Shown here: positions 1-46,051 of the stretch, piece after piece
Position numbering within the stretch: position 1 is the stretch's first letter
Layout of the letters: every line of letters starts with the position of its first letter
Assembly (NCBI GenBank): GCA_003565135.1
Contig: PXDC01000250.1
Coordinates: forward strand, 1-46,051
DNA from: Verrucomicrobiota bacterium
GTDB lineage: Bacteria; Verrucomicrobiota; Verrucomicrobiia; Opitutales; T3Sed10-336
Reading direction: 5' to 3'
Length of the DNA: 46,051 nt
The notes under the pieces: generated by a model
What the model was told of the DNA's origin: nothing
What the model saw: the letters and a program-made list of their open reading frames with translations, nothing else
Databases searched by the model: none
Position numbers and translations under genes: made by a program

Positions 1-103
1 ATCAGCCGCCACTACCGGCAAGCTCACAACCACACACACGATCGGAATAAGAAAACACAGTCGCATCACAAAATACCAGATAAGGGAACAACCAACAGCC
101 TAA

Positions 104-133
104 CCCGCGGACCCTCCCGCGGGCCACCTTTTT
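104..133 (+). terminator. Rho-independent terminator-like hairpin, possibly bidirectional
   Basis: Stem CCCGCGG (104-110), loop ACCCTC, stem CCGCGGG (117-123), then CCACC and TTTTT (129-133). It follows a TAA at 101-103 directly. It also lies downstream of the minus-strand dprA stop. Confidence 0.5.
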
Positions 134-191
134 CTGTGACCGCTATCCGGAGAGGAGGTTTCTCTCCGGCCGGAGTTGCCGGCCAAGCCCC

Positions 192-1313
192 CTAACGGGC
201 CTCGAAAGCGCCGTCGAGTCGCTTGGCCACCAGCCTCTTAAGCTCCAGCATCATCAGCACGGAATTAAGCTCGGACCCCGCCAAGCCGGTTTTCCCGGCC
301 AGTTGATCCGGATGCAGGATGCTCCCGTCGCCGAGGACATCCATAACCGCGATTTCCGGAGCGGACAGCTCGGGCCCGTCCTCGCGCCCGGTCGCCTCCT
401 CCGCACCAGCCGGCCTGAGGCCATCGAGGTAACCAAATTCCTCCACCACGTCGTCGGCCCCCTGCACCAGGACGGCCCCGTCCCGCAGCAGCTGGTGGCA
501 ACCGCGGCTCGAAGCCTGGTCGATCCGGCCGGGGACGGCAAAGACGGTTCGGCCCTGGTCTCCGGCAAAACGGGCCGTAATCATGGAACCTCCGTTGTTG
601 TCGGATTCCACCACAATCAACCCCTGGCACATGCCCGCAACGATACGGTTTCGCATGGGAAAACTCTGCCGGTCGGCCCGGCGGCCAAAACGAAATTCGC
701 TCAGGACCGCTCCCTGGCCGGCGATCCGGCGGTAGAGATCGAGGTTCTCCGCCGGGTAAATAATATCCAGCCCGCAACCGAGCACCGCCACCGTTCGCCC
801 GCCCGCCGAAAGCGCCCCCTCATGGGCCGCCGTGTCGATCCCGCGCGCCAGTCCGCTGACCACACAAAAACCCCGCCGCGCCAGGTCCGTGGCCAGCTTC
901 CGGGCCACGTTCTGTCCGTAAAGGGTCGGGCGGCGGGTGCCCACCATGGCGATACACGGGGCCGAAATCGTGTCGTCGCCCTTCCAATACAACCCGATGG
1001 GCGGATCGTAAATCTCCTTTAAGAGCTCCGGGTAAGCGCTGTCCCTCCAGGTGACAAACCGCGCTCCCGTCTTCGCCAACTGCGACTCCTCCTTCGGCAG
1101 GGAAACGTGATCCCTCCAGCGGATAATCGTTGCGGCCACGGCCTCTCCCACCCCCTTGACCCGCTTGAGTTCGCCGGCCGGCGCCGCGAGGATCCGCCGG
1201 GGGTCGTCGCCGAAGGCGTCCCGCAGCCGTCGCAGGGTCACCGGACCCAACTCGGGCAGCGCGTTGAGTACCAGGAAGGCCTGCTGTTCGGAAATCTCGT
1301 CGGGAACGCCCAT
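192..1313 (-). CDS. dprA: DNA-processing protein DprA (Smf)
   Basis: 373-aa ORF. N-terminal HhH-like segment (ELKRVKGVGEAVA). DprA Rossmann core motifs (MVGTRRPTLYG, VVSGLARGIDTAAH, GGSMITA). C-terminal winged-helix-like tail. Confidence 0.9.
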   Translation of the reverse strand: MGVPDEISEQQAFLVLNALPELGPVTLRRLRDAFGDDPRRILAAPAGELKRVKGVGEAVAATIIRWRDHVSLPKEESQLAKTGARFVTWRDSAYPELLKEIYDPPIGLYWKGDDTISAPCIAMVGTRRPTLYGQNVARKLATDLARRGFCVVSGLARGIDTAAHEGALSAGGRTVAVLGCGLDIIYPAENLDLYRRIAGQGAVLSEFRFGRRADRQSFPMRNRIVAGMCQGLIVVESDNNGGSMITARFAGDQGRTVFAVPGRIDQASSRGCHQLLRDGAVLVQGADDVVEEFGYLDGLRPAGAEEATGREDGPELSAPEIAVMDVLGDGSILHPDQLAGKTGLAGSELNSVLMMLELKRLVAKRLDGAFEAR

Positions 1314-1384
1314 GGGGAATCGACTCCCACCATGGTGAAGACCGGCGCAAGCGCAAGCGCGCGTTCAGCGCCGACCGGAAATAC

Positions 1385-2386
1385 TCACCCCAGGTGCGAG
1401 CGGATGAGATCTTCCAGCTTCGCCGCGTCGGCGGCGAAATTGCGGATTCCCTCGGCGGTTTTCTCCGTGGCCATGGCGTCCTCGTTTAACTGGTAGCGGA
1501 ACGTCGCCTCGTCCAGGGACGTCTTTTCCAGGTCGGAAGCCTTGGCGCTTTCCGGGTCGAGCTTGCGTTCGACCGGATCCCGGCTGTTGCGCAGCTCCTC
1601 CAGGAGTTCCGGGCTGATGGTCAGCAGGTCGCAACCGGCCAATTCGATGATCTGGCCCGCGTTGCGGAAGCTCGCCCCCATCACCTCGGTGTCGTAACCG
1701 AATTTCTTGTAGTAGTTGTAGATGGTTTTCACCGACTGCACCCCCGGGTCCTCGGCCCCGGTGTACTCCTTGCCGGTGGCCTTCTTGTACCAGTCGTAGA
1801 TGCGACCGACAAAGGGGGATATCAACTGCACGCCGGCTTCGGCACACGCGATCGCCTGCGGCAACGAAAAGAGCAGGGTCAGGTTGCAGTGGATCCCCTC
1901 CTTCTCCAACTGTTCGGCCGCGCGGATTCCCTCCCAGGTGGAAGCGATCTTGATCAGGATGCGGTCGCGGGAAATCCCCTTTTCCTCGTAGAGACGAATA
2001 AAGCGCCGCCCGTCCTCCACAATGTGGGCGGTGTTGAAGGAAAAACGCGCGTCGGTCTCGGTCGACACGCGCCCCGGAATGATCTTGAGGATCTCCGTGC
2101 CGAAGAGGACCAAGAGCTCTCCCATGATCCGGTCCACTTTTTCCGCCTCGGTCTCCCCCGAACCGCGGTGGGCGTCGACCGCCTGTTTCAGCAACGCCTG
2201 GTACTCCTCTTTCTGGACCGCCTTCAGAATGAGGCTTGGATTGGTCGTCGCGTCGAGCGGCTCGTACTGCTTCATGGCGGCAAAATCGCCCGTGTCGGCG
2301 ACCACTTTCGTGAACTGCTTGAGCTGATCGAGCTGATGGGTCTGGCTGCCGGATTCCGGCGCGGTCGTGGATGGTTTCTGAGCCAT
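1385..2386 (-). CDS. tal: transaldolase
   Basis: 333-aa ORF. Near-canonical TalB blocks: [12 protein letters not shown] and [32 protein letters not shown]...[13 protein letters not shown]. Confidence 0.95.
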
Positions 2387-2624
2387 GGTGCTTTCCTTGC
2401 TTACTAGAGAATCGAAAAGGCGATATTATCCGAAGCGGCACGGCCCGGGCAACCCGAATATGGGAAAATTTGGCTTCAACCCTGAATACGGCCGGGGTTT
2501 TGCTTGAAAAATCAGCCGGAACGCTTCATTTTCACGACCGCTCGAGCGGCGCGGCCGCCGCATTCTCTCTCTCTTCCCGGCCCGTGCCCGCAACTGCGAA
2601 CCCAACCTCAAATTCATTCGAATC

Positions 2625-3644
<1,020 letters not shown>

Positions 3645-3852
3645 CCGACCGACCCTGTTCGGGCGGAATTCTGGTTCCCCGCCCCCTCTTTCCCCTTTTC
3701 CCAGGCGAGGTTCCGGTCAATGCCGCAGGTAAATCGTTGACGCTGGCCGACGACCGGGCCGTAATGACTGGTTTCGTCGCGCGAAAGGCGGGTTTCCGGG
3801 ATTCCGGTTGCCCTTTGCCCGGGCGCGGGATAGATTCTTAACGACACCTGTT

Positions 3853-4842
3853 ATGGCTGAAAAGAAGTACAAGATCATCGGAGTAGGTTCTCCCATCGTC
3901 GATTCGCTGGCCCGCGTCAGTGACTCGTTTCTCGATCAGGTCGAGGGCGCCAAGGGAGGCATGGAACTGGTCGACGCCGAAACCATCGGACAGCTGATGG
4001 CCCGGCTCGAAGGCGATCTCGTCGAAGCGGCCGGCGGTTCGGCCGGCAACACGATTTTCACGCTGGCCCGCCTCGGCGTGCCGTCGACCTTCCTGGGCAA
4101 AATCGGCAACGACGCCGGGGCCGAATTCTACAAGAGCCGCTTCGCCGAACTCGGCGGCGACGCCAGCCGCTTCAAGGAGGGAGACGTGCCCAACGGTCGC
4201 TGCCTGTCGCTGGTCACGCCCGACTCCGAACGTACCATGCGAACCGACCTCGGGGCCGCCATGACCCTCTCCCCCGAGGAGGTTACCGAAGAGGACTTCC
4301 GCGAAGCCCAGCACGCCCATATCGAGGGGTACCTGCTCTTTAATCGCGACCTGATGCAGAAAGTGCTCGATTCAGCCAAGCGGGCCGGCTGCACCATCAG
4401 CGTCGACCTCGCCTCCTTCGAAGTCGTCCACGCCACCCGGGACATCCTCGCCGATATCCTCCGCGACTACGTCGATATTGTTTTCGCCAACGAAGAGGAG
4501 GCGAATGCCTTCACGGAGAAAGGCGATGACTACGCGGGCATGGCCCGGGATCTGGGCGAACTCGTGGATATCGCCGTTGTCAAGGTGGGCAAGGAGGGGT
4601 CCTATATCTGCCGAGGCGGGGAGGTCATCGCCGTCGAACCGATCCGGGTCGACGAAGTGGTCGACACCACCGGCGCCGGCGACCTCTGGGCGGCCGGATT
4701 CCTCTACGGATGGCTGACCGGACGCGACCTCGCCGACTGCGGGCGTTTCGGATCCCGGCTCGGCGCCGAAGTCGTCCAGGTCATGGGCGCCGCCATCCCC
4801 GACGAGCGCTGGAAAGCCATCGAAAAGGAGTTCGGCGTCTAA
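3853..4842 (+). CDS. PfkB-family carbohydrate/nucleoside kinase (adenosine-kinase-like)
   Basis: N-terminal GVGSPIVD and GGSAGNT, plus the PfkB signature [16 protein letters not shown]. The track start at 3808 is a TTG. The ATG at 3853 ([12 protein letters not shown]) gives a canonical N-terminus. Confidence 0.8.
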
Positions 4843-4901
4843 ACCGAATCCGTCGACGGCCGGCCCCGGTCGAGCCGGACACGCTCGCCGGGACTCCGCC
4901 G

Positions 4902-5723
4902 TCATCGCGCCTCCACGCCGGCCTGCTCCTCTTCCACCGGGTTGGTCAGTTCGCCGATTTTTTCGATCTCGATATTGACCGTGTCGCCCGCCTTCAAGTA
5001 CATCGGCGGTTTTCGGGCCATACCCACACCTTCCGGGGTACCCGTGAAAATAACCGTTCCCGGAAGGAGTGTCGTGCTGCCGCTGAGAAACTCGATCAGC
5101 GCCGGTACGTCGAATATCATGTCGCGGGTGTTGCTCTCCTGAACGGTTTTGCCGTTGAGAACCGTCTTGATCGCCAGCGCATTGGGGTCGGGGATATCAT
5201 CCCGGGTTACCAGGCAGGGGCCCATCGGTCCGAAGGTGTCGAAGCTCTTGGCCCGGCTCCATTGCCCCCCGCCCCACTTCTTCTGCCAGTCGCGGGCACT
5301 CACGTCGTTGCCGCAGGTGTAGCCCAACACGTAGTCGAGCGCCTCGTCGCGGGATACGTTTTTGCACTCCTTGCCGATCACCACCACGAGTTCGCATTCG
5401 TAGTCAACTTCGTCACTCCGTAACGCCGTAGGCAGCAGGATCGGATCGCCCGGGTGCTGCAGGGCGTTGCGGCTCTTGTGGAACACCACCGGGAACTGGG
5501 GCAACTTCGCCCCCGTTTCCTCCGCGTGCTTGCGGTAATTCAAGCCGATGCAGAGAATACACGGCGGAACCACCGGAGCGAGCAGCTTGCCCACGTCGAC
5601 ATAGCGGTCGGTCACCGTAAAGTCGCCGAAAATATCGCCGTCGATACGCAGGCAGCTCCCGTCGGTCTGCACCGCACCGTATCCGGTCACTCCGTTCAAA
5701 TCCGTGTAATGAATTATTTTCAT
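4902..5723 (-). CDS. fumarylacetoacetate hydrolase (FAH) family protein
   Basis: 273-aa ORF. FAH-fold blocks: ILCIGLNYRKHAEE, DYECELVVVIGK, GNDVSARDWQ, PGTVIFTGTPEGVG. Confidence 0.85.
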   Translation of the reverse strand: MKIIHYTDLNGVTGYGAVQTDGSCLRIDGDIFGDFTVTDRYVDVGKLLAPVVPPCILCIGLNYRKHAEETGAKLPQFPVVFHKSRNALQHPGDPILLPTALRSDEVDYECELVVVIGKECKNVSRDEALDYVLGYTCGNDVSARDWQKKWGGGQWSRAKSFDTFGPMGPCLVTRDDIPDPNALAIKTVLNGKTVQESNTRDMIFDVPALIEFLSGSTTLLPGTVIFTGTPEGVGMARKPPMYLKAGDTVNIEIEKIGELTNPVEEEQAGVEAR

Positions 5724-5827
5724 GCAGTCCCTCTACTGCAATCCGGCGCCCGAACGCAACGCTCTTAATGAGCAACCTTTCCGCCCCGGGAAGATTCTCT
5801 CTCCTCCCGCGCCCGCGCAACAATTCC

Positions 5828-6520
5828 TCACGTGCCCCGCGTATTCCCGAACAGTTCGATGTGCAGCCGCGGCGCAAACCGGAAACCGTGTTCGCGGCAA
5901 ACCGCGACCAACCAACCCGTGCGTTCCTTCAGGGTAACCGAATCGACGCCCTCCGGCATCAACAGGACATTTTCCGGAGAAACATTGTGTTCCAGCCCGG
6001 CCAGCAACCGAATGATCTCGTCGATGTCCTTTTCTCCCGCCACCACGAACTTGAGCTGGCAGGGATAGTGGTCGAGCCAATCCCGGATCACGTCGGGCCG
6101 GAGGCGGCGCGCCTCGTGACGCTCCCGCCAGCCCGCCGGAGCCCGCACTCCCGGATCGGAATTGCTCAGCTTCGGGCTGAGCGAGGCCAGATCGCAGGCG
6201 ATTCCTTCCGGGGGCACCGTCGCCGCCGTTTCAATCGTTATATGCCGCCCCTCTGCCCGAAGCGCCGCCGCCAGCGCCGGCAGCTCCTTCGCCACCATCG
6301 GCTCGCCCCCGGTCAGGACAACGTGACGGGAATCATGCCGCAAGACCTCCGCCAGCACCGCCTCGACCGAAACGTCCCTCCCTTCCGGTTCCCAGGAGGC
6401 GTACGGCGTATCGCACCAGCCGCAACGCAAATTGCAGCCGGACGTCCGCACGAATACCGAAGGGACCCCTATTAACCGGCCCTCTCCCTGGATGGAATGG
6501 AATATTTCGGAAATGAACAC
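5828..6520 (-). CDS. queE: 7-carboxy-7-deazaguanine synthase QueE (radical SAM)
   Basis: ISEIFHSIQGEG followed by the cluster motif CNLRCGWCDT, as in QueE. The stop is firm and the start is uncertain. I chose the GTG at 6520, about 8 aa before the conserved N-terminal block. The track start at 6685 adds 55 Arg/Ala/Val-rich residues with A/T-rich third codon positions. Confidence 0.8.
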   Translation of the reverse strand: MFISEIFHSIQGEGRLIGVPSVFVRTSGCNLRCGWCDTPYASWEPEGRDVSVEAVLAEVLRHDSRHVVLTGGEPMVAKELPALAAALRAEGRHITIETAATVPPEGIACDLASLSPKLSNSDPGVRAPAGWRERHEARRLRPDVIRDWLDHYPCQLKFVVAGEKDIDEIIRLLAGLEHNVSPENVLLMPEGVDSVTLKERTGWLVAVCREHGFRFAPRLHIELFGNTRGT

Positions 6521-6681
6521 AAATCGAACCTGCCACGTTTGATAAAGGTCAGCAACCTCAGCCGCCCGCAACCCTACCGGCTCACACCGGGCAAAAGCAA
6601 CGTTGCTCGCGGCACCCACTCGTGCGCAAACAGCGGGAACCACCCCGGCCCGGACTCGATTCCGTCGCGACGGCCAACCCC

Positions 6682-7374
6682 TCATCCAGGACTTTTCGGA
6701 GGGGAAGGCAGGTCAGGAGTGGACGCGTATTCGGTGGGATCCCTGACCCCCGCAAGCTGAAACGCTTCCCGGCGTTCGATGCACGTCCCGCAACGCCCGC
6801 AATGGAGGTCCCCGCCTTTATAACAGGACCAGGTCCGCGCGTAATCGACCCCCAGTTCCGCCCCTCGACGGACGATGCCTGCCTTGTCCGTTGCGATAAA
6901 GGGCCGGAGCAGCTTGATGCCGGCATACGTCCCCTCCTCCATGGCCCGCCCCATCGCTCCCATAAAGGTCTCCCGGCAGTCCGGGTAGATCGTGTGATCA
7001 CCCGTGTGCGCCGCGATCACCACTCCATCGGCTCCAATGCTTTCGGCAAACCCCGTCGCAATTGTAAGCAGGATGGCGTTGCGAAAAGGCACCACCGTCT
7101 GCTTCATGCTCGATTCCGCATAATGCCCTTCGGGAATTTCCCCCCCGGAACGAAGAAGGTTCGAGGTAAAAAGGTCGCTCATGAACCCCAACCTCACTTC
7201 GCGGAACGGCACACCCAACCGCCCGGCATGGTGCCGCGCCCAGGGGAGTTCCCGGTCATTGTGCTTTGAGCCGTAGTGGAATCCCAGGACACCCGTCACC
7301 ACGTGGCCCGCCCTCGCCTCGTAAAGGGCGGTCACCGAATCCATCCCGCCGCTGCAAAGTACAATTACGTTCAT
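6682..7374 (-). CDS. queC: 7-cyano-7-deazaguanine synthase QueC
   Basis: PP-loop VLCSGGMDSVTA. C-terminal zinc-binding cysteine cluster CYKGGDLHCGRCGTCIERREAF. Confidence 0.92.
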   Translation of the reverse strand: MNVIVLCSGGMDSVTALYEARAGHVVTGVLGFHYGSKHNDRELPWARHHAGRLGVPFREVRLGFMSDLFTSNLLRSGGEIPEGHYAESSMKQTVVPFRNAILLTIATGFAESIGADGVVIAAHTGDHTIYPDCRETFMGAMGRAMEEGTYAGIKLLRPFIATDKAGIVRRGAELGVDYARTWSCYKGGDLHCGRCGTCIERREAFQLAGVRDPTEYASTPDLPSPPKSPG

Positions 7375-7493
7375 CCTGACATTTCCGGCCCGCCGAATTC
7401 TGAACCCCCGAATTCCCCGTGATCAAACTCAAAAACCGCGCCCCGCCCCGCCCGGGCAGTCGGTTGAGCTCGGGGAATTCACTTTTAAATCAT

Positions 7494-7522
7494 TTGCAAT
7501 AAAACCCTTATATCGCTAATTT
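7494..7522 (+). promoter_or_regulatory. candidate sigma70-type promoter for rnd
   Basis: TTGCAA (7494-7499), a 17-nt spacer, then TAATTT (7517-7522), about 24 nt upstream of the rnd ATG at 7546. This is pattern match only. Confidence 0.3.
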
Positions 7523-7545
7523 CCGGAAAACTCAATTGATCACCC

Positions 7546-8688
7546 ATGCCCGTCATGGCTTTCTCGAAATCCGATTCCAACACCGTGGACCTGCCTTTTT
7601 TCTGGATCGACCGTCAAGCCGACCTCGACGCCCTGATTCAACGCCTGAAACCGCTGAACGAGCTTCCCCTCGATACCGAGGCGGACAATATGTACCACTA
7701 CCATAACCGGATCTGCCTCTACCAGTTGCAGGCCGGTCCGGATATTTACATCGTCGATGCCCTCGCCAACCTCGATCTGGCGTCCTTCATCGATTCGCTC
7801 CGGACCAAAAGGCTCATCATGCACGGAAGCGATTTCGACCTTCGATTGATGGCCGATCACTACGCGTTTCGCCCCGCCGAAATTTTCGACACCATGCTCG
7901 CCGCCCAACTTCTGGGGCTTCCCAATATCGGGCTCGGTTCCCTGATCGAACACTTTTTCGGCATCACCCTTCCCAAAGGACACCAGAAAAGCAACTGGTC
8001 GCGACGCCCGCTGCCCGAAAAGATGCTTCGCTACGCCGCCGAAGACGTCATCTACCTGCCCGAATTGCGGGAAAAGCTGGAGACCGAGTTGGAGGCCAAG
8101 GGACGCATCCCCTGGCTGGAGCAGCGTTGTGCCTGGCAGATCGACACCGCCCTCGAAGGTTTCGGCGAACGCGACGAACACGCCTGGCGCGTTTCGGGAT
8201 CCAACAAGCTCGGCCCCCGCGGCCTCGCCGTCCTCTTCGAGCTCTGGCACTGGCGCGAGCGATCGGCCCAAAAAGCCGACCTCCCCCCGTTCAAAATTGT
8301 CAACAACAACTACCTCGTCGCTATCGCCGCCGCCGTGGAAAAATCCGCCGACGCCGCCTGGCACGAAGCCCTCCCTCCAAAGGTGTTCTCGCGTCACCGG
8401 AAAGCCCTCGAACGGACCGTCCAACGCGGCCGGGAACGGGACCCGAAATCCCTCCCCCGGCGCGCCAACCCACGCGGCGATCGCCAGCCCCTCTCCAGTC
8501 TGGAGGTCGAGCGCCAGGAAGCCCTGCGCCAGTTTCGGGACCGCCAGGCCGAAAAACTCGGCATCGATCCCTCCCTTATAGCCAACCGCGCCCAATTAAC
8601 CGTGATCGCCCGTAATCGCGAAAAAGCGGACGAGATCCTCCTCCCCTGGCAGGCCGGCCTCCTCAGTGAAGCCCTGCGATCCCCCTGA
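7546..8688 (+). CDS. rnd: ribonuclease D (DEDD 3'-5' exonuclease with HRDC domain)
   Basis: 380-aa ORF. Exo motifs LDTEADNMYHY, IMHGSDFDLRLM and YAAEDVIYL. C-terminal HRDC-like segment (IANRAQLTVIA). Confidence 0.85.
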   Translation: MPVMAFSKSDSNTVDLPFFWIDRQADLDALIQRLKPLNELPLDTEADNMYHYHNRICLYQLQAGPDIYIVDALANLDLASFIDSLRTKRLIMHGSDFDLRLMADHYAFRPAEIFDTMLAAQLLGLPNIGLGSLIEHFFGITLPKGHQKSNWSRRPLPEKMLRYAAEDVIYLPELREKLETELEAKGRIPWLEQRCAWQIDTALEGFGERDEHAWRVSGSNKLGPRGLAVLFELWHWRERSAQKADLPPFKIVNNNYLVAIAAAVEKSADAAWHEALPPKVFSRHRKALERTVQRGRERDPKSLPRRANPRGDRQPLSSLEVERQEALRQFRDRQAEKLGIDPSLIANRAQLTVIARNREKADEILLPWQAGLLSEALRSP

Positions 8689-8787
8689 CCCGGCGGCGCG
8701 CAGCAATGACATAAATTCGGGTCCGGCTCACCACAATAAACCGAACCCATCCCATAACCCCATCCTGGCACCAATTTCCTCACGACG

Positions 8788-8808
8788 ATAATTAGCCTGG
8801 CTAATTAT
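8788..8808. promoter_or_regulatory. perfect 21-bp palindrome, operator-like
   Basis: ATAATTAGCC-T-GGCTAATTAT. It is AT-rich in a GC-rich context, 80 nt upstream of the ATG at 8889, and abuts a TATACT -10-like hexamer (8806-8811). Confidence 0.4.
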
Positions 8809-8888
8809 ACTCTGACTTAAAATCCGACCCCGTCCCGGCATCGCTATTCCGTCGACAAATCGTCGGCATTCTGATCTTAACGGGGGGC

Positions 8889-9566
8889 ATGTATGCATCG
8901 GAGCTGTTTTCCCATCCGGCCGATTTCCCGTTCGCGGAATTTTTCCCGCTGAATACGGCCCCCTGGGAGTGGGTGAGTTCGATCGGAAAGGCTTTGCAGG
9001 CCTTTTCCTTTGGGCCCCTCGAGCGAACCCTGCCCCCCGGAGTTCATTGCGAGGGGCCGGTTTTCCTTCATCCGACCGTGACCCTTCCCCATAGCTGTAC
9101 TCTGGTCGGACCGATCTATATCGGCGCCGGAACGGAGATTCGTCCCGGCGCCTACCTTCGCGGCAACGTGATTGCCGGGGAAAACTGCGTGCTCGGTCAC
9201 GCCTCCGAATTCAAAAACTGCCTGCTCCTGAACAACGTGGAGGTTCCCCATTTCAACTACGTGGGCGACTCGGTACTCGGGAACAGAGCACACCTCGGAG
9301 CCGGGGCGGTACTGGCCAATCTTCGGCTCGACCGTGGGCCGGTCACGGTGCGCCTGCCTTCCGGCGCCGTCGACACCGGCCTCTCCAAACTCGGCGCTCT
9401 CCTCGGCGACGGAGCCGAAACCGGCTGCAACGCGGTCCTTCAACCGGGCACGATTCTCGGAAAACGGTCCGTCGTTCTCCCCGCTGTCGCCTTCGGCGGC
9501 GTTCTCCCTCCCGCCACGATCGCCCGAGTCCGCGAATCGTTCACCACGTTGCCCCGGAAGAATTAA
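8889..9566 (+). CDS. left-handed beta-helix (hexapeptide-repeat) transferase-like protein, GlmU C-terminal-like
   Basis: 225-aa ORF with successive hexapeptide-type repeats (IGAGTEIRPGAYLRGNVIAGENCVLGHASEFKN..., VGDSVLGNRAHLGAGAVLAN). A G-rich SD-like tract lies before the ATG. Confidence 0.65.
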   Translation: MYASELFSHPADFPFAEFFPLNTAPWEWVSSIGKALQAFSFGPLERTLPPGVHCEGPVFLHPTVTLPHSCTLVGPIYIGAGTEIRPGAYLRGNVIAGENCVLGHASEFKNCLLLNNVEVPHFNYVGDSVLGNRAHLGAGAVLANLRLDRGPVTVRLPSGAVDTGLSKLGALLGDGAETGCNAVLQPGTILGKRSVVLPAVAFGGVLPPATIARVRESFTTLPRKN

Positions 9567-9677
9567 AACCTCCCCAGCCTCCGGACAGGGACAGGACTGC
9601 CGACAATCCCGCAGGCCGGAATTCGTCCGCCCGAATGCCTCTCGACAAGAGGCGGCAGCGTTGCCGATACTCGCGCC

Positions 9678-10385
9678 ATGACAGGAAACATGGACGGTTC
9701 TTGGCGGATTTTTCGTGCTTTGGGGATCGATGTCTACGTCCACTGGTCGTGGTTCATCGCCCTGATGATCTTCTTCCAGCTCTTCGGGGGCGACAACCCT
9801 TTGATGTTTTTATTCCTTTTCGGCACCCTCTTCGGGGTGGTCGTCCTGCACGAATACGGACACGCCCTCGCCTGCCGGTCAGTGGGGGGCCGGGTAGGTC
9901 ACATCGTCCTCTGGCCGCTCGGCGGCATCGCCTTCGTCCAACCTCCCCCGCGCCCTTCCGCTCTGCTCTGGACCATCGCGGCGGGACCGCTGGTCAACCT
10001 CGCACTGATTCCGGCCGGGATCGTCGCCCTCCTGGCGGCCGGAACCGTCGGCGCGAGCGACGCCGTCCTGACCTATTTGAACTGGTTTATATACATCAAC
10101 GGGCTCCTCTTTGTGTTCAACATGATGCCCGCCTACCCCCTCGACGGCGGCCAGATCCTCCAGGCCATCCTGTGGTATTTTATGCCGCGGGGCCGAGCCA
10201 TCTACATTTCCTCCGCAATCGGTCTGGTCTTCGGCGGCGTGATGGTCGCCTTCGGCCTTATGGGGCACACCAACCCGGAGATCGGCCGCGCCCTGCCCAT
10301 CACGCCTCTCTGGATGGCCATTCTCGGAGCGTTTATTACATGGGAAGCCTACAAGACCCTTCAAGTGTCAAGGGGCAGCACGTAG
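9678..10385 (+). CDS. site-2 protease family (peptidase M50) membrane metalloprotease
   Basis: HEYGH (HExxH) in a hydrophobic helix. Multiple TM segments. A second metal-ligand region NMMPAYPLDGG. Confidence 0.8.
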   Translation: MTGNMDGSWRIFRALGIDVYVHWSWFIALMIFFQLFGGDNPLMFLFLFGTLFGVVVLHEYGHALACRSVGGRVGHIVLWPLGGIAFVQPPPRPSALLWTIAAGPLVNLALIPAGIVALLAAGTVGASDAVLTYLNWFIYINGLLFVFNMMPAYPLDGGQILQAILWYFMPRGRAIYISSAIGLVFGGVMVAFGLMGHTNPEIGRALPITPLWMAILGAFITWEAYKTLQVSRGST

Positions 10386-10436
10386 GCTCGATCCTGCTGC
10401 AGACGCTCCGCCGCGCGTCCGGCTTAAACCGGCACG

Positions 10437-11435
10437 TCACGGATTCCGCTCCAGACCCAACTTTCCCAGCCGCAACCAGACCGAACGAAGCCTCTCCGCC
10501 CGCCAAAATCCCAGTGTTCGGTAAAGCAGGCGATACACCCGGGAGTTCAGACCCGAAGCATTCGGACGAAAACCTCGCCGGATCAACTGATCGTGCGCCG
10601 CCACGGCATAACCCGGATCGAGGGGATAGATTTTTCGCATGACGCTGAAGGCCCTCTCCTGCAGGACCGACTCGAAATCGGGCGAAAGCAAGCCATTCGT
10701 GTCCATGTACGCCCACATCTCCCGCCGCAGGCCCAGCCATTGCCGGTTACTGTGAAGGCGGTTGTGGTTCGAGCGCGAGTTGCTGCGCCGGCGCAACGTT
10801 GTATAGACCACCGGGTCCCTCAATACCGTGGCTCCATTTTTGAGCATGCGGAACATCAACTCCGAGTCGTCCGAGGCCGTGGCGTCTTCGTTCCAACCGC
10901 CCACGGCCCGGACCTCATCCGCCCGCCACAGATTCGAACTGGTAATCCCCAGGCCGCTGCAAAACAGTTCGGCCCAGTCGTCACCCGTCTCGGGCAACGC
11001 CTTCACCATTCGTCCCCTCGTTCCTCCATCTTCATCCACCCGTTCGTACCCCCCGGCCACAAAGCCGGGCCGGAAGGGGCTGGCGGCGACGAGATTCGCC
11101 TGATGCTCCAGTTTCATGGGATGCAACAGATCATCAGCGTCCAAAAACTGCACGTACTCCGAGCGGACCCTTTCCAATCCCACGTTCCTCGCCGCATTGG
11201 GCCCCTTGTTGGATTGACTCAGCACCGTTATCGACAGGCCCGAATCCCTCAACCCGCGCAAGACGCCCAACGTAGCATCGCTCGATCCGTCGTCGATACA
11301 GATCACCTGTTCCGCCGCAAAGGCCTGGTCGAAAACCGAACCGATCGTCGCCTCCACGAATTCGGCCGCATTGTAACAGGGCATCACCACCGATACCGCG
11401 GGCAGTCCCGGGTCCCCTGTTTCCCGACCTGACAT
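10437..11435 (-). CDS. family 2 glycosyltransferase
   Basis: VSVVMPCYNAAEFVEATIGSVFDQ, IDDGSSD and the LDADD (DxD) motif. Start set to the ATG at 11435, which removes the overlap with the upstream gene ending at 11443. Confidence 0.85.
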   Translation of the reverse strand: MSGRETGDPGLPAVSVVMPCYNAAEFVEATIGSVFDQAFAAEQVICIDDGSSDATLGVLRGLRDSGLSITVLSQSNKGPNAARNVGLERVRSEYVQFLDADDLLHPMKLEHQANLVAASPFRPGFVAGGYERVDEDGGTRGRMVKALPETGDDWAELFCSGLGITSSNLWRADEVRAVGGWNEDATASDDSELMFRMLKNGATVLRDPVVYTTLRRRSNSRSNHNRLHSNRQWLGLRREMWAYMDTNGLLSPDFESVLQERAFSVMRKIYPLDPGYAVAAHDQLIRRGFRPNASGLNSRVYRLLYRTLGFWRAERLRSVWLRLGKLGLERNP

Positions 11436-11442
11436 CCTCGCT

Positions 11443-12072
11443 TTATTCCGTACGGGCCGCTTCCTCGATAATCTCACGAATCCTGGGAAAAAACTCCGGA
11501 CGGCGAAGGGGGGGACTGGTTTCAATCACCCCGCCGTCTCGGTCCAGGAGCACAAACCCGGGAATCGTCCGGGTCCGGTGCTGCCATAGCACGTCGCGGA
11601 CGTCGTCGATCTTGTCAAAGGCGACCGCCGGCCAGGAAATGCCGCTTTCAATCATGTATTTATCCTGATCCGCTTCGGCCTCATCCTCGCCGGCCAGAAT
11701 AAGCTCAAAATTATCGAAATCCTCGCGCATCTCGTCGTAGAACTCGACCAGCGTCGGGGTAAAATTCCTGCAGTAGACGCACCAGGACGCACCAAAGTAG
11801 ATCAGCAGGAAATCCTTTTCCGCCAGGTCGGGCGCGGGGTGCTCGCGGACGCTCCCGTCCTGGACCGAAACCAGTTTGTCCCGGAGTACCTCGGCGATCG
11901 GCGTATCGGCGGAACCGGCCTCCGAACCGGAATTTACCGGTCCCGCATCGTCGCTGTCCGCAGCGACGTCGGAAACCTGCCCGTCTTCCGCAACACCACC
12001 CGGTTCGTCCCCCGTGCATCCGGCGAGCGCAGCCGGTATCAACAGGACCAATAAAATCCGTATCCCTTTCAT
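11443..12072 (-). CDS. TlpA-like thioredoxin-fold lipoprotein (thiol-disulfide oxidoreductase family)
   Basis: Signal peptide with lipobox (LLIPAALAGC) when started at the ATG at 12072. CxxC motif in thioredoxin context (IYFGASWCVYCRNFTP). Confidence 0.75.
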   Translation of the reverse strand: MKGIRILLVLLIPAALAGCTGDEPGGVAEDGQVSDVAADSDDAGPVNSGSEAGSADTPIAEVLRDKLVSVQDGSVREHPAPDLAEKDFLLIYFGASWCVYCRNFTPTLVEFYDEMREDFDNFELILAGEDEAEADQDKYMIESGISWPAVAFDKIDDVRDVLWQHRTRTIPGFVLLDRDGGVIETSPPLRRPEFFPRIREIIEEAARTE

Positions 12073-12195
12073 AGTAACCGTAACCCATAGATCCGCTCCC
12101 CGGCGGATGCAAGCCCGTGTGCCATTCCGCATCACCGAGCACCCCTGAATCACTTCACGCGCCATCTACCGGCGAAACGGATTCCCTCAAACACT

Positions 12196-13044
12196 CTACC
12201 TTTCGCTTTCGTCCCCCAGCGGGCGGATTTCCACCCCGTGAACCTTCACCGCCGCCTCCCACACCCGGAATCCGAAATAACCGTCCCTCGCCAGGCCGCC
12301 ACTATTTTCGCTATCCCGGTAGCGCACTTCCGGCTGCTCCCTATCCCCCTGGTGAAGACGGTAGACGTCGCCTTCTTTTACGATACGAACTGTGTGACGG
12401 GAGTTCCACACATCATCAACCGCCTGGGAACGTTCATCCATCAGGTGAAACCCCGGATTTTTCCGTACAATGATGCGGTAGGGCGGGTCCTGGCGCGGAT
12501 TGATCCGGTAGTAGGTGATGGTGTGGCCTCGCATCGGGACGAGCTCGGTTCCGGTCAGCTCCTTGTGCCGATCGACCGCCGCCTCCCGGTGGTGCAGCCA
12601 GGGATAATGACCGGTTCGCTCGTCGCCGTCCGCGATGATGTCACGCTGCTCGTCCTCGTATCGATAGTTGAACATGAACAACAGATTCCCCGCCTCGTCG
12701 CCCTCCGGTTCCGGTGCCAGCGGCTCGATGTCCCATTCCATGACCCAGTCGCCCGAAAGCGGCTTCGGGTGCCACAGGTTCACTCCTTCAGTACCACCCG
12801 GACGGTGCTCGGATTCGCGCGGATCAATGAACAAGGCCCCGTCGCGCAACTCGATCGTCGCCCCCGGCGGCCCCTCCCAATGCCAGTGATCCCAGCCTTC
12901 GGAAAAATCCTCCTTCACCTCCAACCCCTCACCGGCCGCGCGTTCCCCGCCGACTCCCGACGCCGGCATCGCCGCAAATATCATTAACCCCGCACCGGCA
13001 GTCGCAACGCCGATGCCCTTCCTGAAACTTTTCGCCAGTTCCAT
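12196..13044 (-). CDS. secreted hypothetical protein, DUF1961/YesU-like (concanavalin-type fold) by resemblance
   Basis: ATG at 13044 gives a signal-like N-terminus (GVATAGAGLMIFAAMPASG). Coding-like composition throughout. The family call rests on general resemblance only. Confidence 0.55.
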   Translation of the reverse strand: MELAKSFRKGIGVATAGAGLMIFAAMPASGVGGERAAGEGLEVKEDFSEGWDHWHWEGPPGATIELRDGALFIDPRESEHRPGGTEGVNLWHPKPLSGDWVMEWDIEPLAPEPEGDEAGNLLFMFNYRYEDEQRDIIADGDERTGHYPWLHHREAAVDRHKELTGTELVPMRGHTITYYRINPRQDPPYRIIVRKNPGFHLMDERSQAVDDVWNSRHTVRIVKEGDVYRLHQGDREQPEVRYRDSENSGGLARDGYFGFRVWEAAVKVHGVEIRPLGDESER

Positions 13045-13220
13045 GTCGGTCACTCTCGCAACGGTCAGCCCAAATGACAACCCCGAACTCAATCTCCCCC
13101 GTTTATCCCCCTCCCGAAAAGGAACTCCCCCTCCGTCCTGCCTCACGAACGGAGTGGATCCGATTGTTGACACCGGTGTTATCGATCCCGAGTAAGACCT
13201 GCCTCCGCACCGTTGAGCGT

Positions 13221-15068
13221 TCAATACCGCAACCGGTAAAACCGCCGCGTTTCAGCGTCCGCCTGGGGATCAAAAAAAATCGCTTTGCCCTCGGCATCGG
13301 TTTCGATGGTTTCCGCTTCAGTCCAATCGTCAAGGTCCTCCGAAACTTCGACGATATACTCGGTGTTCGCAACCCCGTCGATTTCCAAGCGAAACGGCCC
13401 GCCCGCATCGCCGCGTTTCAGCGTGGCGCCGGGGGGCCCCCGGGGGATAACCCGTTCAACCACTTCAAACCCTTCAAGATGGACCACCGCCAGATCGGTG
13501 GAATACGCGCCGTCCTCGCCGCGCACGGGCACGAAGACGAGCGACTGAATGATGCCGCGCGGGGTTTCAAGGACGCCGTTTCCGTCAAGCGCTGAATGGT
13601 TCACATCCCACCCGGTCACCGATTCATTCGGCAGGTCGAACTTCAGAGTGGTCCATTCTCCTGCACGGACCCGCTTTCCCTCCGGAGGTGCGGTGACGAC
13701 GGCGCCATCTGCTACGGGCGGACCGCCGATGAACTCGAATCCCCCCGTCGGATCACCGGTCGCGCCGTAATCTCCGGTCGATTCGGTATTCCGGACAAGC
13801 AGCAGTACGGTCATGTCCAGGTTGCTGTGAATATTGAACCGAACCGGTTTTTGGAAGGAAACAATCGGCTGCCCGAGGGCCTCGGGGGCCGTGTGAGTGG
13901 ACACACGCAGCCACGGATCCTCGAGCCCGGGAAGAAAGCTCCATCGCAGACGCAGCGCCCGTTTTCCCTTCCCGTCCCCGGGCAGATCAGCTTCTCCGAC
14001 CACCATCGAATCATCCGGAGCGGGCGCCAGGTACTGATCCGTCGATCCTGAGTACGAAGGACGCCGGAGAAACAGCGCCCCGTTGGCCGTAGGCACATCG
14101 AAAAGGTGCTCGAAACTGGCAAACAGGTGCGTGTACGTTAGTGGTCTCTCCCGAACGGTGGCCCAGAGACCGAGATTGTTGCCGACATAGCGCTCGGTTC
14201 CGGGTTCGTTGCCGATTCCTACCGGAACATTCACCACACGCGGATCGGGATCGGAAAAAATAAGGGTGGTCGACCCTCCTCCGTCCAGGTTGATCCCGTG
14301 CACCGCTCCGTATTGTTTCAAAACATACGCCACCTCGGTCGTGGACATTCCCTGGCTGTGATCCGAATTCCGGCCGTCCACCGTAAAAAGGAGCAGCTTC
14401 CCATCATCGGTAACACCCGCCGCTGTGCGCGGATGCAGGCCATCCGCCCAGGTAGCGATGACAGCACCGTTCTGGAGGATCAGCTCGTTGCCGCCAACCG
14501 CGTTGTACAGCGGGACGTCCGGAACCGGGTCGTATCCGCTGAAAAAGTCCGGCGGATCGTGCGAAACGTTTTCGGAAACCGGCGTGACCAGGTCCACCTG
14601 GTTGTCCGCGGTGATGTTGATTCCCGGCCATCCCGCGTAAAACGGCGAATAGACGTCCCCTTCAGAAGCCGCGATATTAAGGAGGTTCATATTGATCCCC
14701 GAAGCATAGTTCGAAAAATTGGCGTTAATCCCGATCTGCAACCCGTGCTCGGAAACAAAATCACGCGTCCGTTGATGAACGGTATCACCGGGAGCATCGC
14801 CGTTCGAAGGCGTGGTGAAAAACCCGATCCCCGGCGCCGATGGATCGATCTCCAGGAGGTGGAGGCTCACACGCCGCGGCTGCTCCTGGTTTATCCGGTA
14901 ATGGGTCACTCCCTCAAACGGCTCGCTGATGATGACCCGGGCACCTTCGGCAACCCAAACCACTGCCACCTGTACCGCCATCAACCAAAGCACACGTCCT
15001 CCGCTCCATCGGATCGGATTCCCCGGCCCCCTTTCCACGGCCCCCTCTCGTTTATACACCTGCTTCAT
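13221..15068 (-). CDS. phosphodiester glycosidase family protein (DUF2233/NAGPA-like) with extra C-terminal beta-sandwich modules
   Basis: 615-aa ORF with an N-terminal TM/signal segment. Hallmark GINLDGGGSTTL block of phosphodiester glycosidases. The C-terminal tail ends ...YIVEVSEDLDDWTE...RRFYRLRY. Confidence 0.75.
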   Translation of the reverse strand: MKQVYKREGAVERGPGNPIRWSGGRVLWLMAVQVAVVWVAEGARVIISEPFEGVTHYRINQEQPRRVSLHLLEIDPSAPGIGFFTTPSNGDAPGDTVHQRTRDFVSEHGLQIGINANFSNYASGINMNLLNIAASEGDVYSPFYAGWPGINITADNQVDLVTPVSENVSHDPPDFFSGYDPVPDVPLYNAVGGNELILQNGAVIATWADGLHPRTAAGVTDDGKLLLFTVDGRNSDHSQGMSTTEVAYVLKQYGAVHGINLDGGGSTTLIFSDPDPRVVNVPVGIGNEPGTERYVGNNLGLWATVRERPLTYTHLFASFEHLFDVPTANGALFLRRPSYSGSTDQYLAPAPDDSMVVGEADLPGDGKGKRALRLRWSFLPGLEDPWLRVSTHTAPEALGQPIVSFQKPVRFNIHSNLDMTVLLLVRNTESTGDYGATGDPTGGFEFIGGPPVADGAVVTAPPEGKRVRAGEWTTLKFDLPNESVTGWDVNHSALDGNGVLETPRGIIQSLVFVPVRGEDGAYSTDLAVVHLEGFEVVERVIPRGPPGATLKRGDAGGPFRLEIDGVANTEYIVEVSEDLDDWTEAETIETDAEGKAIFFDPQADAETRRFYRLRY

Positions 15069-15300
15069 TTCCTTGGCGACGTAACCCCATCATTCGGCTC
15101 CCCGTTCATCTCTTCTTCGAGACTCCCCATAAAATAAGGCCACGGAGTCCTCGCGCTAGCTTTTTTTCGCAATTGCTGATTTCCCGTCACAACTACGCCC
15201 GTTGGGAAAGGATTGCACCCGGTCCCATACCGGCCGGTTACCGGAACCCCGTTCACCAACGACACCGACAACCTCCGCCGCAATCACTTCCACTCCCCCC

Positions 15301-15672
15301 ATGAATGGTGATGCAAAGCGAAATCGGTATGTCTGGTCGCCGGGATTCCCCGAGGTTTTCATCGATACCTCCCTCCTCGTTTTATTCGACCAAGCCATCC
15401 ATAGAAACCAGTACATATCGAAGATTCGTCCTCACCCTACTCCGGGAAATGTGTGCTGCGGCCAACATTTTCCCGTCGCCGACGGCGGCCGGGCCGAGAT
15501 TGACTATGACGTGGTTGTCTACGGCGGCAGCGGCCGGGTCATCCTGGTCGACCGCCGGACCGAGGTCGGCGTCGATTTGCCGGAAAGTGTCGCCGCCAAG
15601 AACGCCCTGCAGGAAGCGGCGGCACAGCTCACCGACCGCCTGGTTTCGGCCCTGGTTAACGCTTACAACTGA
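15301..15672 (+). CDS. hypothetical protein
   Basis: ATG at 15301. The C-terminal two-thirds (DYDVVVYGGSGRVILVDRRTEVGVDLPESVAAKNALQEAAAQLTDRLVSAL) has protein-like composition and C/G-rich third positions. The competing frame (15305-15964) is Arg/Ser/Pro-rich. No family recognised, and the start is uncertain. Confidence 0.45.
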   Translation: MNGDAKRNRYVWSPGFPEVFIDTSLLVLFDQAIHRNQYISKIRPHPTPGNVCCGQHFPVADGGRAEIDYDVVVYGGSGRVILVDRRTEVGVDLPESVAAKNALQEAAAQLTDRLVSALVNAYN

Positions 15673-15721
15673 AGGACGCGAACCTGGTGGTACGGAACCC
15701 TCGGACCGAGGGCCGTCGCGG

Positions 15722-16453
15722 TTATGCGAGCAGTTCCGGGACCGTGCGGAGGGCGTACCCCTCCCGCCGGAGGAATGCCAGCAGACCGGGAAGCTGTCGC
15801 CAGAACTTGTCCGGCCTTCCCGGTCCGGCCCCGAGATGCATGAGGAGGAAAAACCCGTTCAATCCGGCGGTATCGGCCGAAGCGCGGTCGTGGATGCTTT
15901 GCCGGATGGTCTCGGAGTCGCGGTAGTTGGCGGCATTCTCCTCGGTGTAATCCGCCTGCGATAACGTGCCGGGGGTGAAGTTAAAGAGTGGAAAACCCGC
16001 TTCGCCCGCCCAGGCAGCCACCGTCGGGTTGTACCATTCGTAGGGAGGGATCCACCAGCGGATCGTGCGGCGGCGGACGCCGAAACGTTCCAGTTCCGCC
16101 ACGTTGGCGTCCAGATCGTCGAGAAAAGTCCGCCGGTCGACCAGGGTCGGCCGGCTTTCCTCCCAGGCGCAGTACAGGAGGTGGCGGTCCGAATGGGGTC
16201 CCAGGCAGTGCCGGGAACCGCCCATCCGGCGGACAGAAGCGTCGTATTCCGGATTTCTCAGAAAGTCCCCGGTCAGGAAGAACGAAGCCCGGGCCGAGAA
16301 CCGGTCCAGGGTATCCAGAATCTCCCGACAGCCTTCCCCGAAGTCGCCGCCCGTGAATACCAGGGCCAGTTCCCGACGGTTCCTGCGTCCGCGCACCGGC
16401 ACCCCGAGGTGCCGGGTAATGCCATCCGGGCCGATCGCGGAATCCCCGTTCAC
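15722..16453 (-). CDS. polysaccharide deacetylase (NodB-homology) family protein
   Basis: LALVFTGGDFGEG (degenerate TFDDG-type motif 1) and GPHSDRH (HSxxH motif 2). Start assigned to the GTG at 16453, which overlaps the upstream GNAT stop as GTGA. The track start at 16675 lies inside the GNAT gene. Confidence 0.7.
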   Translation of the reverse strand: MNGDSAIGPDGITRHLGVPVRGRRNRRELALVFTGGDFGEGCREILDTLDRFSARASFFLTGDFLRNPEYDASVRRMGGSRHCLGPHSDRHLLYCAWEESRPTLVDRRTFLDDLDANVAELERFGVRRRTIRWWIPPYEWYNPTVAAWAGEAGFPLFNFTPGTLSQADYTEENAANYRDSETIRQSIHDRASADTAGLNGFFLLMHLGAGPGRPDKFWRQLPGLLAFLRREGYALRTVPELLA

Positions 16454-17394
16454 AGGTCCCTCCTCATGAGCCGGAAACGGCGGGTCACGGAAAACCCGAG
16501 GCGCCGGTAGATTCCCCGGGCCGCCCGCTCCCCGGTCCAAAGCACGTAGGCGCAGTGGAGTCCCTCGCGCCGCATCTGTTCGAGGGTTCGTCCCAGGAGC
16601 ACCTGCCCGATCCCCCGTCCCTGGTAGGCCGGAGCGACCCCGAACGGGCCGAAATGTTCGCCCGCAAACTTGCAATAGCCGATAATGGCATCGCCGTCGC
16701 GCGCGACAAAGACAGAATCCTCCGGGACGTGTCCCAGCGTCATCGCCTCGAGGTGCCGCCGGGCGTCCTCGATCCAGTCTCCCGGCATTTCTCTTGCCAG
16801 GAAACCGAGGAAGCCCGCGGTCCGTTCCGCAGTCAACGGTTCGACCACGATCCCCTCCTCCCGCAGACCGGCTTCCTCCTTCGCCACCAGGGACCGGTAA
16901 TCGGTCCCCGCGATGACCGCGTCCATGGCCAGGGCCTGCGCGAATTCGGTGTACCCGCGATTCCCGAGAAACGAGACGGCGGGGGAATACCGTGCTTCGT
17001 CGATTCCGGGAACAAAGTACCCCGAGGGGTACGGAGCCACGGCGACTTCGGTCCGGCCGCGTTCGCGGAGAAAGGATTCCGCCGCGTCGAAGAGCCGGGT
17101 GCCGATGCCCTGCCGCCGCACCTCGGGAAGCACGCCGAAGGCGGTGATAAACCCGCGGTGCTCAAGCAATCCGGTTTTTTCGATGGGAACACGCAGGACG
17201 AGGCTGAGAACAAATCCCGCCGCCGCTCCGGTAGTGTCGGCGGCGAGGAGCAATCCCCCGGGTTCCAGGTTGCGGTCGAGCAGGACCCGGCGCCGGAATG
17301 CCGCGGCAGTGAGGGATTCGTACGGCAGGCACCGGTTCCAAAGGGACACGAGAGAGCGAAAGTCATCGTCGCGGTAGGGACGGATCGCGGACAT
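16450..17394 (-). CDS. GNAT-family N-acetyltransferase with two acetyltransferase domains
   Basis: Two acetyl-CoA-binding-type blocks: RRQGIGTRLFDAAESFLRERG and AYQGRGIGQVLLGRTLEQMRREG. Confidence 0.8.
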   Translation of the reverse strand: MSAIRPYRDDDFRSLVSLWNRCLPYESLTAAAFRRRVLLDRNLEPGGLLLAADTTGAAAGFVLSLVLRVPIEKTGLLEHRGFITAFGVLPEVRRQGIGTRLFDAAESFLRERGRTEVAVAPYPSGYFVPGIDEARYSPAVSFLGNRGYTEFAQALAMDAVIAGTDYRSLVAKEEAGLREEGIVVEPLTAERTAGFLGFLAREMPGDWIEDARRHLEAMTLGHVPEDSVFVARDGDAIIGYCKFAGEHFGPFGVAPAYQGRGIGQVLLGRTLEQMRREGLHCAYVLWTGERAARGIYRRLGFSVTRRFRLMRRDL

Positions 17395-17530
17395 AACCGG
17401 ATCCTATCGCAGTGCCGCCGACCCTGCAAGAACGCGCGGGGCGGGGAATCGGTCGCGCCGTTTCCCCCGAAAAGGCGGGGTTACCGCCGGGAATCGGCTC
17501 CGTCGCTGTCGCGACCGGGACCGCAGACGT

Positions 17531-18508
17531 TCAGGCCCGTGCTATCTGTTCCTTCGTCGCGGTTTTGAGGAAGGTATCCAGATCCGAACGGCCGTCGCCG
17601 CAGCCGCCATCGCCCGCTTTGCGGACATGCGGCCGGGTAATGTCCTCGTACCCCTTGTAGGCATACGGATCCTCGCCGGCGACCATGACGACATCGCGGA
17701 AATCGGTTCTGGCCATCCCCACTCCCTCCTTATGCCTCCATGGCAGGAGTGATTCCGCACTCATGTAATGATTCACCAATACGCGCCGGTATCCCGTTTC
17801 ACTCCTGTTGGGCAGGGAGCGATGGAGCAGGTAGCCATTAAAGAAAACAATGCTCCCGGCCGGAACTTCGACCGGCACTTCATCCTTTTCGGTGTACGGA
17901 AACCCGTAGGCCTCGAGGGCGCAGTCGAAACGCCTGTCGTCGTGCGGGTACTGCGGATACAGGATACCGCGTTGGTGCGAACCCGGAATGACCCAGAGGC
18001 ATCCGTTTCTTATGACCGCGTCGTCAATGGCGATCCATGCCCCGCAGAGCGAACGGTCGCGGGTGGGGATGTAATCCTCGTCCTGGTGCCACGCCTGGCC
18101 GGGTTTTCCCGCCGCCTTGATAAACAGCATCGACTGCATGCATTTGACATTCGGGCCGATCACCCGGGTAAGCACCTCGACAATGCCGCGCTGGGAAAGG
18201 AAACCGCGGATGGTACTGGAAAATTTGTGCGGCTGGTGAATACAGAGAAAGTGCCGCAGCACCTCGTCGTCCGTCATGGCGTCGGCGTTTTCCAGCATCG
18301 GCACCGCACCGCCCAACTCGCCGCGCTTCCCCCGGCACACCGCCGCGGCCTCGTCGATGAGGGTCCTTCGTTCTTCGCCGGAGACGGCGCCGGTCAGCAC
18401 CAGGTACCCGTTCTCCCGGAAGAACCGCGTCGACGCGGCGCCGAGCCGGTCGAGGGTGACGTAGCCGGGTTGATCGATATCGATGGATCCGGTGGGTGTC
18501 GCACTCAT
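17531..18508 (-). CDS. phytanoyl-CoA dioxygenase (PhyH) family Fe(II)/2-oxoglutarate oxygenase
   Basis: WHQDEDY (HxD) and a distal LLHRS histidine in a PhyH-like context. The ATG at 18508 is preceded by GAGGAGG at SD distance. Confidence 0.85.
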   Translation of the reverse strand: MSATPTGSIDIDQPGYVTLDRLGAASTRFFRENGYLVLTGAVSGEERRTLIDEAAAVCRGKRGELGGAVPMLENADAMTDDEVLRHFLCIHQPHKFSSTIRGFLSQRGIVEVLTRVIGPNVKCMQSMLFIKAAGKPGQAWHQDEDYIPTRDRSLCGAWIAIDDAVIRNGCLWVIPGSHQRGILYPQYPHDDRRFDCALEAYGFPYTEKDEVPVEVPAGSIVFFNGYLLHRSLPNRSETGYRRVLVNHYMSAESLLPWRHKEGVGMARTDFRDVVMVAGEDPYAYKGYEDITRPHVRKAGDGGCGDGRSDLDTFLKTATKEQIARA

Positions 18509-18627
18509 AAGAAACCTCCTCTTGGTTAACGGCAGGCAAAACGACGGCGTTGTTGCCATCAGCGCCCCGAATGTAACCGATAAGAAGACGTTTGACCATA
18601 GCCTCGGAAAACTAAAACATATCCACA

Positions 18628-19446
18628 GTGAACTTTTTTGGCCAAAATCCCCGCTTTAAGTCTGGAGAAATTATCTACAGGGAAGGCGGCCGGCTTGGTC
18701 CCCGGATTCAGCACAATCTCCAACTCATCTACGTCTACCACGGGCACCTCCATGTTCGCAGCGGCGAAGGCCGGCGGGTGGTGAACGCGGGCGAGAGCGC
18801 GCTCCTGCTGCCGGGAAAGGAGGAGTACTTTACATTTTCGTCGCTCCCGACCTGTCATCACGGATGGGTCGAGGTTCTCCGCCCCCGGCTGGAGCCGCCG
18901 GTTCTGGAGCGTTACGACCGGCTCCGGGAGGCCGTTCCCGTCACATCCCGTATGCGGGAACTGGCGGGCATGATCGGACAATTGCGCGAGGCCGAAAGCG
19001 GGGCCGCCTTTCACCTTCACCAGACCCTGGCGCAGGCGATATTCTTCGAATTTCTGCACCGGGCCGGTTTCAGTGAAGAGGAGGAACGGCTCCCCGAGGC
19101 GGTCGAAAGGGCGTTGTCCCGCATCGCGCGGGACTTCGGCAAAGCTCTCACCCTGGCCGAACTGGCGGCCGCCGGCGGCGTCACCGCCCAGCACCTGGGA
19201 CGCCTTTTCCGCCGGAATGTTCGCCAGAGTCCGATCGAATACCTGTGGGCATTCCGGGTGCGGGAGGGGTTCCGGCTATTGGCGGAAACGGGCCTCAACA
19301 TCAGCGAGATCGCCGACCGCTGCGGCTTCCGGACCCCCTTCCATTTTTCGCGTTTGATCAAGCGGCAATACGGCTGTTCGCCGCGGGAGTTGCGCAAGCG
19401 TTACTGGAAGGACCACAAGGTTCACGCGGACCGGACGGGGGAATAG
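18628..19446 (+). CDS. AraC-family transcriptional regulator
   Basis: N-terminal cupin-like region. C-terminal double HTH (LAELAAAGGVTAQHLGRLFRR...ISEIADRCGFRTPFHFSRLIKRQYGCSPRELR). GTG start at 18628. Divergent from the PhyH gene. Confidence 0.85.
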   Translation: MNFFGQNPRFKSGEIIYREGGRLGPRIQHNLQLIYVYHGHLHVRSGEGRRVVNAGESALLLPGKEEYFTFSSLPTCHHGWVEVLRPRLEPPVLERYDRLREAVPVTSRMRELAGMIGQLREAESGAAFHLHQTLAQAIFFEFLHRAGFSEEEERLPEAVERALSRIARDFGKALTLAELAAAGGVTAQHLGRLFRRNVRQSPIEYLWAFRVREGFRLLAETGLNISEIADRCGFRTPFHFSRLIKRQYGCSPRELRKRYWKDHKVHADRTGE

Positions 19447-19527
19447 TTCGCCTCGGATACCCCGGGGCCGGAATCGCCGGGCTCCTGGTTGTCGTACGCC
19501 CGACGTCTTTCCCCGACCTGAGGAAAT

Positions 19528-21126
19528 TCAGGTTTTCCCGCAGAAGAAAACCTCCAACCCGAGCTCCTTCATGGCGGCGGCCTTGGCGTAGAGGCCGTTG
19601 CGGGCGCGGGTTTCGTCCGGCGCGTAAACGACCTGGATGTGATTCGACTTGTGGCGGTCCATCATCTGATCGCGGGTGATGCCTTTGAGCACGGCGTGCA
19701 TAATGGGCCATTGTGGGGTGGTGAGGCGCCATCGTTCCTCGGTTTCCCGGGCGGGGAGCGCGACGACCTCGCCCAGGCCGGTGTCATACTTGAGACGGTC
19801 GCTCTGGATGTAGACGCGGCTCCAGACGATGGGGCCCGGTTTGCTCACCCCCTTGAGGGTTCCGCCCCCCCGGGGAAAGTACATGGGGGGCTGCCGTTCA
19901 CTGACCGCGCCGCGGTAACCGTCGATAAAGTGGGCCGGAGGCGCGGCCCCGGAAATGAGAAACACCCAGACAAAGTCGTCGATGCCGTCGCCGTGAAAAT
20001 GCCGTCCCCAGCGGAGGTCGTGAAGGGTGGTTTCCGGGGGATAGCCGAGCCGGCGCCAGAGGCGATAGGTCACCAGGGCATCGAGCCCGGCGCATTCATC
20101 GACTTCGTTGAAATGGGGGAGCGCCTCCCCGGGAAAAAGCTCCCCGTCGCTGTCCTCGCGACAGACCGGGGGTCGTTGCCGGTTGTTGAGCAGGCCCTCC
20201 GCCAGGTCGGAGGCCGGGGCGAGATCCTTGAGGCCCTGCTGGTACTGGATGCCGATGGTATCGCAGCCGAATTCGTCGGCCAGCCTCAGGGCGGCGACGT
20301 ACATGCGGCACTGGTCAAGCACCTGGTTTTCGGTGAGCTCGGTCTCTTCGTCCCGCCCGAGTTCGAACCGCATGCCCTGTTCCCGCAGCCATTCGTAAAC
20401 CCAGCGCGCCTCGGCGTCGGTCACGTCCTGCATGCGCGCGTACAGGGTCGACTGACTGAGCCGTTCCTTGAAAACCCCGAGCGGGTGAAGGAGCTCGTCG
20501 GGGATAATGGCATTGTACATCCCCATGCACCCCTCGTCGAAGATGCCCATGATCGCCTTGCGTTCGCGCAGTTCCCGGGCGAACGCGATGCCGGTGGCTT
20601 CCGCGCCACGGGGTACCCCGCCGTAAGTCCTCACATGGGAGCGGTCGTGGGCGATCCGACCGGCCTGCAGCCAGCCTCGGAGGCCCTCCCGGAAAAACCG
20701 GTCGGTGAAGTCCTCACTCCAAAGGGTGCTGTACTCGATCCCCGCCTTGGTGAGGGAGGCATTGAGATTGAGGAGCCCCACCAGGCCCGGCCAGGTGCCG
20801 CTCCAGTTGGCGACGGTCAGAATGGGGCCGCGGTGCCGGTAGAGTCCGTGCAGGATGTGATGGCTGTACTGCCACACGGCCTCGGCCACCACCAGGGGGG
20901 CGTCGCCGGGGATGGAACGAAAGACGTCCATCCCGTGTTTCTGGCTGTCGATAAACCCGTGTTCCCGCACCGGGTCGTAGGGATGTCCCCGTTTGACCGT
21001 TACCCCCTCCCGGGCGAAGGCCGCGACGAGCGCCTTCTCCATTGCCGCCTGCGCCTCCTGGCCGTTGCGGTTGGCGGAAAGGCGAAGGTCGCCGTTGGCG
21101 ATGAGGATGACTTCCTGGTCGATCAT
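19528..21126 (-). CDS. L-fucose/arabinose isomerase superfamily protein (FucI-like)
   Basis: 532-aa ORF. Layout and blocks resemble FucI-type isomerases (ILIANGDLRLSANR..., GIFDEGCMGMYNAII, TIGIQYQQGLKD). Substrate unknown. Confidence 0.55.
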   Translation of the reverse strand: MIDQEVILIANGDLRLSANRNGQEAQAAMEKALVAAFAREGVTVKRGHPYDPVREHGFIDSQKHGMDVFRSIPGDAPLVVAEAVWQYSHHILHGLYRHRGPILTVANWSGTWPGLVGLLNLNASLTKAGIEYSTLWSEDFTDRFFREGLRGWLQAGRIAHDRSHVRTYGGVPRGAEATGIAFARELRERKAIMGIFDEGCMGMYNAIIPDELLHPLGVFKERLSQSTLYARMQDVTDAEARWVYEWLREQGMRFELGRDEETELTENQVLDQCRMYVAALRLADEFGCDTIGIQYQQGLKDLAPASDLAEGLLNNRQRPPVCREDSDGELFPGEALPHFNEVDECAGLDALVTYRLWRRLGYPPETTLHDLRWGRHFHGDGIDDFVWVFLISGAAPPAHFIDGYRGAVSERQPPMYFPRGGGTLKGVSKPGPIVWSRVYIQSDRLKYDTGLGEVVALPARETEERWRLTTPQWPIMHAVLKGITRDQMMDRHKSNHIQVVYAPDETRARNGLYAKAAAMKELGLEVFFCGKT

Positions 21127-21195
21127 GGGCAGGATACTTTCTGGTTTTTTTTGGGGGGTGGGTATTACAAGCGGATGGTGCTATGATAGCACCGG

Positions 21196-21217
21196 AAAAA
21201 CGGCCGCAGGCGGCCGT
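21196..21217 (-). terminator. Rho-independent terminator after the MBL hydrolase gene
   Basis: The minus strand reads TAAACGGCCG-CCTG-CGGCCGTTTTT. A 6-9 bp GC stem and 4-nt loop are followed by T5, starting at the TAA stop. Confidence 0.6.
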
Positions 21218-22222
21218 TTAAATAATCATGGTTTCGCCGAAACGGAGGGAGACGAATTCATTCTGGGAAATGCCCTCTTCATAGAGGACTTTTTTGAGGT
21301 AGATGGGGGGTTCGGCGAGGGGTTCGTCGGTCAGGCGGAAGGTGCCCCAGTGGGAGGCGATCGACTGGCGTGCGCGGACATCGCGATGAATCCTGACCGC
21401 CTCGCGGGGGTCGACGTGCACCGGGTGCATAAACCACCTGGGACTGTAGGCGCCGATGGGGATCAGGGCACAGTCGATCGGGCCGTAGTCCCGCCCGATA
21501 TCAACGAACAGCGGTGAGTAGCCGGAATCGCCCGCGAAGTAGAGTTTGCGACCGGCGTACTCGATGACCCACCCGCACCACAACGTCCGGTTGCGGTCGA
21601 AAACCCCGCGGCCGGAAAAATGCTGGGCGGGGACACAATGGATTTTCAGGTCGTCGAACGGCAAAGTCTGTCCCCAGTCGGCTTCGTGACAGTTGCGATA
21701 CCCCATGCGTTCGAACCAGTTGGTGATGCCGAGGGGGAAAAAATAATGGGGCTCGTCCCCGAGCCGGCGAATGGTGCGCCGGTCCAGGTGGTCGTAGTGG
21801 TCGTGGCTGATCAGCACCCCGTCGATGGCCGGCAAGGCTTCGAACGGCACCCCGGGCGGCGCCACCCGTTTCAGGTTCGGCAGGTAGACCGGCGAACAGC
21901 ACTCGCTGTAGATGGGGTCGGTCAGGAGGTTTTTGCCTCCGACTTGAACCAGGAACGTGGCGTGGCCGATCCAGGTAATCTGAAAGCGCTTCCGATCGGG
22001 CGGGTTTCGCAGGCGTTCCACATCGGGCGGAACGGTAGCGGCCTCGTAATCGGGCACCTCCGAGGGCGGCACGGCGGGCTCCTCTTTACGGCGCCGGAGA
22101 GCGAAGCGCCAGCGAATATCCTCCGGCCCAGGAGGGAGGGTTGGACGGCAGAGCCGGCGAACGCCACGGCGGTGATTCCCGGCCAGGGAAAAGTGGGCAT
22201 TCATGGCATCGTCCGCGGTCAT
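21218..22222 (-). CDS. MBL-fold metallo-hydrolase (NAPE-PLD-like)
   Basis: ITWIGHATFLV and the metal motif LISHDHYDHLD, with downstream His/Asp ligand blocks. Confidence 0.8.
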   Translation of the reverse strand: MTADDAMNAHFSLAGNHRRGVRRLCRPTLPPGPEDIRWRFALRRRKEEPAVPPSEVPDYEAATVPPDVERLRNPPDRKRFQITWIGHATFLVQVGGKNLLTDPIYSECCSPVYLPNLKRVAPPGVPFEALPAIDGVLISHDHYDHLDRRTIRRLGDEPHYFFPLGITNWFERMGYRNCHEADWGQTLPFDDLKIHCVPAQHFSGRGVFDRNRTLWCGWVIEYAGRKLYFAGDSGYSPLFVDIGRDYGPIDCALIPIGAYSPRWFMHPVHVDPREAVRIHRDVRARQSIASHWGTFRLTDEPLAEPPIYLKKVLYEEGISQNEFVSLRFGETMII

Positions 22223-22395
22223 AACGTCTTCACCTTATTCCAAACCCTTCGGACCGCAAACTCAACGTTATTCCGAAGGTGGTGCCGGTGCCGGCCGGCT
22301 GAGGGACGGGGCGCCACCCGACATGAGGGACGGCTTTTTGATTTGAAAACGCCGACATCCGGAACCAAAACGGAATCTGGATAATCCAAAACCTT

Positions 22396-23253
22396 ATGCG
22401 AACGATTCCGGGAACCTGCATGCTCGTCGCGCTCCTTTTGCTGGCACCTACGGCGGCGCCGGCGGCGGCCGCATCCGACGACGACCCGACCCGGACGCTG
22501 GCCTTCCGCAACCTGCAGCAACTCGTGCGCCAGGAAGAGCGTGTCCTGGAGCACGCACGCCAATCGGACGGCAGGTACAACGTCGAGCAGGTACAGCAGG
22601 GATTCCAGGACCTGGTACGCGAGTACGAGGTGTTCCTGGCCGACAATCCCGACTACGCCCCCGGCTACGTCGCCTACGGGCTGATGCTGGACCGCGCGGG
22701 GGAAACGCGAATCGCCAGCCGCATGTTCATGCGGGCGGACGAACTCGACCCGGAGATTCCGGTGGTGCAGAATCAGCTCGGCAACTATATGGTGGAAAAC
22801 GAACGTCCGGTCAACGCCCTCCCCTATTTCCTGAAAGCCATCGAGCTTGAGCCGGAGGAACCGCTCTACTACTACCAGCTCGGGAATCTCCTGGCCGAAT
22901 ACCGGCACGCGTTCCTCGAACGGGAGATGTACGAACCGGAGGTGCTGGACGAACAAATGCAGGAGGCCTTCCGCAAAGCGGTCCGGCACGGATCCGGAGA
23001 AGTCGCCTATGCCTACCGTTACGCCGAGTCCTACTACGATCTGGGCGAACCGGACTGGGAGGGGGCGCTGGAAGCCTGGCGGACCCTGGAATCGGAGTTG
23101 CGTCCGGGAATCGAGCGTCAGACCGTCCAGCTCCAACGGGCCAATATTCACCTGTTGCGGGGCGAACCGAAGGCCGCCGCCGCCCTGCTGGAAGGCATAA
23201 CCGCGCCGGCCCTGCAATCGAACAAAGCGAGTTTGCTGGAACGGATACCGTAA
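22396..23253 (+). CDS. secreted tetratricopeptide-repeat protein
   Basis: Signal peptide (MLVALLLLAPTAAPAAAA). Repeated 34-aa-type helical units (GYVAYGLMLDRAGE..., ALPYFLKAIELEPEEPLYYYQLGNLLA...). Confidence 0.7.
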   Translation: MRTIPGTCMLVALLLLAPTAAPAAAASDDDPTRTLAFRNLQQLVRQEERVLEHARQSDGRYNVEQVQQGFQDLVREYEVFLADNPDYAPGYVAYGLMLDRAGETRIASRMFMRADELDPEIPVVQNQLGNYMVENERPVNALPYFLKAIELEPEEPLYYYQLGNLLAEYRHAFLEREMYEPEVLDEQMQEAFRKAVRHGSGEVAYAYRYAESYYDLGEPDWEGALEAWRTLESELRPGIERQTVQLQRANIHLLRGEPKAAAALLEGITAPALQSNKASLLERIP

Positions 23254-23303
23254 AGCGGGCATCGCGGCCGCGCCACACGGTCACCCGGAAATACCCCACC
23301 CGA

Positions 23304-24170
23304 TCAACCGGCGGCGAAGAAAAAGTACGACCACGACCGGAGAAACGCGACCACCACCAACGCGAGAAGGGCCCAGCCGAGAATGGGTGAAACCGTGTCC
23401 CGGAAGGTGGGGTTGTTCTTCACCTGGGTCCAGACGAAGATAAGAACCCCGCCGGTGACAAAGCCCCCGAAATGCCCCCAGTTGTCGATACGAATCCCCG
23501 CGCCCATGAGGTTGACCGCAAACCCGAAAACAAAGATCAGGATCGCCCAGCGCAAAAGCGTCTGCATGACCTGGTCGTTCCAGTCCCGTCCCGACAGGTA
23601 ACCGAGCGCGAGGGACGCCCCGAGAACACCCATGATGGCCCCGGAGGCGCCGGCGGCGAGGTTGCCCATCATGGCGGTTAGCGTCGCCCCGCCGGCCCCG
23701 GACAGGACAAAAATCGACCAGAAAGTGGAACGGCTGACCGAACGCTCGAGCAGCGGACCCAGGATATAAAGGACGTAAAGGTTGAACCCGAGGTGAATGA
23801 TGCCGAGATGGGAAAAAATCGAGGTGAACACCGCCCACCAAATGCCGTGGGTGAAGACGAAGGACCCCGTGAGGCCCATGGGAAGAATCACCCGGTCGAG
23901 GAGTTCCGGACGGTGGGGGCGGAGCAATGCCTCCAGCGCCCCCTCCGGCCCGAAAAACGCACCGGCCAGCACCACCGTCAGCGCGAACATCACCCCGATA
24001 GCGATCATGATGACGTAACTCAGCGGCCGGTTGGGGTCGGACAGCGTTCGCCACCACGAGCGGGCGTAGCCGGCGGGGGACCCCCGGCGTGCGCCGCAGT
24101 AGGGACATTCGTCCGCGGTACCCATGAGTTTTCCGCAGTTTCGGCAAAGGCTGGGTCGATTTTGAGCCAT
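23304..24170 (-). CDS. rhomboid-family intramembrane serine protease with N-terminal zinc ribbon
   Basis: CRNCG...CPYCG at the N-terminus. Rhomboid blocks FSHLGIIHLGFN and the catalytic GASGAIMG. About six hydrophobic helices. Confidence 0.85.
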   Translation of the reverse strand: MAQNRPSLCRNCGKLMGTADECPYCGARRGSPAGYARSWWRTLSDPNRPLSYVIMIAIGVMFALTVVLAGAFFGPEGALEALLRPHRPELLDRVILPMGLTGSFVFTHGIWWAVFTSIFSHLGIIHLGFNLYVLYILGPLLERSVSRSTFWSIFVLSGAGGATLTAMMGNLAAGASGAIMGVLGASLALGYLSGRDWNDQVMQTLLRWAILIFVFGFAVNLMGAGIRIDNWGHFGGFVTGGVLIFVWTQVKNNPTFRDTVSPILGWALLALVVVAFLRSWSYFFFAAG

Positions 24171-24438
24171 TGATCAATTTTTCCTGGAGCCGGCCGCCAG
24201 GTACCGGGACCGCTTCATCTTCGTTAACTATCCGGAAAACGTCGCATCCGACGGTAGGAAAGACAAGCCTTGTCAACGCCGAATCCGGTCGATTCCCTGC
24301 GACATCCCCCAACCCGGCGGAACCGGTGCGCTACGTGGCGGACACCTCTCGGAATATTTTGGGTGTTTCGCGCAGGATTTCACGAATAAGGGACTAATCC
24401 GAATGCTACTCGGTTAAGGATCTTTCTATTCAATATCA

Positions 24439-24456
24439 AAATCGAAATCGAAATCG
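24439..24456. repeat. tandem hexamer (AAATCG)x3 followed by CGATCGC
   Basis: Read directly. It lies in an AT-rich intergenic island. Confidence 0.8.
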
Positions 24457-24500
24457 CGATCGCTATTGAAATAATTGATAGAAACTGTGTTGGCTAATTT

Positions 24501-24524
24501 TCGATACCGATATCGATACCGATT
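24501..24524. repeat. tandem 12-mer TCGATACCGAT(A/T) x2
   Basis: Read directly. It is in the same AT-rich island, and each unit contains ATCGAT-like palindromes. Confidence 0.8.
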
Positions 24525-24587
24525 TGCTCCGCCATCTCCGCTTCGCTCTGTCGATCCCGATGGAGGGCTATATGAGTGCCATTCGGA

Positions 24588-25286
24588 CTAATCCGCCGGA
24601 CCGGGGGAGGCACGGGTCACCTTGCGCCGCAAAAGGTAGTCCCGCAGCATCTTCAGTCCGACTCCCAGCACCACGAGGATCCCGACCCCGAGAATGGCCT
24701 GGCCGGTATTGCCCTCGAGGAGGGAATCCCCCACCACGATGATCCCGATGCCGTAGCCGACGGAAGTCGGCAGGGAGATGAGAAAAAAAATACCGAATGG
24801 AATCCCGGCCAGGCCGAGGATGTAGGTCTTGAGAAAATTGGGCGGGCCCGGGGTGATTTTGATCAGCAGGGTGACTTTGACAAAATGCTCCTTTTTGACC
24901 TGGGGAATGCGATAGCGGGTCCGGGAAATCAGGCGTTCGAGGAAACCGCGCAGGTAGCGGGTGGCGAGCCAGTAGCAGAGAATGAGATTGAGTCCCTGGG
25001 CGAGGATAGACCCGACCACGCTGATCCAGACACCGAAGGCCGCCCCGGCGAGCAGGAAAAACGGCGTGGTGGGAAAACCGATCGCGGGCAAAAGTGTAAG
25101 GGCGAGAAAAAACGGGACCGGCCCGAGATCCCGGACCCGAAAAAGGAAATCCTCAAAATCCCAGTCGATACCGACAAAATAAACCACCAGACCCGCGAGC
25201 ACGACCAGGCAGAGAACCACGTACCGCATGGGCACGACGGTCCGCGTGAAGAAAGGTCTCTTAAAACGGGGCTTGGAGGGTTCCAT
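24588..25286 (-). CDS. TVP38/TMEM64 (DedA-related) family membrane protein
   Basis: Multi-pass hydrophobic protein with the block VTLLIKITPGPPNFLKTYILGLAGIPFGIFF, typical of SNARE-associated/TVP38 proteins. ATG at 25286; the track start at 25289 is a GTG. Confidence 0.8.
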   Translation of the reverse strand: MEPSKPRFKRPFFTRTVVPMRYVVLCLVVLAGLVVYFVGIDWDFEDFLFRVRDLGPVPFFLALTLLPAIGFPTTPFFLLAGAAFGVWISVVGSILAQGLNLILCYWLATRYLRGFLERLISRTRYRIPQVKKEHFVKVTLLIKITPGPPNFLKTYILGLAGIPFGIFFLISLPTSVGYGIGIIVVGDSLLEGNTGQAILGVGILVVLGVGLKMLRDYLLRRKVTRASPGPAD

Positions 25287-25298
25287 CACACACGTGAT

Positions 25299-26510
25299 TT
25301 ACCCGGTCTCGGCCAGAGCGCTCCGGACGATCTCCACCGCACGGGAGAGATCGTCCTTCCGGGCGATCAATGGAGGGAGAAGCCGGATTACATTACCGGA
25401 AGCCGGTACCGTCAGCATTCCGTGGCGCCGCATTGCCGCGGCCACCGGGAGGGGGTCGGAGGCCAGTTGCAGCCCGACCATGTAACCTTCGCCGCGCACC
25501 GAAAGCAGTTTCGCCGGACACGCCGCCCGGACCGCTTCGAGTTCCTCCATCCAGCCGGGGGCGTTTTCCCGCACGTTCCCCATGAGGTCGTCGCGCTCGA
25601 TGACATACAGCGTGGCCAGCCCGGCCGCGCAGGCCAGCGGCGTGCCGCCGAAAGTGGTGCCGTGGGAACCGGGTGTAAAGAGTCCGGCATAACGCTCGTG
25701 CACCCACACCGCCCCGATGGGAAACCCGCTGCCCAAACCCTTGGCCATGCCAATGGCATCGGGCTGGATGCCGGCTTTCTCGTAGGCGAAAAAGCGCCCC
25801 GTCCGCCCGACGCCGCACTGCACCTCATCGAGGATCATGAGAACGCCCTTCCGGTCGCACAGGTCCCGGATGCCCCGGAGAAACCCGGCCGTGCAGGGAT
25901 GGATACCGCCTTCGCCCTGTATCGTCTCCAGGAATACGGCCGAAGTCTCGTCGTCGACCAGCCGCTCAAAACTCTCCAGGTCGTTGAGTTTCCCGAAAGC
26001 AAATCCCGGCACCAGCGGCGCGAACCCCTGGCGGATCTTTTCCTGAGCGGTGGCGCTCATGCCCCCGAAGGTGCGTCCGTGAAAACCGTTTTCCGCCGCC
26101 ACCACCTTGAAGCACGTACCCTCCCGGCCGGCCTTGCGATTGCCGTGCAAGCGGGAGAGTTTAATCAGGGCCTCGTTGGCTTCGGCGCCGCTGTTGCAAA
26201 AAAAGACCCGGCCCGGCCCGCACTTCGCGGCCAGGGTTTTGGCCAGCCGGCCCTGGTTGCGATTGCGGTACAGGTTGCTCGCGTGGGTCAGGCGGTGCAG
26301 TTGCTCGCGCACTGCCGCCACCCATGCCGGGTGGGCATGCCCGAGGGCGCTGACCGCGATCCCGGACCCGAAATCGAGATACCGGTTGCCCTCGTCATCC
26401 CAGACGTATACCCCGTCGCCCCGCACCAGGGTCAGTTGCGGTTTTCCGTAATTCCCGAGCACATACGAATCGTAGAGCTCCGCGGTATTCTCGTGATGGG
26501 TATCGTGCAT
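25299..26510 (-). CDS. argD: acetylornithine aminotransferase
   Basis: Class-III aminotransferase blocks (FCNSGAEANEALIKL, ILDEVQCGVGRTGRFFA, GTTFGGTPLACAA) in an arg operon context. ATG at 26510 is preferred over the TTG at 26531 in the track. Confidence 0.9.
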   Translation of the reverse strand: MHDTHHENTAELYDSYVLGNYGKPQLTLVRGDGVYVWDDEGNRYLDFGSGIAVSALGHAHPAWVAAVREQLHRLTHASNLYRNRNQGRLAKTLAAKCGPGRVFFCNSGAEANEALIKLSRLHGNRKAGREGTCFKVVAAENGFHGRTFGGMSATAQEKIRQGFAPLVPGFAFGKLNDLESFERLVDDETSAVFLETIQGEGGIHPCTAGFLRGIRDLCDRKGVLMILDEVQCGVGRTGRFFAYEKAGIQPDAIGMAKGLGSGFPIGAVWVHERYAGLFTPGSHGTTFGGTPLACAAGLATLYVIERDDLMGNVRENAPGWMEELEAVRAACPAKLLSVRGEGYMVGLQLASDPLPVAAAMRRHGMLTVPASGNVIRLLPPLIARKDDLSRAVEIVRSALAETG

Positions 26511-26520
26511 GGCTGGTTTA

Positions 26521-27417
26521 TTAATGGACAATCTCCGTGCCCACGCCCTTGTCGGTGAAAATTTCCAGCAGCAGGCTGTGGGGCATCCGGCCGTCGATAA
26601 AGTGAACCCGCTGGACCCCTTCTCCCAGGGCGCGGACCGCGGCGTTGACCTTCGGTCGCATGCCCCTGCCGATGGTCCCGCTGCGCTTCAATTCGTCCAC
26701 CTGGCCGACCTGGAGGGTGGAAATAAGCGATGACGAATCGTCCGGATCCGAGAGGAGTCCCGGCACATCGCTCATAAAAACGAGTCGCCGCGCCCTCAGC
26801 GCGCCGGCCACCCGGGCGGCGGCGAGGTCGGCATTCACGTTGTAAACCTGACCCCGCTCGTCCGTGGCCAGCGGGGAAATAACCGGAATCCGGCCTTCGG
26901 CCAGGGCCTTTTTGATCAGTTTGATCTTCACCTCGGTCACTTCACCGACGTACCCGAGGTCGACCGGACGACCCTCGTCGTCCTCGGTCAGCTTGCGGCA
27001 ATGCATGAGGGACTGACCCGGGATGCCCTGGGGTCCGCCCTTCCGCGCCCGGATCATTTCACAGATGTCGAAATTGACCACGTCATTGAGAGTTTTCCGA
27101 ACCACCCCGATCGTCTCGCGGTCGGTCACCCGCAGACCGTTGTTGAAAGCCGGCTCCAGGCCGGCCATTTCCATGGCCCGCGATATGGCTTTGCCCCCGC
27201 CATGAACCACCACCACGTTAATCCCGACGGAGGCGAGAAACACGATGTCCACCGCCAGCCTCGAACGCACTTCGGGATCGGGATCATCCATGAAACTCCC
27301 CCCGTACTTGACGACAAAGGTCGACCCCTTGAAACGCTGGATGTAGGGCAGGGCCTCGAGCAGAACCCGCGCTTTGGCAATGAGTTCGTCTACATTGATT
27401 TCCGGCTGCTTCGACAT
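26521..27417 (-). CDS. argB: acetylglutamate kinase
   Basis: [17 protein letters not shown] and NVNADLAA blocks of the amino-acid kinase family. Confidence 0.93.
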
Positions 27418-27599
27418 GATTTAAAAGGCAGAACCTAGGGAAAGGGCTTACGGCCTGCGAGGAGAAAATCGCCCGGCCTCCGATTCGACCGCGGGCGTCG
27501 GGGCCGGATGGTGCGGGCCGTACCGGGTTACGTGGCCGCAGGAAGAGCCGAGCCCGGTTCCCGTTCAAACCGGCCGGCGATCGCGGTGGGGAAAAGGAT

Positions 27600-28826
27600 C
27601 TATTCCGTTTTGTTGAACGCGACGTAGCCCTCCGTCAAATCCGTTGCGAGCAGACGAAACCGGCCTTCGCCGGCGTTGAGGTCGAGGCGCACGGTAAACC
27701 GTTTCGCGCGGACGATGTCCCGCCAGCGGGCCTCGTTCTCCCGCCGGGGCGTGCCGGCGGCCAGGACGGGGACGTCGTTGTAATAAAGATCGAGGCGATC
27801 CGGATCAAAAACCGCGCCGGAGGCGCCGGCGGCGGACGCGAGGCGCCCCCAATTGGGATCTTCGCCGTACCACGAGCTCTTGACCAGAAGCGAGTTTCCG
27901 ATTGTGCGCGCCACCTTTTCCGCATCGGCGGCACCCGTCGCCCCGGTCACCAGGACCTCCACCACCTTGGTGATCTTCTCGCCGTCGGATACAATCTTTT
28001 CCGCCAGGACGTCGTTTACCTTCCGTAGGGCTTGGCGAAACTTGCCGGCTAGTTCCCCCTCTCCCTCGGCGAGGGCGACACCCGATTTCCCGTTGGCCAG
28101 AAGAATCACGGTGTCGTTGGTGCTCATGTCCCCGTCGACTGTGATCGCGTTGTAACTCTCCGCGACGCCGGCCGACAGCATTTCCTGGAGCACGGGAGCC
28201 GGGGCGGCCATATCGGTCCCGATGAAAGCCAGCATGGTCGCCATGTTCGGTTCGATCATTCCGGCACCCTTGGCCATGCCGGCGACCGTCACGGTTTTCC
28301 CGCCGTAGTCGAAGCGCACGGTAACCGTCTTGCGGCAGGTATCCGACGTCAGAATGGCGTCGGCCGCGCGCGCGCCCTGCTCCGGCGTGGCGGCCAGACT
28401 CCCGGCGGCTTCCCGGATTCCGGCCTCGACCCGGTCCATGGGAAGGGCCCGTCCGATACGCCCGGTCGAGCAAACGAAAACCGAGCCCGGCGGTGCGCCA
28501 ATCCCCTGTTCCGCGAGGCGGCCCATGGTCTTGGCATCCGTCATTCCCTGTCCACCGGTACAGGCGTTGGCGTTGCCGCTGTTGGCAACGATCCCGAAAA
28601 AAGCGTCACCGCGGCCCAAAAGTTCTCGAGACAGGTCCACGGGTGCGGCCCGGACGCGGTTGCGCGTGAACACCGCGGCGGCGGCGCACGGCTCGGTCGA
28701 GGCCACCAGCGCCAGGTCGAGGCGATCGTTTCCCAGTTCCCGGATATCACAGGCCACACCGGACACCCGGAAGCCCGGCACGTCGGTCAGCCCGGGGGAA
28801 TCCTCTTCGATCAGCAGTTCTTTCAT
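27600..28826 (-). CDS. argJ: bifunctional ornithine acetyltransferase / N-acetylglutamate synthase
   Basis: PGFRVSGVACDIR near the N-terminus. Autoprocessing block KGAGMIEPNMATMLAFIGTD. The ATG at 28826 gives the usual N-terminal length; the alternative is 28871. Confidence 0.9.
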   Translation of the reverse strand: MKELLIEEDSPGLTDVPGFRVSGVACDIRELGNDRLDLALVASTEPCAAAAVFTRNRVRAAPVDLSRELLGRGDAFFGIVANSGNANACTGGQGMTDAKTMGRLAEQGIGAPPGSVFVCSTGRIGRALPMDRVEAGIREAAGSLAATPEQGARAADAILTSDTCRKTVTVRFDYGGKTVTVAGMAKGAGMIEPNMATMLAFIGTDMAAPAPVLQEMLSAGVAESYNAITVDGDMSTNDTVILLANGKSGVALAEGEGELAGKFRQALRKVNDVLAEKIVSDGEKITKVVEVLVTGATGAADAEKVARTIGNSLLVKSSWYGEDPNWGRLASAAGASGAVFDPDRLDLYYNDVPVLAAGTPRRENEARWRDIVRAKRFTVRLDLNAGEGRFRLLATDLTEGYVAFNKTE

Positions 28827-28903
28827 GGTAAAATCCGTAGGCGGGAGAAAGCGCGATTCGCCGCCCATCACTTCGCGCCGCCGGTGTCAATTTCGCCCGC
28901 CCG

Positions 28904-29932
28904 TCACCACAGTCCGTCGGTTTCCCCGAAGCCGCACCAGAGGTTCATGATCTGCACCGCCTGGCCTCCGGCTCCCTTCATGAGATTGTCTTCGGCCGTG
29001 GTGATGACAAAGTTGCCGGTGCGCTCGTCGTAAACGGCGGACATGTCGATCCGGTTGGTGCCGGTGACGTGGCGGGTATCCGGAGTCCGGCCGGAAGGGA
29101 GCACCTGCACGAAGGGTTTGTCCGCAAAAACCTCGTGCCAGCATTCATAGACCGCGTCGAGGGAGGTTTCTCCGGCCGGTACCACGATGGTGGTGGCGAT
29201 CCCGCACTTCATGGGCGCGAGGTGGGGGGTGAATTGGACCACCACGGGGCCTCCGGCGGCTTCCCCCAGTTGCTCCTCGATCTCCGAGAGATGGCGGTGG
29301 CGCGGGATGCCGTAGGCTTTGGCACTCTCGGCGCGCTCGCAGAAAAGGTAATCCTCGACCAGTTTCTTGCCCGCCCCACTGACGCCGCTGAACGAGGAGA
29401 TAACAACACCGTGGCCCCTCAGCCGTCCCGCCCGCAGGAGGGGCATGAGCGGCATCAGGATACTGGTCGGATAACAGCCCGGGCAGGCGATAAGCGGTGA
29501 TTCCTTCCACGACGCCAACGGCATCAACTCCGGGAGCACGTAGGCGGACCGGGCGAGCAGCCCGGGATCGGGATGTTCCTCTCCGTAATACCGGCTATAG
29601 TTCTCGGGCGAAGCGAGCCGAAAATCCGCGCTCAGGTCGATGACCTTCTTGCCCGCGGCCACCAGCGGCCGGGCAAAGGAAGCCGCCACCCCGTGGGGAA
29701 GAGCGAGAAAATAAAGCTCCGTTTCCGCATCGGCCGCCAGGGCATCGGCATCGGAGTCGGTAAAGGCGAGCTCGCCCATGCGCCCGCGAAGATTCGGGAT
29801 GACCTCCGCCACGGGCTTGCCCGCGTGCTGGCGCGAGGTAATCCGATGGATGCGGACACGCGGATGGCGGGCGAGCAGCTGAACCAGAATCTCGCCAATG
29901 TACCCCGAAGCCCCGACGATGCCCGCTTTCAT
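28904..29932 (-). CDS. argC: N-acetyl-gamma-glutamyl-phosphate reductase
   Basis: GASGYIGEILVQLL NAD(P)-binding N-terminus. Active-site block IACPGCYPTS. Confidence 0.93.
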   Translation of the reverse strand: MKAGIVGASGYIGEILVQLLARHPRVRIHRITSRQHAGKPVAEVIPNLRGRMGELAFTDSDADALAADAETELYFLALPHGVAASFARPLVAAGKKVIDLSADFRLASPENYSRYYGEEHPDPGLLARSAYVLPELMPLASWKESPLIACPGCYPTSILMPLMPLLRAGRLRGHGVVISSFSGVSGAGKKLVEDYLFCERAESAKAYGIPRHRHLSEIEEQLGEAAGGPVVVQFTPHLAPMKCGIATTIVVPAGETSLDAVYECWHEVFADKPFVQVLPSGRTPDTRHVTGTNRIDMSAVYDERTGNFVITTAEDNLMKGAGGQAVQIMNLWCGFGETDGLW

Positions 29933-29994
29933 GGCAGAATAGGAGGATGCGCCGCCCCGTCAGGACGGATCCTGCCGAGGCGGGCGGAAAAGGA

Positions 29995-30393
29995 TTAACG
30001 CTTGGAGAACTGGAAGCGCTTGCGGGCGCCGGGCTGACCGGACTTCTTGCGCTCCTTCTCGCGCGGGTCGCGCATGAGGTGTCCGGCACGCTTAAGGGCT
30101 ACCCGCAGCTCGGGATCGAGCTTGAGCAGAGCCCGGGCAATGCCGTGCGCCACGGCAACGGCCTGCCCGTTGATGCCGCCGCCGGTTACGCGGGCGGCAA
30201 CGTCCACCTTGTCCCGGAAATCGACCGTATCGAGCGGCTGCAACGCCTGCTTCAGGCATTGTTCACCTTTGAAATAGGCGTCCGGAGAACGCCCGTTGAT
30301 CGTAAAATTCCCGGAACCCGGGTTCAGGCGGACCCGCGCGGAAGCGGTTTTCCGGCGGCCGGTTGCGACAAAAACTGTGCTGGTCTCGCTCAT
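29995..30393 (-). CDS. rpsI: 30S ribosomal protein S9
   Basis: GRRKTASARV, GGGINGQAVAVAHGIARAL and a C-terminal RDPREKERKK...KRFQFSKR. Confidence 0.95.
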   Translation of the reverse strand: MSETSTVFVATGRRKTASARVRLNPGSGNFTINGRSPDAYFKGEQCLKQALQPLDTVDFRDKVDVAARVTGGGINGQAVAVAHGIARALLKLDPELRVALKRAGHLMRDPREKERKKSGQPGARKRFQFSKR

Positions 30394-30398
30394 ACTCG

Positions 30399-30830
30399 TT
30401 ATTTCAGACTAAGTTTTTCCACCTGCTGGGCTTTGTGCGGGTGATCGGGTCCCCCGTAAACCTTAAGCTTCTTCAGCATCTGACGGGCCAGGCGATTGCG
30501 GGGGAGCATTCCCTTGACCGCGTGCTGAACGATAAACTCGGGACGCTGCTCCCGCACGTCAGCCACCGACCGATAACGCTCGCCGCCGACATACCCGGAA
30601 TAGGACATGTACTGTTTCTGTTCCTCTTTTTTACCGGTGAGCGCAACCTTGTCGGCATTGATTACCACGACAAAATCCCCCGTATCGGTCTGCGGCGTGA
30701 ACGTGGGCTTGTGCCGGCCCCGCAGGATGTTGGCAACCTTGACGGCAAGACGGCCCAGCACCATGCCGGAGGCATCGACCACGTACCACTTGCGTTGAAT
30801 GTCACCTTGCTTGGCTAAATACGTCTTCAT
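30399..30830 (-). CDS. rplM: 50S ribosomal protein L13
   Basis: MKTYLAKQGDIQRKWYVVDA... is a canonical L13 N-terminus from the ATG at 30830. The track start at 30848 is a TTG. Confidence 0.95.
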   Translation of the reverse strand: MKTYLAKQGDIQRKWYVVDASGMVLGRLAVKVANILRGRHKPTFTPQTDTGDFVVVINADKVALTGKKEEQKQYMSYSGYVGGERYRSVADVREQRPEFIVQHAVKGMLPRNRLARQMLKKLKVYGGPDHPHKAQQVEKLSLK

Positions 30831-30985
30831 GGGTGGAAAAAGAACCAAAAGTCTACAGGTTCGGCCGGAGTGTCAATGCCTTATTTTTCAATCGACCAAA
30901 ACTTTTCCCCGGAGGGGACGTCGTTCCAGGAAACCCCACTTCGGCATGGACAGCCATCGCACCTCTCCTCTAACCTGCTCCCCTC

Positions 30986-32296
30986 ATGAAACGACCTCAA
31001 TTCCCCTTCCGGGCGGTGCTCTGCGCGGCCGTACCGGCCCTGATTATGAGCACACTATCCGCCCAGCACCGCCCTGACGGTTTTAATTACGACGAATCCC
31101 GGGTTCCCGAATACACCCTCCCCGATCCGCTTCGCCTGGAGAACGGGGACGCGGTGGAGGATCCGCGCGCGTGGTCGGAAAAACGGCGCCCGGAACTCAT
31201 GGAACTCTTCCGGGAGCATGTCTACGGCCGCCAGCCGGCCGCGCCCGAAGGCATGCGCTTCGAGATTCGCTCGGAGGACACGGAAGCTCTCGGCGGCAAG
31301 GCGACCCGCCGGGAAATAACGGTGCGTTTCGCCGAGGGGCGCGACGACCCCTCCATGGAAATCCTGCTCTACGTACCGAACGGCGCGGACGGACCGGTCC
31401 CGGCCTTTCTCGGTCTCAATTTCTTCGGCAACCACACCGCTCACGCCGATCCTGGCATCACGCTCTCCACCCGGTGGATGCGTTCGAACCGTTCCATGGG
31501 CGTCGTCGACAACCGGGCCACCGAAGCATCCCGGGGCGTGCGCGCCGATCGCTGGCCGGTGGAAACCATCATCGATCGCGGTTATGCCCTCGCCACCATC
31601 TACTGCGGTGATCTCGTTCCGGACCGGGCGGACGGCCTTGAGGCGGACTCAGCCGTCACCGCTTATTTCCGCGAGAAGGAGGGGCGGAACGAGCGCGGGA
31701 AGGACGAATGGGGCGCCATCGCCGCCTGGGCCTGGGGCCTGAGCCGGGCGCTGGATTATTTTGAAACCGCCGACGCTGTCGACGCCGCCCGGGTCTCGGT
31801 GCTCGGCCACTCCAGGCTGGGAAAAACCGCTCTTTGGGCGGGAGCGGAGGACGAACGCTTCGCCATCGTGATTTCCAACAACTCGGGTTGCGGCGGTGCG
31901 GCCCTGAGCCGCCGTCGCTTCGGCGAAACCGTCCGGCGGATCAACACCAACTTCCCGCACTGGTTCTGCCTGAATTTCCGCGACTACAACGATGACGAGG
32001 ACGCCCTTCCCGTCGACCAGCACCAGCTGATCGCCCTGGCGGCCCCGCGGCCGGTTTATGTGGCGAGTGCCACCGAGGACCTCTGGGCGGACCCGAAGGG
32101 CGAATTCCTCTCCGCCAAACACGCCGAACCGGTCTACCGGCTCCTGGGCCTCGACGGACTCGGGGTCGACGAGCTCCCCGCTCCCAACACGCCCGTCGGT
32201 CACACCATCGGTTACCACCTGCGGGAGGGCGGTCACAGCATCACCGAATACGACTGGGAACAGTACCTGAATTTTGCCGACCGCCACCTGAGGTAG
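30986..32296 (+). CDS. alpha/beta hydrolase, CE15 glucuronoyl-esterase-like
   Basis: Signal peptide. Nucleophile block VLGHSRLGKTALWAGAEDERFAIVISNNSGCGGAALSRR matches the G-x-S-R-x-G context of CE15 esterases as I recall it. Confidence 0.65.
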   Translation: MKRPQFPFRAVLCAAVPALIMSTLSAQHRPDGFNYDESRVPEYTLPDPLRLENGDAVEDPRAWSEKRRPELMELFREHVYGRQPAAPEGMRFEIRSEDTEALGGKATRREITVRFAEGRDDPSMEILLYVPNGADGPVPAFLGLNFFGNHTAHADPGITLSTRWMRSNRSMGVVDNRATEASRGVRADRWPVETIIDRGYALATIYCGDLVPDRADGLEADSAVTAYFREKEGRNERGKDEWGAIAAWAWGLSRALDYFETADAVDAARVSVLGHSRLGKTALWAGAEDERFAIVISNNSGCGGAALSRRRFGETVRRINTNFPHWFCLNFRDYNDDEDALPVDQHQLIALAAPRPVYVASATEDLWADPKGEFLSAKHAEPVYRLLGLDGLGVDELPAPNTPVGHTIGYHLREGGHSITEYDWEQYLNFADRHLR

Positions 32297-32321
32297 CGGG
32301 TCGAAACTCATCAGCAGGAAA

Positions 32322-32349
32322 GCCCGCCCCGGTTGGACGGGGCTTCTTC
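32322..32349 (+). terminator. weak terminator-like hairpin between convergent genes
   Basis: GCCCCG-GTTGGA-CGGGGC followed by TTCTTC, 26 nt after the esterase stop. The U-tract is poor. Confidence 0.4.
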
Positions 32350-32362
32350 GGCCTCCCGCGGG

Positions 32363-33136
32363 TCATCCTCGGGACCCGGACAATCGCCGCCGTACGATCA
32401 GCCACCCGAGCGCGGCCCCCGCCGCCAGCAACCCGGCGGCAGCCGGCTCCGGAATGGCCACGGTCTCGATCCGCGGATGAAAAGCGGCCGTCGGGTGATC
32501 GGCTGAAGCAAAGGCGAATGCCGCCTGAATGTTGTCGTCCGGCGACCATGAGCTCTGCGGCTGCAGGCGCAGATAGATCCAGGAATCCCCCCCGGCGAGG
32601 TATTCGTCGTAACGCTCGGTCAGGTAGTCGGTGATATCGGCGGACACCGTTCCGGCCGCGGTGTTTTCGTCCAGCAGAATGCCGCCGCCCATGCGGGCCG
32701 GCACGTAGCTACCGGAGGCGAACTGACCGGCCGCGCCGGAATCTTCCGCGGCCAACGGTCCGTCCCGCGTGGCATCGGTTCCCCATATTTCGATGCCAAA
32801 GGGGAGGTTCGATTCCCGCGAGAGCAGCTCGGTGGAAAAAGTTCCCGATGCCGGGGGTTCCGCCAGCAGGGAAAGGTCGAACTGGAAGATGGGCCGCGCC
32901 TCCTCGAGGAGGAAACCGCCCAGCGCCTCCGCGGAAACTCGCAACTCCTGCGCGTCGCCCGCACCCGAACTCACGGTGGAGGGGGATCCCTCGATCTGCT
33001 GCCGACGGCTTTCGTAGTCCGAGGGGTCACCCACAACCACGGACGCCAAACCCGGCGTCGTCGATAACGGAAAGGCCAGGACCGCGGCCGCGGCGAGGGA
33101 ACGGTTCAACGAAAAAAGTTTTTGCATCGTATTCAT
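32363..33136 (-). CDS. PEP-CTERM sorting-domain protein
   Basis: Signal peptide (SLAAAAVLAFPLSTTPGLA). The C-terminus IPEPAAAGLLAAGAALGWLIVRRRL is a PEP motif, a TM helix and a basic cluster. ATG at 33136 (or 33127); the track start at 33169 is a TTG. Confidence 0.8.
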   Translation of the reverse strand: MNTMQKLFSLNRSLAAAAVLAFPLSTTPGLASVVVGDPSDYESRRQQIEGSPSTVSSGAGDAQELRVSAEALGGFLLEEARPIFQFDLSLLAEPPASGTFSTELLSRESNLPFGIEIWGTDATRDGPLAAEDSGAAGQFASGSYVPARMGGGILLDENTAAGTVSADITDYLTERYDEYLAGGDSWIYLRLQPQSSWSPDDNIQAAFAFASADHPTAAFHPRIETVAIPEPAAAGLLAAGAALGWLIVRRRLSGSRG

Positions 33137-33178
33137 ACTACACCTGTTCAAACAGCGGTGGTTGATCAAGGATTCCGT

Positions 33179-35017
33179 TTATTCATCGGATTCAATTCGC
33201 ACGCGAATGATGCGATACCCCTCGTCCGGGACCGGTTCCGTATCGCGGACCACCTGTTCGGTCGGTTCGCCCGGCCCGAATTCGTCGATGATCTGCCAGT
33301 TGGGAAAATCCGAGGTGACCTCGACGATGTACCGGACGTCCTCGCCGGCGGGCAGGCGTTCGAAAAGGATCTCCTGGTACTCCTCGCCGTCCACGGTCAC
33401 TGTGCGCCGGCTCGGCAACCGTTCGAGCTCCGGCTCCGGCCCGCTCATGCCCAGGGCGTAGCGTTCCAGGTTGGTCACCCCGTAGTCGCCCGGGTCGGCG
33501 TCGGGAGCGCTGATCGCCGGATCATTGAGCGCATCGATCCCGTACTCACCGCTTTGCCAGAAGCCGAAGGTATCGCCTGCGGCGATACCGACGCGGAGAA
33601 AGCGGGCCTCGTCCTGACCGATGGCACGATTGTCCCGGGCCGTGACCCACTCGGGAGAGCCGGGATGAATCACATCGACCACCTCCCAACCGTCGAGGGA
33701 GCCGCTGCCCATGACCAGGTAGCGCACATCGGGGGCGTACTGGAGGCGGCGGAAGGAAACGGTCAGGTAGCGCTCGCCGTCGTCCTCGTCGATCCCCTCC
33801 TCCACCGGCGATCCCGACGGGGCGCCGTCGATGTCGAAGGCGTACTGCATGAGGCGCGGCACCCCGGTGCCGTCGGGATCGGCCCGCCGCTGCTCCCGAA
33901 GGGAGTCCTCCAGGTCGTCGGGTTCGGTGTGCAGCGCCAGCCAGTTCTCCCAGTCCGTGGTCACAACAAACGCGTTGCTCTGCCCGGCAGCCCCGGAATC
34001 GGGATCCTGCGCCGTCAGCCGGTAATCACCGGTACTGCCGATCGTGACCAGGTGGCCGTCGAGCACGCCGGCTTCGAACGCCTCGGTGGCGCCGGGGTTC
34101 TCCGCGCCGTTTTCGACTTCCAGCATCACGCTTCCGGAAAACGATTCGGCAAGATCGCCGGCGGCGGTTCGGGCGGTGACGGTGATTTCGAACGGCTGCC
34201 CGGCCATCTGGTCGGCCACGGGCTCGAACGCGAACCACGCGACGTCGACGTCGGGATCGACCACAAAATCCCGCGATACCGCGCCGGCTACGCGGAAGAC
34301 GCCGGTGTAGTCGACCGAGCTGCCGGTCGTCTGGTGCAGGCTTTCGCCGGGGAAGAAGTGAACGGTGAGGGGGAGCAGGTCGTCCGGCTGAAGGGTTTCG
34401 CCGGTTCCGGCGTCGACGAGCTGGTCCAGGTTGAAGCGGGCCTCGCGTTGCCCGGCGACGTCGCCCACCACGGCAAACAAGGGCGCGGCGGCACCTTCGG
34501 CTTCCAGCAGGGCCACGGCCCCGTAAGAGTCCTCGGAGAAACGCACGATCACCTGCCGGGATTCGGTCACGAAGCCGGTGGCCCAGGCGGTCCGGATTCC
34601 CGGAAGGGGGGGGTCCTGGGGGGCGAAGGTTCCGTCGGCCGATTCGACTTGAACGTAGTACCGGGTATCCGGTTCGCCCCCGGACACGCGCACCGCGGCC
34701 AGCCCGCGGTCGCGAACGCCGGCGACAAAATCGGTCCGGGCCGCGCGGGCGGCACGATCCATGGAACCGCGGAAAAACGGGACGGCCTGTGGAAGCAACT
34801 CCCGGCGCAGGGAAGCGGTCACTTCTTCGCTTCCGGCTTCGTCGGCAAAAACACGGATACCGGGCTCGTCCGCCGGCCCGTCGTTTTCCCAGAACACCGT
34901 GAAGCCGTCGGGCGTCGGGTGAACGAGGTGAACGGTCGGGACATCGTCGGCCCAGGCAAGGGAGGCGGCCAATCCGGAAAGAAGGCCCCCGAAAACTAGG
35001 TGGCGAAACCGGCTCAT
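33179..35017 (-). CDS. secreted hypothetical protein (FN3/Ig-like modules plus two copies of a C-terminal beta-sandwich module)
   Basis: Signal peptide MSRFRHLVFGGLLSGLAASLAWA. The ATG overlaps the upstream stop as ATGA (35014-35017). Ig-like block FEITVTARTAAGDL...YRLTAQD. Duplicated tail module (..DVRYLVMGSGSLDGWE.., ..DVRYIVEVTSDFPNWQ..). Confidence 0.7.
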   Translation of the reverse strand: MSRFRHLVFGGLLSGLAASLAWADDVPTVHLVHPTPDGFTVFWENDGPADEPGIRVFADEAGSEEVTASLRRELLPQAVPFFRGSMDRAARAARTDFVAGVRDRGLAAVRVSGGEPDTRYYVQVESADGTFAPQDPPLPGIRTAWATGFVTESRQVIVRFSEDSYGAVALLEAEGAAAPLFAVVGDVAGQREARFNLDQLVDAGTGETLQPDDLLPLTVHFFPGESLHQTTGSSVDYTGVFRVAGAVSRDFVVDPDVDVAWFAFEPVADQMAGQPFEITVTARTAAGDLAESFSGSVMLEVENGAENPGATEAFEAGVLDGHLVTIGSTGDYRLTAQDPDSGAAGQSNAFVVTTDWENWLALHTEPDDLEDSLREQRRADPDGTGVPRLMQYAFDIDGAPSGSPVEEGIDEDDGERYLTVSFRRLQYAPDVRYLVMGSGSLDGWEVVDVIHPGSPEWVTARDNRAIGQDEARFLRVGIAAGDTFGFWQSGEYGIDALNDPAISAPDADPGDYGVTNLERYALGMSGPEPELERLPSRRTVTVDGEEYQEILFERLPAGEDVRYIVEVTSDFPNWQIIDEFGPGEPTEQVVRDTEPVPDEGYRIIRVRIESDE

Positions 35018-35895
35018 GGATGGTCTCCTTCCTGTTCGTGATCCCAGCCATCGATCGGCCGCATGGGCGACGAAAGCCGTTCCAGACCGGGCCGCCCTTC
35101 GTGCCGGAGAATGGTTTCCCCGCCCACCAGCACCACCACGCGGCGGTTTCCGGCGGCGCGGAGCTGGCGGGCTTTCTCCTCCGCCCGACCGTCACCCCGG
35201 TCGATCAGGACCAGCAGGTCGTCCCCGGATGGCTCACCGGCCGATTCCTGGTCCCCGGCCGCCAGTGCGGCATGCGGCGGCACGGTTTCGCCGCTGCGCA
35301 CGACGCGGGCCTCCGGAAAAGCCGCGGCGAGATCGGTCAGTTCCGGCTCGTCCCCGCTCTCCTCGAGCGGCGCCGCCTGCGGCCCCGACGGTTCCCGGCG
35401 CAGGTCCACCAGGGTCACCCCGCTGCCCTGGGCGGCGGTGAGTTGTTGATAGGTGATCCCGGGAACGGAATCCGTTCGCAGGCCCGACGCCCCGGTAATG
35501 GATAACCCGGCCGACTCCCAACCGGCAAGGCCGCCGCGAAGCGTGCGGGCGGTGCGGCCGTCGCGGAGATTGTCGGCATAGTCGGCGGCGAGAACCCGTC
35601 CCAGGCCATCGCCGTAGAGCACGATCTCGCGGTTGCGCGGGAGCGGGCGGCTGAAAAGGACGCTTCCCGGAATGTTGATGGCGCCGGGAAGGTGTCCCCG
35701 GCGGTACTCCGGGTTGTCGCGGATGTCGACGACGAGTGGGGGCGAAGCGGATTCCAGTCGCTCGGCCAGTTCGGCCGGCGACATTCCCGTGACGGCGTCG
35801 GTTCCCGGCGAGAGCGCCAGGCCGCACCCGGCAATCCCGCTCAGAATAATCGTTTTCAGCTTCGGCTTCATGATACTTCGTTTCCCTTGGTTCAT
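35014..35895 (-). CDS. lipoprotein with two rhodanese-homology domains lacking the catalytic cysteine
   Basis: Lipobox LSGIAGC. Rhodanese blocks VVDIRDNPEYRRGHLPGAINIP and REIVLYGDGLGR...GGLAGWE, with a second domain LVLIDRGDGRAEEKARQL. The only Cys is the lipobox Cys. ATG at 35895 overlaps the upstream stop as ATGA; the alternative ATG is 35871. Confidence 0.75.
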   Translation of the reverse strand: MNQGKRSIMKPKLKTIILSGIAGCGLALSPGTDAVTGMSPAELAERLESASPPLVVDIRDNPEYRRGHLPGAINIPGSVLFSRPLPRNREIVLYGDGLGRVLAADYADNLRDGRTARTLRGGLAGWESAGLSITGASGLRTDSVPGITYQQLTAAQGSGVTLVDLRREPSGPQAAPLEESGDEPELTDLAAAFPEARVVRSGETVPPHAALAAGDQESAGEPSGDDLLVLIDRGDGRAEEKARQLRAAGNRRVVVLVGGETILRHEGRPGLERLSSPMRPIDGWDHEQEGDHP

Positions 35896-38800
35896 TCGGG
35901 TTTCCATCCGCTTACCGGCCCGGCGAGTTCCACCAACAGGAGGGCGACCTCGGGAATGGGGAAATCCGGTCCCACCAGTGACCCGTCCTCCACCTCCACC
36001 GCGCGCCACTGTCCGCTGTAAGCGTCGAGGAGGCGGACGGCATTCACGTTGTCGCCACCGATCTGGGCCACCAGGTCGGAGACCCGGTAGCCGGCCGGGA
36101 ACGCGCTGTACCCGAGGGCGTTGATCCCGGCCTCGAAATCGACGGCCTCCCTCGCCCGGTCCCCGAGATCGAGGAGCCGGCTTTGGTCGAAGCGCATCCA
36201 GAGGAAATCCCCGGCCACGAGGGCAAAATCCTCGCCCGAGGGGGCGCCCGCCGCGTCATCCCATACCGCGACCTCGGTCACCACTTCCGGGGCCAAACTG
36301 TGATACCGTTTGACGCTCTCCACACCGGCGGCTTGCCGCCAGCTCTCCAGGAGGGCGAAAGCCCCGCCGAAGCGGTCGGCCAGGGTGGCGGTCACCACCA
36401 CCGCGTTACGGTTTTGGAAGACCGGCTGCAGGGCCGGCAATTCGGCCGTGCGCACTTCCGTGGAGCCACCGGAGTCCTCTTCCCACACGAGGTGGCCGCC
36501 GGCCAGGCCGGCGCGGCGTTTGGCACTCAGGGAATTGGTCAGCGGCACGGAATTGCCGGATTCCAGGTTGTGCAGGACAAAGTTGGCGCTCTCCGGTCCG
36601 GCCGAGTCCTCCTCCACGATCATCCAGTACCCCTGGAGGTAGGGCCGGGTCTGATTGTGGGCGCTGTCGGTCAGGCGGAGTTCCTCGTCGCGCAGCAGGT
36701 CGAAGCCGGAAATCTGCACCACACCGTCGCGGGTGTCCTGCCAGACGATCCAGTGCCCGAAGATCGCCGGATGGTACTGGCCGTCGATAATCCCGGTGAT
36801 CCGGCGTCGTTCTCCCGATTCCAGGTCGGCAAAGTAAATCTCGCCCGGCCCGACGTCGCGCTGGTCGCGCCAGACCACACGTCCGGCGTGAATCGCCGCC
36901 TCCACCTGATCGGCGGGTCCCGGGTAGACCTCGGCGGTTTCGCCGGTCTCCAGGTCGCGGGCGACGAGGATTTCCGGGGCCGACGAGTCTCCGGCCGGCC
37001 GGCTCTGCCACACGACCCACGGGTAATCGACGATCGGCCGGGTCTGCCGCAGGGAGGCGTCATCGGTCAACCGCTCGGGTGCCGTTCCGGCCTCGAGGTC
37101 GGCCATCCAGATGTCCCAGCCGCCGTCGGACCGGCGTTTCTGCCAAACGGCGTAACGCCCGTCGGTGTGCGGCCGCTCGCCGGAGTCGAGAAGCTCCGCC
37201 GCGCCACTTTCAGCGGTCAGGTCACCGGCAAAAATCCGCCATTGCCCTTCCGGGCGGGCCTGCCAGACCGCGCGGCCGCCGCGGGCCGACGGGTGCCGAC
37301 CGGCGGCCGAAACCGACGCCAGGAGTTCCGACTCCGCGGTCAGGTTCCCGATCCGGACCAGCCGCGTGGCGAAACGGTCGTGCCCGACGCCGTCGGAGAG
37401 GGTCACCTTCACCGTGTACCAGCCCTCGGGCAGGAGAATTCCGTCATCGTCGCGTCCGTCCCATTCGAACACCACCGACTGCCCGCCGACATCGCCGAGC
37501 GACTCGGTTCGGACAAGGGTCAGAGTCTCGAGGTCGGAGCCGTAGGACGGATCGTAGGTCCAGGTGTAACGGGTCGGCGAGTCGATCGACTGCCATTCGC
37601 CGCCGCGCTCGCCTAAGAGGTCGAGGCGCTGTTCGCCCGGATCGAGCGGGCCCGGCTCGAACGACTCCCCGACGGGGGCCTCGGGCCGGAAGAAGCTTTC
37701 GTTCAGCGTCCAGCGGAACAGGTCGAGGTCCTCGGGACCCTCGACGGTGATCACCGGCCGTTCCTCGTGCGAGGGCGTCGCCGGCAGGCCGGCCAGGTCA
37801 AACTCGTGGGCGTCCCCGGACACGGTCCAGGAGACCGCCAGGGCCTCCTCCTCGGGCAGGTAGGGGCCGCTGTGGTGGCGGGCCAGCACTTCGAGAGCCA
37901 CCGATCCGGACAGGTCCTCAAGTACCAGCGGATCGGATACGGCCCGTTCCTCCGACCACTCGCCGCCGTCGACGCGGTAGCGGTAAAAGTCGGCGTGGGC
38001 GCCCGACACCGCGATCTCGGCGTGGTCGCGGGGAGTCGGCGTCGGCGGCACGCCCTCCAGCACCGGCCAGGCCACGACCCCGGCGTACACCTCGGCCACC
38101 GCCTCGAGCGGCACGGGAGCCGCCTCGGCCTCGAAGGCGATAGCGGCGCGGTCCGGCCGCACCGAAAGCGAGTCGCCGCTCAGGGTCACCACCATCGGCT
38201 CGGAATCGAACTCGGCGAAGCCCGGGGCCGCCCCCGGCAGAACCACCGTGGCGGCGTTCAGCTCTTCTTCGTTGCCGAAAGCGTCCTCGGAGTAGTACTC
38301 GATCAGGTAGGTGCCGGGTTCGTCCAGGCTGAACGGAATGGCCGGCTGAAAGTCGCCGCCGTCGATCCGGTAGTACATGCTGACCGGGCTGTCGTCCTCG
38401 GCGATGAAGTAAATATCCGTGTCGCGGGTTACGTAGACCGTACCGTCGTCGGCCACCGTGTAGTCGCCGGCAAAATAAATCCCGGTCACCGGCGGGTCCG
38501 TGTCCTCTTCCGTGGCGGCGTAGTGCACGGTGTATTCGTAGTACTGGCCCAGTTCGACGAAATCGAAAACATGCAGGTACTCGAGACGGCGGTTGGTCGG
38601 CCGCTCGTAGCGGTAGCTGGTCCAGGTATTGTGAGGATTGAGCTCCTTCCCGTCGGAGCGGACCACCTTGTCGATGTCGTAGCGGTCCTGTCCCGGATCG
38701 TCGACCCGGATGTAGCCCCAGTTCTCAAAATCGGTCTGCACCCCGACCACCGCCGTCCGGTCCTGGTCGAGGTCCCGCACGACTTCGGCCTGCTGGAGGT

Positions 38801-39896
38801 GGTTGACCGGCACCACGTTCCCCTCGCTCTCGTACATGGCGTCGGGGATCAGGTTCTCGGTATCGTCGGTCACGGCCAGAAAATCGGTCACGTCGTCCCG
38901 GCCGGGCTGGTCGTTGAGAACCTCGCGGAGCAGGAAGTGGGCGTCGAGGGAAACGATGACCGAGGTCTCCTCGCCGCCGAGTTCGGAGGCGTGGGTGTAG
39001 CTGGCGTTGAAATCGACAAACTCCCCGGACAGCGACACGATCATGTCCCAGGCCCCCTTGCGGGCCTCCCCGGGCGGGATGTCGCCGAGATCGACCACGA
39101 GACTGGCGCGGTCGAGGGGCGAATCCATGACGCGGGCGCCCAGGAGCTGGGCGACCAGCGGAAGCTGCTGCTGGTTGTCGACGATTTTCGGCTGCTGCGA
39201 ATCGATCTGCAGCTCGCGCGCGGTGCCATAGCCCACGTTGCGCACCAGCACCCCGAGGGTGAAAGGAACGGGGCTTTCCACACGGTCGGTGAAGGGATCG
39301 TTGGCCTGGACATCGCGGGGGAGGAAGTAGGTGATGTCGAGCTGGGGTTCGGGCCGGACCGTGATCGTGTCCGGGAGGGCGAACATGTTTTCCCTCGGAA
39401 TCTCCACCCCGCCGAGTTTGCCGCCCAGGTCGCAACCGATCAGGTATTCGCGTCCCCGGGGATCGGTCCCGCCGGCGTCGATGGTCGGGATGATGAACCA
39501 GCGGATGACGGCCGTGCGGGTGGGCTGGATGACGCCGTCGCCGTCCACCCGGTTGACAAACTGCAGCTCGGGATCGCGGACAAAAAAGAGGTCCGAGGCA
39601 TCGCTGCCGTCCTCCGGATCTTTAAAGGTCAGCTCGGCAAAGAAATCGGTAATCGCGTCTTCCCCCGCATTGTTGGTGACCTCCAGGGTCGCCTCGAAGC
39701 CGATACGCTCCAGGGTCAATTCCTGCTCGATCTCGATCCGCGCCTGCGCGCACCACCCCTGGAACTGTTGCTGGGCGTCCGCCAGGGGGGACGCGACGAG
39801 CAGCACCGCCAGCCAACCGGGCCGCCGGTACCATTTTCCGACTCCCCGGCCAAGGGTTCGCAATCCAAATTCCACCATAAACGCTATCGTACTCAT
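35892..39896 (-). CDS. large secreted protein: Ig/CARDB-like modules, OmpL47/chitobiase-C-like module, FlgD-Ig-like module, seven-blade beta-propeller
   Basis: 1334-aa ORF with a signal peptide (WLAVLLVASPLADA). DIYFIAEDDSPVSMYYRIDGG...YYSEDAFGNEE. VVFEWDGRDDDGILLPEGWYTVKVTLSDG. Seven repeats of about 45 aa of the type h-VWQ-x-R-x5-7-I-h-x-x-DL. The start overlaps the giant ORF stop as ATGA. Confidence 0.8.
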   Translation of the reverse strand: MSTIAFMVEFGLRTLGRGVGKWYRRPGWLAVLLVASPLADAQQQFQGWCAQARIEIEQELTLERIGFEATLEVTNNAGEDAITDFFAELTFKDPEDGSDASDLFFVRDPELQFVNRVDGDGVIQPTRTAVIRWFIIPTIDAGGTDPRGREYLIGCDLGGKLGGVEIPRENMFALPDTITVRPEPQLDITYFLPRDVQANDPFTDRVESPVPFTLGVLVRNVGYGTARELQIDSQQPKIVDNQQQLPLVAQLLGARVMDSPLDRASLVVDLGDIPPGEARKGAWDMIVSLSGEFVDFNASYTHASELGGEETSVIVSLDAHFLLREVLNDQPGRDDVTDFLAVTDDTENLIPDAMYESEGNVVPVNHLQQAEVVRDLDQDRTAVVGVQTDFENWGYIRVDDPGQDRYDIDKVVRSDGKELNPHNTWTSYRYERPTNRRLEYLHVFDFVELGQYYEYTVHYAATEEDTDPPVTGIYFAGDYTVADDGTVYVTRDTDIYFIAEDDSPVSMYYRIDGGDFQPAIPFSLDEPGTYLIEYYSEDAFGNEEELNAATVVLPGAAPGFAEFDSEPMVVTLSGDSLSVRPDRAAIAFEAEAAPVPLEAVAEVYAGVVAWPVLEGVPPTPTPRDHAEIAVSGAHADFYRYRVDGGEWSEERAVSDPLVLEDLSGSVALEVLARHHSGPYLPEEEALAVSWTVSGDAHEFDLAGLPATPSHEERPVITVEGPEDLDLFRWTLNESFFRPEAPVGESFEPGPLDPGEQRLDLLGERGGEWQSIDSPTRYTWTYDPSYGSDLETLTLVRTESLGDVGGQSVVFEWDGRDDDGILLPEGWYTVKVTLSDGVGHDRFATRLVRIGNLTAESELLASVSAAGRHPSARGGRAVWQARPEGQWRIFAGDLTAESGAAELLDSGERPHTDGRYAVWQKRRSDGGWDIWMADLEAGTAPERLTDDASLRQTRPIVDYPWVVWQSRPAGDSSAPEILVARDLETGETAEVYPGPADQVEAAIHAGRVVWRDQRDVGPGEIYFADLESGERRRITGIIDGQYHPAIFGHWIVWQDTRDGVVQISGFDLLRDEELRLTDSAHNQTRPYLQGYWMIVEEDSAGPESANFVLHNLESGNSVPLTNSLSAKRRAGLAGGHLVWEEDSGGSTEVRTAELPALQPVFQNRNAVVVTATLADRFGGAFALLESWRQAAGVESVKRYHSLAPEVVTEVAVWDDAAGAPSGEDFALVAGDFLWMRFDQSRLLDLGDRAREAVDFEAGINALGYSAFPAGYRVSDLVAQIGGDNVNAVRLLDAYSGQWRAVEVEDGSLVGPDFPIPEVALLLVELAGPVSGWKPE

Positions 39897-42800
39897 TGTT
39901 CGCTCACCTCCTGTCCTCCTTCGAGGTCGATAAACAGGCCGCCGCAGAGGTCCTCGGCGAGGATGCCGTCAGCGAAGAAGGCCCGCTCTCCGGTAACCTG
40001 GAAATTGTAAACGGTATGGGTTCCCTCGATACGCTCGTTGGCCACCACGCGCCAGAACCGGCGCTCGGAATCGGTCAGCCAGTCGCCTTCATCGAGGGAG
40101 TCGACAAAGCGCCAGCCTTCGCCGTCGACCCAGAGTCGGTGCTCGCCGGTGACCCGGAGCTCCCGGGTTTCCTCCCCCCCGACGGCCACCAGTCGCAGAT
40201 GCCGCAGGTTCTCCGATTCCAATTCGTAGGCCTTGCTGACCTCGGCGTAGGCACCGTTGATGCCGGTACCGGTGCGCACGAGGTCGCCGCGGGTGATCGT
40301 TTCGATGGGCCGGCGGGCGCCGTCGGCCATGAGCACCTCGGTACCCGCGGGAAAGCACCCGTCCCCGCCCTGTTGGAAGGGAGACGGCGTCCGGCTCCCC
40401 GGCGGGCCTGAAGAACGGCTTCCCGGACCCGGCATTCCGCCGAAGAACGACTGCGTGGCGCAGCCGATCAGCTCGCCCAGCGCCTGGCCGGCCATTTCGG
40501 CAAAGTCGAGGACACTGGTCGGAATATCCCGCGCGGCCATGATCCCGCTTGCCGCGGCCAGGCCGACGGCGGCGGCCGTACCCAGATTTCCGGTACGCTG
40601 ACTGACGTACTCGCCCTGGGCCGCCATGTCGGCGATGGCGCGAATGCCCTCGGCAAAATCGGCGGTACTGGTCGCCCCGCAGGACGTATCGAGTCCTGGC
40701 ACCAGGGGGACCGCCTCCGGATCGCTGCCCGCATCCGCTTCCAGGGCGAGCGCAGTGGGTTCGGGTTCCCCGTTCCCGCCGAAATCCTCCGCCACCCGGA
40801 GACGGGCCGGAATCTCCACCCGTTGCTCGGGGCCGAGTTCCGGAATGTACTCGATCAGGGGCCGCACGGTCAGCACTCCCGAGCTGGTTCCGGTAATATC
40901 GATGTCACTGACCTTGATCAGGCCCTCGTTCCGCAGTTCGTAGGTAATGGTGGTCTCGAAGCCCGGCTCGACGTTTTCGAACTCGTGCATGGGCGGCGTC
41001 ATGACCAGCACCGGGGCGGGCACCCGGGTTTCGAAGGTCTGCTCGAGCACGATGTCGTACCGGTCGGTAAACGGCACGGGCACGACGTTGAAGCGGACGG
41101 TCACCAGGCTTCGGTCGAGGATGGGCTGGACCGGCACGACCTGGTCGGGCACCACCTCCACCGTACCGGCCCGGCCGGAATGGCCCGACGCGGTGACCTG
41201 CCAGGACCACTGCCCTTCCTGGAGATCCTCCACCAGGAGCTCGCCCTCGGCATCGGTGCGGTAGGGACCGCGCTCGATGTTGTTGGTGGTGCTGCGGAGT
41301 CGGATGGAGGCGTTGGGCACGGCCTGTTCGACGATGTTCTCCACCTGGAAAAGAACGTCGCCCTCAAGATCGGAAGTGATCTGGGCGAAGAGGTTCACCT
41401 CGAAATCCCCCACCGCGTTATCGCCGGTGACCAGGATCACGTCGTCGTAGAAACCGAGGTCGACGTCGTCGGACGGCAGGTAGACAACCTGGAAGGAGAA
41501 AGAGTCGCCGACGGCGAGGTCGGGGAGGTGGGCGTAACCGTCGTCCTCCACCGGAAGGTTGATATGCATCCAGTCAATTTCCTGGGGAGGCCGCAGCCGG
41601 ACGCCCTCCAGAGACCGCAGGCCGTCGTTTTCGATGACCACCTCGCGGCTGCGCTGATCGCCCCGGTCGATGGAGAGGTCGACGTACCCGGCCGTGGGAC
41701 GGGCCACGCTGAGGATGGGGATGGCGGGAAGCAGCGTCAGTTCGCCCTCGAAGCGGGTGGTGGCGCCCTCGGCCGTACGGAAGGCAAACTCCGCCATGGC
41801 GTAATCGGGCGCGTCGTCCGCGGCCTCAAGTTGCAGGGTCACACGGCTGCGGGAGGAGGCCGGCAATGCGTCGGGGGCGCCAAGCAATTGACCGGTAACG
41901 GTGTCGATTTCGGATTCCACCGGCTCCCCGGTCCCCGGGTCCATCTCCACTACCCAGGCGCGGAAGGAATCGAGCTCGAAGCCTTCGAGAGGCACGTCCC
42001 CGGGGTTGTTCATGCGGATATCGAAGTCCATCGTATCATTCTTGGACATACGGATATTCCCGCGCCCCGGATTCGAATAGATTCGGTGGATGGTGACCTC
42101 GGCCTGGTTGAGGACGTCGACGACGTCGGGGTGGGCGGCCCAGAAGGAAATGGTTCCGGAGAAGCCGGGGAAGGGATCGTAGGGAAACGCAAAGTTGCCC
42201 TCGGCATCGGTCTCGATTTCCTCGAACCAGGTGTACCCGCGGGCGGAGAATCCGATGCGCAGCGTCGTTCCCGGCCGCGGTTCCCCGGTCTCGCGGTCGA
42301 CGGCGCTGCCGCTGAGCGGTATGGTGGCGTCGTTGGCAAAGGTATCCCCGTCGACCTGGAGTTTACCGAAGTACTCGGTCTCGGTCAGGGTGGTTTCCAT
42401 GGTTCCCGAGATCGGACCGGAAACCCGCTCCCGCGACGTGCCGATCCCGTTGTAAAGGGTGGGCGCCTCTACCCGGATGGTCGCCTGGCCCTCTTCGCTG
42501 AGCCCTTCCGGGACGAGAATATCGAGAAAGGTCCCCTCCCGCGATTCCCCCGGAGGAATCCGCAGGTAGCCGCGCCCGTCGGACGTGAATTCGAGACCGG
42601 AGATCGCCCGGTCGAAGGACGCCCCGCTGACCGCTTCGCCGAAGCGGTCGAGGACGGTGAGCTCCAGTTCCCCCGGTTCCCCGCCGAAGGCCTCGACCAC
42701 GACGACTTCGGCGTCGGCATAGCCGCGGTTGTGGATACGGGCACGGAACTCGTTGAGACCCCCGGCCAGGGGAACGCTCGGCGCGGAGACGGAAATCCGG

Positions 42801-45800
42801 GTCGGGGGCGAGCGGTAGTCGGAATAGGTCCGGTCGAAGAGGTACCGGGCAGAGGAAATCCCGTCGTCCGACTCCTGCTTGACCTCGACGGTGAACAAGT
42901 GTCCGCCGGACAAGCGGGTCACGGCCGGGTAAGGGAGACTCCAGACGCCGTCCCCGTACGCGGGGACCGTTTCCGAAACGTCGATTCCCTCCTCATGGGT
43001 GCCGGTCGTGGCGTGGGTCCGGCGCACGAGCGCTTCGGTGACCGGCCACGCTTCGTCGGCACGGTTAACCGCGCGGATCTCGTACCGGTCGAAATAGCTG
43101 CCCATCAGGGACCGCTCCTGACCGTCGGCATCCGGATTGATGCGCAGGTCGAGCTCCACCGGGTAGACGGTAACCGGGCGGGCCGCGCTCTCGCGGTCCT
43201 GGTCGTCGATGGCCCGCACGGTGTAGACGGTGAGGTCGTCCTCGACGAGGTCGGGATCCTGAAAGTGCTGCTGGGTAAGCGGGTCGCCGGTCAATTGCTC
43301 GCCGTCGCGGTAGACGTGGAAACCCACGGCCGCGTCGTCGGGCGAGTCCCACTGGAGAAGGGGTCCGAGTCCCGGTTCGACAGTAGCAACCAGATCGGTC
43401 ACGGCGCCGACAAAGAGCTCGATCGTCACCGGATCGCTGAGGTTCTCATTGCCGACCTGGTCGACCGAGGCGACCGCGTAGCTGATGACGCCCCGGGGCG
43501 GATGATCGGAGATTTCACGCGGTGTCGTCGTTGTTCGGATGACTTCGCCGTCACGGTACACGCGGTATTGGTGCGGGACGTCCCCTTCCGAGGGGGCGTC
43601 CCAGTTGATGCGGACACCGGTTTCGCCGAGTTCAACGGTGACGTTCTCGGGCTTTTCCGGGGGAGTCCGGTCGGACTGGGTCACAAGCATGGGCGAAGGA
43701 TCGCTCTCCGCTCCCTGACGATCGGCGGTGACAACGTAGCGGTAGATCCCGTCCTCGGGCGGGAGATCCAGGTATTCGAGGTCGTCGAGACCGGAAACAA
43801 TACGCGTCTCCGGCGGCTGGATACCGTCGCCGGCTTCGCGGTACAAGTGATAAACCTCAGCTTTGTTCGAGGCGGACCAGGAGACGCGGATGTAGCCCCC
43901 GGGGAGGATTTCTCCGGCGATCTCCAGCGGCCGGTCGGGAGGAGGCGGGGTGTCGCCGGTATAAATCTCGAGCTCCTCTCCCTCGGTGACACGTGTGCCC
44001 TCGTTGCCGAGTGGGTCGACCGTCTGGAGATTGAAATACCCGATCCCGGTACCCATCGATTCCTCCAGCACCAGCTCCCCGGACCACGAGGTCCCGCTGC
44101 CGGAAAGATCGAGGGAAACCTCGGACGCACCCGGCGGGTCGAAGGCCAGGGAGGGCGGAGCCCCCTGCGGTGCCGGCTTGCTGAGTTCGAGTTCCACCTC
44201 GATCGCGATTCCCTCCTCCGGAATCGCTACCGGAGGCGCGGCGTCGACCGTCACAATACCGGTGGGACGGGTGAGGTCAAAGACGAGCGGGTTGCCCTCC
44301 GGCGATCCCGAAAACGTGTTGCCGAAAAGGTCGGTGCCGCTCACACGCACCACCGCTTCTCCAGACGAGGCGGAAAGGTCGTTCACCTGGTAGGTGCCGG
44401 CATATCGGTTCGTGCCGTCGGCGGTAAGCGATACGGCCACCGGCTGGGAGAAACCCTCCGGCCGGATGGTCAGGCTCGGGGTGCCGTCCAGGGGTTCGCC
44501 GGCCTGAAGAGTGATCCCCAGTTCGCCCGGACCCACCGGCATGGGAAGGTCGTAGGACACCGTAAAGTCCGGCGGCGTGGTGTTGAGGGTGACCGACTTG
44601 ACGTTGGAAAGGCCGCTGACGTTACCCGCCGCATCGAACCCGACCACGGCGATCCCGTACTCGCCGTCGGGCAGGTCTTCGAGGAAGTAGCGGGTGGTGG
44701 CGAGCAGGTCCGTTTCGCCTTCCGCATCGGCATACGACTCGAGGGAATCCTCGCTCCAGACAATGCGGAACGCGGTCGCGCGTTTGCCATCATCGGCGAA
44801 ACGCCACCGGACTTCGACGCCGAGATCGCGGTCGAACTCGACGACTTCGAGAATCGCCGGTGCGGGCGGGACGGTGTCCCGCCTGACCGTGACCGGCGAC
44901 GAGGAGATCGATCCGGCCGGATCGCTCACGCGGACGACGAATTCGTTGCTTCCCTCGACCAGGGGAACGTCGCTGAAAAGGAAGGTGCCGTCGGCAAGCG
45001 CCTGACCTTCGGCCACCGTGCTGGCATTGCGGCGCAGGCGGACCGGGGCGTCCGGTTCGGCGGTTCCGGACACGTCGACGTCGCCATCCGCGGTGATCAG
45101 GCCATCGGCCGGCGCGGCGATCACCGGCCGGGCCGGCGGCTGGGGGCGGACGAGGACATTGACCTCGCGCGCGGTCACGTTACCCGCGGCATCGACCGCC
45201 TCGAGCGCCACGCGGTAGAGGTCCTCCTCCATTTCGCGAATGTCCCAGGTTCCGGAAAGCGGGGAGGATGCCGACTGCAGGACCGTTTCACCGTTCACCG
45301 TGAACGCGAGTGAAACGAGGCCGAGTTCGGCCTCGGCCGCACCGGTCACGTCGATCGGCCGGTTGATTTCGTCGCCGTCAGCCAGGCTGAATGCGGTGAT
45401 TTCGGGCCCGCCGGTGACGTACTCGATGTCGAGGGTAAGGGTTTCGCTGATGACGCCGGTCGATCCGAGGAACTGAACGTAGACCGTTTTGAAACCGCCG
45501 GTATCGGAGAGTTCGAACCGCTGCTCGATGGGGGCGGCGGCGTAGAGGTCATCGCTGCCCGGGTCGGTGTCGATATCGACAAACGGCACGCCGACAAAGG
45601 CCGAGTCCTCGCTGGCGCGGAAGGCGACGGCATTGGCGGAGGCGAACACGAGATCGATTTCGGGATTGCCGACACGGACCACGCCGTCCGCGGTGCGAAC
45701 GTCCGGATAAAGCACCGGCTCATCGTCCAGGGGCTCTCCCGCGTCGACCGGTCCGGAAAGACCGTCGGCAATGCCACCGGTGTCGTCGGTCCCCCACCAG

Positions 45801-46051
45801 TTCCCGCGTGCGTCGACAAGGGATCCCTCCCCGACGGTTGCGTTTAGGGTGTTCCGCTTGAGAACGGATTGGTTGATTTCGAGAGTCGAACCGCCGGACA
45901 CCTCGGCCCCGGTGTCATTAAAAATCAGGTACGCGCCCTCCGTAACAAGAGTGGCGCCGCCTTGCAGGGAGAGCCCGGCCGGGCTGTTGTGGGTCGCGCG
46001 CAACCCGGTGATTTCGGGCGAATCGGTTCCGTCGAGGGTCAGGCCCCCGCC
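39893..46051 (-). CDS. giant secreted adhesin-like protein, 5'-truncated by the window edge, ending in a Hint (Hedgehog/intein-like) domain
   Basis: The reading frame stays open to position 46051, so the TTG at 46003 in the track is not the real start. The visible part has a beta-helix end (..GNWWG..) and many Ig/FN3-like modules, including three tandem FN3 units with (Y/F)H(L/V)YR(E/D)G-type cores around 43150-43930. It also has carboxypeptidase-regulatory-like modules (IRLRSTTNNIERGPYRTDAEGELLV) and a C-terminal GDG-CFPAGTEVLMADG...VTGEH Hint domain. Confidence 0.85.
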   Translation of the reverse strand, partial: GGGLTLDGTDSPEITGLRATHNSPAGLSLQGGATLVTEGAYLIFNDTGAEVSGGSTLEINQSVLKRNTLNATVGEGSLVDARGNWWGTDDTGGIADGLSGPVDAGEPLDDEPVLYPDVRTADGVVRVGNPEIDLVFASANAVAFRASEDSAFVGVPFVDIDTDPGSDDLYAAAPIEQRFELSDTGGFKTVYVQFLGSTGVISETLTLDIEYVTGGPEITAFSLADGDEINRPIDVTGAAEAELGLVSLAFTVNGETVLQSASSPLSGTWDIREMEEDLYRVALEAVDAAGNVTAREVNVLVRPQPPARPVIAAPADGLITADGDVDVSGTAEPDAPVRLRRNASTVAEGQALADGTFLFSDVPLVEGSNEFVVRVSDPAGSISSSPVTVRRDTVPPAPAILEVVEFDRDLGVEVRWRFADDGKRATAFRIVWSEDSLESYADAEGETDLLATTRYFLEDLPDGEYGIAVVGFDAAGNVSGLSNVKSVTLNTTPPDFTVSYDLPMPVGPGELGITLQAGEPLDGTPSLTIRPEGFSQPVAVSLTADGTNRYAGTYQVNDLSASSGEAVVRVSGTDLFGNTFSGSPEGNPLVFDLTRPTGIVTVDAAPPVAIPEEGIAIEVELELSKPAPQGAPPSLAFDPPGASEVSLDLSGSGTSWSGELVLEESMGTGIGYFNLQTVDPLGNEGTRVTEGEELEIYTGDTPPPPDRPLEIAGEILPGGYIRVSWSASNKAEVYHLYREAGDGIQPPETRIVSGLDDLEYLDLPPEDGIYRYVVTADRQGAESDPSPMLVTQSDRTPPEKPENVTVELGETGVRINWDAPSEGDVPHQYRVYRDGEVIRTTTTPREISDHPPRGVISYAVASVDQVGNENLSDPVTIELFVGAVTDLVATVEPGLGPLLQWDSPDDAAVGFHVYRDGEQLTGDPLTQQHFQDPDLVEDDLTVYTVRAIDDQDRESAARPVTVYPVELDLRINPDADGQERSLMGSYFDRYEIRAVNRADEAWPVTEALVRRTHATTGTHEEGIDVSETVPAYGDGVWSLPYPAVTRLSGGHLFTVEVKQESDDGISSARYLFDRTYSDYRSPPTRISVSAPSVPLAGGLNEFRARIHNRGYADAEVVVVEAFGGEPGELELTVLDRFGEAVSGASFDRAISGLEFTSDGRGYLRIPPGESREGTFLDILVPEGLSEEGQATIRVEAPTLYNGIGTSRERVSGPISGTMETTLTETEYFGKLQVDGDTFANDATIPLSGSAVDRETGEPRPGTTLRIGFSARGYTWFEEIETDAEGNFAFPYDPFPGFSGTISFWAAHPDVVDVLNQAEVTIHRIYSNPGRGNIRMSKNDTMDFDIRMNNPGDVPLEGFELDSFRAWVVEMDPGTGEPVESEIDTVTGQLLGAPDALPASSRSRVTLQLEAADDAPDYAMAEFAFRTAEGATTRFEGELTLLPAIPILSVARPTAGYVDLSIDRGDQRSREVVIENDGLRSLEGVRLRPPQEIDWMHINLPVEDDGYAHLPDLAVGDSFSFQVVYLPSDDVDLGFYDDVILVTGDNAVGDFEVNLFAQITSDLEGDVLFQVENIVEQAVPNASIRLRSTTNNIERGPYRTDAEGELLVEDLQEGQWSWQVTASGHSGRAGTVEVVPDQVVPVQPILDRSLVTVRFNVVPVPFTDRYDIVLEQTFETRVPAPVLVMTPPMHEFENVEPGFETTITYELRNEGLIKVSDIDITGTSSGVLTVRPLIEYIPELGPEQRVEIPARLRVAEDFGGNGEPEPTALALEADAGSDPEAVPLVPGLDTSCGATSTADFAEGIRAIADMAAQGEYVSQRTGNLGTAAAVGLAAASGIMAARDIPTSVLDFAEMAGQALGELIGCATQSFFGGMPGPGSRSSGPPGSRTPSPFQQGGDGCFPAGTEVLMADGARRPIETITRGDLVRTGTGINGAYAEVSKAYELESENLRHLRLVAVGGEETRELRVTGEHRLWVDGEGWRFVDSLDEGDWLTDSERRFWRVVANERIEGTHTVYNFQVTGERAFFADGILAEDLCGGLFIDLEGGQEVSEQ

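What the first reader, a model, noticed from the sequence alone, without database searches (positions are those of the whole stretch)
32363..46051. Translationally coupled five-gene operon of giant envelope/surface proteins with no recognisable enzymatic core
Five minus-strand ORFs are packed with almost no spacing. Three consecutive junctions are 4-nt ATGA start/stop overlaps (39893-39896, 35892-35895, 35014-35017), and the last gap is about 40 nt. Each product whose N-terminus is visible carries an export signal. The 1334-aa and 612-aa proteins have signal peptides. The rhodanese-like protein has an IAGC lipobox. The 268-aa protein has a signal peptide plus a PEP-CTERM tail. Domain content includes a beta-helix, FN3/Ig-like modules, carboxypeptidase-regulatory-like modules and a 7-blade propeller. 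It also includes an FlgD-Ig-like module, a terminal Hint domain and a cysteine-free double rhodanese. I do not recognise this gene set as any described secretion, adhesin, S-layer or toxin system. The serial overlaps argue for co-translation at fixed stoichiometry, which suggests an assembled complex rather than independent adhesins.
Basis: partly seen in the sequence, partly recalled or inferred. Interest (0 to 1): 0.75.

Follow-up and report, generated by a model that had tools for sequence, protein, structure and literature searches.

The report
Conserved giant surface-fibre gene cassette
This is a real, tightly coupled operon for a giant secreted protein and its partner proteins; the same gene set recurs in about 80 bacterial species from several phyla and has relatives that carry RHS toxins, yet no protein-family library or paper I could search describes it.

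Summary
Five minus-strand genes sit at the stated coordinates, with three ATGA overlaps and the predicted domain content.

Four of the five genes form a conserved cassette:
- a giant protein ending in a Hint domain;
- a 1334-aa protein made of Ig-like domains plus a TolB-like 7-blade propeller;
- a tandem rhodanese in which both catalytic Cys are replaced by Asp;
- a protein with an fn3-like N-terminal domain.

This order recurs in essentially every one of 80 loci that has enough flank. Most loci are Verrucomicrobiota. Others are Kiritimatiellota, Lentisphaerota, Desulfobacterota, Myxococcota, Gammaproteobacteria and Omnitrophota. The giant/1334 junction is a 4-nt overlap in 60 of 74 loci. The PEP-CTERM gene and the lipobox are lineage-specific.

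Hint is the only catalytic-type domain found. Everything else that was examined is beta-sandwich or propeller.

The first ~420 aa of the 1334-aa protein define a large uncurated superfamily of 2624 clusters at 50% identity. Sister loci keep the giant core and this module but place an RHS/YD toxin after the giant. Some of these also carry transglutaminase-like or type II secretion genes.

Best reading: a Sec-exported fibre complex for contact or adhesion, with a variable head and a conserved stalk. Its Cys-rich, Hint-processed C-terminus would dock onto the partner's N-terminal module. The function itself is inferred, not shown.

The parts
39893..46051 (-). Giant protein, C-terminal 2052 aa (N-terminus lies beyond the window end). 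This is the conserved 'core' of a family whose full members have 3000 to 6850 or more aa and variable heads.
   Evidence: The frame is open to base 46051. It is collinear at ~35-75% identity over all 2052 aa in ~70 loci. Full-length relatives have 3218, 3474 and 6850 aa.
45782..46051 (-). End of a right-handed beta-helix region. The conserved core continues ~440 aa further upstream in relatives.
   Evidence: Homologous positions in relatives carry Beta_helix/NosD/Beta_helix_4 hits.
40772..45781 (-). Array of Ig-like, fn3, CARDB/MG-like and CarboxypepD_reg (transthyretin-like) beta-sandwich domains. No enzymatic domain. The most conserved stretch is residues ~1600-1700.
   Evidence: Pfam hits, PDB profile search, conservation profile.
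40358..40771 (-). Linker before the Hint domain. It has two conserved Cys (residues 1791 and 1864) flanking an Ala/Gly-rich, probably helical segment, followed by a Gly/Pro/Ser-rich spacer.
   Evidence: Sequence and alignment. Cys density is 18 per 1000 in the last 300 aa against 1.4 per 1000 in the core across homologues. Hydrophobic segments occur in 43 of 71 homologues but none passes the threshold here.
39932..40357 (-). C-terminal Hint (bacterial intein-like) domain. It has Cys1 (residue 1899, in G|CF), a block-B T-x-x-H motif and a conserved C-terminal D-x-C-G. Only ~16 residues follow it.
   Evidence: Pfam Hint_2, Hom_end_hint, PT-HINT and Vint hits, all below gathering score. Invariant motifs in 76 sequences. 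Closest solved structures are 8w20 (1.6e-8) and BIL domain 2lwy.
39893..39896 (-). ATGA stop/start overlap between the giant and the 1334-aa gene.
   Evidence: Read. A 4-nt overlap is conserved in 60 of 74 loci.
35892..39896 (-). 1334-aa partner protein: signal peptide (residues 1-41, ...ADA|QQQ), N-terminal module, further Ig-like domains, propeller and C-terminal domain.
   Evidence: Full-length family at 45-81% identity with more than 500 clusters. Alignment A1.
38517..39758 (-). Conserved ~420-aa N-terminal module (residues ~47-460). It starts with the near-invariant Cys49 in C-x-x-V-K-I-x-I-x-Q-E-L-T-L-E-R and is made of several beta-sandwiches. It defines a large superfamily with no curated model.
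   Evidence: AF2 pLDDT 86, all beta. Foldseek finds only generic Ig arrays. 2624 representative clusters. Cys kept in 115 of 147. No Pfam or NCBIfam hit.
36441..37328 (-). Seven-bladed PD40/TolB-like beta-propeller.
   Evidence: TIGR04275 repeats. AF2 pLDDT 90.8. Foldseek top hits are TolB and peptidase-type propellers.
35895..36440 (-). Conserved C-terminal ~180-aa domain of mixed alpha/beta structure, function unknown.
   Evidence: Alignment A1. AF2 secondary structure. No PDB sequence hit.
35014..35895 (-). Secreted tandem rhodanese-like protein with Asp in place of the catalytic Cys in both domains. An IAGC lipobox is present in this genome only. Its stop overlaps the next start (ATGA at 35014-35017) and its start overlaps the previous stop (ATGA at 35892-35895).
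   Evidence: Pfam Rhodanese 8.8e-18. Family alignment. Lipobox found in 6 of 71 homologues. Junctions read.
33179..35017 (-). 612-aa secreted protein. The N-terminal ~250 aa (fn3/PAP_N-like domain plus a second beta domain) is conserved across the cassette. The C-terminal part, with two D-x-D-G...Y-A repeat modules, is limited to close relatives.
   Evidence: No Pfam or NCBIfam hit. tblastn hits only the N-terminal part in most loci. Alignment A6, with Pur_ac_phosph_N/fn3 hits in members.
32363..33136 (-). 257-aa signal-peptide protein with a PEP-CTERM tail. It is a lineage-specific fifth gene, 42 nt downstream of the 612-aa gene.
   Evidence: TIGR02595 at 18.1 bits against a cut-off of 16. 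Homologues found only in L002-L009. Sequence.

Best explanation
The region is one copy of a conserved four-gene cassette that has spread between phyla. In this lineage a PEP-CTERM gene has been added as a fifth gene. I think it builds a large, non-enzymatic, Sec-exported fibre complex at the cell envelope or surface.

**The giant protein.** It has a variable N-terminal head; in relatives this carries lectin, LamG, FG-GAP, DUF642 or beta-helix domains. Behind the head is a conserved stalk of about 2500 aa made of beta-helix and beta-sandwich domains. Its C-terminus carries nearly all the cysteines of the protein and ends in a Hint domain. That domain has the residues needed for an N-to-S acyl shift at the Gly|Cys1899 bond.

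**The partners.** Translation is coupled to three proteins that carry no intact catalytic site in the regions examined:
- the 1334-aa protein, whose N-terminal module begins with a conserved Cys a few residues after the signal-peptide cleavage site, followed by Ig-like domains and a TolB-like propeller;
- a tandem rhodanese with both catalytic Cys replaced by Asp;
- an fn3-like protein.

**Inferred mechanism.**
1. All the proteins are exported by Sec.
2. The Hint domain cleaves itself off, or hands over the giant's C-terminus.
3. The Cys-rich tail docks onto the partner's N-terminal module, possibly through a disulfide or other thiol chemistry.
4. The partner, the rhodanese-like protein and the fn3-like protein form the base that holds the fibre.
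5. The variable head engages a ligand, such as a surface, a polysaccharide or another cell.

**What is shown and what is inferred.**
- Shown: gene order, coupling, domain architecture, conservation, catalytic-site status, and kinship with RHS-toxin loci.
- Inferred: cellular location, complex formation, Hint activity and biological role.
For: **Synteny and coupling**
- The order giant-Hint, 1334-aa, rhodanese, fn3-like recurs in essentially all of 80 species-level loci that have enough flank.
- 4-nt overlaps occur at 60/74, 27/70 and 21/56 junctions.
- No terminators above chance lie inside the operon.

**Sequence constraint**
- Both big proteins keep 40-50% identity over their full length across phyla. 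This fits extensive protein-protein interfaces.

**Lack of enzymes**
- Two AF2 models (pLDDT 86 and 91) show only Ig-like sandwiches, a 7-blade propeller and a small C-terminal domain.
- The giant's middle region and the first ~290 aa of the 612-aa protein give only beta-sandwich hits.
- Both rhodanese catalytic Cys are replaced by Asp family-wide.

**Hint and cysteines**
- The Hint catalytic motifs Cys1, T-x-x-H and a C-terminal Cys are invariant in 76 sequences. It is related to BIL/pretoxin Hint domains.
- In this window the giant's only Cys are at residues 1791, 1864, 1899 and 2036. The partner has Cys49 and Cys155. The other mature proteins have none.

**Heads and export**
- Relatives have variable heads and a Sec signal peptide.

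**Sister loci**
- Sister loci keep the giant core and the module protein but carry RHS toxins, transglutaminase-like genes or adjacent type II secretion genes.
Against: - No outer-membrane translocator, membrane anchor or sorting signal was found in the conserved four genes, so a surface location is assumed. All four could be periplasmic.
- The N-terminus of the giant is not in the window.
- The Hint domain is not universal. L093, L084 and L092 giants end in Cys/Gly-rich tails without Hint. Hint chemistry therefore cannot be essential to the basic design.
- The module Cys is also kept where the giant has no Hint.
- Hint Pfam scores are below gathering thresholds.
- No multimer prediction, expression data or proteomics was available, so complex formation and co-transcription are untested.
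Confidence: 0.5

Rival explanations
1. It is a contact-dependent antagonism or toxin-delivery system of the polymorphic-toxin kind. The giant would be the delivery filament. The payload would be either an unrecognised effector, such as the hydrophobic segment before the Hint domain or part of the 1334-aa protein, or would be encoded elsewhere. The Hint domain would be the releasing peptidase.
For: - Sister loci place an RHS/YD-shell toxin directly after the homologous giant core, with a 4-nt overlap in L084 and a 77-nt gap in L092. A small possible immunity gene follows in L084.
- The module is fused to RHS repeats in P0379 and sits near an RHS gene in L096.
- The Hint domain is closest to a Hint in an 'intein C-terminal splicing domain' protein, 8w20, and gives a weak PT-HINT hit.
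- Transglutaminase-like proteins accompany some loci. Inactive transglutaminase domains are a noted feature of Sec-dependent RHS toxins (PMC3482391).
Against: - In the window and in about 75 related loci nothing follows the Hint domain except ~16 variable residues, so there is no C-terminal toxin.
- No toxin domain or RHS repeat was detected in any of the five proteins, and none of the five resembles an immunity gene.
- The 1334-aa protein is strongly conserved, not polymorphic.
- The hydrophobic segment is weak or absent here.
Confidence: 0.2
2. It is a periplasmic or envelope scaffold, not an exposed fibre. The TolB-like propeller protein and its partners would organise a giant periplasmic protein that stabilises or shapes the envelope.
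For: - All products have Sec-type signal peptides, and the conserved genes encode no outer-membrane export component.
- The propeller is most similar to TolB, a periplasmic protein.
- The genomic neighbourhood is housekeeping.
Against: - The variable heads carry lectin, LamG, FG-GAP and kelch domains, which are typical of extracellular binding.
- Distribution is patchy and several copies can occur in one genome bin, which does not fit a core envelope function.
- A PEP-CTERM gene and type II secretion genes are linked in some lineages.
Confidence: 0.15
3. The genes encode independent adhesins or glycan-binding proteins that are merely co-expressed. They do not assemble and the Hint domain is inactive.
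For: - The recognisable domains other than Hint are common adhesin modules.
- Hint scores are below Pfam thresholds.
Against: - Four-gene synteny persists across at least six phyla, with conserved overlaps.
- Both large proteins show unusually high full-length conservation.
- The Hint catalytic residues are invariant.
Confidence: 0.1

Closest known systems
Sec-dependent RHS/YD polymorphic-toxin loci (as catalogued by Zhang et al. 2012, PMC3482391)
   Same: - Sister loci share the homologous giant core and the N-terminal module protein, and carry an RHS/YD toxin right after the giant.
- Hint domains, beta-propellers, Ig domains and inactive transglutaminases are listed accessories of such toxins.
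   Different: - The window cassette has no RHS repeats, no C-terminal toxin and no immunity gene.
- The Hint domain is terminal rather than placed before a toxin.
- The conserved giant core, the module and the Cys-less rhodanese are not among the terms I searched for and found in that paper (one search found no 'rhodanese').
Bacterial intein-like (BIL) and pretoxin Hint domains; Hedgehog-type C-terminal Hint autoprocessing
   Same: - Same fold family, with an N-terminal Cys and a block-B T-x-x-H motif.
- The Hint domain lies at the C-terminal end of a large secreted protein, as in Hedgehog.
   Different: - There is no C-terminal Asn with a downstream nucleophile, so no splicing is expected.
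- There is no sterol-recognition region and no toxin after it.
- Activity is untested.
Giant Ig-repeat surface proteins (BapA/LapA/SiiE-type adhesins; GhpA grappling hook of Aureispira)
   Same: Long chains of Ig-like beta-sandwiches. These are the top Foldseek matches for the partner's N-terminal half and give word-level hits for the giant.
   Different: - No type I secretion signal, RTX repeats or BapA prefix, and no adjacent type I secretion genes.
- Similarity is generic at the fold level, with TM-scores of 0.1-0.2.
- Those systems lack the conserved partner set.
TolB (Tol-Pal system)
   Same: The propeller of the 1334-aa protein is closest to the TolB propeller.
   Different: - Seven blades rather than six.
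- No TolB N-terminal domain.
- About 850 aa of Ig-like domains precede the propeller.
- No tol-pal gene context.
Teneurin and Tc-toxin type assemblies (transthyretin-like domain, propeller, YD shell)
   Same: - A transthyretin-like (CarboxypepD_reg) domain lies near the giant's end, and a propeller is present in the partner.
- YD shells occur in sister loci.
- An animal record pairs the module with teneurin-type EGF repeats.
   Different: - No YD shell in this cassette.
- The parts are split over separate proteins.
- No FN-plug or NHL domain was detected.
- This resemblance is a lead only.

Membership tests
Polymorphic toxin system | C-terminal variable toxin domain, usually after a pretoxin or Hint domain | tested here: not met
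   Only ~16 non-conserved residues follow the Hint domain here and in about 75 homologues. No toxin family was found in Pfam or NCBIfam.
Polymorphic toxin system | Adjacent immunity gene | tested here: not met
   The next genes are the conserved 1334-aa, rhodanese and 612-aa proteins, all with signal peptides.
Polymorphic toxin system | RHS/YD or filamentous-haemagglutinin repeats forming the filament or shell | tested here: not met
   No RHS_repeat hit in the window proteins. RHS is present only in sister loci L084, L092 and L096.
Intein / BIL / Hint superfamily | N-terminal Cys or Ser nucleophile and block-B T-x-x-H | tested here: met
   G|C-F and T-G-E-H are invariant in a 76-sequence alignment. 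Several Hint families hit at E 2e-4 to 4e-3, all below gathering score. PDB hits are 8w20 and 2lwy.
Intein / BIL / Hint superfamily | C-terminal Asn followed by a Cys/Ser/Thr of a downstream extein (needed for splicing) | tested here: not met
   The domain ends in a conserved D-x-C-G and the protein stops ~16 residues later. It is therefore at most an N-terminal cleavage or transfer type.
Rhodanese sulfurtransferase | Catalytic Cys in the active-site loop | tested here: not met
   Both loops read Y-x-D-G and I-D-x-G-D-G. Asp replaces Cys in a 68-sequence alignment. The mature protein has no Cys.
TolB | N-terminal alpha/beta domain, six-bladed propeller and tol-pal operon context | tested here: not met
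   Seven blades, preceded by Ig-like domains. The neighbours are not tol-pal genes.
Type I-secreted RTX/BapA-type adhesin | C-terminal secretion signal or RTX repeats, and adjacent type I secretion genes (ABC transporter, membrane-fusion protein, TolC) | tested here: not met
   The C-terminus is a Hint domain. There are no HemolysinCabind or BapA-prefix hits. No type I secretion genes occur in the window operon or in relatives' loci.
Two-partner secretion (TpsA/TpsB) | N-terminal TPS domain and an Omp85-type TpsB gene | tested here: inconclusive
   The N-terminus is outside the window. The full-length relative in L085 starts with an ordinary signal peptide, and its precomputed Pfam list has no TPS family. 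No Omp85-type gene appears in any locus gene list.
PEP-CTERM/exosortase substrates (fifth gene only) | C-terminal PEP motif, transmembrane helix and basic tail | tested here: met
   The tail reads ...IPEPAAAGLLAAGAALGWLIVRRR. TIGR02595 scores 18.1 bits against a cut-off of 16.
PEP-CTERM/exosortase substrates (fifth gene only) | Exosortase (EpsH) encoded in the genome | not tested
   Only 46 kb of this genome is available. The ten window ORFs scanned include no exosortase.

The most novel reading that the evidence does not exclude
The terminal Hint domain acts as a one-shot protein ligase rather than a simple self-cleaving plug. It would convert the giant's last Gly into a thioester. That thioester would then pass to a nucleophile in the envelope: the conserved Cys or amino terminus of the 1334-aa partner, a lipid, or peptidoglycan. 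The result would be a multi-thousand-residue fibre fixed covalently to its base, a bacterial counterpart of Hedgehog-style C-terminal modification. More broadly, the giant core, the ~420-aa module and the Cys-less rhodanese would define a new, widespread class of Sec-dependent display or delivery apparatus. Different lineages would arm it with Hint, with RHS toxins or with transglutaminase-like proteins.
Probability: 0.15. Interest if true: 0.85.

Novelty: new variant of a known kind. Interest (0 to 1): 0.66.

Why it matters
If the reading is right, a recurrent and apparently horizontally transferred apparatus has gone unannotated. It is built around proteins of 3000-7000 aa and occurs in Verrucomicrobiota, Kiritimatiellota, Desulfobacterota, Myxococcota, Gammaproteobacteria and others.

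- **Annotation.** The signature ~420-aa module alone covers 2624 protein clusters at 50% identity and matches no Pfam or NCBIfam model. A curated model would relabel thousands of 'hypothetical' giant-gene neighbours.
- **Biology.** The kinship with RHS-toxin loci suggests one scaffold used either for adhesion or for antagonism.
- **Chemistry.** The Hint-terminated version offers a testable case of Hint chemistry used to process or anchor a bacterial surface protein.
- **Experiments.** A cultured carrier, Haloferula sargassicola NBRC 104335, makes experiments feasible.

Tried and rejected
- **Exact look-up of the 1334-aa protein.** It found no contig record. The family was reached through the homologue search instead.
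- **Homologue search with the giant.** The word-based search was swamped by BapA-type Ig-repeat adhesins. Only P0126 and P0127, plus a few distant relatives, were useful.
- **Upstream view of the giant gene.**
  - 75 of 77 giants run off the 10-kb flank.
  - A 15-sequence alignment was too divergent for the metagenome scan.
  - A 7-sequence alignment gave six loci, two of them with upstream genes.
  - A transglutaminase-like gene precedes the giant in L085 and L092, but this could not be tested for the Verrucomicrobiota loci or the window.
- **Profile search of the representative library.** It failed twice on size limits. A single-sequence search with the N-terminal module was used instead.
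- **Idea: the pre-Hint linker is a transmembrane hairpin or glycine-zipper pore.** Hydrophobic segments pass a Kyte-Doolittle threshold of 1.5 in 43 of 71 homologues but not in the window protein. It is kept only as a remark.
- **Idea: TolB-Pal-like pairing of the propeller with a rhodanese lipoprotein.** This is weakened because the lipobox is present in only 6 of 71 homologues.
- **Idea: the module Cys is the specific acceptor for the Hint thioester.** This is weakened because the Cys is also conserved where the giant has no Hint, and in internal copies in animal records.
- **Idea: frameshift fusion of the giant and the 1334-aa protein.** Rejected because the 1334-aa protein has its own conserved signal peptide and mature N-terminus.
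- **Literature.** Three literature searches and targeted term searches in two papers found no description of this gene set.


Full report
**1. Observation**

The five minus-strand ORFs are real:

| Gene | Coordinates | Note |
|---|---|---|
| Giant | 39893 to beyond 46051 | Frame open to the window end; 2052 aa visible |
| 1334-aa protein | 35892-39896 | |
| Rhodanese-like | 35014-35895 | |
| 612-aa protein | 33179-35017 | |
| PEP-CTERM protein | 32363-33136 | |

- The three ATGA overlaps were read from the sequence, and two have Shine-Dalgarno-like GGAGG/AAGGAG upstream. The last gap is 42 nt.
- Terminator-like hairpins inside the operon are no more frequent than in shuffled sequence.
  - Ig-like, fn3, CarboxypepD_reg and a terminal Hint in the giant;
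  - FlgD_ig, an OmpL47-type domain and propeller repeats in the 1334-aa protein;
  - rhodanese in the third protein;
  - nothing for the 612-aa protein;
  - PEP-CTERM above the TIGR02595 cut-off in the fifth.
- The flanking genes are housekeeping: glucuronyl esterase in the window, then by synteny with L002/L003 rplM, rpsI, argC and argJ, with DprA and transaldolase further on.

**2. It is a conserved cassette**

- The 1334-aa protein belongs to a full-length family of more than 500 clusters at 45-81% identity over 97-100% of its length. Almost none carries a functional name.
- A scan of one genome per species returned 80 loci.
  - Most are Verrucomicrobiota (Opitutia, Puniceicoccaceae, Akkermansiaceae), including the cultured Haloferula sargassicola NBRC 104335.
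  - Others are Kiritimatiellales/Pontiella, Lentisphaerae, Desulfobacterales, Deferrisomatales, Myxococcota/Bradymonadia, Gammaproteobacteria (including Thiohalocapsa PB-PSB1) and Omnitrophota.
- tblastn with the window proteins finds the same order in essentially every locus with enough flank:
  1. giant core, collinear over all 2052 visible residues at ~35-75% identity;
  2. Hint;
  3. the 1334-aa homologue;
  4. tandem rhodanese;
  5. the N-terminal ~250 aa of the 612-aa protein.
- The PEP-CTERM gene is found only in the closest Opitutia relatives.
- The giant/1334 junction is a 4-nt overlap in 60 of 74 loci. The other two junctions overlap in 27 of 70 and 21 of 56.
- Some bins hold two cassettes on different contigs.

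**3. Anatomy**

*The giant protein*
- The conserved core starts ~440 aa upstream of the window, in a beta-helix region.
- It continues through Ig-like, fn3, CARDB/MG-like and transthyretin-like sandwiches. The best-conserved stretch is around residues 1600-1700.
- Full-length relatives have 3218, 3474 and 6850 aa. They carry an ordinary signal peptide and variable heads with DUF642, LamG, lectin, FG-GAP or beta-helix domains.
- The last 260 aa hold all four cysteines of the visible protein, at 1791, 1864, 1899 and 2036. In homologues Cys density is 18 per 1000 in the last 300 aa against 1.4 per 1000 in the core.

*The Hint domain*
- It keeps Cys1, in a G|C-F context, a block-B T-x-x-H motif and a C-terminal D-x-C-G in 76 sequences.
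- It is nearest to the Hint of PDB 8w20 and to BIL domain 2lwy.
- Only ~16 variable residues follow it.

*The 1334-aa protein*
- Residues 38-800 model as a chain of Ig-like sandwiches (pLDDT 86). The only Foldseek matches are generic Ig arrays such as GhpA, SiiE and the Sap S-layer protein.
- Residues 801-1334 model as a FlgD-type sandwich, a seven-blade TolB-like propeller and a ~180-aa C-terminal domain (pLDDT 91). No hydrolase domain is present.
- The mature N-terminus (…ADA|QQQFQGWC49) puts a near-invariant Cys a few residues after the cleavage site.

*The rhodanese-like protein*
- Asp replaces the catalytic Cys in both domains across the family.
- Its IAGC lipobox is found in only 6 of 71 homologues.

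*The 612-aa protein*
- Its conserved N-terminal part is an fn3/purple-acid-phosphatase-N-like domain plus a second beta domain.

Apart from Hint, no domain with an intact catalytic site was found in the regions examined. Residues ~290-612 of the 612-aa protein and the pre-Hint linker were covered only by the initial Pfam/NCBIfam scan.

**4. Wider family and sister systems**

- A search of 1.84 billion representative proteins with residues 38-520 of the 1334-aa protein found 2624 clusters at E ≤ 1e-3 and 1628 at E ≤ 1e-30.
- The ~420-aa module usually sits right after a signal peptide and is followed by varied C-termini: propeller, LamG, kelch or RHS repeats.
- The module has no Pfam or NCBIfam model.
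- Gene contexts show a flexible system:

| Locus | Gene order |
|---|---|
| L084 (Xanthomonas hyacinthi) | TIG protein, 514-aa protein, giant core without Hint, RHS toxin (4-nt overlap), small ORF, module protein (36% identical over 518 aa), type II secretion G/F genes |
| L092 | transglutaminase-like, giant, RHS |
| L085 | transglutaminase-like lipoprotein, Hint-terminated giant |
| L094/L095 | 1083-aa protein, module protein, rhodanese, transglutaminase-like |
| L096 (Elusimicrobiota) | RHS, …, rhodanese, 5605-aa module protein |
| L093 | giant with Cys/Gly tail and no Hint, module-plus-propeller protein, rhodanese, fn3-like protein |

- The common denominator is the giant core, the module protein and usually the Cys-less rhodanese. 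Hint, RHS, transglutaminase-like and PEP-CTERM genes are add-ons.

**5. Mechanism**

- *Best supported.* The cassette encodes a Sec-exported, non-enzymatic fibre complex with a variable head, a conserved stalk and a base formed with the three partners. The arguments for a physical assembly are:
  - translational coupling;
  - four-gene synteny across phyla;
  - unusually high full-length conservation.
- *More tentative.* Thiols are concentrated at the giant's C-terminal tail and the partner's N-terminus. This suggests that these two ends meet and that the Hint domain processes the giant's end. Hint is absent from some variants, and the module Cys is conserved without it.
- *Not established.* Location (surface or periplasm) and role (adhesion or antagonism). 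The RHS-bearing sister loci keep a toxin-delivery role open, but the window cassette has no toxin, no immunity gene and no RHS repeats.

**6. Comparison and novelty**

- The cassette fails the defining tests for:
  - polymorphic toxins (no C-terminal toxin, no immunity gene);
  - splicing inteins;
  - active rhodaneses;
  - TolB;
  - type I-secreted adhesins.
- Three literature searches and term searches in two papers (the 2012 polymorphic-toxin survey and the 2023 giant-gene preprint) gave no description of it.
- I class it as a new variant within the broad kind of giant secreted fibre or polymorphic-toxin-like loci. It is not categorically new, because all its parts are familiar domain types and its function is unproven.

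**7. Verdict**

Interest is moderately high because of the breadth of the family, the lack of any curated model, the RHS link and the testable Hint chemistry.

Noticed in passing
P0253 (Saccoglossus kowalevskii XP_006822956.1, residues 3486-3898, 5168-5593, 6718-7125); P0262 (Halocaridina rubra KAK7084501.1, residues 1758-2114, 3195-3589): The ~420-aa module of the 1334-aa protein occurs in multiple internal copies in two animal protein records, at 28-36% identity. The shrimp record also has teneurin-type EGF and CarboxypepD_reg hits. This could be horizontal transfer into animals, as proposed for teneurins, or contamination of the assemblies.
   Followed up: partly
window 39758-39773 (mature N-terminus of the 1334-aa protein): The predicted mature N-terminus begins Q-Q-Q-F-Q-G. 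The QQQ run is conserved in the Verrucomicrobiota family but not in the wider superfamily. Transglutaminase-like genes accompany some related loci, so a Gln-donor role is conceivable but untested.
   Followed up: no
L087 187-7023: A 1454-aa beta-helix ORF resembling giant heads and a 525-aa ORF with a strongly basic N-terminus lie just upstream of the 3672-aa giant. The layout looks as if an insertion has split the giant gene.
   Followed up: partly
Loci L008/L025, L007/L078, L021/L046: The same genome bin carries two separate cassettes on different contigs. This suggests paralogous copies, perhaps with different heads.
   Followed up: no
Record titles of L006, L014, L018, L022, L033, L067: Contigs with the cassette are labelled Bacteroidales, Bryobacteraceae, Bifidobacteriaceae/Bifidobacterium or Limnocylindria. 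These labels look like binning or labelling errors rather than true hosts, so the phylum range should be read with care.
   Followed up: no
window 33179-34150 (C-terminal half of the 612-aa protein): Two repeats of a module contain a D-P-D-G...N-L/M...Y-A...G motif followed by a beta-rich segment. They are present only in close relatives and have no family hit.
   Followed up: no
window 30986-32296 (+): A glucuronyl-esterase-like gene (GCE_fung, 2.6e-31) converges on the end of the operon. By synteny with L002/L003, the genes beyond it are rplM, rpsI, argC and argJ. The cassette therefore sits among housekeeping genes, not in an obvious mobile island.
   Followed up: partly
window 24576-26558 (+): A 660-aa ORF has no Pfam hit and lies opposite the 25299-26531 minus-strand ORF. 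It is probably a spurious long ORF produced by the high G+C content.
   Followed up: no

Follow-up and report, generated by a model that had tools for sequence, protein, structure and literature searches.

The giant surface-protein gene on contig PXDC01000250.1, from a Verrucomicrobiota bacterium, raises the question of what a Hint domain does at the extreme C-terminus of a protein. We analysed the whole stretch of 46,051 nucleotides (here called the window), which had earlier been interpreted from its letters alone. Our answer is that this domain, with 139 ordered residues, is probably catalytically competent and would mature the giant protein by thioester chemistry. The features are listed in Table 1.

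Table 1. Positions of the Hint domain, its host gene and the neighbouring genes in the window.
Feature	Position	Strand	Remarks
Giant surface-protein gene	39893..>46051	-	3' fragment, 2052 codons plus stop; 5' end beyond the window
Pre-terminal beta-rich module, conserved	40682..41362	-	CarboxypepD_reg-like domain, then two conserved domains
Pre-Hint helical module	40436..40681	-	Two family-conserved Cys and a Gly/Ala-rich helix, moderately hydrophobic
Cys-108 of pre-Hint module	40681-40679	-	Conserved in family
Gly/Ala-rich helix of pre-Hint module	40588-40532	-	
Cys-35 of pre-Hint module	40462-40460	-	Conserved in family
Flexible Pro/Gly/Ser linker	40358..40435	-	MPGPGSRSSGPPGSRTPSPFQQGGDG, last residue Gly(-1)
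Hint domain proper, Cys1 to Gly139	39941..40357	-	Pfam Hint-clan matches, all-beta AF2 model, Foldseek
Cys1, preceded by GDG	40357-40355	-	Predicted nucleophile of the N-S acyl shift at Gly-Cys
Block B motif, T70-G-E-H73	40139..40150	-	T70 at 40150-40148, H73 at 40141-40139
Atypical block G, E135-D136-L137-C138-G139	39941..39955	-	Family consensus [HQER]-[D>E,H,Q]-x-C-G
15-residue tail	39896..39940	-	GLFIDLEGGQEVSEQ, predicted disordered
Translational-coupling signals within tail codons	39893..39912	-	Shine-Dalgarno (SD) motif and stop/start overlap
AGGAGG encoding Q-E-V	39912-39907	-	10 nt upstream of next ATG
ATGA overlap	39896-39893	-	Giant stop / Partner 1 start
Partner 1	35892..39896	-	1334 aa; signal peptide, Ig/FlgD_ig domains, beta-propeller, C-terminal domain
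Partner 2	35014..35871	-	Secreted, two rhodanese-like domains (Pfam Rhodanese 1.4e-17)
Partner 3	33179..35017	-	612 aa, secreted, without Cys, few invariant residues
Subclade-specific fifth gene	32363..33169	-	268 aa, signal peptide, PEP-CTERM-type tail (IPEP...hydrophobic...RRR)

The C-terminal domain has a Hint fold

The last 154 codons of the giant ORF (40357-39896, minus strand) encode a Hint fold and a tail. The sequence-only reading had placed a Hint autoprocessing domain here. Its coordinates (39896-40357) were correct and the 154 residues it quoted are the translation of this stretch; the strand, which it omitted, is the minus strand. The N-terminal Cys that it saw after GDG and the TxxH motif are both present at the spacing it gave, with T70 and H73 lying 69 and 72 residues past Cys1, and Cys1 was aligned to position 1-2 of the Hint profile models. 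In the search against Hint families that it suggested, six Pfam families of the clan (Hint_2, Hom_end_hint, PT-HINT, Vint, Intein_splicing and Hint) gave coherent matches, but every score was slightly below its gathering cut-off. Hint_2 matched with 27.5 bits (E 4.6e-6) over profile positions 2-142 of 147, PT-HINT scored 24.4 bits against a cut-off of 27.7, and PF01079 gave 19 bits over the N-terminal half only (residues 1-78).

Structure prediction, also suggested earlier, agreed with the assignment. The AF2 model was all-beta (pLDDT 86.3, pTM 0.80) and ordered to about model residue 151, which is Gly139, and disordered from residue 152 (pLDDT <50); the block G stretch with Cys138 is within the ordered part. 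Foldseek against the PDB returned BIL domains and inteins at probability 1.0 (top E 5e-11), headed by BIL2/BUBL 6y75, BIL 2lwy and the gp41-1 and DnaB mini-inteins. The Hedgehog structures 6tyy and 1at0 also had probability 1.0 but ranked only 16 and 24. Among PDB sequence matches 8w20 was the best (2.5e-8), a Hint domain located in a 1368-aa protein ~160 residues from the C-terminal end, followed by 2lwy and then 6y75/6tmm. The match is far beyond chance, and 40357-39941 (-) is confirmed as a genuine Hint fold. The label 'Hedgehog-type' given earlier was right as to the autoprocessing fold and imprecise as to kinship, the closest relatives being bacterial intein-like domains, mini-inteins and PT-HINT.

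The predicted catalytic residues are invariant in a large family

The terminal Hint domain is not confined to this gene but marks a conserved family. When 1.84 billion representatives were scanned exhaustively with HMMER, 3407 matches had E<=1e-3, of which 247 had E<=1e-10. A single Hint domain was located <=45 residues from the C-terminus in 94 of the best 150 cluster representatives, and many of the terminal-Hint proteins are 3,000-7,200 aa long. PT-HINT was the Pfam family matched by most members (26/35, best E 5e-15).

Conservation was counted in 106 distinct family sequences of roughly 30-50% identity. Cys1, His73 and Cys138 never vary (106/106 each), and position 70 is Thr in 100 sequences and Ser in the other 6. 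Gly139 is kept in 96, a semi-conserved acidic residue (D/E49) occurs in 60, and the residue preceding Cys1 is Gly in 61 and Ala in 17.

The window domain ends in ...VYNFQVTGERAFFADGILAEDLCG, then GLFIDLEGGQEVSEQ*, with 15 residues past Gly139. When aligned to BIL2 6y75, D136 falls at the Asn position of inteins and BILs. This position is D in 81 members, E in 12, H in 7 and Q in 6, and Asn in none of the 106, so canonical splicing is unlikely, as had been proposed. Position 135 is not His in 54/106 members; Glu is found here in the window copy and in 18/106. Cys138 is two residues beyond the intein Asn position and aligns, via a one-residue insertion, with Cys+1 of Npu DnaE. The earlier claim that no nucleophile follows the domain has to be corrected, since this invariant Cys aligns with the intein C+1 Cys.

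No cargo follows the domain, in agreement with the sequence-only reading, because only the 15 disordered residues lie past Gly139, and the stop codon overlaps the next ATG. None of the 94 terminal-Hint proteins has retained a toxin domain. The family tail is variable (10-45 aa), and protein-level constraint is absent outside close relatives. What appears to be a tail motif is the Shine-Dalgarno site and ATGA overlap of the next gene. Because of the overlap the final codon has to be NNA, hence the K/R/Q/P/E bias of the last residue, and most loci with the overlap have a GGAGG-like motif among the final ~20 nt of the giant gene. The gene of Partner 1 is translationally coupled to the giant gene.

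The giant protein and its four-gene cassette

The giant ORF has a GC3 of 0.81 and Pfam matches to Big_13, Big_7, fn3, RGI_lyase-like and CarboxypepD_reg domains, the last at residues 1576-1641. With the ortholog P0151, which has 5000 aa, it shares 49% identity over 2073 aa, matching the C-terminal 2035 residues. P0151 has a signal-like sequence at its N-terminus, and signal-like N-termini are present in orthologs of the giant protein. The giant protein is of the secreted type, and its Hint domain would presumably be exported with it. Alignment of the last 520 aa of 34 giants revealed the motifs VPVPFTDRYxIxxEQTFET and PLIxYxPxLxPxQ in the pre-terminal module. The best 19-residue stretch of the pre-Hint helix has a Kyte-Doolittle value of 1.39 in the window, against 0.7-2.9 in the family as a whole. 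In relatives the linker before the Hint domain is Gly-rich and 20-40 aa long.

The giant gene belongs to a previously undescribed four-gene cassette found across Verrucomicrobiota, of which the terminal Hint domain is the hallmark. The gene order is giant-Hint, a ~1,330-aa Ig/beta-propeller protein, a Cys-less double rhodanese and a ~600-aa protein. At loci found through Partner 1, a terminal-Hint ORF was directly upstream in 39/39 that could be tested, and the cassette was present in 5/5 giants looked up independently. In all loci whose sequence continues far enough beyond Partner 1, the rhodanese gene and the ~600-aa gene come next. The record titles assign 34 of the 40 partner-found loci to Verrucomicrobiota; the bin labels of the other 6 are different or anomalous.

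All partners have signal peptides. Partner 1 is 48-61% identical to the gene after the giant gene in loci L001-L003. Its N-terminal part has an invariant Cys49 in AQQQFQGWC and three Ig-like domains, with further Ig/FlgD_ig domains after them. Cys49, 4-8 residues from the mature N-terminus and adjoining the conserved QQQFQG arm, is the only invariant Cys in any partner and is invariant in 55 wider homologs too. The region is plain Ig-like, without a catalytic fold. Homologs of this N-terminal domain with the same Cys adjoin Hint-less giants (Rhs-type at L044, CARDB-type at L047), and in a related cassette of another lineage the place of the giant-Hint gene is taken by a giant Rhs toxin. Partner 2 has a probable start at MKPKLK, the listed ORF (35014..36009) beginning at an upstream GTG. 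The active-site Cys is absent from both its rhodanese-like domains (loops YGDGLGR and DRGDGR), and a comparison of 32 sequences revealed no conserved Cys. Partner 3 had no match in Pfam or the PDB. The fifth gene occurs only in L001, L003-L005 and L007-L009. No immunity-like small gene follows the giant gene; the ~1,330-aa partner is always next.

Proposed chemistry and alternatives

We infer that the best reading is an N-S acyl shift at Gly-Cys, then release or transfer of the upstream protein. Cys1, assisted by T70 and H73, would attack the carbonyl of the preceding Gly, giving a linear thioester at the end of the flexible Gly/Pro-rich linker. The acyl group would be relayed to Cys138 at the end of the fold, in the role of intein Cys+1 or Hedgehog C143, to form a branched thioester. 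A Cys1-Cys138 disulfide could hold the reaction in check under oxidising conditions. Since the Asn position is Asp, Glu, His or Gln, neither succinimide-driven C-terminal cleavage nor splicing would be expected. A nucleophile would then resolve the thioester, releasing the ~17-kDa Hint domain together with its junk tail and leaving the linker Gly as the C-terminal residue of the giant protein. As this nucleophile, water (simple release) and a specific acceptor (ligation) divide our expectation about evenly. Because the Hint domain has no acceptor-binding region of its own, the partners probably supply a docking site and/or an acceptor in trans. Several points weigh against maturation through a thioester: a domain solely for self-removal needs a further rationale, Glu replaces His at the penultimate block-G position, the Pfam scores are below their cut-offs, and a periplasmic or extracellular location may leave the Hint cysteines oxidised and inert.

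Ligation in place of release is a possible but doubtful outcome, in which an acceptor attacks the Cys138 thioester and is joined covalently to the C-terminal Gly of the giant. Candidates are Partner 1, through Cys49, or an envelope amine or hydroxyl. Simple N-terminal cleavage has no obvious need for an invariant second Cys and total avoidance of Asn, a combination that matches Hedgehog, whose branched thioester awaits an external nucleophile, and self-removal alone brings no obvious benefit. The strict synteny with a secreted Partner 1, the tie between the two genes by SD site and ATGA overlap, and the standing of Cys49 as the sole invariant partner Cys are consistent with this outcome. So is the top structural match: BUBL BIL2 belongs to a system for which conjugation of a C-terminal Gly to targets has been proposed. 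However, an unconstrained tail means that an acceptor-binding region in cis is absent, and the homologs with the same Cys beside Hint-less giants indicate that this Cys is independent of Hint. Cys49 is not N-terminal, which excludes classic native chemical ligation, and its surroundings are Ig-like. Characterised bacterial Hint domains (BILs, and PT-HINT by prediction) mostly only cleave (PMC4031507). If ligation did take place, it would be comparable, in bacteria, to Hedgehog cholesterolysis or to sortase anchoring.

It is unlikely that the Hint domain is a docking or redox module that does not cleave, kept as a structural plug for the partners to bind, with its cysteines in structural or regulatory disulfides and not thioesters. 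Export to an oxidising compartment is predicted for the giant protein, four family-conserved Cys (Cys-108, Cys-35, Cys1 and Cys138) lie in the last ~250 residues, half of the family has replaced the penultimate His, and the partners are non-enzymatic. However, Thr70 and His73, a hallmark of the N-S acyl shift without a role in structural disulfides, are conserved as strictly as the cysteines. A scissile junction typically has a small residue at -1 and a flexible linker, as here, and our searches found no catalytically dead Hint family of comparable size.

Splicing, or a C-terminal cleavage joining or freeing the tail peptide, would have Asp136 cyclise and Cys138 act as splice nucleophile. Block G is intein-like (VLVHD versus VLVHN) with a Cys soon after, and inteins ending in Asp or Gln can cleave or splice. 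This is very improbable: with Cys at +2 the final S-N shift would miss the 1,2-aminothiol geometry, 25/106 members have E, H or Q at position 136 and 54/106 a residue other than His at position 135, and the tail, whose sole 'motif' is the next gene's ribosome-binding site, is unconserved, so that ligating or releasing it would have no plausible purpose. Equally hard to credit is a relic, a pretoxin Hint domain drifting without function after loss of its toxin, as the prevalence of PT-HINT matches and the Rhs toxin in the related cassette might suggest, but the catalytic residues and C-terminal position are kept in 106 sequences from several Verrucomicrobiota lineages named in record titles, with toxins in 0 of 94 terminal members and a ~1,330-aa partner where an immunity gene would be.

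Comparison with known systems

Like PT-HINT (PF07591), the window family has Cys1 and TxxH, and its Hint domain is located close to the C-terminus of bacterial proteins that are very large, rich in repeats and exported by Sec. By definition PT-HINT directly precedes the toxin domain which it sets free (PMC3482391), whereas the window family has only the unconstrained tail after it, without an immunity gene, and never has Asn at the Asn position, which is followed by an invariant Cys and a Gly conserved in most members.

Class 1 mini-inteins (such as Ssp/Npu DnaB, gp41-1 and Npu DnaE) share recognisable blocks A, B, F and G with the window Hint domain, match its fold at probability 1.0 and have Cys+1 aligned with Cys138. 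The window domain differs in having no terminal Asn, a nucleophile displaced by one residue and no functional C-extein. It is not in a conserved housekeeping protein, and a homing endonuclease and signs of mobility are absent.

The best structural matches are BILs, namely the A-type BIL of C. thermocellum (2LWY) and the ciliate BUBL BIL2 (6Y75/6TMM), with E 5e-11 to 6e-10 and TM 0.7-0.8. The bacterial proteins that contain BILs are secreted and non-conserved, and BILs cleave more than they splice (PMC4031507, PMC7765530). However, A-type BILs end in His-Asn, whereas the window family has an intein-like block G with Asp and a Cys at +2. The described BILs are internal with domains on both flanks and the window Hint domain is terminal; the fixed four-gene context belongs to the window family and not to BILs.

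Like the Hedgehog HhC (Hint module PF01079), the window Hint domain is a terminal autoprocessing domain on a secreted protein, with a Gly|Cys-Phe junction, a TxxH motif, no C-terminal Asn and another conserved Cys where the fold ends; D/E49 aligns next to Hedgehog D46. Unlike Hedgehog, it is from bacterial hosts and has no sterol-recognition region or other acceptor-binding extension, its sequence and fold similarity is weaker than to BILs and inteins, and in a manual alignment its second Cys is two residues further on relative to the block F Asn/Gly. In Hedgehog the branched thioester is formed on C143 (PMC12054796), which also makes a disulfide with C1 (PMC12054796, PMC3051819), and by analogy Cys138 is most likely the functional counterpart of C143.

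The terminal Hint domain

Translation of the minus strand reproduced exactly the 154-residue C-terminus quoted in the sequence-only reading, at the end of a giant surface-protein ORF with a GC3 of 0.81. The window copy starts with GDG followed by C1-FPAGTEVLMADG, has VT70GEH73 as block B and ends in VYNFQVTGERAFFADGILAE135-D136-L137-C138-G139, followed by the tail GLFIDLEGGQEVSEQ and the stop codon. If uncleaved, the giant protein would read from ...GGDG into CFPAGTEVLMADGAR.

Six Hint-clan Pfam models (Hint_2, Hom_end_hint, PT-HINT, Vint, Intein_splicing and Hint) agreed on this copy. Hint_2 scored 27.5 bits and was matched from profile position 2 to 142 of 147. All six scores were slightly below their curated cut-offs, so that the proposed check against the Hint families returned coherent matches but none above a gathering score. 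The NCBIfam matches were intein N-terminal models only. A PDB sequence search found the 8w20 Hint (2.5e-8), the C. thermocellum BIL 2lwy and the Tetrahymena BUBL BIL2. The AF2 model, built from a 15-sequence alignment, was all-beta (pLDDT 86.3, pTM 0.80), with order up to about Gly139 and disorder after it. When this model was compared with the PDB using Foldseek, 62 matches were obtained at E<=1e-3, and all 50 of the matches listed were BIL, intein or Hedgehog Hint structures. BIL2 6y75 (E 5e-11), BIL 2lwy and the gp41-1 and DnaB mini-inteins came first, and Hedgehog 6tyy and 1at0 ranked 16 and 24. With Pfam, PDB sequences, AF2 and Foldseek in agreement, we regard it as certain from the predicted fold that the domain belongs to the Hint superfamily, located at the extreme C-terminus as first read. 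The label "Hedgehog-type" is not the best one by descent; BILs and mini-inteins outranked Hedgehog in Foldseek.

Family and conserved residues

A word-indexed homology search with the Hint alone gave no match. An exhaustive HMMER scan of 1.84 billion representatives yielded 3407 hits at E<=1e-3. Among the 150 best hits, 94 had a single Hint ending 45 residues or less from the C-terminus, many of them in proteins of 3,000-7,220 aa; the remaining 56 included multi-Hint proteins, often tandem. The terminal-Hint proteins are named hypothetical in the source records, one of which comes from a Puniceicoccaceae MAG. P0151, a 5000-aa ortholog and cluster mate with a signal-like N-terminal sequence, shared 49% identity with the window fragment across 2073 aa. 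It served as a stand-in for the missing 5' part of the giant gene, an exact search for the 1334-aa protein of the next gene having matched no record.

Family statistics cover the best 150 representatives and 40 genome loci, and conservation was read from an alignment of 106 distinct terminal Hints (cluster representatives plus genome loci).

Residues of the terminal Hint in 106 aligned sequences
Position	Residues observed
Cys1	C 106/106
Phe2	F 101/106
Thr70	T 100, S 6
His73	H 106/106
Trp76	W 105/106
Trp82	W 106/106
135 (penultimate)	H 52, Q 22, E 18, R 13, Y 1
136 (intein Asn position)	D 81, E 12, H 7, Q 6, N 0
137	variable
Cys138	C 106/106
Gly139	G 96/106

The N-terminal Cys and the TxxH motif noticed from sequence are thus both present, and invariant in the relatives apart from the T/S choice at position 70. 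The statement that no nucleophile follows the domain had to be given up: the invariant Cys138 was found one residue out of register, together with a systematic avoidance of Asn. Position 136 pairs with N143 of BIL2 in the PDB sequence alignment, and in the family HMM alignment Cys138 pairs with Npu DnaE Cys+1 when one residue is skipped.

Some of the proteins in the scan (P0002, P0005, P0006, P0011, P0061 and P0103) consist of 3-5 head-to-tail Hints, each with a canonical His-Asn end. A spacer of K-G-G(-G), or one similarly short and Gly-rich, precedes the next Cys-Phe, and these proteins amount to intein arrays with "exteins" of 2-6 residues.

Sequences flanking the Hint

Alignment of 34 giants showed that the last ~520 residues form a conserved module, the parts of which are included in the following table.

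Features of the giant gene, its cassette and the rest of the window
Feature	Position in window	Strand	Remarks
Giant ORF	39893..>46051	minus	2052 codons in window; 5' end beyond window
CarboxypepD_reg-like domain and two beta-rich domains			part of the conserved ~520-residue module
Helical segment	40436-40681	minus	two conserved cysteines (Cys-108, Cys-35); Gly/Ala-rich, moderately hydrophobic helix
Gly/Pro-rich linker			20-40 residues, between helical segment and Cys1
Hint domain and tail	40357-39896	minus	154 residues
Two AGGAGG motifs	39893-39920		within last codons of giant gene
AGGAGG coding Q-E-V	39912-39907		10 nt 5' of next gene's ATG
ATGA stop/start overlap	39896-39893		giant gene and next gene
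Cassette after giant gene	32363-39896	minus
Next gene	35892-39896	minus	1334 aa
N-terminal arm AQQQFQG[WVL]-C	39752-39779	minus	near-invariant in mature protein; residues 40-49 of 1334-aa protein
Rhodanese gene, listed ORF	35014-36009	minus	5' end probably over-extended
Rhodanese start at MKPKLK	about 35871
Ordinary chromosome	192-32296
Arginine-biosynthesis run	25.3-29.9 kb		ArgC, ArgJ, ArgB and ArgD family matches

The residue preceding Cys1 was Gly in 61 and Ala in 17 of the 106 sequences. Hydropathy of the pre-Hint helix was borderline (1.39 in the window, 0.7-2.9 in relatives), with no consistent positive-inside signal after the helix. A stop-transfer anchor that would leave the Hint in the cytoplasm was considered for it. 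The helical segment could be a membrane-active or anchoring element that becomes exposed upon removal of the Hint. The pre-Hint helices are glycine-zipper-like, for example xIGCxIGxxL in relatives.

The tails past Cys-Gly were 10-45 residues long and mutually unrelated in sequence; that of the window has 15 disordered residues. An apparent motif at the tail end, (K/T)-E-V-x-(K/R/Q/P) or G-G-x-(K/R), was weighed as a sorting or recognition signal and rejected, since GGAGG and the final NNA codon of the ATGA overlap explain it. A GGAGG(T)...NNA-TGA arrangement is common to most loci, and the last codon is AAA, CGA, CAA, CCA or GAA because the overlap forces NNA. As DNA signals account for its motif, the tail is a spacer with a ribosome-binding site, neither cargo nor sorting signal. 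The absence of downstream cargo, first read from this single protein, is therefore true of the whole family. The same goes for the absence of a toxin: no Pfam domain follows the Hint, and the downstream gene encodes a 1334-aa secreted Ig/beta-propeller protein.

A four-gene cassette

The giant-Hint gene is followed, in order, by genes for a protein of ~1,330-1,411 aa, a rhodanese-domain protein and a secreted protein of ~470-690 aa without Pfam match. The same gene order was found in three independently retrieved loci, in which the ~1,330-aa partner was 48-61% identical to that of the window and better conserved than the giant, and in which the last protein of the four had 470-640 aa. Two more giants (6255 and 7220 aa), looked up independently, carry the same cassette. 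A PEP-CTERM protein gene is added to it in the subclade of the window. In the sources the cassette proteins are either nameless or called "hypothetical protein", and most have no Pfam match.

GTDB representatives, one genome per species, were scanned with the ~1,330-aa partner as query, which was chosen because it is better conserved and because the 35-member Hint alignment had no stretch conserved enough. The scan yielded 40 loci, a lower bound on the distribution of the cassette because it relied on two exact peptide patterns; among all loci retrieved, L001-L043, L048 and L049 carry the cassette. By record title 34 of the 40 belong to Verrucomicrobiota (Opitutia/Opitutales, Puniceicoccaceae, Verrucomicrobiia, Akkermansiaceae, Chthoniobacterales, Haloferula, Brevifollis and Oceanipulchritudo), the closest being Opitutia bacterium CSSed10_289R1 at 81% identity. 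The six others have different or anomalous bin labels, including Bacteroidales, Bryobacteraceae, Bifidobacterium (two) and "Akkermansia muciniphila" (MAGs with such labels are L006, L012, L023, L027 and L031). Since the other record titles are Verrucomicrobiota, binning or labelling errors are suspected.

All 39 loci with sufficient upstream DNA have, directly upstream of the partner on the same strand, a long ORF that ends in this Hint. The rhodanese and ~600-aa genes follow in order at every locus with enough downstream DNA. Within the available data the association between giant-Hint and partner is complete both ways. What is new here is a terminal, cargo-less, Asn-less Hint with an invariant second Cys, locked to three uncharacterised secreted proteins; we found no description of such a terminal cargo-less H-D-x-C-G Hint family, or of the cassette, in the searchable literature, although absence there is no proof.

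Two cassettes with different giants occur in some MAGs (L008 and L019 in the CAYOIB01 bin, L007 and L036 in the SLLG01 bin), and the system can therefore be multi-copy per genome. The remainder of the window is ordinary chromosome with dprA, transaldolase, a PfkB kinase, an RNase D-like exonuclease, a NAGPA-like phosphodiester glycosidase, a glucuronyl esterase-like protein and an arginine-biosynthesis run. The window yielded no tRNA genes.

Partner proteins

The 1334-aa protein is translationally coupled to the giant gene (SD plus ATGA overlap). It carries a signal peptide and a beta-propeller, its N-terminal 390 residues are highly conserved, and further Ig/FlgD_ig domains are present. A thioester domain or enzyme in the N-terminal 390 aa (motif WCAQ...) was not supported: AF2 predicted three Ig-like sandwiches (pLDDT 93), and the only Foldseek matches, to integrin, pilin and factor XIII beta-barrel structures, were weak. 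The sole invariant cysteine, Cys49, lies 4-8 residues past the predicted signal-peptide cleavage site and just before the first Ig domain, in the context AQQQFQG[WVL]C-A-R-V-K-I-E-I. It is invariant in 55 wider homologs too, some from Desulfobacterota-type records, and in distant homologs from other phyla its equivalent follows ...(E/D)S(V/I/L). Cys49 might form a disulfide or act as an acyl acceptor.

Outside the phylum, homologs of the partner N-terminal domain adjoin an Rhs giant in locus L044 and a CARDB/lectin giant in locus L047, and locus L046 has a homolog without a giant neighbour. Because these homologs adjoin giants that have no Hint, the domain was rejected as a constant companion of the Hint; it accompanies giant surface proteins in general.

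L044 (1-13909, ENA ERZ25039485 contig_5803) is an analogous cassette of another lineage. Its giant has 4090 aa and ends in an Rhs/YD shell and a ~130-aa Cys-rich toxin-like tail after DPLGL. The next gene encodes a 668-aa homolog of the N-terminal Ig domains of the partner, and genes for a protein of 375 aa and for a PEP-CTERM protein come after it. This cassette suggests that the Hint and the Rhs core may be interchangeable autoproteolytic ends in related systems.

The rhodanese protein has two rhodanese-like domains with the active-site loops YGDGLGR and DRGDGR, both without Cys, and no Cys is conserved across 32 sequences. It is therefore not a sulfurtransferase, and a role as supplier of persulfide or thiol to the thioester was rejected. 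A start at MKPKLK gives this protein a signal peptide and a possible lipobox, SGIAGC, absent from orthologs. The third partner, of 612 aa, has no Cys and few invariant residues.

Proposed mechanism and alternatives

Thioester-mediated cleavage at the Gly/Cys1 junction is the probable function of the domain. We infer its steps from the identity and invariance of residues and from intein and Hedgehog precedents. An N-S acyl shift at Gly|Cys1, aided by T70 and H73, would be followed by relay of the acyl group to Cys138, giving a branched thioester; a regulatory Cys1-Cys138 disulfide may exist as an alternative or in addition. Since without Asn there would be no cyclisation, a nucleophile would resolve the thioester, and the Hint and tail would be discarded.

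If cleavage proceeds in this way, release by water and ligation to a specific acceptor seem about evenly matched. The invariant second Cys and the avoidance of Asn are the Hedgehog solution, self-removal alone would be pointless for a domain, and the partnership with secreted proteins, one with an invariant Cys near its N-terminus, is strict and translationally coupled; these points argue for an acceptor. However, an acceptor-binding region in cis is lacking, the Cys of the partner is independent of the Hint in other lineages, and characterised bacterial Hint domains mostly cleave (PMC4031507).

A tentative and rather doubtful extension is that the cassette forms a self-contained ligation and anchoring system, in which the Gly would pass through the Cys138 thioester to an acceptor from the co-translated partners and the giant would be tethered to the surface. 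The candidate acceptor would be either the Cys49/QQQFQG arm in the 1334-aa partner or a molecule of the envelope that the partners present, and the outcome a multi-thousand-residue fibre tethered covalently to the Verrucomicrobial cell surface. If ligation is true, Hedgehog cholesterolysis and sortase anchoring would have an enzyme-free counterpart in bacteria, and the system might be a living relative of the Asn-less, two-cysteine Hint chemistry ancestral to Hedgehog processing.

A non-catalytic docking or redox module, to which the putative Cys1-Cys138 disulfide would also be suited, is improbable beside the thioester cleavage to which Cys1, T70, H73 and Cys138 point. Splicing or tail release is very hard to credit, as was already thought of splicing from the sequence, with Asn in 0 of 106 at position 136, no +1 nucleophile and no real C-extein; a decayed pretoxin Hint, for all that PT-HINT is the profile matched by most family members, is equally far-fetched.

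Thioester cleavage would bear on the maturation and anchoring of giant (5,000-7,000 aa) surface proteins in Verrucomicrobiota. The family is a tractable bacterial system for the uses of a Hint-generated thioester outside animals, and a naturally "half-reaction" Hint could serve in C-terminal protein thioester generation or ligation. It also offers a first handle for giving names to the cassette genes that are listed as hypothetical in Verrucomicrobial MAGs.

Comparison with known Hint families

Hint domains are known to act in splicing (inteins), toxin release (PT-HINT and BILs) and cholesterol ligation (Hedgehog). The terminal Hint family, found almost entirely in Verrucomicrobiota, fits none of these three roles.

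In class 1 inteins, Asn (or Gln/Asp) is expected after His, whereas the window Hint has Glu-Asp; in the family the penultimate residue is His in only 52 of 106. The +1 position, a nucleophile in inteins, is variable in the family (Leu in the window), with Cys at +2 and no functional C-extein. Inteins are inserted in conserved host proteins, but this Hint is the extreme C-terminal part of a giant surface protein that varies. The window domain is not an intein.

Hint_2 (PF13403), which is commonly equated with the B-type BILs, gave a borderline match that spans almost the entire profile (27.5-27.8 bits, cut-off 28.4), and 18 of 35 family members match it. Block G of B-type BILs, which were compared by profile and description, is unlike that of inteins, whereas the family block G is intein-like (VLVHD). 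A-type BILs are defined by a C-terminal His-Asn (PMC4031507); with Glu-Asp in the window and no Asn in 106 relatives, the domain is not of the A-type.

The PT-HINT profile (PF07591) gave 24.4 bits on the window copy against a cut-off of 27.7, and 26 of 35 family members match it at E<=1e-3 (best 5.4e-15). PT-HINT is defined by its context, a toxin domain downstream (PMC3482391). This context is absent in the family, since no domain follows the Hint and the neighbour is the 1334-aa secreted protein, not an immunity gene.

The Hedgehog module (PF01079) gave 19.2 bits against a cut-off of 29.7, over residues 1-78 only. In Hedgehog a sterol/adduct recognition region follows the Hint module, whereas the window has 15 disordered residues past Gly139. 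With no sterol-recognition region and PF01079 under threshold, the window domain is not a Hedgehog/Hog domain. It does share with Hedgehog the G|CF junction (GDG|CF), the lack of Asn and a second Cys at the Hint end, the invariant Cys138, whose role would be similar. The Hint module of Hedgehog has C143 at its end, and this residue forms a branched thioester that corresponds to the C+1 intermediate of inteins (PMC12054796). It is also disulfide-bonded to C1, a bond that PDI must reduce (PMC3051819).

In looks the family is closest to BILs and mini-inteins; in its mode of working, by analogy, it is most like the first two steps of Hedgehog. It is a bacterial Hint with Hedgehog-like two-cysteine logic, belonging to a widespread, uncharacterised system of Verrucomicrobiota.
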